Of a DNA stretch of 64,000 nt, positions 1-64,000 are shown piece after piece. The notes under the pieces are model-generated. The model was not told where the DNA came from. It ran no database searches and worked only from the letters and a program-made list of their open reading frames with translations. The position numbers and the translations under genes are program-made. The stretch comes from an uncultured virus (IMG/VR IMGVR_UViG_3300042934_000107). Lineage: Duplodnaviria; Heunggongvirae; Uroviricota; Caudoviricetes. The stretch is taken from the IMG/VR virus record IMGVR_UViG_3300042934_000107. The stretch is one strand, 5' to 3'. Each line of letters starts with the position of its first letter. Positions within the stretch are counted from its first letter, which is position 1.

Positions 1-28
1 ATAATGACATCAACTTGATATTAGGAGT

Positions 29-292
29 GTGTTTATTGTGCCAAGAAATAAAAGAGTAGCAAAAGAATTGAAAACTTATAATTTGAGGATTACGCCTACT
101 GATTATGAGATCATACAACAACAAGCAGCAGCAAACGGTATACCAATGAATACACTGTTGCAAAAGATTATTGCGGACTTCACGAATAGCGAGGAAGTTA
201 CACCTAAAGAGCAGAAGGTTTTGGACGAAATAAAAAGCCTCCCGCTTAAAAAGCGAAAGGCTATCATAAAAGAATTATCGGCTGACAATTAA
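29..292 (+). CDS. Arc-like ribbon-helix-helix repressor (start may be GTG at 38)
   Basis: KTYNLRITPTDYEIIQQQAAANGIPMNTLLQKII RHH pattern; the other copy is divergent from the early operon. Confidence 0.75.
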   Translation: MFIVPRNKRVAKELKTYNLRITPTDYEIIQQQAAANGIPMNTLLQKIIADFTNSEEVTPKEQKVLDEIKSLPLKKRKAIIKELSADN

Positions 293-454
293 TATGCATT
301 CAAGTAACTTATTTACTTCAAACTCATTTAAAGAATCAATATCAATCTTACAATTTCGCAATTCTTTCAGTAATAAGATCAACTTCGGATTGTTTTTACA
401 AACTTCCAAGTTGATCTTATTTTTTTCTATACTCTCTCGTTCGTCCAGTTTCAT
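275..454 (-). CDS. Small protein convergent on repressor; candidate SOS-induced antirepressor
   Basis: Frame conserved in both copies (MKL.ERESIEKNK...); upstream SOS box. Confidence 0.6.
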   Translation of the reverse strand: MKLDERESIEKNKINLEVCKNNPKLILLLKELRNCKIDIDSLNEFEVNKLLECILIVSR

Positions 455-485
455 CAATTTACAACACCATCCTATGTTTATTAGT

Positions 486-499
486 CGAACATCTGTTTG
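486..499. promoter_or_regulatory. Firmicutes LexA/DinR (SOS) box
   Basis: CGAACATCTGTTTG matches CGAAC-N4-GTTYG; just downstream of minus-strand TGnTATAAT. Confidence 0.75.
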
Positions 500-743
500 G
501 TTTGTATTATACCATATAACTTGTACTATTGCATCTAAAACTCCGATCACCAAAAATCCACTGGAAGATACCTCCGCTCGTTGCTACCCATAATCCCTAT
601 ATTATGCAAACTAGCTATGAATTCCTTTGAATTCTATTTGAATACTTTTCAACAAATTCCGACAATTCAGGAGGGGTAAATATTATACAGTAGAAATGTG
701 AAAAAAGTATGAAAGGCAAAAAGAAAGACGGATTATCCGTCAA

Positions 744-998
744 TTATTCGCTTTGCTCTACCATATTATCAATAGTATCATTTAGTATATTAATTTCTTT
801 CTGTAACTCTTCCTTTTCAGCTTGATATGTCTTAATAAGTCCGTGCATCCATTGATTAGTAGATTCTAATTCAGCAACCTTCGCCCTCTATTCTCGGAGT
901 GCTGATATTAGTTCTAATACTAACTCCTTTCCTACATTATCAATAACTATTCCAGTTGAAAATTCTTCTTCAATCTCAGCCAATCGTTCATCTGTCAT
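744..998 (-). pseudogene. Accessory coiled-coil gene interrupted by in-frame TAG at 888..890
   Basis: MTDERLAEI...LRE*RAKVAELE; homolog 44271..44669 reads ERAKVAEL. Confidence 0.65.
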
Positions 999-1149
999 AA
1001 TTATTCGCGCTCCAATTCATCATATCCCATAGCTTCTATCCTAATGTTTACTAATTTTACAACAAGTTTCATATCTTCTGTGCTTAATCCTCTTGCTATC
1101 ATTCTTTCAATTAATTCATTTGCCGTCCAAGTTAAATCAAAACTATCCA

Positions 1150-1521
1150 TTATCTACTCGCCTCCAGTGCTTCTTTAGCGTACCTATGAACAGTGTTAAA
1201 TTCATTTGTACTGTAATCGCGTTTTGATGTAGCATTAAATATAGTCTGCAACGCCTCACGTAACACTCGCTCCCTTTCATCCGCCTGTTCCAATTCTTTT
1301 TCTGCTCGTTGTTGATTTTCCTTTAGGTATGCAATATCCCTATTTGTTATGGCTTCAAAAGAAAAATCCCTTTTTACATCCAATAACGCTTGTATTTCTT
1401 TTTCTAACACTCGCTCCCTGTCATGGGATTGCTTCACAAAATTAATCACTTCTTGCTGATCGTTTCCCGGTATCTCAAAATCGACATTTTCCAATATAAA
1501 TAAAACATCTTTATACTTCAT
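1150..1521 (-). CDS. Phage accessory coiled-coil protein
   Basis: Shares ERERVLREAL and EALEAS segments with 44938..45279. Confidence 0.7.
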   Translation of the reverse strand: MKYKDVLFILENVDFEIPGNDQQEVINFVKQSHDRERVLEKEIQALLDVKRDFSFEAITNRDIAYLKENQQRAEKELEQADERERVLREALQTIFNATSKRDYSTNEFNTVHRYAKEALEASR

Positions 1522-1779
1522 CTACTCCACCCCTTTCAGCTTGTCAAGTTCAGCAGCAAGCCAGCAATTAGTATTGTGACCATTTAATTCACCGCAAATT
1601 TGACATTCGTATAATTCATTTCCTTCGCCATCATATCCACCTGGAACAACGCAAATTTCTTCCATGCGTTGAAGTAATAATCGTAGATTATATTTTAGCT
1701 GGGTGTTTTCTTGCTGTAACTCTTTCTTTCCGTCTATAAAGCCTTGCTTATACGCATTCATCGTTTCTTGTATGTTCAT
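1522..1779 (-). CDS. Phage accessory protein with Cys motif
   Basis: CxxC; shares QQENTQLK and AELDK..VE with 45280..45618. Confidence 0.7.
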   Translation of the reverse strand: MNIQETMNAYKQGFIDGKKELQQENTQLKYNLRLLLQRMEEICVVPGGYDGEGNELYECQICGELNGHNTNCWLAAELDKLKGVE

Positions 1780-2198
1780 TTCCCAACCTCCATTACAGCT
1801 AACAAGGCAGCCTTACAGATTGCGTGTGGTGCTGTTTCACATTCTACATGTTCTATTTCATCTTCAAAAATTTCACTATAGCCGTCCACCATATAGCAAT
1901 TAGAAGCTGTATGTATGTCCGAGTATATTTTATAGTCTTTCATCTTTTCAACAACTTCCCACGCTGCTGCAATGTCGGTACTGTAATTCCGTAATTTATG
2001 ACCATACGCATTGTTCTCAGGTCTTAAGTTAGGTGGATACCAACTTTTAATTAAGTTACTGAACGTCCATCCCATTACCTTTTTAGCGACTAGTGCATCC
2101 AATTCTCTACCCGGCACCATAGCCATAATTTCATCTCTAATTTGCTCTTTTAAAAGTCTATCTTCATTTAACTGTACTTCTTCCCATGAGCTTTTCAT
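1776..2198 (-). CDS. Phage ABA-sandwich (BC1872-like) protein
   Basis: GRELDALVAKKVMGW, YSTDIAAAWEVVEKM, APHAICKAAL motifs. Confidence 0.75.
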   Translation of the reverse strand: MKSSWEEVQLNEDRLLKEQIRDEIMAMVPGRELDALVAKKVMGWTFSNLIKSWYPPNLRPENNAYGHKLRNYSTDIAAAWEVVEKMKDYKIYSDIHTASNCYMVDGYSEIFEDEIEHVECETAPHAICKAALLAVMEVGK

Positions 2199-2351
2199 TG
2201 TGTGTCCTCCAATAAACGATTTATTACGCTTTCATAAGTTATTCTCATAACCATATTGTATGTATCTGCACAATTATTTTCGTCTATTCCACGGATGTAC
2301 AAGTCATGTTTCAGTTTATCAACCATTTGCTGGATTTGCTCTCTATTCATG

Positions 2352-2606
2352 CTAATCCTCCACCTTTTTAGCAAATTTTAATAATTTTTCAAGCGTTGGA
2401 GCAGCTATGTGATATGATCCTATAGGAGTTTCAGGATACCATTGCAACGTCCATATTTCATTAGTATCTCTTGCTTCTTGCTTTGCTTCTTCGTTTTCCC
2501 AATCAACAAGCTGTTGATCCATTATCTCTTCTTCTGCTGTTTTATAAAAATCTTTATGCCTATTGTGAGTTAAATACAATCCGCACTTATGTTTAGGTAA
2601 TTTCAT
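2352..2606 (-). CDS. Hypothetical phage protein
   Basis: ORF with GGAGG RBS in accessory array. Confidence 0.65.
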   Translation of the reverse strand: MKLPKHKCGLYLTHNRHKDFYKTAEEEIMDQQLVDWENEEAKQEARDTNEIWTLQWYPETPIGSYHIAAPTLEKLLKFAKKVED

Positions 2607-2618
2607 TGCCCATCCTCC

Positions 2619-2903
2619 CTATTCTTCTTCGAAATACTCTTTCCATTCTGCACCAAAACATTCTTTATAATCACTTAGTTCTTCGTCATTGCTTTCTATA
2701 ATGTCGTTTAATTCAATAGCTATGAATCTTCTTTGTAAACGTACATCAAGTCCACCTTCATCTAAATTGTGTTCTCCTATGATCCCTACAAATTCATTAA
2801 GGTCATCAAAATATACAGTTGTCCAAGCAGCTATTCTATTTTTTTCTCTGTATAAATGACACTCATTATTCATTAGAAAGTGATATAGTTTCTTACTGTT
2901 CAT
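2619..2903 (-). CDS. Hypothetical phage protein, homolog of 46041..46328
   Basis: KKLYHFLMNNECHLYR...YKECFG.EWKEYFEEE shared; start refined to ATG after GGAGG. Confidence 0.75.
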   Translation of the reverse strand: MNSKKLYHFLMNNECHLYREKNRIAAWTTVYFDDLNEFVGIIGEHNLDEGGLDVRLQRRFIAIELNDIIESNDEELSDYKECFGAEWKEYFEEE

Positions 2904-2907
2904 AATG

Positions 2908-3096
2908 TTAATCCTCCCTATTTGGACTTTCTGGTAATGGCATCCAGTGAGATATTTCCTCAATATCAAAATCGCCAATTCTCCAAGTTCCCCAATCGTT
3001 TATATATTTATCAATAAAAACTTCTCCAATAAAATTACAAACGATAACTTCTTGATCTTCTTCTGGAAGACGATCATTAACATTAATCCATTTCAT
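2908..3096 (-). CDS. DUF551-like phage protein
   Basis: MKWINVNDRLPE...SHWMPLPESP signature. Confidence 0.85.
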   Translation of the reverse strand: MKWINVNDRLPEEDQEVIVCNFIGEVFIDKYINDWGTWRIGDFDIEEISHWMPLPESPNRED

Positions 3097-3493
3097 ATAC
3101 TTTCCTCCTTATTCCTACTGTTTGGCTAATCCATTATTCTTCCCAATAACTCATTTCATCTTCTATAGCTTCAATAAGCTCTTCAACTGTAACATGGTCA
3201 TCTTCTTCAAATTGTTCTGCAAAGCATTTAAAGTTTTCACTAATACTATCTGTTTTGTTTAATATTTCGAGCAATTCTAAAAGTCTTAATATTTCTTTGT
3301 TCATTATTCATCATTCTCCTTTTTACTGTTTGGCTGGTTGGTGGTTAATTATTAACTTTCGGTTTAATTTTACCTAAAACTTTTCTTATTGCGTAAACGC
3401 TGACATTATATTTCTTAGCTAAATTATCCAAAGAAGACCATGTAGTACTATAAGTTGTTTTGATTTCTTCTATTTCTTCGTTAGTAAGTTTGC

Positions 3494-3685
3494 TCACTTT
3501 TCATTCTCCTTTATTAATTTTTCTACTTGAACTCTCAACCACGCTGACGGACTATATCCAAGCTTCTTGCACACTTCTTTAAATTTCCTCCTAGTGCTTT
3601 GCGGTGCAATAAACTGAATATGAACGTCTTTGTCTTTTTCTTCCACCTTATCACCTCTTAAGAGTATTTTATCATGATTTATCAT
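3494..3685 (-). CDS. Small ribbon-helix-helix/CopG-like regulator
   Basis: HIQFIAPQSTRRKFKEVCKKLGYSPSAWLR; matches C-terminus of 47280..47603. Confidence 0.65.
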   Translation of the reverse strand: MINHDKILLRGDKVEEKDKDVHIQFIAPQSTRRKFKEVCKKLGYSPSAWLRVQVEKLIKENEK

Positions 3686-3772
3686 GATTTGTAAAGTAAA
3701 AAAATAGGGTATTTCTACCCAATTAATATATATTTATAATTAGTTTAAAATGTGTTATAAATAGGTTTTAAA

Positions 3773-4081
3773 CTAATTTAATATACCTTCCTTATGTAGC
3801 AACTGTTTAACCAATGTTGAGAAGGGAACAGGTATTGAATTGCAGTATTCATCTATAGCGATAGATTGAGTGTTATTAAAATATACTACCTTTGTAATTT
3901 CAGCTTTGACATCTTTCCTTTTTCTTCCGGCTTTATTTTTAGGCTTTGATTTTGTTGGTGTCATATTTGCGCCTTTTAGGAAGTCTTTTTCTTTACTCTC
4001 TCTTTTGTTATCATCAATTTTATTTACACCAACGTCTTCGAAACTCATAAAATCATCATCATTTTTAGGCATGTATTGCAC
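3773..4081 (-). CDS. ParA partner (probable type Ib centromere-binding protein)
   Basis: Directly downstream of parA; disordered N-terminus, RHH-like C-terminus. Confidence 0.6.
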   Translation of the reverse strand: MQYMPKNDDDFMSFEDVGVNKIDDNKRESKEKDFLKGANMTPTKSKPKNKAGRKRKDVKAEITKVVYFNNTQSIAIDEYCNSIPVPFSTLVKQLLHKEGILN

Positions 4082-4141
4082 CTCTTTAAAATGTATTTAT
4101 AATATATTCAATATGCTTTTTTAATCAGTTTAATATGTATT

Positions 4142-4774
4142 TTAAATATATGTTCTAATCTCACGAACAAGATCGTTTATTTCATCGGCTGCCTTACCAT
4201 CTTTATCTAATTCAATAACACTTACACCTTTCGCATAGGCGGTTTTGTAGTCCTTGCGATGATGTAATACTGTACTCATTAAATTCAAATATCTCTTGTT
4301 ATTCCTTACAAATAACTTTAACTTTCTAATATCTCCTTGACTTCTTGCATCGGCATTATTAATAACAACGTTTGTTTGTACAGTGGTCTCAAATTGTAAG
4401 CTTGCCTGTCTAAGTGTCCCTTCGAACGTCTGTAAGCCGAAAAGCTCCACTTGCGATGGAGACACAGGGGTAATGATAAAATCTGCCCATATCATCGCTA
4501 AACGATTAATAGTGCTATCGTAACCACCGGAGTCAACAACTAATATTTCTTTATTATCGCGATACTGCTTAAATATCTCTTTTGCTTCATCGTCACTGCT
4601 TACTGTAAGACAATTTAAAGGTGTATGTCCTTTTGATTTTCTTATCTTATTAAATAATACAACAGAATTTAGATTATCAAGGTCGAGAATGTCAGCCTTT
4701 AAACTAATACCAAGATTGATTGCTATTGTGCTTTTACCTACTCCTCCTTTTTCATGTGCCACATTAATAATCAT
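4142..4774 (-). CDS. parA: Short ParA/ParF-type partition ATPase
   Basis: Deviant Walker A KGGVGKST, DLD, VVDSGG, final YKTAYAKGVSV motif. Confidence 0.9.
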   Translation of the reverse strand: MIINVAHEKGGVGKSTIAINLGISLKADILDLDNLNSVVLFNKIRKSKGHTPLNCLTVSSDDEAKEIFKQYRDNKEILVVDSGGYDSTINRLAMIWADFIITPVSPSQVELFGLQTFEGTLRQASLQFETTVQTNVVINNADARSQGDIRKLKLFVRNNKRYLNLMSTVLHHRKDYKTAYAKGVSVIELDKDGKAADEINDLVREIRTYI

Positions 4775-4862
4775 TTTACGCACTCCTTTTAAATACATTT
4801 AAAATTAGTTGAAAATGTATTCTATATTAATTTCAAATGCATTCGCCAAAGAATTCAAAATC

Positions 4863-4908
4863 TCCTGCAAATAAAAATAAGCCTGCACTAGCGGTTAGGC
4901 TGTACAGG
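4863..4908 (-). promoter_or_regulatory. Conserved hairpin/terminator plus SigH-like -35 upstream of parA; copy at 48741..48786
   Basis: 45/46 identical in both elements despite unrelated flanks; CCTGTAC..GTGCAGG stem with T tract. Confidence 0.6.
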
Positions 4909-4921
4909 CTTGGAGCGATGT

Positions 4922-5104
4922 TTATTCATTAACTATTTTAACATTATTCCATTTTACAAGTTTATCTTCTAATCCTTCTGCTTTTATTACTTCAATCCCT
5001 TGGTTGTATATAGCCAGTCCAATTGCTTTTTCTATCCCGGGGAGATTCATCACATTCAACATAAATGATTGTCTTTTTTCATTCTTAGTCATAATATCAC
5101 CCAT
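4922..5104 (-). CDS. Small hypothetical protein between ncRNA region and parA
   Basis: ORF preceded by perfect SigA promoter. Confidence 0.55.
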   Translation of the reverse strand: MGDIMTKNEKRQSFMLNVMNLPGIEKAIGLAIYNQGIEVIKAEGLEDKLVKWNNVKIVNE

Positions 5105-5123
5105 TTCTTAACATTTTATGGTA

Positions 5124-5153
5124 ATTATATGTTGTTAATTGATAGATTGTCAA
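5124..5153 (-). promoter_or_regulatory. SigA promoter
   Basis: TTGACA-18-TATAAT. Confidence 0.8.
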
Positions 5154-5184
5154 TAATAAGTGTTGACTTACGATCTAGGATATT

Positions 5185-5650
5185 ATACATCAGGTCACTG
5201 GTTTTCGAGCATAACTTGCCTAAATCCCTGTTAGGGAAGCAGGCAAGTGTGACTGCATCAGTATAACTTGGTATCATATGCACCTGTAGTTTTAACACAG
5301 TATAGCCATCACCATGCCCTCTGGCACTATGTATTTAGTCACGTCTTTTCAGACATAGGTATCCATTGATTAGTTATAATCAATTGCCCAATTCTTTTCT
5401 GCCATGACAGAAGGTGATTAAACCTATGTTGAAACACAACCAATCTCACATGGATGCTACAGGACATTTAAACTGGTTGTGGCGTACTTAGCGTACTTAT
5501 CTACCGCAGTAGTTGCTCTTTCCCCAAAGGAAAGTATACCCCTCTTGGCAGGTATCAGTTTGTCCCACTTGCTAACGCAGGTTTCAGTGTTTATCGGCTG
5601 TATTCGGTAGCCTAGACGTTGTGTTACCGTCTATCCGAACGTTAAAAATC
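5185..5650 (-). ncRNA. Large structured non-coding RNA in the rep slot (candidate replication RNA/primer)
   Basis: No ORF with RBS; at least 10 nested helices incl. GUCU-GAAA-AGAC tetraloop; downstream of attenuator. Confidence 0.65.
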
Positions 5651-5656
5651 CAATAT

Positions 5657-5687
5657 AAAAAGGACATTAACGTTTAACGTTATGTCC
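5657..5687 (-). terminator. Attenuator terminator
   Basis: GGACATAACGT-TAA-ACGTTAATGTCC followed by TTTTT. Confidence 0.75.
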
Positions 5688-5721
5688 CGCTAATTCTCAA
5701 ATATAAATTTTACAAAAATAC

Positions 5722-5751
5722 TTGCACTATATACCGCAAATATGGTATTAT
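5722..5751 (+). promoter_or_regulatory. Countertranscript promoter
   Basis: TTGCAC-18-TATTAT with extended TG. Confidence 0.7.
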
Positions 5752-5756
5752 ATGTT

Positions 5757-5871
5757 CAAGTTCTTGCTCAATCTGTTCGAGAGATTAGCGAGAAGAATTA
5801 AAAACTGCTGATTACAGTTATAATTCCGTTATGTACCTGTAGGCTTAATTGCTTGCAGGTATGTTTCGTTT
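5757..5871 (+). ncRNA. Antisense (copy-control-like) RNA of element A
   Basis: Promoter, hairpin 5761..5794, terminator TACCTGTAGGC/GCTTGCAGGTA 5834..5861; antisense to leader. Confidence 0.7.
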
Positions 5872-5876
5872 ATAAG

Positions 5877-5905
5877 ATTATATCAAATTATTGTGCAATT
5901 TGCAA
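5877..5905 (-). promoter_or_regulatory. SigA promoter for leader plus structured RNA
   Basis: TTGCAA-17-TATAAT. Confidence 0.8.
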
Positions 5906-5949
5906 GAAAAATTTGCATATTTTAACACAATTACGCAAAAACTATATAG

Positions 5950-5958
5950 TTATCCACA
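5950..5958 (+). promoter_or_regulatory. DnaA box
   Basis: Perfect TTATCCACA beside replicon promoter; B has TGTGGATAA at 50069..50077 and 48954..48962. Confidence 0.5.
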
Positions 5959-5963
5959 AATAG

Positions 5964-6008
5964 AAAAACCCGCCTCACTCAAATGAGAGCAAGGCGGGTT
6001 TTTTATTT
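5964..6008. terminator. Bidirectional intrinsic terminator
   Basis: AAAAACCCGCCT...AGGCGGGTTTTTT. Confidence 0.8.
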
Positions 6009-6054
6009 AATTTTGGTAATACTAATAATTAAATTAATAGTGGAGGGATAAATA

Positions 6055-6276
6055 ATGAAAATAACATGTCCAAAATGCAAAGCTAATTCTAAAGATATTG
6101 AAATGACAGCAAACATTTCTTTTATACCAGTAATATATAATGAAAATATTGATGAATTTAAAGTGTCAACTCCGCTGTCTCACGATGTAGAAGAAGTAAA
6201 CTGCAAATGTGTAAATTGCGGTAATACATGGATGTGGAAAGCGTATAGAAGGAATATGTATATAAGGTCAGTTTAG
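6055..6276 (+). CDS. Small zinc-ribbon protein (moron-like)
   Basis: CPKC...CVNC; GGAGG RBS; flanked by terminators. Confidence 0.7.
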   Translation: MKITCPKCKANSKDIEMTANISFIPVIYNENIDEFKVSTPLSHDVEEVNCKCVNCGNTWMWKAYRRNMYIRSV

Positions 6277-6328
6277 AAACAAAAAGCCTCCACCAATTAC
6301 GGTAGAGGCTAATTTTATTTATAAGTTA

Positions 6329-6964
6329 TTATTTAGAATGTCTTACTGGAGTTGTAATTGCTTTTTCAATAGACCACTTTGCAAGAGTTACTCTCCCATA
6401 TAGTGTTTCTCTTTTCATATTATATTCTTTAGCCCATTGTGACAATGTTTGAGTTTTCCCTTTATATGTTATTTTTACACTACTTCTCTTGTTATTGCTT
6501 TGCTCTTCTGACGTAACCCACCTACAATTGTCCTTAAAATATCCTAATTCATTATTGATCCTATCAAGAGTTGTACCTTTAGGCCTTTCACCCATGTCTT
6601 TATAAAACCCTTCAACTGTTAACCATTCGTCGCATACTGTTATTCCTCTTCCTCCGTAATAACTATAATGAGGAACATTTTTATTAGTGCACCTTTGAAC
6701 CATGCCACTCCAAACTTTATGTATTGGATTATGCCTAAGTCCGTGTTTGGTAAATCTATTTTTAGTAACTTCTTTTTGCAAACAACCGCAACTTTTAGTT
6801 TCGCCATTTTTTAAGCTACTACCAAATATTATTTTAATATTACCGCAATCGCATTTGCAATTCCAAAAAGCTTTTCTATTATTAATATGGCTAAAAGATA
6901 AAACAACTATTCTACCAAACCTTTTACCTGTAATGTCAACAATTTTACCCATAACAAAAACCAC
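6329..6964 (-). CDS. Phage HNH-type homing endonuclease
   Basis: WNCKCDCG, KSCGC, YGGRGITVC, TLDRINN..GY..DNCRW motifs. Confidence 0.85.
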   Translation of the reverse strand: MVFVMGKIVDITGKRFGRIVVLSFSHINNRKAFWNCKCDCGNIKIIFGSSLKNGETKSCGCLQKEVTKNRFTKHGLRHNPIHKVWSGMVQRCTNKNVPHYSYYGGRGITVCDEWLTVEGFYKDMGERPKGTTLDRINNELGYFKDNCRWVTSEEQSNNKRSSVKITYKGKTQTLSQWAKEYNMKRETLYGRVTLAKWSIEKAITTPVRHSK

Positions 6965-7005
6965 CCCTTCGCATTAGTAGTTATTTTCTTCGCATATTAA
7001 ATTGT

Positions 7006-7074
7006 ATGTACAAGGGAAGGAGTGCGAAGTCTCTTTTCGCGGTGGTTAATTACTCCACGGCTATCCCTATACAT
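7006..7074 (-). ncRNA. C4-like cloverleaf RNA upstream of HNH gene
   Basis: Three-stem fold; loop CUUCGCA complementary to two downstream UGCGAAG copies (6988..6994, 6967..6973). Confidence 0.65.
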
Positions 7075-7083
7075 ATAATTATA

Positions 7084-7497
7084 CTATTTTTTAACGAGAA
7101 TAGCAACGATTCCAAGTATAGTAAGATCCCTTTGCAGCCTAAGTTTCCTTATCTCACTTTTCGTCTGTTCTTGGTAAGTTTGAAAGGATTTGTTGACCTT
7201 CTCTAATGAGATCGTGGCTTGATTTATTGATTGATTGGCTACTTTCAATTGATTGTCTAATAGATTTATTTGATTGTTCGATATTTTGATTTGTTCTTCT
7301 GATTTCGCTAGTGATTCGTTGGCTATTTTCAACTGCTTGTCCTGCTCCTGTAAGTTCATTTCTAGTTGATTGAATATTGTTTGTAACCTCTCCCGCTGTT
7401 GTTCCTCCATTTGGTACGACTGGGCTGAACACGTCCCAACAAATGACACAAACAACAAGCAACACAATGCCAATGATAATATTTTTCTTATTTGCAT
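7084..7497 (-). CDS. Secreted coiled-coil protein, spanin-like component
   Basis: Signal peptide with Cys, heptad repeats, hydrophobic C-terminus; AAGGAG RBS; follows endolysin. Confidence 0.65.
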   Translation of the reverse strand: MQIRKILSLALCCLLFVSFVGTCSAQSYQMEEQQRERLQTIFNQLEMNLQEQDKQLKIANESLAKSEEQIKISNNQINLLDNQLKVANQSINQATISLEKVNKSFQTYQEQTKSEIRKLRLQRDLTILGIVAILVKK

Positions 7498-7537
7498 TTA
7501 TAAACTCCTTTGCTTGATTTAATTTATCGTCCAACAT
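7154..7537 (-). CDS. Membrane-anchored coiled-coil protein overlapping previous gene, i-spanin-like
   Basis: N-terminal TM IIIGIVLLVVCVICW then coiled coil; alternate frame. Confidence 0.55.
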   Translation of the reverse strand: MLDDKLNQAKEFINANKKNIIIGIVLLVVCVICWDVFSPVVPNGGTTAGEVTNNIQSTRNELTGAGQAVENSQRITSEIRRTNQNIEQSNKSIRQSIESSQSINKSSHDLIREGQQILSNLPRTDEK

Positions 7538-8081
7538 AATCTGTAACACCCCTTGATATCGCCTTAGAAAGCTCGTCACGCTGTTTTTCGTCGGCAAGCA
7601 TACATTCATCTTCAACGTTAGAAATAAAAGCCGTCTCGATCAAAATTGCAGGGCAATCTGTATTACTAAGAACATACAAACCGTTAACTCCTGGCGTTGC
7701 ATTTTTAATACCCCTATCAACAATGTTTTCACCATTGGGATATTTAACAGAATTGACAATTTGATCTTGAATGCAAGTTGCTAGTTCTCTGCCTTTTGCG
7801 GAACCATTATTAAACCAGGTTTCGGAACCTTGAGCAGATTCATTACTTGCTGCATTGCAATGGATGGATATAAATAAATCAGCACCAAATCTATTTGATG
7901 CATTGGTAATCTGGTATAGCTCGTTTTCTTGTACAAATAGGACTTCATATCCTACGGCTGTTAGGTATTCACATACCTTTTGCGCAATATCGGTTGCTAC
8001 AATTGCCTCTTGTAATCCTGTTTGTCCGACGGCTCCGGAGTCTAATCCTGGGTAGTGCCCGGCATTAACTGTTACTTTCAT
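7524..8081 (-). CDS. Endolysin, N-acetylmuramoyl-L-alanine amidase (Amidase_3)
   Basis: NAGH, E, SIHCNA, PAILIETAFISN motifs. Confidence 0.92.
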   Translation of the reverse strand: MKVTVNAGHYPGLDSGAVGQTGLQEAIVATDIAQKVCEYLTAVGYEVLFVQENELYQITNASNRFGADLFISIHCNAASNESAQGSETWFNNGSAKGRELATCIQDQIVNSVKYPNGENIVDRGIKNATPGVNGLYVLSNTDCPAILIETAFISNVEDECMLADEKQRDELSKAISRGVTDYVGR

Positions 8082-8299
8082 TTTGGTTGCTCTCCTTTTC
8101 CACTATTAAAAACTGAGTCTGTGCCGTGTTTTAATATGATAGGTACTATAATAGTCAAGTACATGTTTTGCAACGCTCCTAGGTCGAATTTGGAAGCGTA
8201 GAGGGCATTGCAAAACCATGCTGTTAGGTATGTGATAATGAATAAGGTGGTGCAGATACCTACCGCACCACCTAGAATAGTTTTTATTTTGTTTAACAT
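8078..8299 (-). CDS. Holin-like membrane protein
   Basis: Two TM segments; just upstream of endolysin; tail DSVFNS.KG..P shared with 51325..51543. Confidence 0.7.
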   Translation of the reverse strand: MLNKIKTILGGAVGICTTLFIITYLTAWFCNALYASKFDLGALQNMYLTIIVPIILKHGTDSVFNSGKGEQPK

Positions 8300-8310
8300 T
8301 TTGTTACCTC

Positions 8311-8595
8311 CTAATGCTTGCTAAACGCAAAAGCAATTGCAGCAGCGATGCCACTAGATACCACTACTGTTATCGCGGTATTGATAAGAGATTCCCAACG
8401 TTTAGCTGGTTGTGCAGCGAGTTTGGTTACTTCTGTTTTAATGTCTTGCATAGCTTTGCTTATAAAGTCAAATTTAATGTCTACATTGCTCTGTTGCTTT
8501 GACAATTCGTGATATTTTTCTTTAAGATCGGAAATTGCTTCGTCTTGATTATCTACTCGTTTAACTAAGTCATGATGTAATTGACATATTTCCAT
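8311..8595 (-). CDS. XhlA-like coiled coil plus C-terminal TM lysis protein
   Basis: Coiled coil, KRWESLI, terminal TM. Confidence 0.65.
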   Translation of the reverse strand: MEICQLHHDLVKRVDNQDEAISDLKEKYHELSKQQSNVDIKFDFISKAMQDIKTEVTKLAAQPAKRWESLINTAITVVVSSGIAAAIAFAFSKH

Positions 8596-8658
8596 CTAAT
8601 TACCTCTCACTGGTTTGTTAGGTTTTACTGGTTTAATTGGTTTTACTGGTTTAGCCAT
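8596..8658 (-). CDS. 20-aa KP-repeat micropeptide MAKPVKPIKPVKPNKPVRGN
   Basis: Fills gap exactly between neighbours; G-rich RBS upstream. Confidence 0.55.
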   Translation of the reverse strand: MAKPVKPIKPVKPNKPVRGN

Positions 8659-8660
8659 TA

Positions 8661-8918
8661 CTATTTACCCCCTTTTATTGTTTGACTGCTGTCAGTAGTA
8701 TTTATTTGAGTTTGATTTGTTCCATAATTGTAGTCAGTCGTGAAATAAAAATACGAATATCCTATTACGGTAACGGCAAAGCATAGGCAGAACGCCACTG
8801 TAAGCACTATAATGCAGTTAACTAGCCTATTATTGATTTTATCTGATTTATCGATCATTTCAGTTGCTAGTGTGATTAGATCAGTTACATAAGGATAGTC
8901 TTTATCCATTGGCAACAC
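8661..8918 (-). CDS. Single-TM protein of lysis region
   Basis: Central hydrophobic segment; AAGGAG RBS. Confidence 0.6.
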   Translation of the reverse strand: MLPMDKDYPYVTDLITLATEMIDKSDKINNRLVNCIIVLTVAFCLCFAVTVIGYSYFYFTTDYNYGTNQTQINTTDSSQTIKGGK

Positions 8919-8994
8919 TCCTTAATTTTAGGCATAAAAAATACACCTCGTAAGGTGCTATGCCGATTCCCAGTATGTTAATTTCCAGTAGGTT

Positions 8995-9061
8995 AGCACA
9001 CGGAAAAACGCTGGAAAACCGCCTTGTCACTAAAGGAGCGACCTTTAGCTATCCGTGTGCT
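8995..9061 (-). ncRNA. Second C4-like cloverleaf RNA
   Basis: AGCACACGGA/UCCGUGUGCU outer stem; loop UUUCCAG complementary to downstream CUGGAAA and CUGGGAA. Confidence 0.65.
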
Positions 9062-9081
9062 CGTCTATCATACTACAAAGT

Positions 9082-11628
9082 TCACCAAGTTTGCAATGTA
9101 GTATATATTCCGTATCCTTGTACGGTGTAATCTATTCCTACACCGCTACCTGTTGCTTCTTCTACGTTTTCAATTGTTCCATTTACATAGGTTCTTTTTA
9201 TCATGACAGTATCAGCAACATTGCTACCTTGTGATCCTAAATGAATAGAAACACTACCATAAGTATTTATGCACTCGCAATCGTCGATATAAATAGTACT
9301 AAGCAATGCTAAATCGGCATAATTGTGTATGCTCCATGCACGGCATTGTGTGGTATTTGTACCATATGTTATAAATTTGCTTCCTTGCATTCTTATGACA
9401 GAATCACTACCATGTCCAGCAGCAAACGCATGACAAGGAGCCCAAAGACCATCAGCGTTACCATAATGGATTATATCGCAATCTTTTATCGTATATCTGC
9501 AATTGTGGTAACTTGATCCAGAATCAGCATGAATAGGGTATCGCATGTTTTTTGCTGTTATGGTTAAATTTTGCAAGGTAACAACGCCACCATAATTTAG
9601 AGTAGACAGATACTTTGATTGATCATAGGTTGCTGCGCCTCCCAATTCTCCTTTTAGGATTGTCTTGCTTCTGTCCCCAACACCTATCAAATTAACATAG
9701 CTTGGTATTTCTAAACCGCGATTTCCTATTGATCCACTAGGATTATTAATCATAGCGGTTGGTAAACTAGCAACAATATCATATTCACCTTCGTAAATTA
9801 ACACGTTATAGCCGTTTTTCGCTGATGAATCTGTGATGCTTGATAAAGCGGTGTATAAATCAACATAGTCACCTGTACCATCTTTTTTTACAATGATGCT
9901 ATTGTCAACGAATGGATACACTGTTTTTATAGTGTCCATTAGCCCTTGTACTTTTGCAGGTTCAACATTTGCACCAAATGGCATAAATCTAGTCGTAGCA
10001 CTCCCTTTTTCAAATTGCGTTTTATTAAGATTTTCAGACTTGACAGTTAGTCTTACATAATAGGCATTTGTAGGCACTGTAACAACATTGCTGAATAAAG
10101 TAAACCCGCTCACGTATGCCTTAGTTGTGCCAAAAAATGCGCCTTGCTCTACATTATTCTGTAAAACATATGCCTGTCCTGGTTCAATAGCAATATAGTC
10201 TGATGCATAGTAGCCAGCTAGTGACGTTAAAACTCCAGTATTATGATGGACGTAGTAACCAGCAGTAACCTTTGAATTATCAAACAAGTTAGGGGATAAG
10301 TCACCTTTTACAACAATCGAATCAGACCTAATCATGTCATCAGAAACATAGCCACTATCGTCTAGGCTTAATTTAGCACCGTAACTTTCGTACTCAAAAA
10401 CACTACCTTTAGCAAGTTGGATAATATCTGCGTATGCTACAGTAATTGTAAGTCGTACATAGGCAGCCGTTGACGGTGTTGTCCAAGATCCTAAACTGTT
10501 AGATAGTCCACTAATATATACTTTGCTTGAATTGTAAAAAGCTAGTTGCTGACCATCACCTGTTTTTGTATACAACGTTGAAGCTTCTACTGGGATATAA
10601 TCCGTGTAACCATATGAAGCGTTATAACTACCATTCAGATTTCCTGTTGTGTAAACAATGTAATAACCTACGGTGAAGTTACTTTTATCAAATAAGTTTT
10701 TGGACGCTCTACCTTCAACAGCCAAAAAAGATAAGCTTTTCTTACTTACAGAACCATCAACAACAGTTGGAATATATGCTGATTTTTGCCAGCTACCTGC
10801 TCCACTGGCTCCTAGCTTTATATAAATACCATTATTTGTAGGGTTTGAATCATTTGTGACAAGTGCCGTAACGTTTTCCGCATGCGCTAAGTCGGCATCC
10901 ATTAAAGATTTTGTGGTAAATGCAATATCATGGGTTGATTGTGCAGAGAGATTAGCGGAATTTGCAGCTTCCAAGGCTGATGCTTCATATGTTCCTGCAT
11001 TAGTTGCGCTACTTGCTGCTGCCGTGGCACTTGCAGAAGCTGAATTTGCGCTATTTACTGCTGTTGTTGCTGAATTTGACGAAATTGTAGCAGAAGAAGC
11101 AGCTTCTTCTGCCTTTGTTGTAGCTGTATTTGCTGCTGTTGTTGCATCTACTATTGCTAACGCTACAGCCTCCTTGGATAACTCAGCAATAAATTCAGTA
11201 GAAGTCATTCCATCTATTGTTTTGTCAATTCCTAGTTTGATGCATCTGTCAATTTCTTCTTGTTGTTGTTGAGCAATCATTGTAATCCTGTCAAATGACA
11301 TTTCAACAACTTTAGGTTTTAATGCTGTATTGTTAGGATATACTGTAGGCTGCAATACCTCTAGAGTTCTAAGTATGGTTAGTTTGTAGTTGCTTGATAT
11401 TGCTGTTCCGATTGATGGGTATGTAACAGTGCCGTTGCTTGACGGGAAAGTTCCTTCTGACGGTGAAACGCTGTAATTACTAGTTATTTCAGTTTCTGTA
11501 CCGTTGATTGTATCGGTTAAATAAATGTGCAAATCATCTTCTGTAAGTACGTCAAATTCATAGTCAAACGTTTTCGTAACCCCATTACCTACATAGATAT
11601 GTTTATTAAGAGTTGATGATAGTGACAT
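9082..11628 (-). CDS. Tail fibre/tailspike
   Basis: T7-type N-terminal anchor (YVGNGVTKTFDYEF), Ala/Ser stalk, two NLFD modules, pectinesterase-like VKKDGTGDY beta-helix. Confidence 0.85.
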   Translation of the reverse strand: MSLSSTLNKHIYVGNGVTKTFDYEFDVLTEDDLHIYLTDTINGTETEITSNYSVSPSEGTFPSSNGTVTYPSIGTAISSNYKLTILRTLEVLQPTVYPNNTALKPKVVEMSFDRITMIAQQQQEEIDRCIKLGIDKTIDGMTSTEFIAELSKEAVALAIVDATTAANTATTKAEEAASSATISSNSATTAVNSANSASASATAAASSATNAGTYEASALEAANSANLSAQSTHDIAFTTKSLMDADLAHAENVTALVTNDSNPTNNGIYIKLGASGAGSWQKSAYIPTVVDGSVSKKSLSFLAVEGRASKNLFDKSNFTVGYYIVYTTGNLNGSYNASYGYTDYIPVEASTLYTKTGDGQQLAFYNSSKVYISGLSNSLGSWTTPSTAAYVRLTITVAYADIIQLAKGSVFEYESYGAKLSLDDSGYVSDDMIRSDSIVVKGDLSPNLFDNSKVTAGYYVHHNTGVLTSLAGYYASDYIAIEPGQAYVLQNNVEQGAFFGTTKAYVSGFTLFSNVVTVPTNAYYVRLTVKSENLNKTQFEKGSATTRFMPFGANVEPAKVQGLMDTIKTVYPFVDNSIIVKKDGTGDYVDLYTALSSITDSSAKNGYNVLIYEGEYDIVASLPTAMINNPSGSIGNRGLEIPSYVNLIGVGDRSKTILKGELGGAATYDQSKYLSTLNYGGVVTLQNLTITAKNMRYPIHADSGSSYHNCRYTIKDCDIIHYGNADGLWAPCHAFAAGHGSDSVIRMQGSKFITYGTNTTQCRAWSIHNYADLALLSTIYIDDCECINTYGSVSIHLGSQGSNVADTVMIKRTYVNGTIENVEEATGSGVGIDYTVQGYGIYTTLQTW

Positions 11629-11736
11629 GTGATACCCTCCTAAAATAAAATAGAGACTGCAATTATGCAATCTCTTAATAAATTTGTTGTTAAATTGTGG
11701 TATATTGGTATAATGGAGTTTGAGGTGACATATAAT

Positions 11737-12069
11737 ATGGATTTCATAAATTTTATATTTTTAATTACTATTACAATGTATCTGCTAGTCAAAATAGATC
11801 GAATTTCTGTAAATATTGGGTTAGCTAAGTGGATGAAAATAAAAGCACATTCTTTATGGTCGTTTATTTTTCATTATAAATGGTTTATTATATTTCCTAT
11901 ATTTTCTTACTTCGTATTGATTGTTGCTTCGGAAATAGATTTAGATAGAAGTACAGAAAGAATCTTAGTTAATATATTATTGAGAACAATAACATTTGTA
12001 GAAGATGCACTTATTGTTTTGGGGATATATGCGATATACAAATATTTTTCTAAATTTTATTGTAAATAA
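11737..12069 (+). CDS. Moron-like multi-TM membrane protein
   Basis: AT-rich, opposite strand, own TGnTATAAT and RBS, about 3 TM. Confidence 0.7.
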   Translation: MDFINFIFLITITMYLLVKIDRISVNIGLAKWMKIKAHSLWSFIFHYKWFIIFPIFSYFVLIVASEIDLDRSTERILVNILLRTITFVEDALIVLGIYAIYKYFSKFYCK

Positions 12070-12086
12070 GATAAGAAAGAGCGCAA

Positions 12087-15000
12087 CTAATTTTTACGCT
12101 CTTTCTTTGGTCTACGTTTCATTATATCTTCTAGTTCAGGATCCATACCATTGACAAAATAATCATAGGCATTAAAGAACCACGCATTAAACTGGTCAGG
12201 GTATCCTGTGCTGTATGCGGTTGCTTTTGCTACTGATTCGACAACATCTTGTTCGTTAGTCGCTCCATTTCCATATACATAGTTTTTAACTTTTGAAGCT
12301 GCATCTGTCATAGCATCAAAGGATGAAAATGCTATAGGCGGTCTATAACCATACGTCTGTAATCCGAGTGCTGAGTTAAGAATTATTGGTGCTACATCGC
12401 GAACAACTGGCAATAACTGCAATGGATAACTAGCAATTTTACTAGCGTAATATGCAGCAGGATCATCTTCATCCTTAGGCCCCTTGCCTGCTAAAAAGTC
12501 GGATGCAATCACAAATGCAATCATTCTACTAGCAACAAACCCAACAAATCTAGGAACATTTTCTATTCCTTTTATAGATAGACCATCTTGCGTAGCCATT
12601 CCAGATTCTTTAACCCATCGATTAAATTCAACATTCATGAATCCATAGAAACTAGAAAATACTTTGTCAGTAACTTTCTTGCTTCTCATTATTGGCGATA
12701 AATCGTATTTCCTGCCTGAACCATTTACCGCTTTAATTAATGAGTCTGCATAGTATGCCGATTGCTTAGAATCTCCTGTTTCTCCTAACTTCTTTTCATA
12801 TGCTTGTTTCCACATAGGAACGGCTGTTAAGTCATCAGAAGCAGACAGTAATCCTAATCCAAACTCTGCAATTTTACCCCTGTTTTCAAACATGTTGCTT
12901 TGAATATCATTCAGGGAATAATCAGGAGTTCTTCTTCTATCACGCATGTAGGGAGATAATGCATAAATCTCTTCTCTTACCTGTTTGGCTGCTTTCCAGT
13001 TTAAAGCTGATTTAGGAAGATAGTTTAATAATCCATGCTTAATAACTCCCATAACTGCGTCTTGCACTCCAAAACCTTCTATTGCCTTAGGATATAGAAC
13101 CATGTTAGCAGCATTCTGTGTAATAACTCCGACTCTAAAAGTAATGGCTGCTTTAGTTCCTGCCCTGCGCAAATAATCGACAACGCTTTCAATTGCTGTC
13201 ATTCCTACATTTCTGTATGATTCTCCGTTAGCAATATTGGAAACATGATCACTAAATTGTTTTAACCCTTCTGGCCCTAACTTGCTTTGAACCGTAAATT
13301 GGAACTCTTTATTGTTTAGCATTCTACGATAGTCTGACACTAAGTCTCTAAAATACAAGTCATGAACAACATCAACGATGTGCCTATTTATCAATGCAGG
13401 ATCAAGGTCTATTGAGTAGTTAGCATTAGAACGAGACTTTGTATGTCCTGTTTTTGTTGTAGCTTTCCATGCAGGATTTTGTTCTGTGTAAAGCGGTGCA
13501 TCTGCGCTTTCTCTTTCGGCAGCTATTAAAGAAGCTCTAGGATCTTGTTTTAGAGGATAATACCCTCCATCCATTTGTATAGTTTCACCATTACGCAACG
13601 TTACTTCAAAAGGTGCAGCTTCAACCTTCTTCGGTTCAAAGCCTGTCATTTCTGCATGAAAGTTTGCCAAGTCAGGCCAAATAGTATTAACCAGATCCCA
13701 AGTCTTTTGGACTGTCTGCCAATCTCTTTTATCAAGGTTATTGGTCAACAACTCCATGACAGTATCCCTGCCCCATGGCTTAGTGCTTTCTACTCCAAAA
13801 GGCCTTGTACTAAACAACTTACTACTATTACCTTCATTGCCAAGATTAAATGCCATAGCCATTAGTTTCATCTTGGTTGTAGAGGCTCCAAGTTCATCAT
13901 AATAAACTTTGTCGTTAGCCATTGCCTTACGTTCTTTAGGGGAGTACTCGCCCCACATTGTTTCCAATTCTGTTTTAAATTTATTAATTCGATTGCTTTC
14001 TAAATTGGCTCTTTCGTGAACAGGAGCAATCCAGAACTTTTCCAATGAGCCAAATGTTTTCCATTGCTGTAATCTGCTAACTACTGTCGACATTGTTTGT
14101 AGTGAATACAGGTAATTAGAAACTCCACTCTTAAATCTATCTAATTTAGTTGGCTCTATTTTAGGAGTAAATGCAGTATCAAGCTTATTCATTTCAGTAA
14201 TCATTTCTAAGCGTAAAGCATCTAATGATTCGCCTTTGGCTACTGCAATAGAAGTCTTTTCTTGATTAGCTACCTTTTGGATGTTCTTCAATGCGTCAGT
14301 AACATCTTTTAATTCTGGCATTGTAAGATCTTTATAGTTCTTTCTAATTGATTCATCATTCAGCCATTGAGGAATATTAACGGAACCAAGCATTTCATCC
14401 ATACGATTTGACCAATCTGCTAACGATTCAGTCTTGCTATTAATAGCATAGTCTTTGCGACCTAATCCAAAACGCTCTAGAATAGATCCAACTTGGTTAA
14501 AGTTTTCATCCGTTTTGAAGAGTTTTTTCTTTTTAGATACGACGCCTTTTAGGTATTTGTCTTGTTTAGCGAAGTCTTTACTAAGTTTCATAGCTTCAAG
14601 CGCGAAAGCATGATTTAGCATTTCAGCATTTTTAAGAATTGCAGCAGTTTCATATTTACCAGCACGATATTCTTTTTCTGACTGTCTCGCTGCTTCTCTT
14701 GCTTGTTTCATATACTTGTTATAGTTAACGGCATCTTTAATTTGTTTGTCTGCCAATGATGTTTTAGCATAATCTAAAGCAGCCTTAACGCCTATTTGTG
14801 ATTGTCTAGCTATTCTCTGGCTAGTCGATTCAGACTTAAGCCATTCTTTAGCCATAGCATTATCATTCTTCTGCTGTTCTTTTAAATCAGCTTCTTTGGT
14901 TTTAGCTTCTGCATCATACCATCTAGCGGTATATTTAGCATCAGCATTAAGCTGTTTTATCTCTTCCGCATGCGACTTATTAAGTTCCGCTAACTGTTCT

Positions 15001-17282
15001 TTTAATGCATTAACTTTAGAATCGCCTTTAGCCTTCTGTATTTTAACCAGGAGGCTAGTTTCTGCGTCTTTGAACCTACTAGTTAGGTCTGATATTTTCT
15101 TTTCTCTAGCGTCAATTCTGTGGTTACCTTTTGCCAATTCACTAAGTGCGCTAGCCTCTAATGCAGAAGATTTTATTCGTGATTCACTTATCTGTGTCTC
15201 TGCTTCAACATTCGCCCTATCGCCTAACTCTTCTTTCTTGAATTGTTCACTAGCATATTCTAATCTAGATTTTATTTCTGCATCTTTTACCTTGTTGCTT
15301 CTTATTTTTTTAGATAACTCATTTCCGGAAGAAAAACCGTGTTGCTCTGCTATAGTATCAACCCAAGCTTTTTGTTTGTCTGAAAGATTTCCTTCAATAT
15401 ACTTCTGAGCAACTTCTTTGACGTTCTTTAATCCTTTGCCAAACAATTGCAAGTCAAACGAAATAGCATCAGATGCGCGATACATAGGATCTGCTTCGAA
15501 TTCCGCTTCTATAGTTTTTTTTACTTCTTCCAAATGCTTGTTTAATTTCCCTTGAAATGAAGGACTGTTCTCCGCTTTTACGCGACTGGATAATACTGTT
15601 TCAGCGTGTGTTTTAGCCTCTGCTACTGCATCTGAATAAAACTTATTATCTGCAAGTCCTATCTCTTCGCTAACTGGCGGTTCTACTGCACGATCTCTAT
15701 CGATATAAGCTTCTTCTACATTTCTTTTGTTTGGTTGTTCGCCAATTTTTACATCTTCTAACAATGCCTCTCTGTGTTCTTTAGGAAGGACTTCAAAGTT
15801 ACCAAGCTTAACTGACACATCTCCACCAGTTTGTATTGCTTCTGATATTTCTTTAGGTTCAACACCGAGTCTATCAATGATATGCTGCGCTTCTCTTGGG
15901 TTTATTTCTGCTACATTTTGCAGGTAATCGAACAGTTCAACACCTGGAATAGATACATTTTCCAATGGAGTCCCTGCAACTTCCGCATTGATCTTTTCAG
16001 CTACTAATTCCGGTGAACGTTGCGCTGTTTTTGACTTGTCTACCATATCGCCAAGATTCTTTAAAGCTACATAGCCATGACCAGGCAATGCCATAGCAAG
16101 AGCAAGCGGAACCATGTTAACGCCACCCATTGCTATCTCTTCAATATCTCTAGCTCCCCAATTTAACGTTTGTCCTTCTGCTACCTTTCTACCTGCAATA
16201 TCTGTAGCGGTTAAACCAGCACCTATTGCGCTTTGCTCTAAAACATTAAGTCCAAGGCTTTTTAATCCAACGCTGCTTGCCTCCGGTAGTTTTAACCATT
16301 TTCCTATTTGTGCAGAACTAAGAACTGCCGTACCTGCACCTGTAACTGCTGCTCCTTTGGCTGCTTCTGTCGGATCTACACCGTTTGATATTTCATCAAG
16401 GTATAAGTTACCCATGGATGTAGATGCAAAATCTTTGGCAAAGCCAACTCTAAATCCTTGTCCTAATCCTGCCAATGCGCCAGGTACAGCACCTACACCA
16501 CCAGCTAAAGAACCAATACCAGCACCAACGCCAGCACCAGCCAATCCATACTTTAACCCTGTTTGTACGCTTGGAGCCATGCCAGCAATTCCAGCTAATA
16601 CACCGGGCACACTCCAGGTGCTTTTAGGTAGTTTTTCTTGTAGAGTTTTGATCTGATTGTTAAGGTATTCAAGCTTTGTTTTTTCTTCTTGACTAAGACC
16701 ATCTAACCCATAAACTCCGCCTAATAACTTGTTCCCAATTTCTGCGCGTTCTACTGACAAAGAATTCAATATATAAGAATCGCTCATAACGTTAATCATT
16801 TGTTCTTGATAACTAAGATTGTTAATATCATCATGCGATACAGCTAGGTTGTTTTTATTTGATAAGTATTCTGTAGTCTTAGGATAATCAACTACAAATT
16901 GATTCCAGTTGTCAGGAGAGTTTTGCTTTAGTTGTAGCACTTGTTGTGCTGCTTGTTGTATCTCTGGTTTTGCTGCAATAAATGTATTAGGGTCAAGGTT
17001 TAGTATGCGCCCTGCTTCAGATGTCAAAGCTGCCTGATCTGCTGACTTCCTACCATACACATCATAAGCACTTGCTAAATCGGCGGCTCTATCGTAGTTA
17101 GGATTTATATTGCGACCGCCAAAATCAACAATTGATTGACCTGCTGAAGATAAGGCATTTTCTATCTTTTCAGTTGTAGAATATTTTGGTCTGTTACTTA
17201 TTTCTTCCGGTGTGTATATTGAGCCAGAATCATCTTGATATTTAACAGAACCATCACTCTGTGGTATAGCTTTAATTGCCAT
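12087..17282 (-). CDS. Large internal virion/DNA ejection protein
   Basis: 1731 aa, helical with Gly/Ala hydrophobic tract; last of ejection cluster. Confidence 0.8.
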   Translation of the reverse strand: MAIKAIPQSDGSVKYQDDSGSIYTPEEISNRPKYSTTEKIENALSSAGQSIVDFGGRNINPNYDRAADLASAYDVYGRKSADQAALTSEAGRILNLDPNTFIAAKPEIQQAAQQVLQLKQNSPDNWNQFVVDYPKTTEYLSNKNNLAVSHDDINNLSYQEQMINVMSDSYILNSLSVERAEIGNKLLGGVYGLDGLSQEEKTKLEYLNNQIKTLQEKLPKSTWSVPGVLAGIAGMAPSVQTGLKYGLAGAGVGAGIGSLAGGVGAVPGALAGLGQGFRVGFAKDFASTSMGNLYLDEISNGVDPTEAAKGAAVTGAGTAVLSSAQIGKWLKLPEASSVGLKSLGLNVLEQSAIGAGLTATDIAGRKVAEGQTLNWGARDIEEIAMGGVNMVPLALAMALPGHGYVALKNLGDMVDKSKTAQRSPELVAEKINAEVAGTPLENVSIPGVELFDYLQNVAEINPREAQHIIDRLGVEPKEISEAIQTGGDVSVKLGNFEVLPKEHREALLEDVKIGEQPNKRNVEEAYIDRDRAVEPPVSEEIGLADNKFYSDAVAEAKTHAETVLSSRVKAENSPSFQGKLNKHLEEVKKTIEAEFEADPMYRASDAISFDLQLFGKGLKNVKEVAQKYIEGNLSDKQKAWVDTIAEQHGFSSGNELSKKIRSNKVKDAEIKSRLEYASEQFKKEELGDRANVEAETQISESRIKSSALEASALSELAKGNHRIDAREKKISDLTSRFKDAETSLLVKIQKAKGDSKVNALKEQLAELNKSHAEEIKQLNADAKYTARWYDAEAKTKEADLKEQQKNDNAMAKEWLKSESTSQRIARQSQIGVKAALDYAKTSLADKQIKDAVNYNKYMKQAREAARQSEKEYRAGKYETAAILKNAEMLNHAFALEAMKLSKDFAKQDKYLKGVVSKKKKLFKTDENFNQVGSILERFGLGRKDYAINSKTESLADWSNRMDEMLGSVNIPQWLNDESIRKNYKDLTMPELKDVTDALKNIQKVANQEKTSIAVAKGESLDALRLEMITEMNKLDTAFTPKIEPTKLDRFKSGVSNYLYSLQTMSTVVSRLQQWKTFGSLEKFWIAPVHERANLESNRINKFKTELETMWGEYSPKERKAMANDKVYYDELGASTTKMKLMAMAFNLGNEGNSSKLFSTRPFGVESTKPWGRDTVMELLTNNLDKRDWQTVQKTWDLVNTIWPDLANFHAEMTGFEPKKVEAAPFEVTLRNGETIQMDGGYYPLKQDPRASLIAAERESADAPLYTEQNPAWKATTKTGHTKSRSNANYSIDLDPALINRHIVDVVHDLYFRDLVSDYRRMLNNKEFQFTVQSKLGPEGLKQFSDHVSNIANGESYRNVGMTAIESVVDYLRRAGTKAAITFRVGVITQNAANMVLYPKAIEGFGVQDAVMGVIKHGLLNYLPKSALNWKAAKQVREEIYALSPYMRDRRRTPDYSLNDIQSNMFENRGKIAEFGLGLLSASDDLTAVPMWKQAYEKKLGETGDSKQSAYYADSLIKAVNGSGRKYDLSPIMRSKKVTDKVFSSFYGFMNVEFNRWVKESGMATQDGLSIKGIENVPRFVGFVASRMIAFVIASDFLAGKGPKDEDDPAAYYASKIASYPLQLLPVVRDVAPIILNSALGLQTYGYRPPIAFSSFDAMTDAASKVKNYVYGNGATNEQDVVESVAKATAYSTGYPDQFNAWFFNAYDYFVNGMDPELEDIMKRRPKKERKN

Positions 17283-17299
17283 ATTTGATGCCCCTTTGC

Positions 17300-19375
17300 T
17301 TACTCTTTAACCTGCCATTGACCATCTTTATAAACAACTTCATTACCGTATGCATCAAGAACTCCATATTGTGTTCTTGTCCAGTTGTCAGGTATGTTGC
17401 CTTTATAAGTTTCTTTTCCCCAACCAATAGCGTTTCTACCTATTACCACTTTTTGTGATTGATCTGTAGCAAGTTCGATAATATCTTCAACAGTTGGCGT
17501 AAGTCCTTTACTTATAAGTTCGGCAGCACGTTGATTCATTTTCTCATATACTCTGCCTTGCTCTGCTCCGCTAAGACCTTTTTCTTTCATTATTCCGTTA
17601 AACGCTAACATGTTTTCAGGAGAGGCCCATTTCATTTCTTTCTTGAAAGAATTAGCGAGTGGAATTAATTTCGAATATGGAATAACACCTGCATATGTAT
17701 CTATCTCGCCTTTTGTTGTAATTTCACCGTTATAAATTTTACCTAACAAACCTTCGTATGCTGCTGCGCTTTGTTCATTTTCTTCTTGTTTAATTATACC
17801 TCTCATTTGTAATCCTTTTGAAATTGCACCTAATAAGTCAGGCCCTTGAAATCCAAATTGTCTTGCAGCATTTTCTACTTCTGCGTATGTTGTAGGTTTA
17901 TTATTCATTATATAGTTATCAAATTCATAAAAAGCATTATCTAAAGATTGTTTGTGTTGTGCATTCGACTCTGCTACAGCTTGATTTATTTGCGCAGTAA
18001 CCAATTGTAAACCTACTAAATCAGGTGCTGATATGCTTTCTGTTGTTGTTCCAGTTGTTGTGACCATTCTGCCAAGAATTGAATCGGCATATTCGTTTAT
18101 GCTTGGTTCGTCTCCTGCACCTTGCTTACGACTTTTTGCCTCTTCTGAATAAGATAAAGCACCTTCACCACCATACCAAGCAATTGCTGCACCTCTCGCA
18201 CCGTGAGCATCATACAATTGTTTCAGCATATGCCTAGCAACTACTTCTTGATTTTCAGGAGTCATTGAGGAACCTTCTGGAAGTCCTGCTTGTTTTGACC
18301 AAGGGGCCCAATTTTCAGGCATTATTTGAAACTTTCCTGCTGCACCTGTTCTGGCGTTAACTGCTTCATAATTACCGCCAGACTCTTGACCTGATATAGC
18401 ATTTACAAACGATTCGAAATCTCCTTCTGTTGGAGCTCCTTGTTTTGTTACTGTCCGTGTTTTACTAAGATATTTAGCTTTAGCAACTTCTAACATCTTG
18501 GAACCGTTCAATGTTCCGTCTGGATTCCTAAATGTGGAATCACTCTTTAAAGATTCTACGTAATTAAATGTTTCGTTCTTTTCTAAGGAAGGGTTTATCT
18601 TTGCCATATTGATAGACTTCTGACTTTCTGGCAACTTATCTCCGTAATAGTCGACAAGTTTCTTTGCATCTTCTGGCCTGTTATTTGCAAGTAATATGTC
18701 TACCGTTTTTCCAATATTTCCATATATGTATTTCTTATGGTTTTCTTCCTGCATTTCTTTAGGAATCCCGTTAATACTTCCCATAGAATCAGATAGTGTT
18801 ATTCCGGCACGAAGACTAGTATTAGCTTGAGCATAGTTGCCCATCAGCACATTAGAAGTAAAACTTTCCGAACTGGCATTTAACTGTGATTCATTGGCTG
18901 CCGTATGTGCAACTTCAATCTGTTTCTTTTCGTGATTTAGCACTGATTGATACATTCCAGGATACATTGACTGATACATCATTTTGTAATTATTTTTTTG
19001 TGTATCGTTAGAAAGAGAATCCAATGTATTTTGATATATGCTATTAGATTGACTTTGAAAGTCTTGTGAAATTGCTGGCCTTGCTGGTGAATCTTTTGTT
19101 TCTGCTGTGCCTAGCGCATTTGTTCCTTGCTTGCTCAATAAATCATTTTGCAATGGTAGTAAGGTCTTTTGAGTGTTAGCCATTGCATTTGCTACTGCTA
19201 TTTGATTTAACTTTGCTTGTTCTTGTTGCGCCACCTTGAATGCTTCATCGCCAATCGCGCTGACAGTTCTTCCTAAACCAGCACCAAAAGTATCTTCGTT
19301 TGCTGTAGGCTGAACTCTAAAGCTTGGCAATGTTTGTTGTTGTACTTGACGATTATATACGGGTACAGTAGGCAT
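17300..19375 (-). CDS. Internal virion protein with lytic transglycosylase domain
   Basis: MPTVPVY start; QESGGNY..N..TGAAGKFQIMP and AWYGG motifs. Confidence 0.85.
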   Translation of the reverse strand: MPTVPVYNRQVQQQTLPSFRVQPTANEDTFGAGLGRTVSAIGDEAFKVAQQEQAKLNQIAVANAMANTQKTLLPLQNDLLSKQGTNALGTAETKDSPARPAISQDFQSQSNSIYQNTLDSLSNDTQKNNYKMMYQSMYPGMYQSVLNHEKKQIEVAHTAANESQLNASSESFTSNVLMGNYAQANTSLRAGITLSDSMGSINGIPKEMQEENHKKYIYGNIGKTVDILLANNRPEDAKKLVDYYGDKLPESQKSINMAKINPSLEKNETFNYVESLKSDSTFRNPDGTLNGSKMLEVAKAKYLSKTRTVTKQGAPTEGDFESFVNAISGQESGGNYEAVNARTGAAGKFQIMPENWAPWSKQAGLPEGSSMTPENQEVVARHMLKQLYDAHGARGAAIAWYGGEGALSYSEEAKSRKQGAGDEPSINEYADSILGRMVTTTGTTTESISAPDLVGLQLVTAQINQAVAESNAQHKQSLDNAFYEFDNYIMNNKPTTYAEVENAARQFGFQGPDLLGAISKGLQMRGIIKQEENEQSAAAYEGLLGKIYNGEITTKGEIDTYAGVIPYSKLIPLANSFKKEMKWASPENMLAFNGIMKEKGLSGAEQGRVYEKMNQRAAELISKGLTPTVEDIIELATDQSQKVVIGRNAIGWGKETYKGNIPDNWTRTQYGVLDAYGNEVVYKDGQWQVKE

Positions 19376-19382
19376 TTAGTTA

Positions 19383-19856
19383 TCAACCCCCATAAGACGA
19401 ATATTTTTGAGCAGCAGAAGACACCCCAGTGAGCAATGAAGACATTGCTTGGTATTTACCTGTTTGTTTTGCATTTTTGGCCTGCGCTCTGTATTGATTA
19501 GCTTGATTATTTAATCCCCACATTTGCATAGCTGTGTTATATCTTGATGTCTGAACATCTTGCTCGCTTTGCATAGCTGTGTCAGATATAACAGACAATG
19601 CAGATCCTGATTGAGTGTCAAGTCCATTGGCTGCAAATGCTGTTTTTTGTGATGCAGTAACTTGTTTTGCTTTTTGCCTGATCTGGACTTGTTCGTTTGT
19701 TCCTTGCTGACCAACTGATACAGCCTGTGCTTCTGCTATAGCTGCATTTTGATTAGCAATTGATGCCTGATAAGCTGCATTATTCTTTGCTGCCTGCATT
19801 TGCGTAAAAGTTCCGAATACATCAGCACCAGTTGATATGCTTGAAGCATTACACAT
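19383..19856 (-). CDS. Small internal virion protein (T7 gp14-like)
   Basis: MC start, Ala/Gln-rich, AANGLD..SGSAL motif. Confidence 0.75.
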   Translation of the reverse strand: MCNASSISTGADVFGTFTQMQAAKNNAAYQASIANQNAAIAEAQAVSVGQQGTNEQVQIRQKAKQVTASQKTAFAANGLDTQSGSALSVISDTAMQSEQDVQTSRYNTAMQMWGLNNQANQYRAQAKNAKQTGKYQAMSSLLTGVSSAAQKYSSYGG

Positions 19857-19857
19857 G

Positions 19858-20304
19858 TTACGCCTCCTTCCGTTTAAAGAAATAGTGAAACAGTTTATTT
19901 TCTATACCGTACTCTTTTGGTTCTTCTATTGTTATTTTCATGAACTTGGCCCACTGTAGCGCAAATATATTTTCACTGTAAATATGACCTTCAATGTAAC
20001 CACACTGATTAAGCAAACTGTTTAATCCTTTATGAGTTTCCTTGAAAAAACTTAACGGCAGAGTTTCAACATCTACCGCAAAAAATAACCAAAGATTATG
20101 TTTATCAACTAATCCAGATATGCAAATTGGCTTATTATCTAATAATACAATCTGTTTATATTCTGACGTTTCATATAAAGCAGCCATACATAATCCTGGT
20201 TCTATTCCAGATGAAACTTTTATTTCTTCGAGGTTTTTTTCATGCAACTCAAATAACGCAAAGTCTTCAAACGTTGCCTCTCTAATGCTAATCACAATAC
20301 ACAC
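19858..20304 (-). CDS. GNAT-like / T7 gp13-like protein
   Basis: Position and EN..ALQW.KFM motif. Confidence 0.6.
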   Translation of the reverse strand: MCIVISIREATFEDFALFELHEKNLEEIKVSSGIEPGLCMAALYETSEYKQIVLLDNKPICISGLVDKHNLWLFFAVDVETLPLSFFKETHKGLNSLLNQCGYIEGHIYSENIFALQWAKFMKITIEEPKEYGIENKLFHYFFKRKEA

Positions 20305-20786
20305 TCTTGATGTTTAAAATTTGTATTTGCAAATTCTCCAAAAAGTTCAATAGCTTTTTTATCGTAAGCAACGGCAGCGGAAATATCATCATCAAATAAT
20401 CCAATCCAAATCCTTTTATAATTAAATCCTATTCTAGATTGCCATTTCCCATCTGATTTCCTATGTGTAACCCCCTTGAATTTAGATGTACTATTGCTTT
20501 TTAATTTGTTTTGGTTGCGACAATTTTCACTATGAGTAGCTTCTCTTAAACTGTTTCTATCTATATGATCTGTTTTTAAATCTGCGTTCATTTTACAATT
20601 TAACGCTACGATTTTATGCATATATTCAGTTTTGCGTTTCCCATTTGATAATCTAATGTTTCTAACTGCATAATAGTTTCCGTTCTTGGGATCTTTATGA
20701 GCATACCATTTGTGTAGCGATAAAATTTCATAATCTTCATCACTGCAAAATGCTACTTTATTTTTAGTCAATTTAATTCCATGCAA
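20292..20786 (-). CDS. HNH-AP2 endonuclease, apparently with active-site deletion
   Basis: DHIDRN, SKFKGV..WQSRI..IWIGLF..AAVAYD AP2 motifs. Confidence 0.8.
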   Translation of the reverse strand: MHGIKLTKNKVAFCSDEDYEILSLHKWYAHKDPKNGNYYAVRNIRLSNGKRKTEYMHKIVALNCKMNADLKTDHIDRNSLREATHSENCRNQNKLKSNSTSKFKGVTHRKSDGKWQSRIGFNYKRIWIGLFDDDISAAVAYDKKAIELFGEFANTNFKHQECVL

Positions 20787-20791
20787 TTACA

Positions 20792-23329
20792 TCATCCCCC
20801 AATTTCTACTTCCGACATAATAGACAATACTGTCATTGGTAAAGGATCTGATTGCCTAATATACACAGTTGCGTTAGTCTCAAAATCGGTATAAGGAGAC
20901 ACTTTTTTATCACCAGTAAACAGCTCAGCAGGCTTTCCATATGTTTCAGATAAATTTTGTTCAATAATTTCGAGATTATCATCGCCGTTTATTCCTACAA
21001 AACCACCATAAGTATTTTCAAAGCGAACAGTTACATTTTTAATAGACTTTGTACGCCCTTGTATAGTACCGTCACTCATTGGGAAATCAATATTAAGTGT
21101 TTCTAAGTTGCATTCATATCCAAGTCCAACATGTACCCTAGAAGCATAATCATCAAGCGTTATACTCCCATCAGTAACTACCTGTTTACTATTAACACTT
21201 CCATCAGCTAGTATAGTGACAGTTTCACCTTCTAAATGTTCAAGTCCAGATGCAATTGTTAAAGTCGCTTTTCTAACATAACCACCTGACTTGTAAGCGA
21301 TGTAACTTGTACCGTCAATATTTGTATCATCATCCATATTAACCAGTTCAAATGTATCTGTTGTCTTATTGGCAACCTTTCCTCTAAATCCATTAAGCTG
21401 AGTCATTCCTTTAATGTCTGAAAAATCAACATAGTCACCATTGCTTAGTCCATGACCAATTGCCGTAATTACAATAGGATTAGCTTTTGTAGCTCCAGTA
21501 ATCGAAATAGGATTGTCGTAAGAAAGACCACAGTCAACAAAAAACTGATCCCTAGGATCAGCGGATATCATTCTTGGCATTAATTTTTCAATAAACCTTT
21601 TCGTTACTCCGTTTATTTCTCTCTTAACAACAAAGTAAACCTCTGTATATCCATTGCCTGGTATAGCAGCAACGCTTTCAAAGTATCCTTCTGTGTTGTG
21701 TCTCGCCCATGCATACACATCTTGCTCTTTGTTATACGTGAAGCTAAGCAATACTCCATCTTCACGAACCGCCCAAACAATGCCGTCCGGCTCCTGTTGA
21801 AATGCCCAGTCTACAATTTTGTGGTTTTTAAATAAGTGACGTGCTAACATTGTCAAGTCGTCACCTTTATAAACATCATCTGTTAATGTATAACCAATAT
21901 CACGCACAGTACTGCCCATTTCTTGGCAATATAGTATTCTGCTTCCTATTACAATAGGATTAAGTATAGAAGACCCTATGTATCCCTGCTGCAATGCTCT
22001 TATTGTTGTCGGTGTTAATGATGCTGTCTCGCTACCTGTACCAATTTTCCAAGTACCGCCAGCAGTAAAAGCAATCATATTGCCGATTGATACCATTGAT
22101 CTAATAGAGTTAACACCCTCGCTGACAAGTGGTGCTGTTATTGCATCTGAGTCCTCAGTAGGAGTATTAACTATAAAATTAGGATAATCACCTGTTTGCG
22201 ATAGCCACAACGTTAAAGGATCTTTAACACTTCCAGCAAATCCTAAACGATTTTGGAAAAACTTAACGCAACTTGGATAACCATTTTTAGTTGACCAAGA
22301 ACCTTCTGCCCAGTCTTTTGTTGCCGTGGCAAAAGCTAACCCTATATTGTTTTCTGATGTATCAGTTAATACCGTGGCAGTAGCTACGGTTCCGCTGGTA
22401 ACTCCGGTTATTTTTACAATCCCATCATTAACAAATGAGTATGCATTTAAATCTACCTTACATGCTGCTCCTTGCTGTTCGAAATAAACACGTAACAAGA
22501 CAAGATCGTCGGTTTCTCCACTGTCATTTATATTGTTATCATCGTCAGAGGCATAAGATCTTATTGTTTGCCATGTTACACCACTGTCTTTTGACCACTG
22601 TAATTTAAGTATACCGTCCCATGATCCATAAGTAACAAGTGACCAAGATCCTTTACACTTTATTGAACTAGATGCTCCTGTTGCTCCAATAACAGCATTG
22701 ACGTATTGGTCTGTTACATCATGGCTTATTTGAAACAACGACCCAATTTGATCTGCTGTAAATATATTTGACGATGCCGTCAGTGTAATGTCTCCTGTAA
22801 CTCCACTAGGAGTAATAGTGGTGTCGGTAACATTTTGGTCTCTAAATGGCCCTCCGGTATAATTAAAATCTTCAAATATCCAATCGTAATGACTAGTTCT
22901 TGTTAATGTTTTTGGCTTATAAGATGAGTTGCATAAATATAAAGTATCTGCTGATTGTGCAGTTTTAAGATTAAACAAATAATCCTCTGTGTATGTTGTA
23001 GTTGTTTCTACAATAGTACTACCATTTATAATCTGACCACCATCTTTATAGTAACGAAAGTAATTTTCTCCAGCCTCAATAATATACGCCTGTTCAACAC
23101 TAAATTGAAAAGGTAAAAGCTTTACCTTTTTTGATGAGTCCTTTACCTCTGCAACAAACATTGTACCCGGTCTATTTTGCGCACCGCCATAAGGAAGGGG
23201 AATAAAGTTTTCCATAGTCTTAGCACTGACAAAGTATTTTGCATAATCGTCACGCCCCCACATATCGAAGCTAACTTCGCCATTAGCAAAAGAGGATTGT
23301 TTTGTATATATTTTGTTTGATGTAGCCAT
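20792..23329 (-). CDS. Tail tubular protein B / nozzle
   Basis: SFANGEVS, GGAQNRPGT, FFQNRLGF, QEPD.IVW, AWARH motifs. Confidence 0.88.
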   Translation of the reverse strand: MATSNKIYTKQSSFANGEVSFDMWGRDDYAKYFVSAKTMENFIPLPYGGAQNRPGTMFVAEVKDSSKKVKLLPFQFSVEQAYIIEAGENYFRYYKDGGQIINGSTIVETTTTYTEDYLFNLKTAQSADTLYLCNSSYKPKTLTRTSHYDWIFEDFNYTGGPFRDQNVTDTTITPSGVTGDITLTASSNIFTADQIGSLFQISHDVTDQYVNAVIGATGASSSIKCKGSWSLVTYGSWDGILKLQWSKDSGVTWQTIRSYASDDDNNINDSGETDDLVLLRVYFEQQGAACKVDLNAYSFVNDGIVKITGVTSGTVATATVLTDTSENNIGLAFATATKDWAEGSWSTKNGYPSCVKFFQNRLGFAGSVKDPLTLWLSQTGDYPNFIVNTPTEDSDAITAPLVSEGVNSIRSMVSIGNMIAFTAGGTWKIGTGSETASLTPTTIRALQQGYIGSSILNPIVIGSRILYCQEMGSTVRDIGYTLTDDVYKGDDLTMLARHLFKNHKIVDWAFQQEPDGIVWAVREDGVLLSFTYNKEQDVYAWARHNTEGYFESVAAIPGNGYTEVYFVVKREINGVTKRFIEKLMPRMISADPRDQFFVDCGLSYDNPISITGATKANPIVITAIGHGLSNGDYVDFSDIKGMTQLNGFRGKVANKTTDTFELVNMDDDTNIDGTSYIAYKSGGYVRKATLTIASGLEHLEGETVTILADGSVNSKQVVTDGSITLDDYASRVHVGLGYECNLETLNIDFPMSDGTIQGRTKSIKNVTVRFENTYGGFVGINGDDNLEIIEQNLSETYGKPAELFTGDKKVSPYTDFETNATVYIRQSDPLPMTVLSIMSEVEIGG

Positions 23330-23330
23330 A

Positions 23331-23921
23331 TTAAGACCTACCTTTTAAATATGTTGTTGGTAATTCAAATTTGCTACTGTTCTCCACCGCTCCCATATGT
23401 TGCGCTTCTGCAATTGCCATTTGATACTTTTGTGCCATTTCTTGTGCCTTTTGCGCATTGCCACTTTTAGCATTAACAACTTCAGCAGCCAATTGATAAC
23501 TAAATGCTTTAATAAATGTTGCATCGTAAAGGTCAGGCACATTAACTTTATAAGTAAATTCAACGTATGCGTTCTTTACATCACTGGCAATAAACTTCTC
23601 TTCACCATTGGTAAATATCTTAAACTCTGCTTTTTCTTTAAGCCGAAAATTATTTACATCTTCAACGCGTAAAACCTTGACGCAACTTGCAGGATATTGA
23701 TATACATAATCATATCCCGGTGTAGTGTCGTCAGTTAACGCTAGTACTCGTATATTATTTGCGAAGTTCCAAGGGAACCCCCTGAGCGTTGTTTCAAGAC
23801 AATTGTCATAGTTTATATCTAAAAGTCTTGCGGTCTCTGTACCATCATCTAGAGAATTAATCTTACCGCCACCAAAACGGCTTAATGCTAAATTACATAT
23901 ATCTGTTTTTGAGGTAGACAT
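23331..23921 (-). CDS. Tail tubular protein A / adaptor
   Basis: DICNLALSR, PWNFA, YQYP motifs. Confidence 0.85.
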   Translation of the reverse strand: MSTSKTDICNLALSRFGGGKINSLDDGTETARLLDINYDNCLETTLRGFPWNFANNIRVLALTDDTTPGYDYVYQYPASCVKVLRVEDVNNFRLKEKAEFKIFTNGEEKFIASDVKNAYVEFTYKVNVPDLYDATFIKAFSYQLAAEVVNAKSGNAQKAQEMAQKYQMAIAEAQHMGAVENSSKFELPTTYLKGRS

Positions 23922-23968
23922 GTTACACCCCCATATAAAATAGGGGCGAATTATATCGCCCCTCATTG

Positions 23969-24247
23969 TTATTTATTCTTGCATAACTCCCAGTACTCTT
24001 TAGCTTCCGCTAACTTTCCGATGAATATCTCTTCATTTGGCAACTTCCATTTACCAGGCCCACCACGTTTTATTTCGTCGCTTTCATCAACATGCGGGTC
24101 TTCTTTTTCATTAACCATTGATTCGCCAATACCTTGAAGAGATTTTCTATTTTCGTAACCTTCTTCATAATCAATTATTTCATCAGGATAATAAAGCTTA
24201 CCGCCAATAAACGATCTTCTTTTTACTAGATATTTTTCATAAACCAA
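23969..24247 (-). CDS. Hypothetical virion-region protein
   Basis: ORF in head operon. Confidence 0.6.
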   Translation of the reverse strand: MVYEKYLVKRRSFIGGKLYYPDEIIDYEEGYENRKSLQGIGESMVNEKEDPHVDESDEIKRGGPGKWKLPNEEIFIGKLAEAKEYWELCKNK

Positions 24248-24261
24248 TTAAAACAACTCCT

Positions 24262-24672
24262 TTACAGTTCAGGCGAATCATTGATATAAGCAACAATTTT
24301 ACCTGTTGTCATCGGGCCAGTACCTACAGTAAAATTAAGCCTTAAAAATTGTTCCATGTTTTGCAAGTGTAAAGGCCATACACGATGATAACCTTTAACA
24401 AATACAGCCTTTCCAGTAGTAGCAGGTAACAACGCCTCAAGAGTTGCAGCACTTCCAAAAGTTGCTGCACTGTCGCTTTCTAAATCAATTCCCATAGTAG
24501 CTGCTCCGGCTGCCGTAAAGGTTGTATCTACTCTAACATGCAAATAAGCTGGTCTGAAAAAGTTTCCAGCAGACCCAAGGTCTAGAACATTGGTAGATGC
24601 AGCGGTTGCGGTTACCGCTTGCATTGCTGTACCATCAGTTTGTTTAGTAAAACTAAGTTGAACATCATACAT
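24262..24672 (-). CDS. Bbp16-like capsid cement protein
   Basis: QAVTATAASTNVLDLG, FLRLNFTV.TGPMTTGKI; follows capsid. Confidence 0.8.
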   Translation of the reverse strand: MYDVQLSFTKQTDGTAMQAVTATAASTNVLDLGSAGNFFRPAYLHVRVDTTFTAAGAATMGIDLESDSAATFGSAATLEALLPATTGKAVFVKGYHRVWPLHLQNMEQFLRLNFTVGTGPMTTGKIVAYINDSPEL

Positions 24673-24691
24673 ATTTTATATCCTCCCTTTA

Positions 24692-25693
24692 TTAAACGAT
24701 TAAATCTTCATCGACATCTAACGCTTCACACAAGCGAATAGGAACACCAAGGAACGAAGGAACAACTCTGTTGTTGTTCAATTCTTGCATAGTAAGGAAC
24801 AAGTTTGCCTTACCTAATGCTTTCTTGACAAATGCAGTCCTTACGCTTCTACCACAATAGAATCTAGCTCGCGGAGAAAGATTTGGAACGCTTTCAATTG
24901 CATCAATCATTAGATTCAACAAGTCAGGTGACGTATCGGAACCGCTACCAATAGTAGCTAAAGAACTTTTATCAATATTACCAATACGCACTACTTTCTT
25001 GTAGTTACGAACGGCAATTCCAGCTCTCCATTCCCATAAGTCACGGTATGCAGGCCAGTAACTACCATCATCCAAAGTAACTAGTTCTTCACCGTAATTC
25101 TTGTGTTGTAATCCAACTTCTGTATTTTTAGGATAGAACCCGCATACGGAATCTTCGCCCCAATCAATCAACCAAAGAGAACGATTGTCCGTGTCTGATC
25201 CTCCGGCTTTAAATACATAGTTACCGTAATCTGTTGCGGTAGTTGATTTGTAAAAAGCCGTTAACCCATCAAAAGACTGTGAATTATTTGCGGTTGCTCC
25301 AAAAAATAATTCATCAGCCAACTTCTTGCCCATGGCCCCAATAAAAGGTTTATTGGAATTAGCTCTAAACCCAGCTTGATCTTCCGCTGCTTCAACAAGT
25401 TCTTTATCAACCTGTCCTAAAGCAGTAAATAAAGCAGCATGTGCTTGAATCTGTTTGAATGTTCCTTTTGTACCTGTAGCACCTTGATTGATACCGCGAA
25501 TAGTAACGGTAGGGTCAGTAGCTAATTGAGTTGTCTGTAGACCGTATTCCTTGTTGCCTTGAACAACAAACATGTCATCCAAGATGTCATTTTGTTCAGC
25601 TAGAATATCAATAATCCTTGCTGCTTTACCATCAGGATCTTGCTGACTAGCATAATCCTTCCATGTGATTCTATCTTCACCTAAAGTTGCCAT
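24692..25693 (-). CDS. Major capsid protein (BPP-1/epsilon15-like)
   Basis: IIDILAEQNDILDDM, FDGL, VVRIGNID, SFLGVPIR motifs. Confidence 0.88.
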   Translation of the reverse strand: MATLGEDRITWKDYASQQDPDGKAARIIDILAEQNDILDDMFVVQGNKEYGLQTTQLATDPTVTIRGINQGATGTKGTFKQIQAHAALFTALGQVDKELVEAAEDQAGFRANSNKPFIGAMGKKLADELFFGATANNSQSFDGLTAFYKSTTATDYGNYVFKAGGSDTDNRSLWLIDWGEDSVCGFYPKNTEVGLQHKNYGEELVTLDDGSYWPAYRDLWEWRAGIAVRNYKKVVRIGNIDKSSLATIGSGSDTSPDLLNLMIDAIESVPNLSPRARFYCGRSVRTAFVKKALGKANLFLTMQELNNNRVVPSFLGVPIRLCEALDVDEDLIV

Positions 25694-25707
25694 AAATTAA
25701 ATTCCTC

Positions 25708-26331
25708 CTATTTCATATTTGGGTACATGATCTGTCCCAATGTTTTTTGTTTTGACTCTGTCGTTTTTGAATCAATGAAACTCGATTCAGATATCTTTGA
25801 ACTAATTTCTTTAAAGATTGCAATCATTTCAGGATGGTTACCAAGTCCTGTTTCTTGCAAGAATGTCTTAAATTCAGGCGTAGAAAAACGGCTTAACGCA
25901 TTGTTAGCCGATTCGATTCCTTCTTTACCGAATTTTTCTGTACTTTCTTTAGTCCACGCTGATACTTGCGCTTCATGTTGCGCTTGCATCTGTGGAGCTA
26001 CTTTGTTTGTATAGAAATCAACTACTGATTGCGCTGCTTCCTGTGTCATGTTGTTTTCTTTCGCCCACGTTTTAAAATCATCAATAGGTGCGCTGAAATT
26101 TTCAGGAACAGTGAAGTCGGCATATTGTTCAGGTGCTCCTGTAACTATCGGATCAACAACAGGATCTGTTGCTGGTGGATCTGTGACTGGATCAACTACT
26201 GGATCTGTTGTTGTCGTCGTAACAGGAGCACCTGGATCACTAGTTGGCGGTTCGTCGTTGAATAGTTGTAAATTAAACACCACGTTTACGGCTTCGGTGT
26301 TATCCTGTACCGTGTTATATTTGTCTGACAT
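25708..26331 (-). CDS. Scaffolding protein with Prp-type NLQLF motif
   Basis: GAPEQYADF, TQEAAQ, GLGNHPEMI; upstream of capsid. Confidence 0.8.
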   Translation of the reverse strand: MSDKYNTVQDNTEAVNVVFNLQLFNDEPPTSDPGAPVTTTTTDPVVDPVTDPPATDPVVDPIVTGAPEQYADFTVPENFSAPIDDFKTWAKENNMTQEAAQSVVDFYTNKVAPQMQAQHEAQVSAWTKESTEKFGKEGIESANNALSRFSTPEFKTFLQETGLGNHPEMIAIFKEISSKISESSFIDSKTTESKQKTLGQIMYPNMK

Positions 26332-26457
26332 CTTTATTCCTCCTTAAAATTAGGCATAAAAAATACGACTATGCCTAGTCGTTATCAGCGTTTATTGCGC
26401 ATGGTTGCCCATGCGATCACCTCCCTTAATCTAGGAAAATGTTATTAATCATTACAA

Positions 26458-26817
26458 TCAATTCTTTTTCACCTCTTTCTTCATAATGTCTTGCATGGCG
26501 TTCCATTGATATAAAATATATTCCCTTTCAGCCTTAAGCCTTAAATCAACTCCAACCATCCTATCAGCTCCATACATTCCTAATGCATCACAAGCAGCTA
26601 TAAGTTCAACAGCTATTGATCTGCGACCAGCATTAAAAAAGTCTTTGCTATTGCCCATTGGTTGAGAGTCTTTGTAACCACATTTTTGAATGAGATAACT
26701 GAATACTCTTCTTCCGTGTTCAGTGTTCATAATAGAGCGTAAATCAAGCAGATACTGTTCATCCATCTTTTCGACAATCTGTTCTTTTGTTGGCTTAATA
26801 TCATCTTGTTTTTTCAT
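26458..26817 (-). CDS. Bbp19-like protein
   Basis: DLRSIMNTEHGRRV, FNAGRRSIA; after portal. Confidence 0.75.
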   Translation of the reverse strand: MKKQDDIKPTKEQIVEKMDEQYLLDLRSIMNTEHGRRVFSYLIQKCGYKDSQPMGNSKDFFNAGRRSIAVELIAACDALGMYGADRMVGVDLRLKAEREYILYQWNAMQDIMKKEVKKN

Positions 26818-28499
26818 TGCTGCAATCCTCCAGATGGCCCACCTAATAAAGCAGTTAATCCATTATCGGTTGACATGTCAGCACTAGCAAGATTCTTGGC
26901 CCCTTGTGCTGCTGACAATCCCATCTGCACCGCATTAAGTTGCGCTTGCTGTTCTGCTCTGGCCTGTCTTACCGCTGCAACCTGCTCATCAGATACAATA
27001 ATAGAAGGAGGTACTCCGTTTAATGTTCCAAGCTGGTCTACTACTTCATCCCAGGCGATCTTATCAAGTATCTCTGGTAATTGCGCTGTTGTAGACATGT
27101 TAATGGCTTGCGTAACGGTATCCATTATAGGAGTAATTACATATTGTTTTTGCGCTTGTGACAGGATAGACACATACTCTATATCCATTTCCATTCCTTC
27201 AATCTCAGGAGGCGGAGGTGGATACACACCAGCTCTAAAACCTATATCGATTACCCGGTTAATTACTTGCGGTAAGTAACCTGTCTGCAGTCTTTCAAGT
27301 AGTGGCCCCATTTGTGACATTTTTTCAGATGATAATTCTATAACTTCCCTGGCTGTTCTTGTACCCTTTTCCATATCAGACAACAACTGGAACACCTTAG
27401 TATTAAAATGTTCTTTTATACATTCTTCAATAGACTGTTGTACTGCTGTTACATGGTCAAGGTTTAATTGCACTTGAAACAAAGGTTTAATAGCTCCGTC
27501 TGATCCACCAGTCGGATTATAATAATTAGCAGCAGCAGGCAACATGTTAATACCGCCGTTTTTCATGATATCGGAAGGTGCTTGTACTGCTGGCTTAACT
27601 CCTAACTCTACTGCTGTACAGATATCACGCCACATTAACTGTATTTGTTTAGCATCACCTAGAGACCATATACCAGGGCCAGTGCCATAAATATCAGCAC
27701 CTTTGGTTTGATACCTTTCAATCATCACAGGGAAAGTGTTGAATCCACCTTTTTTTAGAAACTCGCCAGGCTTTTGTCCAGCCATCCAGTAGTAGTCACT
27801 AAACTTCATAGAGTAATTATCAATCTTATCTGGATTATGTTTTGAATTAGGACAAATTAAATGCTTTACACACATTGTCTTATTATAGTTCTTATCTTTA
27901 TAACAACTTTTAACGCTTTCTGGAACATTTTCAATTCCAAACTTTTCAACGATCTGGAAAGGTGTCATTTCAATGTTTCTCGCGAATTGATTCGGCCTCT
28001 TCTTATTATCCAAACCTATTGCAAACTCACCACAGGTAAACGTTCTACAATTAATAACGGTTTCTTTATCTTCTTCTATTAACATTGCTGCAGTATTGAA
28101 TACACCTAACTCTAAATAGAATTGATGATTTTCAGTATAAAAACCACCTTTAAACAGCAAATCAAGGGTTATACTTTTAACAGCATCTAACCATGCAAGA
28201 ACCTGTGAACTCTGCATTACTTGCACATTAGGGAAAGCAAACTTTACCCACGGTCTGGTTGGTGAAGTAATACCCCATTGAAGTCCAGCAGCTAAGATAT
28301 GGCTGTACTTTATCGGCATAGTACGAAGCATTTCTTCATCTTCACGTTTACCGCTATTAGCTTCTTCTCCTTCAAAATATCCAATGTATGGATTGATGAA
28401 ATCCCTAACGTCCATAAATAAAGGCTTCCACTTTTCAAATTCATCGAACAATGTTTTATGTTGTCGATTGATGTACTCTGTTTCTTTTATTGAATCCAT
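26814..28499 (-). CDS. Portal / head-tail connector (Bbp21/T7-like)
   Basis: LAAGLQWGITSPTRPW, YGTGPG, RTAREV, GPLLERL motifs. Confidence 0.92.
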   Translation of the reverse strand: MDSIKETEYINRQHKTLFDEFEKWKPLFMDVRDFINPYIGYFEGEEANSGKREDEEMLRTMPIKYSHILAAGLQWGITSPTRPWVKFAFPNVQVMQSSQVLAWLDAVKSITLDLLFKGGFYTENHQFYLELGVFNTAAMLIEEDKETVINCRTFTCGEFAIGLDNKKRPNQFARNIEMTPFQIVEKFGIENVPESVKSCYKDKNYNKTMCVKHLICPNSKHNPDKIDNYSMKFSDYYWMAGQKPGEFLKKGGFNTFPVMIERYQTKGADIYGTGPGIWSLGDAKQIQLMWRDICTAVELGVKPAVQAPSDIMKNGGINMLPAAANYYNPTGGSDGAIKPLFQVQLNLDHVTAVQQSIEECIKEHFNTKVFQLLSDMEKGTRTAREVIELSSEKMSQMGPLLERLQTGYLPQVINRVIDIGFRAGVYPPPPPEIEGMEMDIEYVSILSQAQKQYVITPIMDTVTQAINMSTTAQLPEILDKIAWDEVVDQLGTLNGVPPSIIVSDEQVAAVRQARAEQQAQLNAVQMGLSAAQGAKNLASADMSTDNGLTALLGGPSGGLQQ

Positions 28500-28501
28500 G
28501 C

Positions 28502-28753
28502 TTATCCCCCTAACAGGGTCTTCTTATTTGTCGTTGCTGTTGACGTATCGCCACTAGACGAAGTACCTATTGTTGATTGTTGTCCAGATGCTGCTGCTGC
28601 TTTCTTTTTAGCTGACTTAGCAGAATCTATTGCGTCTGATCCACTAGTTACACCTACTGATGTAGGGGCAGGCGTTACCGCTGACGCATCGGCTTTACTT
28701 TTACTTCCAATTCCTAAAACACTGGTTACAAATCCAAGAGCTGGCCCACACAT
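28502..28753 (-). CDS. Small virion assembly protein
   Basis: MCG start after GGAGG; ends KKTLLGG before portal. Confidence 0.7.
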   Translation of the reverse strand: MCGPALGFVTSVLGIGSKSKADASAVTPAPTSVGVTSGSDAIDSAKSAKKKAAAASGQQSTIGTSSSGDTSTATTNKKTLLGG

Positions 28754-28754
28754 A

Positions 28755-30221
28755 TTATCTCCTCCTTCTGCTTTGTATTGGGTTATATTGAGACGTTGCG
28801 TAATGTATCGAATCGTTGTTTCTTTGTATAGGGTTATAACCTGCTGTAGCAAAGTGTAATCTACTGTTGAATTTATTTGTTCCGCTTTTACTTACAACAG
28901 GAACGGCAAAAGTTAAGGCAAGCCCTTCTGCCAAATCTGGGCTTGCCAATCCTCTTGTCTTCATATCTTTTTTTGCTTCAAGTTGTATCTTGTTACTAGA
29001 ACGGCTATAAAAATATTGTGGCCCTACTAAATCATCTCTTAAATCAGGTTCATTTGGCAGACAACCACCATCTTTTAACCATTGCAACATATCCCACCAT
29101 ATTTCTGCACGTTTGTTAAAACAATTTTGTTTACTCGACGCACTCCCTACCATTATTCCATTCCAATTTCTACCCCAGCTTGTACCTGCGTCTTTAACTC
29201 CAGCACCCCAACCAGTCAAATCTATATTAACTGCATCTGCATTGTGTTGGTCTTCGAAATTAGCTGTTATTGTTGCCAGTTGAGTAGTATCTATATTTCT
29301 TCCATACCACAACAGCCAAGAAGCTAACCCTTGGCGTTTAAATATAGAGCATCTATCATCACCAAAGTAAGACACGTCAACTCCAAGAACAATAGGAGAG
29401 TTTATATATACGTCTTCTCTCAAATTCCTTCCCATTGCTTCGTCAACTATATTAGAAGGTATCAACTGCAAAACAGAAGCATGGGGGAACTCTCCAAGTA
29501 CGCGTACTCTATACATGTCTGAGTCTTCACCATATTCATCTGCAATTTCTTTTGCATAAGAAGAGTCAACTAACGGAGAATCCAAGCAACTAAACGTAAA
29601 ACGTATCCAAGTGTCACGATTTTTATTATGAGATTGAAAGAAGTAACCTGTAGTTTGTGTTGGATTGCCAGTCATAAGAACTCTCGCATTAGGAGTTGAT
29701 AAAGCACCTCTAGCTACTTCAAACACCTTTTCATCAACGCCAGAAGCTTCATCTATCAAAAACAATATATTGTCTGCATGGAATCCCTGTAAAGCGTCAG
29801 GGTTCTCTTTGCGAGCTGTACGGGCAACAGCAAACTGATTCTTACCCATTCCTCTAACTTCTACCCTATCAGCTTTAATGACAATGTTTTGAGCAAACCA
29901 AGGTTCCATCTTCCCATGCCATTTAGATATTTCAGCCCACAGAACATCTTCTAATTGGTGCGCAGATGGTGCAGTGCAAGGTATCTTCACATCTGTATAA
30001 CAGCATAAAAACCATAAAGTTATCCAAGCTAATACGGTAGACTTCCCAACACCATGTCCAGCCTTTACACTTACTTTTGCACCAGGTTGCGCTATTGCCA
30101 TTAACAATTTTTTCTGTTGTTCTGTAGGTTTACCATGAAGTATTTTTTCAACAAATATTACTGGATTCTCTCTAAATATAGGTATCCACTTAGCCAGTTT
30201 TTCTATATCATTAGATGCCAT
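28755..30221 (-). CDS. terL: Terminase large subunit
   Basis: GHGVGKS Walker A, IDEASG Walker B, TGNP, GVDV, SPDLAEGLALTF. Confidence 0.93.
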   Translation of the reverse strand: MASNDIEKLAKWIPIFRENPVIFVEKILHGKPTEQQKKLLMAIAQPGAKVSVKAGHGVGKSTVLAWITLWFLCCYTDVKIPCTAPSAHQLEDVLWAEISKWHGKMEPWFAQNIVIKADRVEVRGMGKNQFAVARTARKENPDALQGFHADNILFLIDEASGVDEKVFEVARGALSTPNARVLMTGNPTQTTGYFFQSHNKNRDTWIRFTFSCLDSPLVDSSYAKEIADEYGEDSDMYRVRVLGEFPHASVLQLIPSNIVDEAMGRNLREDVYINSPIVLGVDVSYFGDDRCSIFKRQGLASWLLWYGRNIDTTQLATITANFEDQHNADAVNIDLTGWGAGVKDAGTSWGRNWNGIMVGSASSKQNCFNKRAEIWWDMLQWLKDGGCLPNEPDLRDDLVGPQYFYSRSSNKIQLEAKKDMKTRGLASPDLAEGLALTFAVPVVSKSGTNKFNSRLHFATAGYNPIQRNNDSIHYATSQYNPIQSRRRR

Positions 30222-30718
30222 TACAACTCGCCCCACCTCCTATCTCCCATTACCTTAACCCTGTAATTCTTAAACATTGTCTTAAGTACATTCTGAATAC
30301 GCTGTCCCTTGCAGAATAACCACGGGTTAATAAAATATTGAATGCCTTTGCTGTTCCTGCCACGATACAATATATCTTTCTTAATTAATGAGTTAATTGC
30401 AGCAGATACAGCACCGCGACTCATGCCAGATATCTTTATCATGTCGTCAAATGCTAACTCGTTACCATTGTCATATTTCAAACAACAATCTTCATATCCA
30501 ACATATACAGCCATACAAAACAAAAACGCCTTTTCAGGCGTAGACAGTATTTGGAACATCTTCCTTAGTTCGGCAGTATTTCCTTTATAGAAGTGTTCTA
30601 ACTTCCATATCTGATAATTCTCTAGATAATCAATACTCTCTTTCCTCAGTATGCGATCACCTTCATTTATCTGGCCTATAATCTCACCATTATGATCTAC
30701 TATGTTAGCTTTTTTAAT
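30221..30718 (-). CDS. RepL-like winged-helix protein, probable ATT start
   Basis: Frame open to ATT 9 nt after GGAGG; HTH and YFINPWLF motif. Confidence 0.65.
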   Translation of the reverse strand: MKKANIVDHNGEIIGQINEGDRILRKESIDYLENYQIWKLEHFYKGNTAELRKMFQILSTPEKAFLFCMAVYVGYEDCCLKYDNGNELAFDDMIKISGMSRGAVSAAINSLIKKDILYRGRNSKGIQYFINPWLFCKGQRIQNVLKTMFKNYRVKVMGDRRWGEL

Positions 30719-30855
30719 GTTTTAACGCCTCCCAAGTTCATATATTGAACTAAATAAGCCTTTTTAGTTCATGTGGTGAACCTGCAAAAAAACCTGCAAT
30801 CCCATACTACATAAGGCTTCACAGGTGTTTTTTTATGTAGTTGTCCCTCTTAGTC

Positions 30856-31020
30856 TTAATCCGTTAATCTTACTCCACAAAATGGACAGTATTGAATATT
30901 GTATATAACTGCATCATCAATATATTCCATGATAATCCAATTGTTAGATTTATCTTTTGATATATCGATACATCTGTTACTACTGTTTTTCATTTCACTG
31001 CATTCATGTGTTCCCATAAT
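30856..31020 (-). CDS. Small Cys-containing protein
   Basis: IQYCPFCG terminus; start refined to MGTHEC. Confidence 0.55.
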   Translation of the reverse strand: MMGTHECSEMKNSSNRCIDISKDKSNNWIIMEYIDDAVIYNIQYCPFCGVRLTD

Positions 31021-31337
31021 GAACCTCGCGTTTATAATATTTTTGAAAATTTTCCGCGTTTTGTTATTTTTGGGGAGAGTGACTATACCAAGGAATGCGC
31101 GCCCATAAATTTTGGGGTACGCCCCCACCCCTGCCTGTTTATTTAAAGTTTCACCGTGGATAATCATCTGGCATTTCGGACGAATACGCACCACACTTAT
31201 TGCATACAGCATCTTCCTTGACTTCGCCTATAACCCATTCATGATCACATTCATCGATCTCTACATTCATGCTAATTCCTCCATTTATTACCTTCTCAAT
31301 GTTCGATAATTGGTTATTATTGTACTTTGATAATTGG

Positions 31338-31838
31338 CTATCTATCTAATGTTTTAAGCACATCAGATAGAGTTGTAACATTCATGTTTATGTTTTGAGT
31401 GTCTTGCCATCCATAATTAGCTTTCAGGGTAAATATAACGCCAGCAGGGTTCTTCACGTTCCAGATAGATTCGGCAGCATATGCCAAACATCTTTGCCTT
31501 GCTCGTTTTATTGTTGCGACAAACTCTGGTAGCTTCTCTAAGTTACTTATTGTTTCATTATCGCAATCCAGATACAGACACAATCCCTGCAATGTATAAG
31601 GCTTAACTTGAAACCTATCCATCACAGGTTTACCATCATCATCAAACACAACATTGCCTTTATTGTCTTTAATAACTTTATTGTCCCAACATGAATCAAA
31701 ATAACCATCTATCAATACAGCTAATTCATCCGGATCTTGAAACTTCCTTGGTCTTCCACCTTTATTCCCTACAGCATTCTTATTACCAAACTGCTGTTGA
31801 GCAGGTGTTAGCTTTCTTTTCCCTTCATTATCACTCAT
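31338..31838 (-). CDS. terS: Terminase small subunit
   Basis: GNKNAVGNKGGRP, PYTLQGLCLYL, IFTLKANYGW. Confidence 0.85.
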   Translation of the reverse strand: MSDNEGKRKLTPAQQQFGNKNAVGNKGGRPRKFQDPDELAVLIDGYFDSCWDNKVIKDNKGNVVFDDDGKPVMDRFQVKPYTLQGLCLYLDCDNETISNLEKLPEFVATIKRARQRCLAYAAESIWNVKNPAGVIFTLKANYGWQDTQNINMNVTTLSDVLKTLDR

Positions 31839-32039
31839 TTATCTCACCTCACTTATCAATAATCCTTCGCTTGCTAACCTTTTTGTGATTCTCTTGTCAC
31901 ACTTTAAACACTTGACAAACGTAGTTGTGCCATATTCATTACTAACAATCTCTACAATATCCATTTTAGATTTGCAATACCTGCACTTCCATTTCTTGTT
32001 TATATTTTTAATAAACTTTCTAGAAGGAATCATCATCAC
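31839..32039 (-). CDS. Small zinc-ribbon protein
   Basis: CRYC...CLKC. Confidence 0.55.
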   Translation of the reverse strand: MMMIPSRKFIKNINKKWKCRYCKSKMDIVEIVSNEYGTTTFVKCLKCDKRITKRLASEGLLISEVR

Positions 32040-32470
32040 ACCTCCACACTTCGCTTCTGCGCTCTTTTATTAACTACACCTATACAATCCTATTACATAT
32101 TATTCCGTAATATAATTAGCCTTAATAAACCTATTCATCAAATCAACTTGCAAATGTCCTATTTAATTAGCCAATGACTTGAAGATAGTATTTCCATTGA
32201 TTTAAAACTTAGTAGCTCAAAACCATTTACACAAAATGATTTACACTCCCCGTCTAAATAGGCGGTTCTTTTTTTTATACAGAAAAGCCGTACCAATAAG
32301 ATACGGCTGAAATAATCCCAATTGGGAATCCCTATGTTTCACCACTTGCATATGAATTTTGCATAGGGATTATATAAAGTTTATCAGCAGTCCTTTCATT
32401 TATTTGAAGAACAAATTACCATTCCTGCTATTAATAGAATAACATGTAAAACATTACCTTTGTCACGGTG

Positions 32471-32941
32471 TTAAAGGATTTTTTTTCTAATTGCTATCCT
32501 AACCCCAACTTCTACTATTTCTTTCCACCACTCAAGCATTGTTTGTCTGCCCGGCACATGATCACAACCATACCGTCTATTATGCCACTCAGCATATTTA
32601 TACTGTACATTGTCCATCCATCCAGGTCTACCACCATTACTATATTGATTATTAACCATTTGTCGTCTAAAATGGAGGAACATTCGCTTTTTCTCGGATA
32701 AGGTAGACTCTGTAGCCTCGACAACTAACAGCCAGTCCTTATCTGTCTCTAAATTAGCGAGTGACATGCCTTTACTCTGTGTTGGATTGCCTACGCTAGT
32801 ACCTTTTGGCATACCATCATATTGAGTGGCTCCTAGTGTTGCAAACTGGGAGCATTTTTCTTTATATGCGTTCAATCGCTCGTGGTAGTTTAATAACCAG
32901 TCGGATACAGTTTTGTTCTCTTGTTTGATTGTTGGCTGCAT
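32471..32941 (-). CDS. Probable late-gene transcriptional activator (ArpU/RinA-like)
   Basis: YDGMPKG..VGNPT motif; last early gene before packaging module. Confidence 0.65.
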   Translation of the reverse strand: MQPTIKQENKTVSDWLLNYHERLNAYKEKCSQFATLGATQYDGMPKGTSVGNPTQSKGMSLANLETDKDWLLVVEATESTLSEKKRMFLHFRRQMVNNQYSNGGRPGWMDNVQYKYAEWHNRRYGCDHVPGRQTMLEWWKEIVEVGVRIAIRKKIL

Positions 32942-33149
32942 GCGTTACCTCCTTGTAATAAATGTTCCAATAATAATCCAAATAGCAAGGCAAATTATTG
33001 CTAGATCAATATTAATCCCACTCATCATATCCCTCTCTCCTTGCTCATTACAGCCGATATATACCCATCCGAATAGTAAATCATGCACACCACTTTAAAA
33101 CGCTTCATAACCCATTTGCTGACCTTGTGGTATGGCACTTGAATCATGG

Positions 33150-33344
33150 CTACACCACCTTATGCCAAATTCTTTTAGCATCACTTTTGTTTATTTTATA
33201 TCTTTCACGCCATTGACCTATGCACTGCTTTGAAACATTTCTAATCATTCCAAGAGTAGAATCGCAAACTCCAATATCATTTAATAACAATCTCCAATAA
33301 TGCTCAGTGAATTTAATTTCTTTAGGCATTTCCATCCTCCTCAA
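33150..33344 (-). CDS. Small HTH-like protein
   Basis: DSTLG...VSKQCIGQWR. Confidence 0.5.
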   Translation of the reverse strand: MRRMEMPKEIKFTEHYWRLLLNDIGVCDSTLGMIRNVSKQCIGQWRERYKINKSDAKRIWHKVV

Positions 33345-33559
33345 TAACTCAGCAAATTCCTAATGATGTCCCGCGTAGGCTGATCCCCATTATCCTGAAA
33401 ATACTTGATTGCTATTTTGTATTTTTCTAGTTCTTGCTCTAACAATTCAACTTTATTTGTTTTGTTGAAAAACATTTCCCCTCTATCGCAATGTCCTAAA
33501 TATTCGCATTGTCCATTTTGGCTGCCATAGAAGCATTCACGGCAATTCTTTTCTTTCAT
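33341..33559 (-). CDS. Hypothetical Cys-rich protein
   Basis: ORF in early operon. Confidence 0.55.
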   Translation of the reverse strand: MKEKNCRECFYGSQNGQCEYLGHCDRGEMFFNKTNKVELLEQELEKYKIAIKYFQDNGDQPTRDIIRNLLSY

Positions 33560-33763
33560 TTGTAAATCACCTGCCTAATATTTGTTAATCTTAGAAAGTG
33601 TCTACTCCACACCACCCCAGTGCATCAAACTCCATCATCTTCCTCACCACATACTGATTGCAAGTCTCTCGCCTCTGGTGCGTCCTGCCTCTCTTGTGAC
33701 ACATGATCTCTCTGCCATCAACCCTTTTCTTTAGATTCTGGCAGCCGTCACATTTACTTGCCA

Positions 33764-34153
33764 TCATTTACCCCCAGGAATGATCATCTTGCCGTCCATG
33801 TGATCAACCATCCATTTAGCATACTGCCAACACTTTCCCGCATCTTCTCGCGCTTTTCCTTTTCTGCCAAGTCTCATAGAATACTTAATAACATTTCCCC
33901 ATAAGAATCCTTGAAACTGTTCTGCTGTCATTAATTCCTGCATAATTTCTATAGGTTGTTTACTTGTCATGTAGTGGTTAGCTTCTTCTGTTGTGCCTAT
34001 TCCTATAGGCGTGTCCCGTGGCTCCCAATACACAAATCCACTTCCGCTGCAATACTCTTTGTCTTCATTGCAATCTCTACATCTTGAACATGATACGCAA
34101 CTCTTTATTACCACCATCACTCTTTCCCCTTCCGATTCTCTCTGCACCACCAA
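33764..34153 (-). CDS. DUF3310-like protein
   Basis: HY...QPIE, GFLWGNVIKY..RLGRKG..ED..K..Y. Confidence 0.8.
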   Translation of the reverse strand: MVVQRESEGERVMVVIKSCVSCSRCRDCNEDKEYCSGSGFVYWEPRDTPIGIGTTEEANHYMTSKQPIEIMQELMTAEQFQGFLWGNVIKYSMRLGRKGKAREDAGKCWQYAKWMVDHMDGKMIIPGGK

Positions 34154-34404
34154 ATGAATTTCACAGCCATAGCAGCAACCTGTATCAACTCACCATCTAA
34201 TTCTTCCATATTTCTCGCCTGTGGCTTTTTTCTTACGTGTTCCCATACTTCCTCTACCTCTTCTAATAAAACGGCATACGCCTCATGTGCGGAAGTGAAT
34301 TGTGGATATGCTATGTTAGCATTGTGTATCTCAAAGTAAACTTTATCTAGCATGTCGTTAATATCAATTTGTTTTGGTAAATCAATCATTTTAACGCTTA
34401 ACAT
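34117..34404 (-). CDS. MazG-like all-alpha nucleotide pyrophosphohydrolase
   Basis: LLEEVEEV...ELIQVAAMA. Confidence 0.6.
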   Translation of the reverse strand: MLSVKMIDLPKQIDINDMLDKVYFEIHNANIAYPQFTSAHEAYAVLLEEVEEVWEHVRKKPQARNMEELDGELIQVAAMAVKFIWWCRENRKGKE

Positions 34405-34779
34405 CTATCCAACCACCTTTATCTCAATTTCTACCCTCGGATTTTCCTTATCTACTCCAACTATCCGACTACCATCTAAACTAACAATTAACGCATCATC
34501 TTTGATTATCTCTGCCTTTTGCAGTATATCGTGGCTTGCTGCCAATAAATTTGTAAGATCTGTTTTACGCTTATCTTTTAGGTAATACAGGCAAGTAACT
34601 TTTATTTTTTCATTAATCGGCTCTTTAACATAACATCCTTCAAATCCCATTTGTTCTAAACAATCTTTCTCATACTCCCTATACGCCTTGCTTTGTATTA
34701 ATCTTGGTCTACCACCGCACGATATAATCTGCATGCTATTTTTTTTGGTAATTGGCTTTCCATATAATGTAATTTTCAT
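34405..34779 (-). CDS. rusA: RusA-family Holliday junction resolvase
   Basis: DLTNL...DIL...IIKDD, NPRVEIEI. Confidence 0.88.
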   Translation of the reverse strand: MKITLYGKPITKKNSMQIISCGGRPRLIQSKAYREYEKDCLEQMGFEGCYVKEPINEKIKVTCLYYLKDKRKTDLTNLLAASHDILQKAEIIKDDALIVSLDGSRIVGVDKENPRVEIEIKVVG

Positions 34780-35058
34780 CTACTCACGCTCCTCCGCCAG
34801 CAATTCGGATCGTTTTTGGCAGAAACTAATAAATTTACAATCGCCGTCACATTCTTTCCATTTGCCGAAACCCCCACTAGTACAAACATATCCATGTAAA
34901 TTGACTGCCAACCGCCCCAACTCAGCGTATTTTTCTTGTTGTTCGATATAATCTGAAATTTCATTTGCTATTTCATCAGCTAACAATACCACCCTATTGC
35001 CGTCTTTCATTAATCCATCAGGCTTTAGAAAATATATCATTGTTTTAGCATCCATCAT
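34780..35058 (-). CDS. Hypothetical protein
   Basis: ORF with RBS in early operon. Confidence 0.55.
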   Translation of the reverse strand: MMDAKTMIYFLKPDGLMKDGNRVVLLADEIANEISDYIEQQEKYAELGRLAVNLHGYVCTSGGFGKWKECDGDCKFISFCQKRSELLAEERE

Positions 35059-35075
35059 TCTGCCTCCCCATTTTC

Positions 35076-35321
35076 TTAATCAACTAACCTCAAAAATACC
35101 TTGTTCTCAATTTCTTCAAGAGCTACCGTATATTGTCCGAAATATAAACTTTTCCCTATTTCTAAACTATCAATATCATTTACAAGTTTTATCCACTGCT
35201 TATTCGCCAATGGATTGTCATTATTTAGAGGATTTGCTTTAGGTATTAAAAAACTAGCTATTTTAAACCTAGATGCATCACAAAAACAGACATTATCTTC
35301 AGTAACACACCATGCTTTCAT
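35076..35321 (-). CDS. Hypothetical protein
   Basis: ORF with RBS. Confidence 0.55.
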   Translation of the reverse strand: MKAWCVTEDNVCFCDASRFKIASFLIPKANPLNNDNPLANKQWIKLVNDIDSLEIGKSLYFGQYTVALEEIENKVFLRLVD

Positions 35322-35342
35322 TTTTGATTTACCTCCTTACAT

Positions 35343-35747
35343 TTACTTTCCCAGCGATTTAGTGTAATGACTACTTCCGATGATCGTACCCTTCATGTTC
35401 CACGTCTTAGCACGTTTAGACAGTGGCATTTTGATAGGCTCCACTCTGTTACCATACTGCTTTAGATAATCTTCTATCTCTGTTTTACTTACTGTAATCG
35501 CCTTGCACGGTGAACTCCTAACTGGTGGCATCTCCTTGCCTGTAGGCTCATATTTATCCGATGCACTCCGCATTAACTTATTTTTTAGATAATTACCATC
35601 TTTTATCTTGTAGATAAAGTTTTCTACCTTGCAAAGTGGTGCTCCAACTTCTCTTGCTATACCCTGTAACTTCATTCCGCTACCTCTAAGTCTAAGGATC
35701 ATTTGCTCTTGTCGTAATGTTAATTCAGCATTTTTAAACACCTGCAT
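35343..35747 (-). CDS. HTH-containing protein
   Basis: LRGSGMKLQGIAREVG. Confidence 0.55.
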   Translation of the reverse strand: MQVFKNAELTLRQEQMILRLRGSGMKLQGIAREVGAPLCKVENFIYKIKDGNYLKNKLMRSASDKYEPTGKEMPPVRSSPCKAITVSKTEIEDYLKQYGNRVEPIKMPLSKRAKTWNMKGTIIGSSHYTKSLGK

Positions 35748-35906
35748 AATATAACCTCTCTATTTCACGATTTAAGCGATTTAATTTACGCTTGTATGTA
35801 TTTCTATGTCTGCCGTTTAAAGTAACGTCTATGATTAAATTCGACCGCTTTTCTTGCATTTCTATAATTGATTTCCTGTTCTTATTTCCTGCAAGCCAGT
35901 CCATAA

Positions 35907-37175
35907 TCAACACTCCCCTATAAAATCCATCTTTTCGCCATTGAATTTCAAAAGTATCTTGCCTTTCGGACCATTACGATTTTTATCAATAACAAGGAAG
36001 TAATTGTATCCGCCTTTTTTCTCGTACTCTTTGCGATTAGCCTCATTCATTTCTTGCAAGTACATGAATAGATCTGCCTCGTTCTTGATAGCTTTTGCTC
36101 CCTCTAACTTTTCCTCTTCCGTCAATTGAGCAAGCATGATAACAGTGATTCCTAACCTCTGCGCTAGTGTCTTTAGTTTCTTGGCTATTGATCGCATTAC
36201 CTGATATTCCTTAAGCTTTGGATCTGTCGTCTCCATCCTGCCAATGTAGTCAACAATTAGCACCTTAATACCCTTCTGTGATTTAAACTTATTAGCTACT
36301 GATATTACTTGATCTACTGTAAGCTCCGGCAGCGTTACATTATAAAACTTACTTTGTGACATCAGTGTTAGGTTTTCTGCTAGTGCATCAACTTGACAAG
36401 GTTGTAAATTCCCTGTGGCTATGTCACTATACTTGATACTCGCATGTTCTCTAGTAATCAGTGCAGCAAGCCTGATATCTATTTGTTGCTCGTTCATTTC
36501 AGTGTTTACATACAGCAATTCATACTTCTGCATAATTGCTATGTCTCTTGATAAGTTTAGTGAAAATGCTGTCTTACCTCTGCCAGTCTCAGCACCAAGA
36601 ATAATCAATTCACCTGGCTGAAACCCACCATTAATTATCTTGTTCAGCTTGCCGTAAGATGTTTTAATGCCTCCGCTAGACTTGTTATTTACTCGATCAA
36701 CGATTGTTGTTAGTATGCTTGTGGCTCTCTCTTCTGGCGTGACAATATGTACATCCGTCGTCTCTACGTTGATTCCATATACCTTGTCTTGTAGCTCTGA
36801 CAATATCTCGTTGATATCGTCACCGTCTATTAATCGTCTAGAAGTTTGTTCAGCAATGTTTTGTAGTTCGAAAGCCTTATGATTGTTTCTTAGCTTATCA
36901 ATTACATATTCAAATTCTCCTCTAGTACAAAACGACTGGCTAACCATCAGCCATTTGGTGTGATTCTTAACAAGGATAGGTTTTATTTCTTCATAGACGG
37001 TAACCAAGCTAATTGTTTTACCATCAGAGTACATTGACTTGATTGTTTCGAATATTATCCGGTTCATTTTATTTGAAAAGTACTCTGGCTTTATATCTGC
37101 TATAGCCATATCTAAACATTGCTGATATGAGCACATAGCATTTAATGCTTTAGCCTCTAAATCTAAGTCAATCAA
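35907..37175 (-). CDS. dnaB: Replicative DNA helicase (DnaB family)
   Basis: GAETGRGKT, IVDYI, LAQL, KNRNG motifs. Confidence 0.92.
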   Translation of the reverse strand: MIDLDLEAKALNAMCSYQQCLDMAIADIKPEYFSNKMNRIIFETIKSMYSDGKTISLVTVYEEIKPILVKNHTKWLMVSQSFCTRGEFEYVIDKLRNNHKAFELQNIAEQTSRRLIDGDDINEILSELQDKVYGINVETTDVHIVTPEERATSILTTIVDRVNNKSSGGIKTSYGKLNKIINGGFQPGELIILGAETGRGKTAFSLNLSRDIAIMQKYELLYVNTEMNEQQIDIRLAALITREHASIKYSDIATGNLQPCQVDALAENLTLMSQSKFYNVTLPELTVDQVISVANKFKSQKGIKVLIVDYIGRMETTDPKLKEYQVMRSIAKKLKTLAQRLGITVIMLAQLTEEEKLEGAKAIKNEADLFMYLQEMNEANRKEYEKKGGYNYFLVIDKNRNGPKGKILLKFNGEKMDFIGEC

Positions 37176-37879
37176 AATATTTGCAACTCCTCACTCTTAG
37201 ATTGATTTTTGGCAAATGGTTGTTTCTTATTAACAGCATCTACAACCCATCTACGAATAGCCAAGTTATGATTTTTACTTTTGTAACTTTTCTCTTCTAT
37301 GTACTCGTCCAGAAACTTAACAAGTTTATCAAACATATCAAGTCCGTAATCAGCTACCAACTTTTCGTACTCTTTGGTGGTCAAATTCACCTTGCCAAAT
37401 TCACCATATATGTTCTTCTTTTCATTCTTATCATTCTTTACATTCTTGTTTGTGTCCATTTGTTGTTCATTTGCTGTCCATTTGTTGTTCATTTGCTGTT
37501 CTGGGAATGCGCTTGAACCGTTGATATTACTAGGTTCGTAGCTGTCCGTTTTTTCAACCTGGTAACCTGTCCAGTTTACAATAGTTATGACGCTGTATTT
37601 GGTGTAAGAAACTATCTCTAAACTCGGATTGTTTTTATCTGCTAAGAATTGCATTAATCGCCAAACTGTAGATTCTGTTATGCTTAATTCTTCTGCTGAT
37701 TTTTTTCTACCAAAGATAAACTGTCCAGGTTCAAGCCAAACTTTCTGTAATCCGACTAATTGTTCATACCCTGTATGAGTGGCTTTTAATAGACACCAAA
37801 TCCAAACCTTAAGTAACTTTTCATTTTGGAATATTGGCTTATCAAGCAAAGTTCTTGATAATTTTACCCATCCTGCCAT
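37172..37879 (-). CDS. Phage lytic replication initiator
   Basis: MAGWVKLSR..WIWCLLKA N-terminus; internal iterons; precedes helicase. Confidence 0.8.
   Translation of the reverse strand: MAGWVKLSRTLLDKPIFQNEKLLKVWIWCLLKATHTGYEQLVGLQKVWLEPGQFIFGRKKSAEELSITESTVWRLMQFLADKNNPSLEIVSYTKYSVITIVNWTGYQVEKTDSYEPSNINGSSAFPEQQMNNKWTANEQQMDTNKNVKNDKNEKKNIYGEFGKVNLTTKEYEKLVADYGLDMFDKLVKFLDEYIEEKSYKSKNHNLAIRRWVVDAVNKKQPFAKNQSKSEELQIF
37453..37501. repeat. Iterons in initiator gene (4 x 11 bp), likely lytic origin
   Basis: TGTCCATTTGT/TGTTCATTTGC alternating; 22-mer repeated perfectly. Confidence 0.75.
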
Positions 37880-38718
37880 TTCACCACCTCGATCAAAACA
37901 CTTTTCATATATGCCTTGGTTGCTGCTGGTCTTTGCCAAGTTCTTTGAAACGTAGTCCACTCTCGACTATATTTCTTTTTTTCTAATTCAGCAGGTTGAA
38001 ATAATTGTGCAAATGGCATTGCTCCGGCTAAAAATATTTTTCTTAATCTTGATTCATTTTCTTTGATGTCGTCGCCGATCAGAGCATAGCACCTTATTTT
38101 GTTCCGATTAAAACCAGCTTTATATAATCTTTCACAAGTCCGTTTTACAACTTCTACTTTGCCTTTAGTATCACAAGCAAGCCATAATTCTTTAATCCTC
38201 AAACCTTGCATTTGCTCAATATCCCAATCAGTTAATAAATCAGGTTGTAACCCTCCACGAAAGATTATTTGACGTTGTGTTTTAAGCATTTCATACGCTT
38301 TCGCTCGGTGCTGCTTGCTACATTGCAAAAAGTTGTTATCCTGTATAACGTTACCTGGTTGAATATCTATTTCTTTTAACTTCCCTTCACGTTCAGGAAC
38401 AAAACACCATTTACATGAGTTGTTACAACCTTGTGAACAAAAAGTGATTCCTTTTCTAACATACATTCCAGGAATAAAACCACCACCACCATCACCAAAT
38501 GCGGGGCCACCAATTTTTACAGGTTTATCGGTCTTTACTTCCCATTCACTTTTTAAATATTCACACCGTTTTATATCCCAAGTAAAAACACAACACACAT
38601 GCACTTCATCGTGATCCGGGATAAAAAGTCCTGGTACATCGAAGAAACAATATTCATCATCAGGCGTATATGAGTTTCTTTCTGGAAAAACTCTAATTAT
38701 TTTAATTTTTACCACCAC
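37864..38718 (-). CDS. Radical SAM-like protein
   Basis: GCNNSCKWC CxxxCxxC; IGGP; DNNFL. Confidence 0.8.
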   Translation of the reverse strand: MVVKIKIIRVFPERNSYTPDDEYCFFDVPGLFIPDHDEVHVCCVFTWDIKRCEYLKSEWEVKTDKPVKIGGPAFGDGGGGFIPGMYVRKGITFCSQGCNNSCKWCFVPEREGKLKEIDIQPGNVIQDNNFLQCSKQHRAKAYEMLKTQRQIIFRGGLQPDLLTDWDIEQMQGLRIKELWLACDTKGKVEVVKRTCERLYKAGFNRNKIRCYALIGDDIKENESRLRKIFLAGAMPFAQLFQPAELEKKKYSREWTTFQRTWQRPAATKAYMKSVLIEVVKWQDG

Positions 38719-38760
38719 CCACGCATATTCCCCACCACATCAGCGCATACTATCCAAAAG

Positions 38761-39120
38761 TCATTTATTTAATTCTAATCTCAATTTATCTACTGCTTCT
38801 TGTGGACTTCTTCCAAATCCACATGGACTTTCTTGAATATTAGTAAATCCTTCACCAGTAGCGCACCATGCATTGCCATCTAAATAAACATTAATATCTG
38901 TTTCCCACCAATCAGGAGCCTTGCCAACATTAGGAGCAGGATTAGTGTAAGATTTATTACAATATGGGTCATTGCAACGCCATCCACCACCGTAATCAAA
39001 AGTAGATGTTCCACAATCAGGACAAGGTCCTAATAATCTGTGGAATGCGATTCCATTTTGATAATCAGTCCCTTGTCCATGAGTCCATGAACCTTTACCA
39101 GTTTCATAAGCCTTACTCAT
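38761..39120 (-). CDS. Hypothetical Zn-binding protein
   Basis: CPDC; DGNAWCA...GFG. Confidence 0.6.
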   Translation of the reverse strand: MSKAYETGKGSWTHGQGTDYQNGIAFHRLLGPCPDCGTSTFDYGGGWRCNDPYCNKSYTNPAPNVGKAPDWWETDINVYLDGNAWCATGEGFTNIQESPCGFGRSPQEAVDKLRLELNK

Positions 39121-39176
39121 TTATATCAACTTCCTTTTAATTTTTAGCGCATACTATCCAAAAGGGGAAAAGGGAA

Positions 39177-39671
39177 TTAACTCCCCACTTCCTTATCTTG
39201 AATACTAAGTAGCATATCTACTATTAACCTTATCCGGTCAGCTCTTTTACTTTTGCCATTGTGATATGCCTTATGGCAGCAAGGACACAACCAAAGCACA
39301 TTTAATTTTTCAAGGTAATTGTTATGATGCGCTTCTGTTTTTCCTTGTTTACTGCATATCTGGCAAGTATTAGACCTTACCATTGTTCCATTTTTAATTG
39401 CTCTAGTTATTGCATTATGACAAGCTTGATATCCTGGTATTTGATGTCTTCTAGTTCTAGTTATTTTAGTTTTACTTGCTTGTCTCTTATCGGTGTTTAG
39501 TCTATTTCTGTCGTATTCTCTTATTGATTCAATATTTTCTTCACGATGTTTGCTAACGCGATTTCTAACACAATTTTTGCATTTATTTAAATGACCATCA
39601 CCCATTGATTTATGTATATAAAAATCATCAATTGGCAACTCTTTATTGCATTCTCGACAAACTTTAGTCAT
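39177..39671 (-). CDS. HNH-like Zn-binding nuclease
   Basis: CREC, CKNC, CQIC, EAHH..Y....V.WLC..CH. Confidence 0.7.
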   Translation of the reverse strand: MTKVCRECNKELPIDDFYIHKSMGDGHLNKCKNCVRNRVSKHREENIESIREYDRNRLNTDKRQASKTKITRTRRHQIPGYQACHNAITRAIKNGTMVRSNTCQICSKQGKTEAHHNNYLEKLNVLWLCPCCHKAYHNGKSKRADRIRLIVDMLLSIQDKEVGS

Positions 39672-39680
39672 TTATACCTC

Positions 39681-40082
39681 CTAAAATGGTATATTTTCCT
39701 CCGGAAATACTTCTGTTCCAAATGAACTTACGTTATATCCGTTTACTGGTGCAGGTTTATTACCATCTCCGCTAAACCTACTAATTTCTTTACCTATAGC
39801 ATCAACAATCATTGTCATTCTTCTGTTTGTTACACCGTCTTTTTCCCATTTTTCTTCTGATATTTTACCTACTACAATCACGTTGTCACCCTTAACAATC
39901 TGATTGCCCATATTTTCAGCCAATTCTTTAAAACCTACACATTTAACGCTGAAATATTTAGCTTTACCTTCTTGATCTTTGCCGTCGTACACAGAAACAC
40001 TAACATCTGTAATGCATGTTCCTGATTGCGAGTATCTAGTATTTGGTTCCCATGCCTTGCCTGTTATTGTTGTTGTATTCAT
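39681..40082 (-). CDS. ssb: Single-stranded DNA-binding protein
   Basis: OB-fold pattern, acidic IPF C-terminus. Confidence 0.88.
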   Translation of the reverse strand: MNTTTITGKAWEPNTRYSQSGTCITDVSVSVYDGKDQEGKAKYFSVKCVGFKELAENMGNQIVKGDNVIVVGKISEEKWEKDGVTNRRMTMIVDAIGKEISRFSGDGNKPAPVNGYNVSSFGTEVFPEENIPF

Positions 40083-40084
40083 TA

Positions 40085-40765
40085 TTAATTACCATCCTTT
40101 TTACTTTGTTCTGCTACGTAATCGCTCCACAACTTGTCTAGATTGTCAATTAAGTAACTAGCCTGTACTGTAGTCAACTTTGTACTGCTATCAACCTTGT
40201 ATTTCCATGCAATTATTTTTTTCATATCGTCACTACTCAATGCTTTTTCCGTAGCAGTAGCAAATAGTTTCTTACGTTGTATATCACTCATTAATTGGGG
40301 CGTGTTAGGTTTTTGCGGTGTGGTTGGTATGTTTGTATTGGTTGATTTATTCTGTTGCTTAGATTGTGATTTTAGCATTGAACCTTCGTTGGCATCGTCA
40401 TCGTCTTGGTACACGCCAACCATTGCTGCTAGAGCGTAACGCCTGGCATATGTTAACGTGCTGCCGTATCCCTGGGGATCTTGCTTTTGCAATGGCATCT
40501 TAATTCTGCTGCTGATCCACTGACCGCTAGTGTGTAACATAGTCGTGTCAAGTATCAAGCATCCATCTTCCAACCCATCAGGTAGTTGTACTATACTTAG
40601 ACCGTTTTCTGCTAGTTGCTTACGGCACGCCTCCCATACACTAGCTAAATCGGCATATTTATTTTTGTGGAATGGGTTTTCAGAATCCTTTACCGCGTGT
40701 GTAATTGAACCTTGTACTTTTGCCAATGAAACCGCTAATTCGTTTGTTTGTTCCGATCTAGCCAA
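40085..40765 (-). CDS. erf: ERF-family ssDNA annealing recombinase
   Basis: NPFHKNKYADL, HTSGQWI, GSTLTYARRYAL, DDDA. Confidence 0.92.
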   Translation of the reverse strand: MARSEQTNELAVSLAKVQGSITHAVKDSENPFHKNKYADLASVWEACRKQLAENGLSIVQLPDGLEDGCLILDTTMLHTSGQWISSRIKMPLQKQDPQGYGSTLTYARRYALAAMVGVYQDDDDANEGSMLKSQSKQQNKSTNTNIPTTPQKPNTPQLMSDIQRKKLFATATEKALSSDDMKKIIAWKYKVDSSTKLTTVQASYLIDNLDKLWSDYVAEQSKKDGN

Positions 40766-41338
40766 TTACTTATCCCCCTTTGCATAGAAACGATCTTTAC
40801 CTAACTCAACTTTAATGTCTTCCAATACCTCACCATCAGCAGTAATAACTTTATCTCCTTTTATTTGCAACGTTTTCTTAAACTCTCCCCAATTAGCTTT
40901 CTTTTCAACCTCAACAAAACTAACATAACTTTCTTCAAGTAGCTTAATCAGTTTTTCGCTTTTACTACCAACTTCTTCACCATCAATAGTAAATTTATCA
41001 CCAGATTTCCTAAATCCGATTGTTCCATTTGGAAGATTAAAGCTTCGCTTTTTACTGCCTTTCAATTGCGTTTCAGCATATGGAGTAAGCAACGATTCAA
41101 AGTATGAAATTTGATTGTTGTTTTCACATTCAATTGCGTTGTACCATAAATTTATTTGCGCTATGCGTTTTTCTTTTAATTCTTTAGCTTCATCTATTTT
41201 TTGTTGAGAATGCTTTATTTTTCGTAATGCCCAATCAGCTTTATCTTGATTGTCAATTACATATCCTTGTTGATCGCATGTAATTTGTTCATCTAAAAAA
41301 TTATCCAAATTTTCTTCTAAGTTAGTCCGCATATCCAA
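40766..41338 (-). CDS. gam: Mu Gam-like DNA end-protection protein
   Basis: ADWALRKI, YFESLL, LPNGTIGFRK. Confidence 0.8.
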   Translation of the reverse strand: MDMRTNLEENLDNFLDEQITCDQQGYVIDNQDKADWALRKIKHSQQKIDEAKELKEKRIAQINLWYNAIECENNNQISYFESLLTPYAETQLKGSKKRSFNLPNGTIGFRKSGDKFTIDGEEVGSKSEKLIKLLEESYVSFVEVEKKANWGEFKKTLQIKGDKVITADGEVLEDIKVELGKDRFYAKGDK

Positions 41339-41494
41339 GCACCTCCAAATTAACTTTATTCCCTAACTCCAAATCATCACCATGCAGCCTCTTAAGCTAT
41401 TTCTCAGCCTTGTCCATCGCTACCTCGCTAATCAGTGCATCGACCTCTATTGATATGCCAACATCAACAAACATTACTTTGTAAAGTCTAGCTT

Positions 41495-41713
41495 TCATAA
41501 TTCGCCATCATCCTCCATTTGCTTATATTCGTTCAGATGATACTTGCTACAGAAAGTTAATCCATCATACGGCTCTACTTCCTGCCCATCAGCTATCAAC
41601 ACACCACACAAATGACATTCAGCTATAATTTCTAGCGGTGGATCCTCTACAATCGGTCTGCGTGTGTAGCGGAATGGTTTTTCTAAGTACTCTTGCGTTA
41701 TATCTCGTAACAT
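41495..41713 (-). CDS. Small Zn-finger protein
   Basis: CHLC...FCS.YH. Confidence 0.55.
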   Translation of the reverse strand: MLRDITQEYLEKPFRYTRRPIVEDPPLEIIAECHLCGVLIADGQEVEPYDGLTFCSKYHLNEYKQMEDDGEL

Positions 41714-41911
41714 GCTACAATCACCTCAAGAATGTTTTCCTTTCTAGTCCTCCATTTGCCGATGGTGGACTTTTTGTTTTACTCACCATTGCCCGGGCAT
41801 CAAGAACAGTATTGCGATGAATGCCACTCCTAACAATATGCACTCTGCACATTCTGCGTTTAGTCGTTGCTGCCTAACTATGCTTGATACTCTGTGTGTT
41901 GTTAGCATTCT

Positions 41912-42256
41912 TTAACCTCCTTGCTGTTGTATTTCAGGGAATGTAACCATTTCTATGATTTGGTCAGATATAGCAATTGCCTGTTCTACCTGTTCTTCTC
42001 TTAAATATGAAACACCGGAAATGTTTAGCGAGAATCTGATAATTAAGTAAATGGCGTTTTGGATCTTGTATGTATCCCATCTTTTCATTGTTCCTAGCAA
42101 TCTTTTTTCAATATGATCTCTTACCTGTTTCCAAGGCTTTTCTTTTACCTCTTGAACTTGCTGCATTTCTTGCCTGACTTCTTCTCGAATTTGTTCCCTA
42201 AGTTTTTTGGTTATTAATTCTACTAGAAATTCATCTTTAATTTTGACTTCTGACAT
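41912..42256 (-). CDS. Hypothetical early protein
   Basis: GGAGG RBS; ORF in operon. Confidence 0.6.
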   Translation of the reverse strand: MSEVKIKDEFLVELITKKLREQIREEVRQEMQQVQEVKEKPWKQVRDHIEKRLLGTMKRWDTYKIQNAIYLIIRFSLNISGVSYLREEQVEQAIAISDQIIEMVTFPEIQQQGG

Positions 42257-42420
42257 TTTCTTATAACCTCCTTATTTCCCCGTCCTGTATAACCGCCAGT
42301 CTCTAACATTTTCGCATTGCGGTTTATCACATGTATTAATTTGACCACAGACCATAGCACACTTTTGGGGTTGTCCATCTTTAATGCATGATTGGCATGG
42401 ACATTTGTTTTCATGGTGCA

Positions 42421-43176
42421 TTAAACGACCTCCAATTTCCCAGCGTTTAGGAACTTATTAACAAAGTAGATCTGTCCTTTTGGAGTAATTTTCGTTGTCC
42501 TAGTTACAAACGTATCTCCTTTAGCTGTAAGTACTGAACTTTTCTTAATCTCCATGATTCCCAAGTCCATGCTGCGCTGCGTAGGTAGGTTGTAACTTTC
42601 TCCGGCTATTTTGCATAAGTAGCCTTGTTCCCTTAACTCTCTAAACAATCTGTTCTGACCAATGTCTACTCCATTTTGCTTTAGTATTTTGGCTAGTTCA
42701 TTGATTAGGATTGACTTGTCGCTACCTGCCACCGAATCAGCAAACAATACTTTAGGCTTCTGTTCTTCCAGCAATGCTTTTGCCTTGATGTGATTTTCTA
42801 CCTCATTTGCGTATGCTCTTAATGCTTCTGGGAGGGTTTGTGGGATTTGTGGAACGGTGAGCTGCTTTTCCATTTCTTCAAAGCGAGTAACATAAGTTGC
42901 TGTAAACAAAATCCCTTTTTCTCCAGTCATTTTATTTGCTACCATGTCGCAACCTTTTTTAGTAATCAAGTAACATGGTAATACTTTCCTTTGATCTGAT
43001 AGGTAAGTGCTTTCAATGAAGAAGTCGGTGAGTCCAAAATTGGACTGTCCTAATATTTCCATATAACCTTGAATATCTCTAAGTAAGTGTTTATGTTCCT
43101 TACCAACCATTTCAGCTACTTGCCTACTGTTTACTACCGCCTGACCGTGTGCATTGATAATTTCTAAATTACTCAT
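42421..43176 (-). CDS. Rha-domain / KilA-C antirepressor
   Basis: SRQVAEMVGKEHKHLLRDI; PKVLFADSV, IGQNRLF, TPKGQIYF. Confidence 0.9.
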   Translation of the reverse strand: MSNLEIINAHGQAVVNSRQVAEMVGKEHKHLLRDIQGYMEILGQSNFGLTDFFIESTYLSDQRKVLPCYLITKKGCDMVANKMTGEKGILFTATYVTRFEEMEKQLTVPQIPQTLPEALRAYANEVENHIKAKALLEEQKPKVLFADSVAGSDKSILINELAKILKQNGVDIGQNRLFRELREQGYLCKIAGESYNLPTQRSMDLGIMEIKKSSVLTAKGDTFVTRTTKITPKGQIYFVNKFLNAGKLEVV

Positions 43177-43179
43177 TTT

Positions 43180-43359
43180 TTAAACCTCCATTTTAATTAG
43201 TGGATACTGTTCTTTTATGTAATTACTTACAGCTAACGAAATGACAGCGTTCTCAGAGATACCTAACTCACTCGCCTTATTTTCTACACCAATTTTCAAT
43301 TTGTTGGTAAGACGTAATGAGAACTTTTTCGCTTCGGCTTTTTCACGTTTCAAATTCAT
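43180..43359 (-). CDS. 59-aa Arc-like RHH protein (Cro-equivalent), missing from ORF track
   Basis: MNLKREKAEAKKFSLRLTNKLKIGVENKASELGISENAVISLAV; AAGGAGG RBS. Confidence 0.75.
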   Translation of the reverse strand: MNLKREKAEAKKFSLRLTNKLKIGVENKASELGISENAVISLAVSNYIKEQYPLIKMEV

Positions 43360-43378
43360 CGCCTCCTTTCTATTTGGT

Positions 43379-43450
43379 ATGAATTTGGGGTCAATTTCAT
43401 TATATACTTATATATATAAGAAGTCAATATGAATTTGGGATTAAATTCAG
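43379..43450 (-). promoter_or_regulatory. Early promoter flanked by two palindromic operators
   Basis: TTGACT-17-TATAAT (43427..43399); ATGAATTTG-N4-CAATTTCAT at 43379..43400 and related site at 43429..43450. Confidence 0.75.
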
Positions 43451-43561
43451 AAATATTTATATTTGTTTGTAAATTACATTTTTGTATTTTTTTATAATAT
43501 TTACTATTGCTTAATATTTATTGTTATGATATTATAATGACATCAACTTGATATTAGGAGT

Positions 43562-43825
43562 GTGTTTATTGTGCCAAGAAATAAAAGAGTAGCAAAAGAA
43601 TTGAAAACTTATAATTTGAGGATTACGCCTACCGATTATGAGATCATACAGCAACAAGCAGCAGCAAACGGCATACCAATGAATACACTGTTGCAAAAGA
43701 TCATTGCAGACTTCACAAATAGCGAGGAAGTTACACCTAAAGAACAGAAGGTTTTAGACGAAATAAAAAGCCTCCCGCTTAAAAAGCGAAAGGCTATCAT
43801 AAAAGAATTAACGGCTGACAATTAA
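43562..43825 (+). CDS. Arc-like RHH repressor, second copy
   Basis: 86/87 aa identical to 29..292. Confidence 0.78.
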   Translation: MFIVPRNKRVAKELKTYNLRITPTDYEIIQQQAAANGIPMNTLLQKIIADFTNSEEVTPKEQKVLDEIKSLPLKKRKAIIKELTADN

Positions 43826-43987
43826 TATGCATTCAAACAACTTATTTACTTCAAACTCATTTAGCGAATCAATATCAATCTTACAATTTCGTAATTCTTT
43901 CAGTAATAAGATCAACTTTGGGTTGTTTTTCGAAACTTCCAAGTTGATCTTGTTTTTTTCTATGCTCTCTCGTTCGTACAATTTCAT
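43808..43987 (-). CDS. Candidate SOS-induced antirepressor, second copy
   Basis: Homolog of 275..454. Confidence 0.6.
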   Translation of the reverse strand: MKLYERESIEKNKINLEVSKNNPKLILLLKELRNCKIDIDSLNEFEVNKLFECILIVSR

Positions 43988-44018
43988 CAAGTTACAACAC
44001 CATCCTATGCTTATTCGT

Positions 44019-44032
44019 CGAACAAACGTTTG
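44019..44032. promoter_or_regulatory. LexA/DinR (SOS) box
   Basis: CGAACAAACGTTTG; arms conserved, spacer changed relative to 486..499. Confidence 0.75.
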
Positions 44033-44270
44033 GTTTATTGTATCATATAACAAATATTATTGCATCTAAAAATCCGATCAACTAACTAAAATTCAATGGA
44101 AGATACCTCCGCTCTGTGCTACCCATAATTCTTATATTATGCAAACTAGATATGAATTCCTGTAATTCCATTTGAATACTTTTCAACAAATTCCGACAAT
44201 TCAGGAGGGTTAAATATTATACATGATAAATGTGAAAAAAGTATGAAAGCTGGTAAAAAAAGAAGACGGA

Positions 44271-44669
44271 TTATTTACCGCCTTTTAATAATGTTTGCCT
44301 AGCTATAATTACAACGTTGTATAATTCTGGTCTATGTACTTTATCATATTTACTATCAATTTCTATATTAGATATTAGTTTTAGCGCACTATACATTTCA
44401 AACTCTTTTTTGCCGAGTTCAACTAGTTCAGCAACCTTCGCTCTCTCTGCTTCTAATTCTGCTTCTATTCCTTCAACTACACCATCAACGTATTTGCAAC
44501 CTGCTGTTTCTACTGAACACTCTCGACATTCTAACGCTGTAACCTTCGCACTCTCTGATCGTAGTGCTTGGAGTAACCAGTTAGCATCAGCGTAAATATC
44601 TTCACACGCACCGCTTTTATTTGCACGTTCCAGAGTATTAATTATCTCAGCCAATCTTTCATCTGTCAA
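44271..44669 (-). CDS. Accessory coiled-coil protein
   Basis: MTDERLAEI and AKVAEL shared with 744..998. Confidence 0.65.
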   Translation of the reverse strand: MTDERLAEIINTLERANKSGACEDIYADANWLLQALRSESAKVTALECRECSVETAGCKYVDGVVEGIEAELEAERAKVAELVELGKKEFEMYSALKLISNIEIDSKYDKVHRPELYNVVIIARQTLLKGGK

Positions 44670-44941
44670 AGCATAGTCAACTCCTTTATTTTATTGCGTA
44701 ATATTTTACACTCTTTTCTCAAAGATTGTCTTGATTCATAAGCTATTATTAATCTTCTCTCTAATTCAACAGAACAATTAATTTCGCTTTTTAGTTGATA
44801 TCTTAACTCTTTAATAAGTTCATCTTTTTTTATACTAAGAAAATCCGCAAATCTTTCCTTTGATCGTTCTGACAAAGGTTCTGAATTTAAATTTTCATAA
44901 TTATTTTCAAAGTCAACAGCAGTTAATTGTAATTCAATCAT
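44666..44941 (-). CDS. Hypothetical protein
   Basis: Coupled ORF. Confidence 0.55.
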   Translation of the reverse strand: MIELQLTAVDFENNYENLNSEPLSERSKERFADFLSIKKDELIKELRYQLKSEINCSVELERRLIIAYESRQSLRKECKILRNKIKELTML

Positions 44942-45279
44942 TTACTCGCCTCCAGTGCTTCTATAGCTAAATCTCCAGACTCTTCATTTCTTGGATCAGC
45001 ATACCATTCCAACGCCTCACGCAGCACTCGCTCCCTGCGCTCCGATTCTAAGCATTTTTCGCACCAAACGTCACGCTCTTTTATTACTTCGCGCTCCTTT
45101 GCATCTATTTTTATAATCTCATCATCCCATTTTGCCAAATGATATTGAAATTTTTCTTCTAACACTCGCTCCCTGTGCTGGGATTGCTGTAATTGCTCTC
45201 GTAATTCTCCAACAATGCTGCCGATTACAATTGCTTCTTCATAATCTACATACTTTAAAACTTTTTCTAGTTTATCCAT
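44938..45279 (-). CDS. Accessory coiled-coil protein
   Basis: Mosaic homolog of 1150..1521. Confidence 0.7.
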   Translation of the reverse strand: MDKLEKVLKYVDYEEAIVIGSIVGELREQLQQSQHRERVLEEKFQYHLAKWDDEIIKIDAKEREVIKERDVWCEKCLESERRERVLREALEWYADPRNEESGDLAIEALEASK

Positions 45280-45618
45280 CTACTCCACCACCTCAATTTT
45301 ATCTAGTTCAGCTTTAAGTTTGCATTCTTCTGCATGTCCAATAAACCAAGCTGTTTCTTTCTTCGTATCCGCCTTAATAGTAAGAACGTTACCACAAACA
45401 GGACAATGTGTTTGTTCATAGTGAGGGTTTTTAATGTCGCAACCTCTTCCCTCAATATCTTTCAACAGTTCCCTCAACGCCTGCAGATCTGCTTTTAGCT
45501 GGGTGTTTTCTTGCTGTATATTTTCGCCTTTCGTTTTACCGCAATCCATGCAAATAGCTTCATATGAGTTAATTTCGTATTGATGTTTACAATTCATTTT
45601 ATACTCCACACCTTCCAT
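45280..45618 (-). CDS. Accessory Cys-motif protein
   Basis: Mosaic homolog of 1522..1779. Confidence 0.65.
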   Translation of the reverse strand: MEGVEYKMNCKHQYEINSYEAICMDCGKTKGENIQQENTQLKADLQALRELLKDIEGRGCDIKNPHYEQTHCPVCGNVLTIKADTKKETAWFIGHAEECKLKAELDKIEVVE

Positions 45619-45831
45619 GTTTAATCAATGCCACACGCTTAATACATCAACTATGTTTTTTACTTCACTAACTTCTATTATGTCAAGTTCTTCTCTAGTT
45701 TCTATAAATTCTCTAATACTTCCATCTCGTTCAAGTTCAATAATTGCAATTTCTTCAACTACACGAATTATTCTAGCTTTAACCTTCCTAGGTTGTTCCA
45801 TTTCCCCATCCCCCTCAATTAAGATACATTC

Positions 45832-46026
45832 CTACGCATTATCAAAATCCGTATCTCTCAACCCTTCTGTAAGCTCTAGATACTCTTCTTTTGTAAAATC
45901 TAATACATCGTTAGGCATTGCTTCTTTCATTGCGTCAGAGTTAATCTTTAGTATTGTACATGCTTTATTGAATAGGTTGTTTTCTACTAGTTCATCGACT
46001 GTGAATGTGATGTATACGTCTTTCAT
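45832..46026 (-). CDS. Hypothetical protein
   Basis: Starts at shared linker/RBS. Confidence 0.6.
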   Translation of the reverse strand: MKDVYITFTVDELVENNLFNKACTILKINSDAMKEAMPNDVLDFTKEEYLELTEGLRDTDFDNA

Positions 46027-46040
46027 AATGTTAATCCTCC

Positions 46041-46328
46041 CTATTCTTCTTCAAAATATTCTTTCCATTCATCACCGAAACACTCTTTATAGTCGATTAA
46101 ATCTTCGCCGTTATATTCAATCAACTCATTTAATTCTACTGCTATGTAATCTGACTTTAATGTGACTTCTAATCCATCGTCTTCAAGTAAAGAACTTCCT
46201 GTAATATCAACAAATTCTTGCAAATCACTAAATAACACAACAACCCATCCAATAATGCTGCTATTAGTGTCTCTATACAAATGACACTCATTATTCATTA
46301 GAAAGTGATATAGTTTCTTAATTTTCAT
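46041..46328 (-). CDS. Hypothetical protein, homolog of 2619..2903
   Basis: Shared termini. Confidence 0.75.
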   Translation of the reverse strand: MKIKKLYHFLMNNECHLYRDTNSSIIGWVVVLFSDLQEFVDITGSSLLEDDGLEVTLKSDYIAVELNELIEYNGEDLIDYKECFGDEWKEYFEEE

Positions 46329-46720
46329 AATGTTAATCCTCCCTATTTGGTTTAATCTTCATTAACTCAAAACAATCAGATGTTGATCTTGAATCTTTCT
46401 TTGTTATAATTAATTTTTCTTTTGATACGCGATTGTTTAACATGACAACTTTATTCTCCCAATCAATTTCTATTGTGTATGGAACAGACCTGTATCCTAC
46501 CATTTACTTTCCTCATTATTCTGACTGTTTGGCTGGTTAATCCATTAATTCACCAACTGTAATAGGTTTACCGCATTTTGGACATAAATTTAAGTTATTA
46601 TCTTTGTAAATATGTTTTAAAAATTTCTCGTTTTTTGATATTACACGCTTTTCACCACAATTACTTTCAAACAACCACTTATTATCATCAATAAATTCCA
46701 TACAAAACCATTTGCAATAT

Positions 46721-46942
46721 TTAGTCATTTTCATCCTCCTTATTTTTACTGTTTGGCTGGTGGTTATGTGCTTTGCATATTTCTGTAAAGTTAGCCATGT
46801 ATTCATTAAATTCTTCTTCATCGGAATACTCAATTCTAGCTATTGGATTATATTCATAACCGTTGATAGTATCTTGTAAGTCAGTACATATTACCAACTC
46901 ACCTTGTTCATCGTCGAATATTACCCATGTTTTATCATTCAT
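46721..46942 (-). CDS. Hypothetical protein
   Basis: Ends in HQPNSK linker-encoded tail. Confidence 0.6.
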   Translation of the reverse strand: MNDKTWVIFDDEQGELVICTDLQDTINGYEYNPIARIEYSDEEEFNEYMANFTEICKAHNHQPNSKNKEDEND

Positions 46943-47280
46943 TGTTTATCATTCTCCTTTTTATTGATTGGCTGGTGGGCGGTTAATCTTTTAGAAACTT
47001 TACTTTTATATTCTTGTCTAAATGCCCAAACCTCAACACTTCTTTTCTCTGTGGGATTATAATCAAACCACCATCCTACAACTGGTTCATTATCTTCGTT
47101 GATTCCCGCTCTCCATTTTACGTGTGACTTTTCAATTATGTATGGATTATCGCTCCAACTATATTCATCTTTATAAATTTCAATAGCTTGCTGCTCTGTG
47201 TATTTGCCAGCGTTTACAGCGAAAACATGATAACCACCATTAAAACTTTCATAATCAAATTTACTTTTACTAGCGTCCAT
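46939..47280 (-). CDS. Hypothetical protein
   Basis: Ends in HQPINK linker-encoded tail. Confidence 0.65.
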   Translation of the reverse strand: MDASKSKFDYESFNGGYHVFAVNAGKYTEQQAIEIYKDEYSWSDNPYIIEKSHVKWRAGINEDNEPVVGWWFDYNPTEKRSVEVWAFRQEYKSKVSKRLTAHQPINKKENDKQ

Positions 47281-47603
47281 TATTTTTCATTCTCCTTTAC
47301 AAATTTTTCTACTTGTTGCCGCAACCATTCGGATGGTTTAATCCCTTTTTGTAAGCACTTAATTTTAAACTGTTTTCGTAATGACTCTTTAGCTATAAAT
47401 TGAATGTGTATATTATAATCTTCTTCATGATCACAGTCGGTTTCACCGCAAATATCGCATTCAAACATTAAACCACTCCTTTTAATATTCCTTATATTTA
47501 CATTATAACTCATGATGTCATGATTGTCAATATAAATAACACCATCAATAGTACTATAATTATCACCGACACTAGTGTTAGTTTTAACAAAAAGAGACAC
47601 CAT
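47280..47603 (-). CDS. RHH/CopG-like regulator (true start probably internal)
   Basis: C-terminus homologous to 3494..3685. Confidence 0.6.
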   Translation of the reverse strand: MVSLFVKTNTSVGDNYSTIDGVIYIDNHDIMSYNVNIRNIKRSGLMFECDICGETDCDHEEDYNIHIQFIAKESLRKQFKIKCLQKGIKPSEWLRQQVEKFVKENEK

Positions 47604-47900
47604 TTATTTCGGTATCTCCCATTCAGGTACTTCTCTTTTTGCTTTAACATCGGCATTAAACTGCATTATTAATCTCTCTATAATTTCACTTTGCAACCCT
47701 TTACGATTTCCCACAATAGCCTTAAATTCTTCTAATACTTCATTGCGTATATAAGGTGTTATTCTGCTCCTAGTGTCAACATATTTAGGCTTATCAACAT
47801 CAACAAGACTAGTTATGTCGTTGGTACTGGTACTATCACTATCTTTAGTACTAGTTTTAATCATACTATCCTGCGCCCTCTTAGGTACTTTAAATGTCAC
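47604..47900 (-). CDS. ParA partner (probable centromere-binding RHH protein)
   Basis: Overlaps parA end; RITPYIRNEVLEEF RHH-like. Confidence 0.65.
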   Translation of the reverse strand: MTFKVPKRAQDSMIKTSTKDSDSTSTNDITSLVDVDKPKYVDTRSRITPYIRNEVLEEFKAIVGNRKGLQSEIIERLIMQFNADVKAKREVPEWEIPK

Positions 47901-48663
47901 GTTTCAACAACTCCTCAACGAATATTTTGTAGGGCTCAATTGCTTTAGTTATCTCTGGATTATCTGTAAATCCATATGAAGATAATCTTTCTATTTCAAC
48001 CATATTTTTTATTTCGGTATCAAATACAAGCCCTTTATAAACCTCCCTAGCTTCGGCTAAGTATGCTTTGTGATTTGATTTTCTGTAATCAATTTTACTA
48101 GGTAGTATACCCAATATTTTAAGATTAGGATTATTTCTTTGTTGTGCTATCTTAGCTGTTGTTAAGAGTCTTCCTATAGCGCGATAACACCACTCTTCTG
48201 GAACGTATGGCATTATCAAGCCATCAGCAAAAGAGATAGCGTTTATAGTCTGATCGCTCAATGCTGGTGGAGTATCTATAATAATATAATCGTATTCGCT
48301 TTTTAATGGCTCTAGCGTGCGTTTTAAGACGAGATTTTCATTACCCTTATACTTTGTATATAGCCATCTAGGAAAACGTGCCATGTGATCGTCAGCAGGG
48401 ATTACATGTAAATTATCATTTGCTTTCCACATACAATTATCAGTATTAAGTTTTACCATAGCATCGTACAAAGTTCTCTGATAGAATTCATCAGTATCCT
48501 GGTTAAGTAGTAAACTAGATACATTTCCTTGATTGTCTAAGTCACCTACCAATACCTTGTAACCCATTTCACTAAGTATAAAAGATAGTGAACCTGATAA
48601 AGTTGTCTTTGTTGCTCCCCCTTTCTGCATGCAAGTAGCTATTACCTTTGCCAATTTCCCCAT
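47890..48663 (-). CDS. parA: ParA/Soj-family partition ATPase
   Basis: QKGGATKTT, DLDNQGN, YDYIIIDTPP. Confidence 0.92.
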   Translation of the reverse strand: MGKLAKVIATCMQKGGATKTTLSGSLSFILSEMGYKVLVGDLDNQGNVSSLLLNQDTDEFYQRTLYDAMVKLNTDNCMWKANDNLHVIPADDHMARFPRWLYTKYKGNENLVLKRTLEPLKSEYDYIIIDTPPALSDQTINAISFADGLIMPYVPEEWCYRAIGRLLTTAKIAQQRNNPNLKILGILPSKIDYRKSNHKAYLAEAREVYKGLVFDTEIKNMVEIERLSSYGFTDNPEITKAIEPYKIFVEELLKRDI

Positions 48664-48934
48664 GTGTACCCCCTTGTTGATAGTGTTAGTACTATCAATG
48701 GTTTTATATACAGCGTTATATTAGGCAAATTTCACAAATATCCTGCAAATAAAAATAATCCTGCACTAGCGGTTAGGCTGTACAGGATGTGTGTTGTCCA
48801 CATATCAACATGGTTGACCATATGTTGTAGTCTATTTTGTTAATCTTTTATTTTCTGTTAATGTTTTTATAAATTTTAAAAAACTAAGATTTTATATATT
48901 TTAAAATTCCTTTTTGTGATTTTTGAAAAACGGA

Positions 48935-49768
48935 TTAATTAAAGTTTAATTGCTGTGGATAAACTTCCGCTACAAAGCATTCTATTAATATTCTTATATT
49001 TTCATCAGCCAAAAAACTGAGTATGTGATGATAATTTGAACTTTGTTTCCTAGATAGGTGCTTGTCCATTATAAATCTCATTCCGTAATCACTTAAAATG
49101 CTTTCTTCGTCAGTGTGTGGATCTGTAAATCCTGTAGTGATCAATTCTCTTATCTTAATGTACGCTGTTTTTTGCTCTTCAATGGTCATTTTATAGTGAT
49201 CATTATTATGTATTGCCTTATATCTGCCAAAATAGTACTCTAATAATCCTTTGACTGATTCGTTCTTAATATCAGCACGTTGCTGTTCGCTGAACAACAA
49301 CCTATTATATTCAGTAATCTTTGCCGTAATATCTGCGGTAGTCTTTGTTAAAGAATCTTCAATTTTTAACTTTCCATTTTCAATTATTTCACTTTCCTTA
49401 TTGAAAAATTTAAATAACCAGTCAATAAAAGGTTTCTGGAGCAATTTATAGTGAATTGTAGGGTTTCCATTAGCCTTTTTTAGCTTAGTTTCTAATATTC
49501 CTTCTGACTCTAATTTCTTCCTAGCCTTGTTTATTTCATAGCTAGAAAGAAAAGTTTCCTCTGTCCATTCTTTAGCTGTTTTATAAATAAATCCGTCTTT
49601 TCTAGATCCCTTATCACACCAATAAACTAATTGCGATAAGAAGACACCACCACTTAAGTCTCCCATAGCTTTACAAAACAGCCTAGGTACTGCGATTGTA
49701 TTCTTTTCTCCAATGACTTCTTTCATCATCATGAAAACTTGTTGCTGAAAACTTTCTTTTTCTTCCAA
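48935..49768 (-). CDS. Plasmid-state replication initiator (HTH Rep), TTG start
   Basis: LSQLVYW..DGFIYKT..EW.EET.LS..EI..ARKKL; AGGAGG 9 nt before TTG; next to parA. Confidence 0.75.
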   Translation of the reverse strand: MEEKESFQQQVFMMMKEVIGEKNTIAVPRLFCKAMGDLSGGVFLSQLVYWCDKGSRKDGFIYKTAKEWTEETFLSSYEINKARKKLESEGILETKLKKANGNPTIHYKLLQKPFIDWLFKFFNKESEIIENGKLKIEDSLTKTTADITAKITEYNRLLFSEQQRADIKNESVKGLLEYYFGRYKAIHNNDHYKMTIEEQKTAYIKIRELITTGFTDPHTDEESILSDYGMRFIMDKHLSRKQSSNYHHILSFLADENIRILIECFVAEVYPQQLNFN

Positions 49769-49806
49769 AATAAAAAACCTCCTACCTTTTATTGACTGGC
49801 AGGAGG
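49769..49806 (-). terminator. Attenuator hairpin sequestering rep RBS
   Basis: CCUCCUGCC/GGUAGGAGG 9-bp stem followed by UUUUUUAUU. Confidence 0.7.
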
Positions 49807-49826
49807 GAGATATGTTACAATACAGG

Positions 49827-49900
49827 TAAGTTAATACCTTGTCCTCCTGCAACGAGGGCAACCGACCTAGCGACTTTGGCGAGTTGTTAGGTCTTTAATT
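49827..49900 (+). ncRNA. Antisense copy-control RNA of element B
   Basis: TTGACT-18-TACAAT promoter (49792..49821); terminator GACCTAGCGACT/AGTTGTTAGGTC 49864..49893. Confidence 0.7.
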
Positions 49901-50126
49901 TATTATAACATTATTTATTAAATTTTTCTAGTATAATTTGTCAGTAAATTGCATATAATAGGTAGTTACAAAAAAATAACCCCCACCAATTAAGGCAGGG
50001 GTTTTGTTATGTATAAACGATTTTGCCAACGCTGGCAATATGGGAACTGTCCGGTATTTCCGGATTGTTGTGGATAATTTGAATTATTTTATAATGTTCT
50101 CCCAGGGGCGTTTTTTATTTCACAAA

Positions 50127-50756
50127 CTAAAACTTAATTCCGACACCAGCATATTGAGCATCTTTACTAACCACTACTTGATAAGCACTAATACGGCTTA
50201 AACTTCCTGTATACCCTATAGCAGGGTTTATTTGTCCATCAATATACATTACCCCTGCCGTCAATACATTGTGGCGTGTAAGGTCAATTGTAGGGATTTT
50301 AATGTCCATGTCTACGGTAGATGATTGAGTCATTGTAACTTTACCATTCTCAAACTTCTGATTCTCACCTTGCAGCAAGTCGAATTTATAGTCCTTGCCG
50401 TTTACCTTAACGCCTACTTTTGTTTTATCTGCATCAAGCTTAACGTCAGTAGCTTCTTTTTCAGTTACTGTGTTACCAGCAGCATCTTTGTATATGATAG
50501 TTTCCTTTGGAACATATGCAATCTGTGTATCAGTAACAACCTTTACCTTTTCAGTAACAATTGGATCTGCTTGTACTGTTTTAACCTCCGTATTTAGCGT
50601 AGGAAAGTAGTTTTTAGTGATGTATGAACCAACTATGCAACCAGCAACAAAAGCTGCTAGAATCGCAATTATGAGCGTTTTATAAGTATATCCTTTGTTG
50701 TCGGTTGATGTGTTTAGTTTTGCATTGACTATGTCTAGGATTTCTTGCTCTGTCAT
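50127..50756 (-). CDS. Spanin-slot protein: N-terminal TM and beta-stranded C-terminus ending in Phe
   Basis: TM LIIAILAAFVAGCIVG; ends QYAGVGIKF; directly after endolysin slot. Confidence 0.6.
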   Translation of the reverse strand: MTEQEILDIVNAKLNTSTDNKGYTYKTLIIAILAAFVAGCIVGSYITKNYFPTLNTEVKTVQADPIVTEKVKVVTDTQIAYVPKETIIYKDAAGNTVTEKEATDVKLDADKTKVGVKVNGKDYKFDLLQGENQKFENGKVTMTQSSTVDMDIKIPTIDLTRHNVLTAGVMYIDGQINPAIGYTGSLSRISAYQVVVSKDAQYAGVGIKF

Positions 50757-51325
50757 AGCAAATCACGCACATAATTATAAGTGTTGTTTGCCCTGTTAGC
50801 ATATCCTAATGCGTACCGTTCCCCTACATCAGCAGCAATGTAATAACTATCTATAAACATGTCTCGCAATATTTCTAAATTGCGAATATCATAGTCGTAC
50901 TGTCGTCTTCTTAAGAAGTTGCGAACTACGTAATGAGATGTAGGACACCATATGCCAGCATAAATAAAGCATTTGCTATCATCTAGATTTTCTACCTGGT
51001 TGAGGAAAGGCACATATAGTTCAAGGCAATCCTGAGTTAAAATCATCTGTTGTGCAATTTGTCCTTGTTCTGAATTTAGCAGATCCCTTAACTCTTGCTT
51101 TTCTCCGCTATCTATAATATCTGAATAGGTGCGTCCCATAAACTTCTGAGCACCATCTATATAGCTTAATAACGCATCTCCGCGACCATTTATACCCTCC
51201 CACGATGAAACACCCATACAAGGGTAATCTCCCGCTGTAGAGCAGCACACGTTGTCGTAGCTACCTTCGACACCTGTGTTGATAATGCCAAGTGCTATTT
51301 CTCTTGCAAGTTCTTCATTTATCAC
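50753..51325 (-). CDS. Probable endolysin (lysozyme-like, family not recognised)
   Basis: Between holin and spanin-slot gene; VEG.Y, MGVSSW, GYANR. Confidence 0.55.
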   Translation of the reverse strand: MINEELAREIALGIINTGVEGSYDNVCCSTAGDYPCMGVSSWEGINGRGDALLSYIDGAQKFMGRTYSDIIDSGEKQELRDLLNSEQGQIAQQMILTQDCLELYVPFLNQVENLDDSKCFIYAGIWCPTSHYVVRNFLRRRQYDYDIRNLEILRDMFIDSYYIAADVGERYALGYANRANNTYNYVRDLL

Positions 51326-51543
51326 TATGGTTTTACTCCCTTCTCACTATTGTTTACAGAGTCGTTTACTCTTCCCAATAAGATATAGGCTCTTATAACT
51401 CCGTAAAACGTTGTTAATCTGTCAAGATCATATTTTAAGATCTGTTCGGCATTATGAAACCATGCATAAAGCCAGAGTACACCAAAAAGAACGTCCACAA
51501 TGTGAACGTTCTGCGCTATAAATGTTTTTGCTTTATCTAACAC
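51325..51543 (-). CDS. Holin-like membrane protein
   Basis: Two hydrophobic segments; tail like 8078..8299. Confidence 0.65.
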   Translation of the reverse strand: MLDKAKTFIAQNVHIVDVLFGVLWLYAWFHNAEQILKYDLDRLTTFYGVIRAYILLGRVNDSVNNSEKGVKP

Positions 51544-51790
51544 GGTTACCTCCTGGCTTCAATATCTTTCCTAATTCCTCTACCTGTGAAGGTGTGGCAA
51601 TAATTCCTGCCTGGTGCAAAGATATTGATAGACTTTTATTTACTGAATTGGTATATTTAACATATATAGGGCGAGATCTACTCTGATACGCTTTGCTGTA
51701 TCCGTAGTGATACGCCATACCTGAGAAGAAGCATATGATAAGAAAAACATACATTACATATAAAGATTGTTTGTGATTTAAGAAATTCAT
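51533..51790 (-). CDS. Single-TM lysis-region protein
   Basis: N-terminal TM. Confidence 0.55.
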   Translation of the reverse strand: MNFLNHKQSLYVMYVFLIICFFSGMAYHYGYSKAYQSRSRPIYVKYTNSVNKSLSISLHQAGIIATPSQVEELGKILKPGGNRVR

Positions 51791-51799
51791 ATAACCTCC

Positions 51800-52018
51800 T
51801 TAATGCTTGATTGCTGCGAATACTGCAATGCCAGTGGTAATCAGCCAAAGTAGTAAAACCTTGCTACCTGTCCACTGATTGACAGTTCCTTCTAGATTGC
51901 GGATACGTTCTTCTAGTTTCATTTCCTCTGTATTGCTCATTTTAGTTTTAATAATTGCCACGTCTATTGCTATAGCATCTAGTTTAGAGTCTAGTATACG
52001 GACTAGTTCATCACTCAT
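51800..52018 (-). CDS. XhlA-like coiled coil plus TM protein
   Basis: LEERIRNLE; C-terminal TM. Confidence 0.65.
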   Translation of the reverse strand: MSDELVRILDSKLDAIAIDVAIIKTKMSNTEEMKLEERIRNLEGTVNQWTGSKVLLLWLITTGIAVFAAIKH

Positions 52019-52064
52019 TTTCCCTCCTGTATGGTAACTGATTTTTATAAAGGTGGTGTGAATC

Positions 52065-52559
52065 GTGAATGATTATCATGAATCAGGCAACACGATTGTT
52101 TGGATACTAATTTTAGGATTTCTTGGAATACCATTCTTTTTTTACGAAGGATCAACGCTGCAGAATAGTGTCGCTGTTTTTTTTGGTGTTGATATTTTTA
52201 CAATATTAATGACTGTAGTAGCTTTTGGTGGTTTTTTTTACTTTATTATTCCTGGAATTGGGTCAACAAGATGGAGAAGAACTGTAGCAATATTTTTGAT
52301 ATGGATCTCATGCTTATTGATATACGGGACTACAACTAACATTAACGATTTAACGTTAGCCGTCCAAGGTAAAAAAACATTAAGTCCACCAACTATTGAA
52401 AACGGATTTAAACATATCCCTAATCCTCCAAAATCATCAATGTTGACCAATATCAATAAGTTAAATAATGAAAGGAACTTTTTATTCGCTGTTTTAGCTA
52501 CTGGTTTAGTGATGTTTTATCCAGAAATTAGAAAGTATAGTATAAGTAAAATTAAGTGA
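52065..52559 (+). CDS. Moron-like multi-TM membrane protein
   Basis: Opposite strand, about 4 TM, convergent on large ejection gene. Confidence 0.7.
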   Translation: MNDYHESGNTIVWILILGFLGIPFFFYEGSTLQNSVAVFFGVDIFTILMTVVAFGGFFYFIIPGIGSTRWRRTVAIFLIWISCLLIYGTTTNINDLTLAVQGKKTLSPPTIENGFKHIPNPPKSSMLTNINKLNNERNFLFAVLATGLVMFYPEIRKYSISKIK

Positions 52560-52566
52560 GAATATT

Positions 52567-55500
52567 TTAATTCCCTCTCGCTTTTTCTCTTTGCCATGAT
52601 TTATTTGTTTCTTTTAACTCTTTGCCTAATTCCTTTAGCTGACTTTGATGTTCTTTTAATCTTTCGATTTTTTGCTCTTTTGGCAAAGATTGATCTTTTG
52701 CTATTTGATTCATTACAGCTTTAATATTTCTCTGCTCGCTAGTCAATACAGTTACCTTTTGATTGTAAAGTTCTTGTGTATTAATTGGAACGTTTTTCAA
52801 CCCTAAAAATGATTGAGCGAAAGCACTCGGCAAATCGTATTGCCTTCCCTTGGAATCAACTCTACCTTGGATAGCATTGCTTAACTTATCTCCTGCATAG
52901 TTACCAGGGAGAGGGACAGAAGGTGCTATTGCATTATAAGCAAAATTTGCCCATTCCTTCATCCGCTCTGCATCTGTCATTCCTGGCTTTATAACCTGCT
53001 GACCTAAAGAGTTTTTACCAGATTTGAAAAGAAGATATGCGTCACTAACTGGATTGCCAAATTTATAATCATTAGCGAAAGGCAGTATATATGATAAGTC
53101 TAAATTATTTTGTACCTTTTGCTCCTTGCCATTAACTGTTCTTGTTCCATCACCTAATGGAAGTAACGTCCTTGACTTCATATAATCAGGCATAATCTTT
53201 TCGCGGTCTTCATTATTAACTTGATTCTGTGCCTTAGTAAATTTACTCAACTGTGCGGGATTTTCATATGCAGCCTTTAACGTTGCCTTTCCAGCAAAGT
53301 AAGGGAACTTAGCGAACGGCATTATCCCAGTCTTTGAAAACATATTAATCAATTCAGGAGCACTAGAATAATCAAATAGTGCTTTATTGGCTATCTGTGC
53401 AGCTTCTTTAATTGATTTACCTTGATCTCTATGATAAGCATAAGTTGCAACACGCCAAAATTCATCAGGCTTGCCGAATTTATCCATTCCCCATTCGGCA
53501 GCTTTTTTAATACCTGTAGGCTTATCGCCAATAATATTTCTTAACTCTTGTTTCTGCCACACATTCCCTAGTATACCAGTGCCTTTTACCTCGCGCATTA
53601 GTTCGCTCTTATTACCTCCGCGCATTGCTTGTGTAGCTTTCATCATATATTTTGGCATAGCTTGCATTGGTAAACCGCCAAATACATTAGCCATAGGGAT
53701 TCCAGAATAAAAGTTCCTCATGGTTGATGCAGGATTAGCTAACTTTGCAACCTTGAACCAGCTTACAGCCTTTTGCCAACCTTGTACTAATTCGGATGAA
53801 CTAGCACCAGTGCCAGTCAACTTAATAACTTGATCGTGAATATCTTTAGGAACCCATTTGCCAGCCAATGCACCGTATGCTTTAGATTCAGGTATAGGAA
53901 CGTACTGCCTACGCTTTGGTAATGTTCTTGATAAGTCGGCTGCCTCATCGCCTGTTTTACCCCATACAGTATTGATTCTATTTAAGTATTCGTCCTCTCT
54001 AAGCGTTTTAGAAGATCGGTTTAAGGTGTCCATGATACGATACTCAGGATCTTTAATAAGACCCAGTTTTTTCATGGTATCGTCTGACAATGTTTGACGT
54101 TGGATAAAGTCTTTAGTATCTACTTTATGTACTGCTCCATAACCTTGACCGCCTGGAGCTTTTGATTTGTTTAACGTTTGGTACACTCTTCTATATTCTT
54201 CTTCTGTACCATTTTTGCGTAATGCTTCAAGGAACTTATCAGGAGTTTCATACTGTTCAAATGAACGCCTTAAATGCTCTCCGTCTAGATATGATACATA
54301 CGCTTCATCAGATAGTCTACCTGTTGCTCTTAAAGCGTCCGCATTTGCTTTATTTCGCTTTATAAATTGTTCTCCTATGGTTTCTATTGCTTTTCGTAAT
54401 CCAGTGTCTGGAATCGAATTTAAAACGCTTTCACGTGTTATTGTATCAGGAATTAACTTTGCTGGACTTAGTGCAGTTTCTTTTGCTACACGTTGAGAGT
54501 TTTGAAGAAGGTAATCGGGAATTTCTTTGTTTGCATCACGTAGAACGTTGAATGCTTCGCTTTTTGTGACGTTGCCTTTATTTATTTCATCGAGCAACTT
54601 TCCTGAATCGCTTGCAGACACAATGCTATTCTTTATTGCAGATGTGTCGGCATTTTTAAATACTGATTTTATTTGACTTGGACTAAAGGGGATTATCTCG
54701 GCGCCAGCATCAATTTTACCGCTAACTGATAATATTATTCCGTCATGACCTTGGCTTTGTAGTATCTTTTTGAATTTCTCTGTTGTTTCAGGTGTTTTCG
54801 TTATTGACCGTATATGATTAACGTTGCTGATAATATAAGGATTTTTAATTGATACGTTTGAAGGTCTTATATTACCGCCAATCCTTTGCGCGTAATTGGC
54901 TGCAACTTGTGGATCGCTTGAAAAGAAAAATCCTAAATTTGAAATTCTATTAACTCTATCTCCACTAGCTATTTTATTAGGATCAAAGTTATCAAAAGTA
55001 GAGTTTGTTCCATGATAAACAGTTAATGGTTTGCCTTGCTCATCAGCTATTTTAGTTCCAGATAAAAAACTGTTATTTGCTTTTTCCTCCAAAGAACCCG
55101 ACTTGCTGACAGGACTTGCTTCTATATAGTCAGTAAGTTTATTTGCATCTTCGCCGTACTGGCTTTTGAGGTTCCTAACACTATCAACTAAATCATCGGC
55201 ACCTAATTGATCTGTAGCCCTGCCAGCATTAAAATCAAATGCTTGATCCGCTACTCTATTTTTACCTAAAGCATCCTCCGCAAAGGCAATCGCCTTTTGT
55301 CCTGCCTCTGTGCTTCTTGCAGCGTTTACAGCAGGGTTAATAAGGTTGTCAGTTAATCCTATAGCCTTACTACCTTCTGACACGCCTTTAGCTATTTTAG
55401 CAGGTGTAACGAACCATAGTGGATCTAAAGCAACGTCAGCAGCAAATCCGGTGACCGCTGCCGTTTTAGGGTTTTCTTTTACCCATTCAGGATTGAAAGT

Positions 55501-55890
55501 TTCCTTCCAAGATGTGTTTTCATCCCAACCTCTTTGTAACCCTTCTAGTACAGGAGAATCGTTCTGCAATGCCACTGTAGCACCAGCTAAAGCACCTCTA
55601 GGCTTATCTAGATAAGATAAGCCCTCTAATGCTGCTGAAGCTGGTTCTTTTACCACGTCCCATGCGTTACCCAGGAAGTTCATGATTCCGTTTTGCTCTT
55701 GTTCCGGCTGTTGCGCTTGCTGTTGCGACATGTACTGATCATAGACACTGTTGCCAGTAGTTGTTGGTGACCGCTGTTGAACATACGCATTATCATCACT
55801 GGATACAGACGACATGTAATCATCATATACACGATTACCTGTTGAGTTGTTGGCAGATTGTTTTGCCATAAAATCATCATATATTGACAA
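52567..55890 (-). CDS. Large ejection/polyvalent protein with ART-like domain
   Basis: GKPLTVYHGT..FDNFD, GFFFSSD..VA.NYA, GHDGII, E...F.PSQIKS; LFDYS/PFAKFPY C-terminal motifs. Confidence 0.78.
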   Translation of the reverse strand: MSIYDDFMAKQSANNSTGNRVYDDYMSSVSSDDNAYVQQRSPTTTGNSVYDQYMSQQQAQQPEQEQNGIMNFLGNAWDVVKEPASAALEGLSYLDKPRGALAGATVALQNDSPVLEGLQRGWDENTSWKETFNPEWVKENPKTAAVTGFAADVALDPLWFVTPAKIAKGVSEGSKAIGLTDNLINPAVNAARSTEAGQKAIAFAEDALGKNRVADQAFDFNAGRATDQLGADDLVDSVRNLKSQYGEDANKLTDYIEASPVSKSGSLEEKANNSFLSGTKIADEQGKPLTVYHGTNSTFDNFDPNKIASGDRVNRISNLGFFFSSDPQVAANYAQRIGGNIRPSNVSIKNPYIISNVNHIRSITKTPETTEKFKKILQSQGHDGIILSVSGKIDAGAEIIPFSPSQIKSVFKNADTSAIKNSIVSASDSGKLLDEINKGNVTKSEAFNVLRDANKEIPDYLLQNSQRVAKETALSPAKLIPDTITRESVLNSIPDTGLRKAIETIGEQFIKRNKANADALRATGRLSDEAYVSYLDGEHLRRSFEQYETPDKFLEALRKNGTEEEYRRVYQTLNKSKAPGGQGYGAVHKVDTKDFIQRQTLSDDTMKKLGLIKDPEYRIMDTLNRSSKTLREDEYLNRINTVWGKTGDEAADLSRTLPKRRQYVPIPESKAYGALAGKWVPKDIHDQVIKLTGTGASSSELVQGWQKAVSWFKVAKLANPASTMRNFYSGIPMANVFGGLPMQAMPKYMMKATQAMRGGNKSELMREVKGTGILGNVWQKQELRNIIGDKPTGIKKAAEWGMDKFGKPDEFWRVATYAYHRDQGKSIKEAAQIANKALFDYSSAPELINMFSKTGIMPFAKFPYFAGKATLKAAYENPAQLSKFTKAQNQVNNEDREKIMPDYMKSRTLLPLGDGTRTVNGKEQKVQNNLDLSYILPFANDYKFGNPVSDAYLLFKSGKNSLGQQVIKPGMTDAERMKEWANFAYNAIAPSVPLPGNYAGDKLSNAIQGRVDSKGRQYDLPSAFAQSFLGLKNVPINTQELYNQKVTVLTSEQRNIKAVMNQIAKDQSLPKEQKIERLKEHQSQLKELGKELKETNKSWQREKARGN

Positions 55891-55935
55891 TTCACTTGCC
55901 TCCTCTATCTATTATAATTACGGTAACTAGTCAGA

Positions 55936-57483
55936 TTAATCGCCACCTCTACCATATTCTAGCAATTCGTCTGTATTTATAGGTTGGTAAACTTCTCGTG
56001 GTGATACTTGTCTAGGTTGTTGTTGACCGCCTCTGTTCTGTTCTTCCCATACCATGTCATTAATAATTTGCTCTGGCGCCCCGTTATTTCTCATGTTTGC
56101 TATCATTCCGTCAATACGATTATCGCCTGTGTTTTGTACGGCTCCGCCACCACCGCCACCTTCACCACCATACCCTAACTCTTGCGCTAATTGTGCAGCT
56201 AATTGAGGATTGTTTTGTACTCTTGTCATTACAGGCTTACCACTGTAATCCGTTTCTCCAGTAGGTTGCAATGAATAGCCAGATGCCCATTTATACATGG
56301 ACATTTTTTGCGCTGATGTACCACCAACACCACTACCGCCTCTAGCTGCTAATGCTGATCTTGAATTTGCAGCAGATATATCTTGACCTCTCATGGTAAT
56401 ATCTTGCCCTCTGCGCGTTAACTCGCCTTGTTGTTTCTCGCCAGGAGACAGCTGCTTTTCTGTCCACTCTCCGGCATTGCCAGGTACAGCCATTTGGAAA
56501 GATCCATCGTCAAAGCGTTCACCATTCTTCTTAACCATTACGTAACGATACGCACCGCCATTATCTTCTTTCTGCATGACAACATCGCCTTGGCTCATTA
56601 GTTCTTTCATAAGTCCAAGGTCTGCACCTTCACGCCCTATGCGCTTCATTCCCTGATTATATTGTGCAAGAGTAGCAATAAACTTTGCTTTACTACCGCT
56701 TGTTTGAAAGTCCATATTCATGAATTGATCTAACTTGCTGTCTAAACTTTGAGCATATTCTTCTGCTTTATTGTTAAAGTCTTCTTCTGTTCTTTTATTT
56801 ACTGTATCTTGAACGAGAGAAAATGCGTCTCTAGCTGGCATTCCTCTTTTAACTAATTCTTTTATAGCAGCAGCAGATTGATCTTTATACTGCTTTGCAA
56901 TGTTAGTTCTAACGGGTGCTGCCAATTGGTTAGTGGTAGTTTGATTGTTTTTAACAGGCGTAGGCGATAAATCTACTGCATTACCAGACGCTGTAACAGT
57001 ATCATTCTGTGCGATATCTGGTCTATCACCTACATACACCTTACTTGCAGGATTAACGCCTTGTCTGTACCATTCTGGGTTTGCTTGTACCGCCTGGGTA
57101 AATTGTGCCTGCTGATCGTTAGTTTGTTGGGTTGGTTGTTGCGTGGCAAAAGCTGTGCCATTAGGACTCAATAGACCTGACATACGTTGCTGTACATTTT
57201 GTTGTTGGGGTTGCATTTGCGCAAGTTGTTGAGCTCCTAAATTCTGCGCTGTTGGCTGCTGCGATTGATCGCCATACTGAGGCGCAAAGTTTATATTTGG
57301 CATTTGTGCAGGGTTTGGTAGTAACCCTGTTTGTTCTGTTGGGGTTGGACTTCTTATTCCTTCAATAGTATTGGCAATTGCAGCTTCATTACGCTGTCTG
57401 GCATTGTTCCCCATAATCGTCCCAATCAACCCAAATAATCCTTCATATGGATTAATCCCTGGTGTTGACATTCTGTAGTTCAT
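55936..57483 (-). CDS. Internal virion/ejection protein
   Basis: Gln-rich; RGQDITMRGQDI motif; position. Confidence 0.65.
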   Translation of the reverse strand: MNYRMSTPGINPYEGLFGLIGTIMGNNARQRNEAAIANTIEGIRSPTPTEQTGLLPNPAQMPNINFAPQYGDQSQQPTAQNLGAQQLAQMQPQQQNVQQRMSGLLSPNGTAFATQQPTQQTNDQQAQFTQAVQANPEWYRQGVNPASKVYVGDRPDIAQNDTVTASGNAVDLSPTPVKNNQTTTNQLAAPVRTNIAKQYKDQSAAAIKELVKRGMPARDAFSLVQDTVNKRTEEDFNNKAEEYAQSLDSKLDQFMNMDFQTSGSKAKFIATLAQYNQGMKRIGREGADLGLMKELMSQGDVVMQKEDNGGAYRYVMVKKNGERFDDGSFQMAVPGNAGEWTEKQLSPGEKQQGELTRRGQDITMRGQDISAANSRSALAARGGSGVGGTSAQKMSMYKWASGYSLQPTGETDYSGKPVMTRVQNNPQLAAQLAQELGYGGEGGGGGGAVQNTGDNRIDGMIANMRNNGAPEQIINDMVWEEQNRGGQQQPRQVSPREVYQPINTDELLEYGRGGD

Positions 57484-57494
57484 ATTTTCACCTC

Positions 57495-58529
57495 CTACCC
57501 TTTCGCTCCATAATAGCTACCTACACCGCTCAGTAACCCACCTAACAATCCAGTGCCAGACGTTTTCTGTGTAGTGGTCTTATCCGCTATACGATTTCCT
57601 GACAGCGTGTTTAGCAGACTTGATGTATCGGACTGTTGACCTTGACTGAGTGCAAGGAGTTTGGCTGGTATGTCAATACTGGCATTTTGTGCGCTGTTTG
57701 CAAGTGCCATAGGTTGAGATAATAATCCACTCTGTTGACTAATTGCATCGCCCTGTTGACCCAATAAACCACTGTTCATATTAATAAGGTTCTGTTGATT
57801 GGCAAAATCTTGTTGTTGTAGTCCCATTAGTCCGGTATTAATACCGCTTTGATTCGTGAATCCCATTTGCTGTTGATTAGCATTTTGATTCTGCAATGCT
57901 GCTGCTTGTGCCATGTTCTGGTTATAGTTTTGAGATAATGTATTGGCAACAGAATCACTAATTCCTTGTATCCCTGTATTTGTAACACTTGAATTAATTA
58001 TTCCACGACTCATTTTGTCGGCAAGCATATCGCCCATTGCCGTATTAGCTCCACGGTTAATCGCATATTGTTGATTAGCAGCATAAGCAGCGGGTAGTTC
58101 GCCATTCATTAATGGTTGCATGGTTTGAGCGTTATTTGTAGTATTCGTTTTATTAGTAGCTGTTTGATCTGCATACATTTTTGTTCCAGCCTGTAAATTT
58201 TGGTTGCTAACACCTTTTAGTGCGTCAACTTGGTTTCCTAAGTCTTCGTAGCCTCTATATGTATCAGCAGTACGATTTTGCAAGTCGTATGCTTGTTGCG
58301 TAGCCTTATTACCTAACTGACCGTAATCTACTGGAACTACTCCGGGATTGCTAAGTATCATATTTGCGCCCATACTTTGCAATGCTAGTGCTGTTGGTGC
58401 TGTTTTCTCTGCATAGTTTGCTTGTACGTCCTGTAGTCTTAGTTCCTGTGCTGTTGGCTTTGCGGATTGGACAGTAGTAGAACTACCGCCTTTGCCGCCA
58501 AATAATTGTAAGTTGAAGTTAAATGTCAT
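57495..58529 (-). CDS. DNA pilot/ejection protein with Prp-type leader
   Basis: MTFNFNLQLFGGKGGSSTT; Q/N-rich; Gly-rich hydrophobic end. Confidence 0.7.
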   Translation of the reverse strand: MTFNFNLQLFGGKGGSSTTVQSAKPTAQELRLQDVQANYAEKTAPTALALQSMGANMILSNPGVVPVDYGQLGNKATQQAYDLQNRTADTYRGYEDLGNQVDALKGVSNQNLQAGTKMYADQTATNKTNTTNNAQTMQPLMNGELPAAYAANQQYAINRGANTAMGDMLADKMSRGIINSSVTNTGIQGISDSVANTLSQNYNQNMAQAAALQNQNANQQQMGFTNQSGINTGLMGLQQQDFANQQNLINMNSGLLGQQGDAISQQSGLLSQPMALANSAQNASIDIPAKLLALSQGQQSDTSSLLNTLSGNRIADKTTTQKTSGTGLLGGLLSGVGSYYGAKG

Positions 58530-58540
58530 ATATCCACCTC

Positions 58541-58909
58541 CTATTTAAGACTTGAAACTAAGCCATTTAGCATAAAATAACGCCGTCCTTCATGTTCATA
58601 ATCGAACTCAGGTAGGCGTTCCATTTTCCATTTGCGAATATGCATTTTAGGATTGCGCGTTGTTGATGTGACTATTTGCGTGATGCCAGCTTCCTTGCAG
58701 ACTTCACGGATAAAATCGCCGAAATGTATCATTTCACCATAAGTCTGATTGATAAAGAAAAAAGGAACTCCATTGTGAAGTCCCAATTTCCAAATCATGA
58801 ATTCATTTGATGGTAATATTTTGATTGCGCAATCTTGTGGTTGTTCGAACGTTTCCCCTGTAATTCTTTCGTAATCAGCAATAGCTTCATCAATACTAGA
58901 TAGTTTCAT
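58541..58909 (-). CDS. Putative GNAT-like protein preceding ejection cluster
   Basis: Same slot as 19858..20304; TTRNPKMHIRKW. Confidence 0.45.
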   Translation of the reverse strand: MKLSSIDEAIADYERITGETFEQPQDCAIKILPSNEFMIWKLGLHNGVPFFFINQTYGEMIHFGDFIREVCKEAGITQIVTSTTRNPKMHIRKWKMERLPEFDYEHEGRRYFMLNGLVSSLK

Positions 58910-59049
58910 CTTGATTTACCGACGTATCAATAATAATAGGATTGTTAAACTTACTTAAACATTCATTGCATTTATACCAACCTACTCCAATTTTAGGATA
59001 TGGAACAATGTCTTGACTTGCACAATAAGGACAATACATTTCGATGGTT

Positions 59050-59424
59050 TCAGTCAACTTCTAACGCCTCCAATTCAGTATTTTTTTGAGTAACTAAAGC
59101 ATTATACTTAACCTGATTACTAGCAATCTTCGTAGCTTGTGTTGCTCCATCAGATGCCATTGCAGTAACAATTAAATCTTTATAGTAATCTAATTTAGGT
59201 TGATATTTAGCGTTTATTATTGACATTTTTTCTTCTAGCGTTGGAACGTATGGAGGATCTGGGTCTGGTGGTGGTATAGGAGTAACCATTCCATTAACGA
59301 TTTTGTTTTTCGTCCAGTCAACGAAAGATCCATCTTCCATTAAAGTGGCATATCCTTCTTTTTCTTCATTTATTTTTATGTCGATTATGCAATCGTTTAA
59401 TATTAAATATCTGTAAATATCCAT
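59050..59424 (-). CDS. Tail-fibre-associated protein
   Basis: Pro-rich linker then helical C-terminus; after fibre genes. Confidence 0.55.
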   Translation of the reverse strand: MDIYRYLILNDCIIDIKINEEKEGYATLMEDGSFVDWTKNKIVNGMVTPIPPPDPDPPYVPTLEEKMSIINAKYQPKLDYYKDLIVTAMASDGATQATKIASNQVKYNALVTQKNTELEALEVD

Positions 59425-59909
59425 TAAGTTCCTCCTGACATAAATTGTTCTTCGGCAGATGAATCGCCTAAAATCTCAAATTGCCCAACAGCAATAAAAG
59501 CAGCTACTGTGGCTGTTATGTTTATTTTGCATTTTGTATAACCAAGCGTATTGTTAAACGAAAAATATGTTTTAGTGTCAGCTACCCACGATGTTTGATT
59601 AGTTCGAGTATCTAAAACAACCCAAGCACTACCATTCCAACCTTCAATTGTCCAATTTTTTGGAGCATTATTTACAGAAGGAACATAAATATTGTATTCC
59701 TTAAACGTTTTACTAATTGTAAAATCATATACTACATTGCCAGTATTTGATAAAACGTACCAATAATTTGATCCGTTATTAATGCCGTCAAAAATCCTCC
59801 AACCTTCGTAACCTGTTGTTTGGTAACCGCTATCAGTTACTAAGCCAATCGGTGTATTATAGCTCGTCATAGCAGGTGTTAAGCACCTTCCATCTCTAAA
59901 AAAAGCCAT
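59424..59909 (-). CDS. Discoidin/F5-8-like carbohydrate-binding tail protein
   Basis: LTPAMTS, WRIFDG, PKNWTIEG....WVVLDTR. Confidence 0.7.
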   Translation of the reverse strand: MAFFRDGRCLTPAMTSYNTPIGLVTDSGYQTTGYEGWRIFDGINNGSNYWYVLSNTGNVVYDFTISKTFKEYNIYVPSVNNAPKNWTIEGWNGSAWVVLDTRTNQTSWVADTKTYFSFNNTLGYTKCKINITATVAAFIAVGQFEILGDSSAEEQFMSGGT

Positions 59910-60784
59910 TACCTATTCCCCCACTCTTGCACACAACCAACTTTACAAGCACTCAAACCAGTACCATTTACAGAATAAGCAAACAAATCTCTTTTACTAG
60001 AAGTGGTTAATCCGCTTGCTGTCCATGAAACAGGAGCAACACTAGAAACAGAAACATTTCCTACATTGTTATCTAGTATTATCCCACCACTTGCGTGTGC
60101 TGTTGCCACGGTTCCCAATTGCGCCCTTGCAATAGTAATATTAGTTGATCCACTACCTGCCGTTAGTTTTATAACTTCTGGAATTCCATTAGAATCTATT
60201 AATACATATGGAGTTCCTGTAAAAGTCATTGCTGTATTTGGTGTCATAATTGTTGCGACATTCGTTAAGGATGCATGAGTTAGCGATCCAGTTCCAGTAA
60301 AAAAATAAATACTTGTAGCACTAGATATTGCACCTTGTGGGTAAAATTTAAAATATTGTCCAGTGCCGTTCCTTGTCAGTGGCATCAAAGGAGATATATA
60401 ACCATTGCTGGGGTTGATTATTAAAAATTTTTCTGTCCAAGTAAACCCAAATATTGTTGATAACGAAACTGCTGCAGCGTCGTACCAGTTTGTAACTGCG
60501 CCTTTAATAGCTAATATTTCTTTTACTATCCACGACAACAATTGTGTTATCGTTCCCGTATTTGATGTTTCAGTGGAAATTGTTTGATCAACTGTAGCAG
60601 ATACGCCCGTTCCAGTAATAATCTTTCCATCACTACCGTTTCCAGTATGTGCATGCGTTGACATTATATTGTTTATATCAGTGTATATTTTTTTCGTTTC
60701 GTTATCCAAATTCTTTAAAACTTCTTGTGTTTGTTGTGTGCTACTAAACGTATTTGAGAAACCTTGCGAAAGGCTCATATACAC
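59909..60784 (-). CDS. Tail fibre protein
   Basis: THAHTG, ITIARAQLGTVATAH motifs. Confidence 0.65.
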   Translation of the reverse strand: MYMSLSQGFSNTFSSTQQTQEVLKNLDNETKKIYTDINNIMSTHAHTGNGSDGKIITGTGVSATVDQTISTETSNTGTITQLLSWIVKEILAIKGAVTNWYDAAAVSLSTIFGFTWTEKFLIINPSNGYISPLMPLTRNGTGQYFKFYPQGAISSATSIYFFTGTGSLTHASLTNVATIMTPNTAMTFTGTPYVLIDSNGIPEVIKLTAGSGSTNITIARAQLGTVATAHASGGIILDNNVGNVSVSSVAPVSWTASGLTTSSKRDLFAYSVNGTGLSACKVGCVQEWGNR

Positions 60785-60790
60785 ACCTCC

Positions 60791-62227
60791 TTATCTTCCG
60801 ATCTCGACGACATCTATTGACATGTCACGAATTGCCATGCGTCCAGTTTGAACTGTAACAATTAGTTGTATTGCCAGAGTTCTTTTTCTTGTACGCTTCT
60901 TTTTTGTTGTGTAATCGCTTGGTACTACGGGATCTGCGTCTGTATCTGCTATATCCGTATCCGTGTCCGCAATATCTCCAGTAGATGTAAAAGTAACAGG
61001 CAAAACTTTATTACCAACTGATAAAATAAAGTTTCCAGGTAAAAACCCATAACTAACAAAATTAATGTATTTCATTAAATATTTTTTGCGTTTAGGCAAG
61101 TACCTCTTACTTGCCAATATAGCGGAATAATTAAAGCCATCGTCCGTAGAAACTTTGTCGTCTAACTTTCCTATCTTAGTTCCGTATGCAATATAAACAT
61201 CCATTCCAACTGAACACACATCTCTGATAGGATATTTAAATTGGCGTTTTGTCCATGCGTTAATTCCATAGTGATAAATTAGAATTTCGTTTGATAATGC
61301 TGTTTTGCACCACACTTGTTTCCTTGATGGTACATGCCACACCCTGGCGTTATCATCAACGTTCTGCACATACCAGCCATTAATCATATAGCCAGGACTA
61401 GGATCGTCAACCTTCACACCACCGTAATCTGTAACAGTGCTAAAGCTGTTAAACCCTTCGTTGCCAATAAAAAAAGCCTTGTTCATAAGAGCAAGACCGG
61501 AGTAATGATTGTATGCGCCTGTACGTTGTGCAGCCGGATAGCAGCCAACGTTAGCAAAGTCGTTTTCATTTGTTATTCGGTATACGCTGCCACTGGTTTT
61601 TATTACAATAGAGTCTGTAGCAAGCTTGATAGTGCAAGCGATTTTACTCGCGTCCTTATATCCTACATTTACAAACTGAGCACTCGAAATATCAGTAGGT
61701 ACATTTGTCCAGTTTGTGTAGTCACCAATCCCTGAGTAACTTTTCTTATCTGAATTAATATCTATACTCTCTACTCTGCCGTTATTGTGTGCAACGTAAT
61801 GGCTAATTGGACTACCTGCAACCGTTGATAATGTCGTCCCATCCCATTTTTGTATTAATCCACCGCTGGCAATCAGTATAATGGTATCGTATAAAGCATA
61901 GATTGGCTTGTACGTGCCTGTAAGTGTACCTAGAAGCGTCTTCGTTGTTAAGTTGGATGAATATAAGTTAACACCGCTAGAAATTAGCCAGATGCCATGC
62001 ACGGCATCATAAAACATAGTATCTACATCTGACACAACGTCAAACTGCGTTACCACGCCAGGGCATACTTGAGGCTGATTAAGTAGCGTACCATACTCCC
62101 AATTATCCATTTGGCACACATAGTTGTCTGGTATGCTCTCAGGGTTAGCTATAAGGCATAATCCACCCATAATGTTCTGTAGGCTGATAGTAAACTGTGT
62201 AGGGTTTTTAGTGCTTTGTACTGGCAA
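60791..62227 (-). CDS. Tail nozzle / head-closure beta-propeller protein
   Basis: GGL...NP..IPDN start; beta-rich; after adaptors. Confidence 0.7.
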   Translation of the reverse strand: MPVQSTKNPTQFTISLQNIMGGLCLIANPESIPDNYVCQMDNWEYGTLLNQPQVCPGVVTQFDVVSDVDTMFYDAVHGIWLISSGVNLYSSNLTTKTLLGTLTGTYKPIYALYDTIILIASGGLIQKWDGTTLSTVAGSPISHYVAHNNGRVESIDINSDKKSYSGIGDYTNWTNVPTDISSAQFVNVGYKDASKIACTIKLATDSIVIKTSGSVYRITNENDFANVGCYPAAQRTGAYNHYSGLALMNKAFFIGNEGFNSFSTVTDYGGVKVDDPSPGYMINGWYVQNVDDNARVWHVPSRKQVWCKTALSNEILIYHYGINAWTKRQFKYPIRDVCSVGMDVYIAYGTKIGKLDDKVSTDDGFNYSAILASKRYLPKRKKYLMKYINFVSYGFLPGNFILSVGNKVLPVTFTSTGDIADTDTDIADTDADPVVPSDYTTKKKRTRKRTLAIQLIVTVQTGRMAIRDMSIDVVEIGR

Positions 62228-62230
62228 TTT

Positions 62231-62707
62231 CTAACCCCCTTTAGCGGAAAATAATACCGTTTCGTCAGATGTAGCAAGTCCGATATCCTGTGCAACATTA
62301 GCCTCAAAATCATTGTTAATATGTATCGCTACATAATCTACTATCTCACTGACACAGTAGTCAGGCAATGGGATTACATCCGATATAGCGGTCAATAGAG
62401 GCTTAAAGGTGGAATATTTAAATACAACGCTAGGAGGTGCTCCATAAGCTAGTGATATGGTATTCCCAGCACAAATTAATGGGTATGCTGCCTTTTGTGG
62501 GATAAACGCAAAGAAGTCGGCAGGTTTGGCAATCGTGCCTGTAATTGTCATTTGCTTTACAACCTCTGGATCATTAACCTTGATTAGTCCGTTATTGATC
62601 CTTGCTATTGAGGCGTTAATATGCAGAATCATTACCTCTGGAAAATAATCATCGACATCAAGGTCAAGGCGTTTGGCTACTAGGTTTATAACGTCTGATA
62701 CTAACAT
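62231..62707 (-). CDS. Head-tail adaptor-like protein
   Basis: VSDVINLV..RL, KPADF; paralog-like to next gene. Confidence 0.6.
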   Translation of the reverse strand: MLVSDVINLVAKRLDLDVDDYFPEVMILHINASIARINNGLIKVNDPEVVKQMTITGTIAKPADFFAFIPQKAAYPLICAGNTISLAYGAPPSVVFKYSTFKPLLTAISDVIPLPDYCVSEIVDYVAIHINNDFEANVAQDIGLATSDETVLFSAKGG

Positions 62708-63315
62708 TAGTTGTAATCCCTCCCACCATCACAGTCAGAGTAATAACCATTAATAACTGTTACTCCTGTTTCAATACCGCCAAGCAACTTACCAATCGTT
62801 GCATTATACTCTGCAACTAAATCAAAACTACCATTTGTTAACATTGCAACAACATATCTAACAAGCAATTGCTCTACGTCTGTTTGGTAACCGCTATCGT
62901 CAATATCTTGCATTGTAACGCTTTCAGGGATGTATGTTATCTCATATGAGTATGTTTTATCAGGAATTGGATAAAGTTTTAATGTATTTGTACCTATCAT
63001 GTAATACGCTCTAGGTTCTCCAGTTATCGTCTTATCTTGAATAGCTGTCATAGCAAATTTATTGATCGGCTTTTTATTAACGCGAACATCAATAAGTTTA
63101 ATAGGCTTTTTAACCATGGTAATTGATTCGCCAGCATCTACATTATCCGTAACTTCTTCCGCCAATTGCATCGGCATATTATCAAGGATTGTTTTTCTTA
63201 GAAGTTTATTGCCTTTGTTGTATTGATCCATTAACACGTATGGACTATATACTGTTCCGTCAATGTCTTGTAACTCATACCTCATACTAAGAAGTAATTC
63301 ACCTATGATGCTCAT
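62707..63315 (-). CDS. Head-tail adaptor protein
   Basis: RYELQD, GEPRAYY, LKLYPIPD. Confidence 0.7.
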   Translation of the reverse strand: MSIIGELLLSMRYELQDIDGTVYSPYVLMDQYNKGNKLLRKTILDNMPMQLAEEVTDNVDAGESITMVKKPIKLIDVRVNKKPINKFAMTAIQDKTITGEPRAYYMIGTNTLKLYPIPDKTYSYEITYIPESVTMQDIDDSGYQTDVEQLLVRYVVAMLTNGSFDLVAEYNATIGKLLGGIETGVTVINGYYSDCDGGRDYN

Positions 63316-63359
63316 TTCTCACCTCCATATAAAGAAAAGGAGGGTTTCCCCTCCGTTAA

Positions 63360-63827
63360 TCAAGTCGTGAATGTCAATACACAAGTTGTTGCGCTAATAG
63401 CTACGTTTAACAAACCTTGCTGTGCTACTGCTGTAGCTGTAAGTGTCGCTGTTTCCGCATTAAGCCAAGCAGCTGCATTGCCTGACAATGTTACAGTTAA
63501 CGCACCGTCTGTCATGTAATGCGCTCCTGCTGCTGGTGAAATTGCTGCTGTACCTGCTGTTGATGTGTCAGCAACTGCCAAAGTTACAGGACCAGAATAC
63601 CATTTATGACGTTCTCCGTCTGCTGTTTCCAAGCTAACAACAACCGATTGGCTCCACGCTGCTGACGTTGGTGCAGGCGTTGCAGTTGCTGGTGTTACTT
63701 TTAATACAATGTCACCAGATAATGCTTTCATAAACGCTTTCATATCTGCAATAGTTCCAGTCATTCCACCAGTACACATGTCAGTTCTAAGTTGTTCCAT
63801 TCCTGGATTATACGTTACTCCTGCCAT
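63360..63827 (-). CDS. Putative capsid decoration protein
   Basis: Ala/Thr-rich beta protein coupled to capsid stop. Confidence 0.5.
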   Translation of the reverse strand: MAGVTYNPGMEQLRTDMCTGGMTGTIADMKAFMKALSGDIVLKVTPATATPAPTSAAWSQSVVVSLETADGERHKWYSGPVTLAVADTSTAGTAAISPAAGAHYMTDGALTVTLSGNAAAWLNAETATLTATAVAQQGLLNVAISATTCVLTFTT

Positions 63828-64000
63828 TAGTCTGCTGCACCACCAGTCATAACCTGAATAATTCCATAGTCTTTGGAATTATAAACAGATTTCTTAATAC
63901 CGTTCCAGAATGCAATACCTTGTCCTAATACGTTGCCGTAATCAGTTGACTCTTTGATTGGTGTCATTTCTTTAGCTACTGCATAGCAAGCAGCCTGTTT
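63827..64000 (-). CDS. Major capsid protein C-terminus (N4-gp56/DUF4043-like), partial
   Basis: ESTDYGNVLGQGI...GIKKSVYNSKDYGII. Confidence 0.7.
   Translation of the reverse strand, partial: KQAACYAVAKEMTPIKESTDYGNVLGQGIAFWNGIKKSVYNSKDYGIIQVMTGGAAD

Follow-up and report, generated by a model that had tools for sequence, protein, structure and literature searches.

The question raised by this locus is what is made from a stretch of phage DNA that has its own promoters and terminators, shows no coding signal and lies beside partition genes, in the slot where a related element has a Rep-like gene. The first-pass annotation had read it as a Rep-less phage-plasmid replicon whose copy-limiting product is the RNA itself, and this interpretation, taken as a whole, is partly supported by our analysis. 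The window, that is, the whole stretch of 64,000 nucleotides analysed, consists of two virus records end to end. Element A comes first (window 11..43541) and corresponds to IMG/VR record G001 of 43,531 bp (100% match, offset 10); element B follows it.

Element A is a tailed phage whose minus strand carries nearly all genes. Its structural and lysis genes comprise terminase, tail genes, holin-like genes and an Amidase_3 endolysin (7524..8081), and its further genes encode an antirepressor, Gam, Erf, SSB, a DnaD-like loader and the DnaB helicase. The non-coding cassette is self-contained and occupies 750 bp of the minus strand (5156..5905). A second copy was found in G002, a 39,122-bp phage that encodes ParA and its own replication initiator. 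The cassette of element A and its neighbours are arranged as follows.

6329..6964, minus strand: HNH endonuclease gene upstream of the cassette (phrog_374, E = 4.7e-78; the copy in G002, E = 2e-70).
5950..6003, no strand assigned: upstream border, with a perfect DnaA box at 5950..5958 (plus strand) and a two-way terminator hairpin at 5964..6003.
5877..5905, minus strand: sense promoter P_left, TTGCAA-17-TATAAT with an upstream TG; the start site would lie near 5870.
5689..5870, minus strand: sense leader with stem-loops, its first ~115 nt complementary to the predicted antisense RNA.
5758..5874, plus strand: predicted antisense RNA of ~115 nt with three stem-loops, the last being the terminator.
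5831..5864, plus strand: antisense terminator, a hairpin with a T-rich tail.
5722..5751, plus strand: antisense promoter, with a weak -35 (TTGCAC), an 18-nt spacer and an extended -10 (TATG-n-TATTAT).
5652..5688, minus strand: intrinsic terminator (attenuator), a one-bulge hairpin at 5688..5662 followed by UUUUUAUAUU (U-tract, 5661..5652).
5211..5638, minus strand: conserved structured RNA core of ~428 nt.
5124..5153, minus strand: consensus promoter TTGACA-18-TATAAT (12/12 matches) for the operon of the 60-aa ORF and parA; 3' limit of the cassette.
4922..5104, minus strand: 60-aa ORF, which with ParA is the downstream neighbour of the cassette.
4142..4798, minus strand: ParA (phrog_164, ParA-like; Pfam MipZ, AAA_31 and CbiA).

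Comparison with G002 indicated that the signals upstream of the core are shared. The leftward sigma-A-type promoter that had been reported lies at 5905..5877 and has a counterpart at the same place in G002 (TTGCTA-17-TAAAAT with TG; L166 2599..2627), and since a further promoter lies at 5153..5124, the cassette is placed between two promoters. The antisense promoter was read directly from the sequence, because its -35 matches at only 3/6 positions and the promoter scan omits it; at the aligned place G002 has TTGCGT-18-TACAAT with TATG-a. The antisense terminator hairpin of G002 has 15 pairs and a U-run on the antisense strand only. Both antisense RNAs are predicted to form three stem-loops, whose upper stems differ in sequence, and the order of hairpins in the leader is common to both phages despite ~60% identity. 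The attenuator was likewise read directly, because the terminator scan allows no bulge and misses it. In G002 one A-U pair of its stem has become G-C and one U-A pair has become U-G, both of which preserve the pairing, and UUUUUUAUAU comes after the hairpin. The countertranscript and attenuator proposed for element A thus find support in a promoter, a terminator and a hairpin at aligned places of the second phage.

The gap between the terminator U-tract and the core (~14-20 nt) is not conserved and holds no promoter, so that the core can be transcribed only by read-through. On its 3' side the terminator scan detected no terminator in either phage, and the downstream genes are co-directional. 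The upstream border is less telling. The DnaA box at 5950, to which the first-pass annotation had drawn attention, is indeed perfect, but boxes with at most one mismatch do not exceed chance (17 matches against 22 expected), none lies near the G002 cassette, and neither the box nor the two-way terminator hairpin is aligned in G002. Promoter-like sites as a class also show no enrichment (8 found, 9.9 expected).

A mutually exclusive antiterminator did not emerge clearly from the leader folds of the two phages. One long-range leader helix is kept in both with different sequences, and it abuts the terminator without overlapping it. Since no clear terminator-excluding antiterminator was found, we infer the sign of the antisense control from the layout: antisense pairing would favour termination.

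The core itself had been described as non-coding, and this held. No stop-to-stop ORF across 5200..5640 is longer than 69 aa in any frame, and the seven longest frames gave no Pfam match and one weak PHROG match (E = 0.0085). None of the indels between the two copies of the core (1, 4, 1 and 1 nt) has a length divisible by three. The G+C content is 39-46% locally and 28-33% in the flanks; relative to the whole phage the rise is smaller (42.8% vs 36.7%). The sequence contains a tandem GTACGC repeat at 5482..5498. The minus strand of 5170..5660 (491 nt) folds at -142.8 kcal/mol (z = -3.36), with 0/100 shuffles as good, and the plus strand of the same stretch at -130.9 kcal/mol (z = -2.91). All helices that the first-pass annotation listed are present in the sequence, but GUGCC/GGCAU and CCAUG/CAUGG share bases and therefore cannot co-form. 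Likewise, the RNA that had been drawn over 5650..5185 is structured, but conservation ends near 5211 and the closing helix UUAUAC/GUAUAA is not kept in G002.

An Rfam search had been proposed as a check, and it assigned the core to no family. At the gathering score, Rfam 15 gave no match in the whole window, including ROOL, GOLLD, HEARO, group I and II introns, tmRNA and RNAI. At E values up to 10, there were 38 matches in 4800..6100, of which only one fell inside the core (queA, 16.4 bits, E = 3.7, plus strand). In G002 the same models recognised only a tRNA (35.9 bits), outside the cassette.

The distribution of the RNA is narrow. In viral contigs, which were scanned for six exact core patterns, it occurs in two records of the viral collection, element A and G002, and one metagenome scan recovered the same phage as G002. 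Chance accounted for five of the seven matches of one 19-mer (in T7-like coding DNA) and for 23 of the 25 matches of a 16-mer. A profile search of 200 loci and the window yielded no further copy, element B included, and blastn in distant mode with 5150..5700 gave no match in the phage and plasmid collections. With ParA alone as the query, no record other than that of the window was returned. An alignment of 40 ParA relatives led to 80 viral and 80 genome loci (ParA at most 37% identical, full-length match), none of which has the RNA; the closest ParA relatives (79-81%) lie outside the loci examined for it. The RNA was not found in those searched among 401 genomes from the phylum of a Sporosarcina locus, and a search of sequencing runs listed no holder. 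Contigs of four runs, compared with the stretch, yielded two pieces: a 123-nt piece in a bovine metagenome run, identical to 5259..5381, and a 148-nt piece in another run (5282..5429), with 3 differences and a G002-like flank. Judged from its sequence, the core represents a new RNA family, with copies known in two phages and in two fragments.

Between element A and G002, blastn aligned five stretches only. The cassette was the best of them (81.6% over 679 columns), and the others reached 65-74% over 127-388 columns. Within the cassette, the core is ~92% identical (430 aligned bases with 34 substitutions, besides four small indels), the leader is ~60% identical, and the DNA beyond 5210 on the 3' side is unrelated. 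A conserved core with a divergent leader fits a specificity-determining antisense region beside a conserved effector; such a region would also be expected from incompatibility or immunity specificity. The surroundings differ as well. In element A the cassette adjoins the par genes and is followed by the 60-aa ORF and parA; in G002 it lies 3.3 kb before parA, is followed by a radical-SAM-like gene, and is itself preceded by a tRNA-like element and by two units with consensus promoters and terminators at their borders. A neighbouring G002 protein of 393 aa matched nothing in PDB, Pfam or NCBIfam searches. Finally, a 1140-nt contig from a run that is possibly the source sample joins 5155 to 5896, with a shorter side of 30 nt, and hints weakly at a relative with the same flanks and no cassette.

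We also compared the two strands of the core. Among substitutions in local hairpins, five or six remain paired only as G-U on the minus strand (for example in CUUUCC/GGAAAG, UUCUG/CAGAA, GUGCC/GGCAU and UAUGAU/GUUAUA), against one on the plus strand only; a double change, A-U to C.A in UAGACG/CGUCUA, is paired on the plus strand only. In the UUGAUUA hairpin all four loop positions have changed and the stem is unchanged. The consensus fold is better on the minus strand (-115.0 kcal/mol, z = -5.7, structure conservation index 0.89) than on the plus strand (-94.8 kcal/mol, z = -3.8, index 0.81). As to the covariation test that had been called for, three compensatory exchanges were seen between the two sequences, namely C-G to U-A in the candidate helix CCUGUAG/CUACAGG, C-G to A-U in a candidate 11-pair hairpin (CACAACCAGUU/GAUUGGUUGUG) and G-C to A-U in the candidate helix GCAAGUG/CACUUGC, but an unbiased test was not significant. 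In this test the fold of one sequence was combined with the substitutions of the other and compared with random placement (minus strand, P = 0.08 and 0.18; plus strand, P = 0.20 and 0.03). Of the 65 pairs originally listed, 57 are invariant, 4 changed on one side, 1 changed on both sides and 3 are broken, and shuffles gave equal results. Paired and unpaired columns do not differ in substitution rate. With two full sequences only, covariation in the core is thin. Taken together, the core is quite probably a genuine RNA of the minus strand with a genuine gate before it; the main grounds for this joint rating are the conserved regulatory apparatus, the asymmetry between the strands and the absent coding signal.

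These features suggest the following mechanism. The sigma-A-type promoter would start a sense RNA, and a small antisense RNA from the opposing promoter would be complementary to its first ~115 nt over their full length. An intrinsic terminator would come next, and the ~430-nt folded core would be made only by polymerases that read through it. Since the core would be made only by read-through, the antisense RNA would control its dose; it would set the amount of core RNA per DNA copy, as in the countertranscript-driven attenuation of plasmid rep genes.

What such a dose-controlled RNA might do depends on how the phages live. Recombinases of the tyrosine and serine families (PF00589, PF00239) were absent in both G001 and G002, and control genomes were positive. 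By gene content, both phages would count as phage-plasmids (structural and lysis genes, a partition gene, integrase absent), and a plasmid-prophage lifestyle is plausible because ParA is present and an integrase is absent. The host would be a low-GC organism, probably one of the Firmicutes. Element B, whose tail genes are 55-71% and whose ParA is 41% identical to those of G002, lacks the cassette and has the following features in the corresponding slot.

Rep-like ORF (phrog_9773/6493), in place of the cassette.
49930..49902: promoter.
49792..49821: opposing promoter.
49864..49893, plus strand: terminator.

The slot between lysis and par genes had been said to hold exchangeable modules. It does hold the cassette in element A and G002 and a Rep-like gene with an antisense promoter in element B, the three being mosaic relatives. 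The proposed layout of element B was borne out for the promoter, the opposing promoter and the Rep-like ORF, but the minus-strand attenuator, a hairpin followed by a U-run, was not seen. Furthermore, the term 'Rep-less' does not apply to either phage, since element A encodes DnaB together with a DnaD-like loader, and G002 encodes a replication initiator.

Our tentative reading is that the core is the dose-limited RNA of a plasmid-state replicon, as a primer or an origin-activating transcript that would act together with host or phage replication proteins. Although we would not put it higher than that, this is the single likeliest role for the core. It is favoured by a type of gate that limits dose per DNA copy, by the nearness of the cassette to the par genes (adjoining in element A, 3.3 kb in G002), by ParA and the missing integrase in both phages, by the absence of a terminator after the core, and by element B, where the same slot holds a Rep-like gene with an opposing promoter and no cassette. 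Against it stand the replication modules that both phages already possess, the DnaA box that is not conserved, the possible (weakly indicated) relative without the cassette, and the position in G002, 3.3 kb from parA and after RNA-like units; the high identity of the core might also stem from recent transfer. The stronger version, in which the cassette is a complete replicon without an initiator gene of its own and the RNA primes or opens the origin with host enzymes only, would bring a ColE1-like principle into low-GC phage-plasmids, swappable with Rep modules; we consider it quite unlikely.

The core may instead be a large structured RNA that acts in trans in the manner of ROOL and GOLLD, an accessory 'RNA moron' after the lysis genes that is unrelated to replication and perhaps works with partners or as an oligomer. 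We regard this as possible, if somewhat unlikely. In both phages the slot follows the endolysin and HNH genes, and the G002 cassette, placed after the tRNA-like element (35.9 bits) and the two promoter- and terminator-bounded units, sits in what resembles the RNA islands of ROOL and GOLLD, which are reported in phages and prophages and often near tRNA islands (PMC12286853). The very high conservation of the core and the hint of a relative without the cassette point in the same direction. However, ROOL, GOLLD and every other Rfam model failed to match, and no target in trans stood out in either phage (12-mers, duplex energies). Moreover, a dose-limiting gate of antisense RNA and terminator is no known trait of ROOL or GOLLD and is hard to explain for a harmless product.

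RNA-based immunity, as in P4, N15 and P1, offers another model. The cassette would then be the leader and immunity switch of an early or maintenance operon: as long as the phage is a plasmid, transcripts from P_left would be halted at the attenuator by the antisense RNA, on infection they would read through into the downstream genes, and the core would act in cis, for example as a processing or antitermination element. The unterminated core with co-directional genes behind it is consistent with this, a divergent antisense region would suit heteroimmunity, and a scan of 27 further ORFs of phage A revealed an antirepressor but no recognisable CI-type repressor. The downstream genes, however, are different in the two phages (60-aa ORF and parA vs a radical-SAM-like gene), each phage has a strong promoter of its own directly after the core, and 430 nt is far above the size of known antitermination RNAs acting in cis. 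A switch of this kind is an unlikely role.

Conservation alone cannot separate RNA from DNA, both strands fold better than shuffles, the par genes adjoin and the GTACGC repeat lies within the core; an element acting as DNA, such as an origin, a single-strand initiation site or a protein-binding region, whose folding is incidental or occurs in single-stranded DNA, was hence considered. We judge it improbable. The wobble-only changes and the better consensus fold favour the strand read from P_left, and the conserved signals directly upstream (promoter, antisense RNA and terminator) speak for transcription running into the core. Iterons or an AT-rich unwinding stretch were not found in the core, and the cumulative GC skew is monotonic and dominated by gene strand, with no origin signal. 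A protein gene in decay, or a neutral remnant of recent transfer, which could account for the high identity and for the equal substitution rates in paired and unpaired columns, is very improbable in view of the closed frames, protein family matches no better than E = 0.0085, indels that are not multiples of three, a conserved regulatory apparatus of its own and the pieces in two further runs from other sources.

Several other candidates were rejected. A group I intron or HNH-associated RNA lacks an Rfam intron match and exons; the cassette is flanked by a promoter with a leader and, at its other end, by a promoter, and terminators stand between it and the HNH gene. An attP copy of a host RNA gene was dismissed with the absence of both an integrase and an Rfam match, and a type I toxin-antitoxin system with a leader that contains no small ORF with a ribosome-binding site.

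To return to the reading as a replicon RNA, the cassette is a genuine non-coding module of an unusual kind. Its gate is well supported, and plasmid copy control is a plausible role for the module. Antisense-RNA attenuation is a textbook means of holding the dose of a plasmid Rep protein constant; here it would stand before a long conserved non-coding RNA. If this RNA is the replication-limiting product, the cassette would represent an RNA-primed replicon type, free of an initiator gene, outside the ColE1 group, and RNA and protein replicon modules would be interchangeable in phage-plasmids. If it is not, the core would still be a new large phage RNA under an unusual dose control, which is itself a lead to function. 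Because the cassette is only 750 bp long and self-contained, it is directly testable and worth bench work.

A limited literature search did not find a description of such a cassette. Its likeness to known systems can be considered part by part. The nearest parallel to the gate is the countertranscript-driven attenuation of pT181 (RNAI/RNAII) and pIP501 (RNAIII/repR), whose mechanism is described in PMC5703833. As in these plasmids, a sense leader would contain an opposing promoter for a short structured antisense RNA, the target of this RNA is separated from the regulated product by a rho-independent terminator, and plasmid maintenance genes are adjacent. Unlike in these plasmids, the gated product is a ~430-nt conserved RNA with no Rep ORF, a clear preemptor or antiterminator pairing was not found in the cassette, and the DNA itself is not similar to theirs (0 matches in a blastn search of the plasmid collection). 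In pAMbeta1 and other Inc18 plasmids, the transcript that runs into the origin serves as the primer, and antisense attenuation upstream controls copy number (PMC5703833). A core transcript entering an origin would by analogy be such a primer with antisense attenuation upstream of it; in those plasmids, however, rep mRNA is the transcript and the origin needs RepE, whereas the module of the cassette has no rep ORF.

With ROOL and GOLLD the cassette shares a large, well-folding non-coding phage RNA and, in the G002 region, a tRNA-like element. It differs in having no covariance-model match, in its antisense gate and in being smaller than GOLLD, and since the core is known from two phages only, no ornate structure backed by covariation can be drawn for it.

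The dimensions recall ColE1. Like RNA II, the sense RNA is non-coding and long, with ~660 nt between its start and the point where conservation stops; an antisense RNA of three stem-loops covers its 5' ~115 nt, as RNA I does in ColE1, and both an initiator ORF and a 3' terminator are absent from the module. ColE1 is not known to have a terminator between the antisense target and the origin, and its control works through refolding of the preprimer. In contrast, the cassette has an intrinsic terminator (5688..5652) between antisense target and core, and the Rfam RNAI model did not recognise its antisense RNA, the only match being at 5908..6006 (15.4 bits, E = 6.8). The probable low-GC Firmicutes host is a further difference, and we know of no ColE1-type replicon in Firmicutes. 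Since a Rep ORF is absent, a terminator is present and sequence or model matches are absent, the cassette, as far as its sequence tells, is a member of neither group: its gate is like that of pT181 and pIP501, and its dimensions are like those of ColE1 RNA I and RNA II.

Within the structured RNA core of the cassette, we found a short tandem repeat, which in the RNA reads as AAGUACGC twice, with the palindrome GUAC inside each unit.

5482..5498, plus strand: tandem repeat, GCGTACTT-A-GCGTACTT

The repeat was unchanged between the two phages, element A and its distant relative G002. In addition, a contig of 1140 nt from a sequencing run that possibly represents the source sample joined position 5155 to position 5896, so that the entire 740-bp cassette was skipped. 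Because the shorter side of this junction was 30 nt with 80% likeness, the contig gives only a hint that a relative may exist without the cassette.

The surroundings of the cassette in G002 included the following features.

L166 1900..2560 (a G002 locus; about 26850..27500 of G002): two promoter/terminator units 5' of the cassette
L175 8435..9616 (a G002 locus) and window 37864..38718 (element A): radical-SAM-like phage protein (phrog_9298)

The two upstream units had consensus promoters, with 11/12 and 12/12 matches, as well as terminators, and no long ORF was found in either of them. One unit contained a tRNA-like element with an Rfam score of 35.9 bits, despite which ARAGORN made no call. 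The radical-SAM-like protein gave no match of note against Pfam, NCBIfam, and PDB; its gene lies directly after the cassette in G002 and within the replication module in element A.

The par region of element A contained a family of AT-rich repeats in direct and inverted orientation, which flanked parA and a 102-aa gene on both sides. These repeats may be partition sites or operators.

3723..3772, 4086..4157, and 4788..4837: AT-rich TTTAAAATGTATTTA-like repeats

Three other ORFs in the window were listed as follows.

6055..6276, plus strand: 73-aa zinc-ribbon-like ORF, weakly matching an HNH endonuclease PHROG
12087..17282: very large ORF of element A (1731 aa) with LPD22 and DUF6861 domains
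52567..55890: very large ORF of element B (1107 aa) with a polyvalent-protein ADP-ribosyltransferase domain

The first of these, one of the few plus-strand ORFs, was flanked by two terminators and adjoined an HNH gene.

The stretch 1..64000 consists of two joined virus records, with element A at 11..43541 and element B after it. Their starts were near-identical over the first approximately 500 bases (43562..44069 in B and 29..511 in A), with a likeness of 82-99% at the protein level. In element B, the slot between the lysis and par genes was occupied by a Rep-like gene with an opposing promoter and a terminator.

48935..50077: region of the Rep-like gene of element B (phrog_9773/6493)
49792..49821: opposing promoter of the Rep-like gene
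49864..49893, plus strand: terminator at the Rep-like gene

Perfect DnaA boxes were observed in this region at 48954 and 50069.
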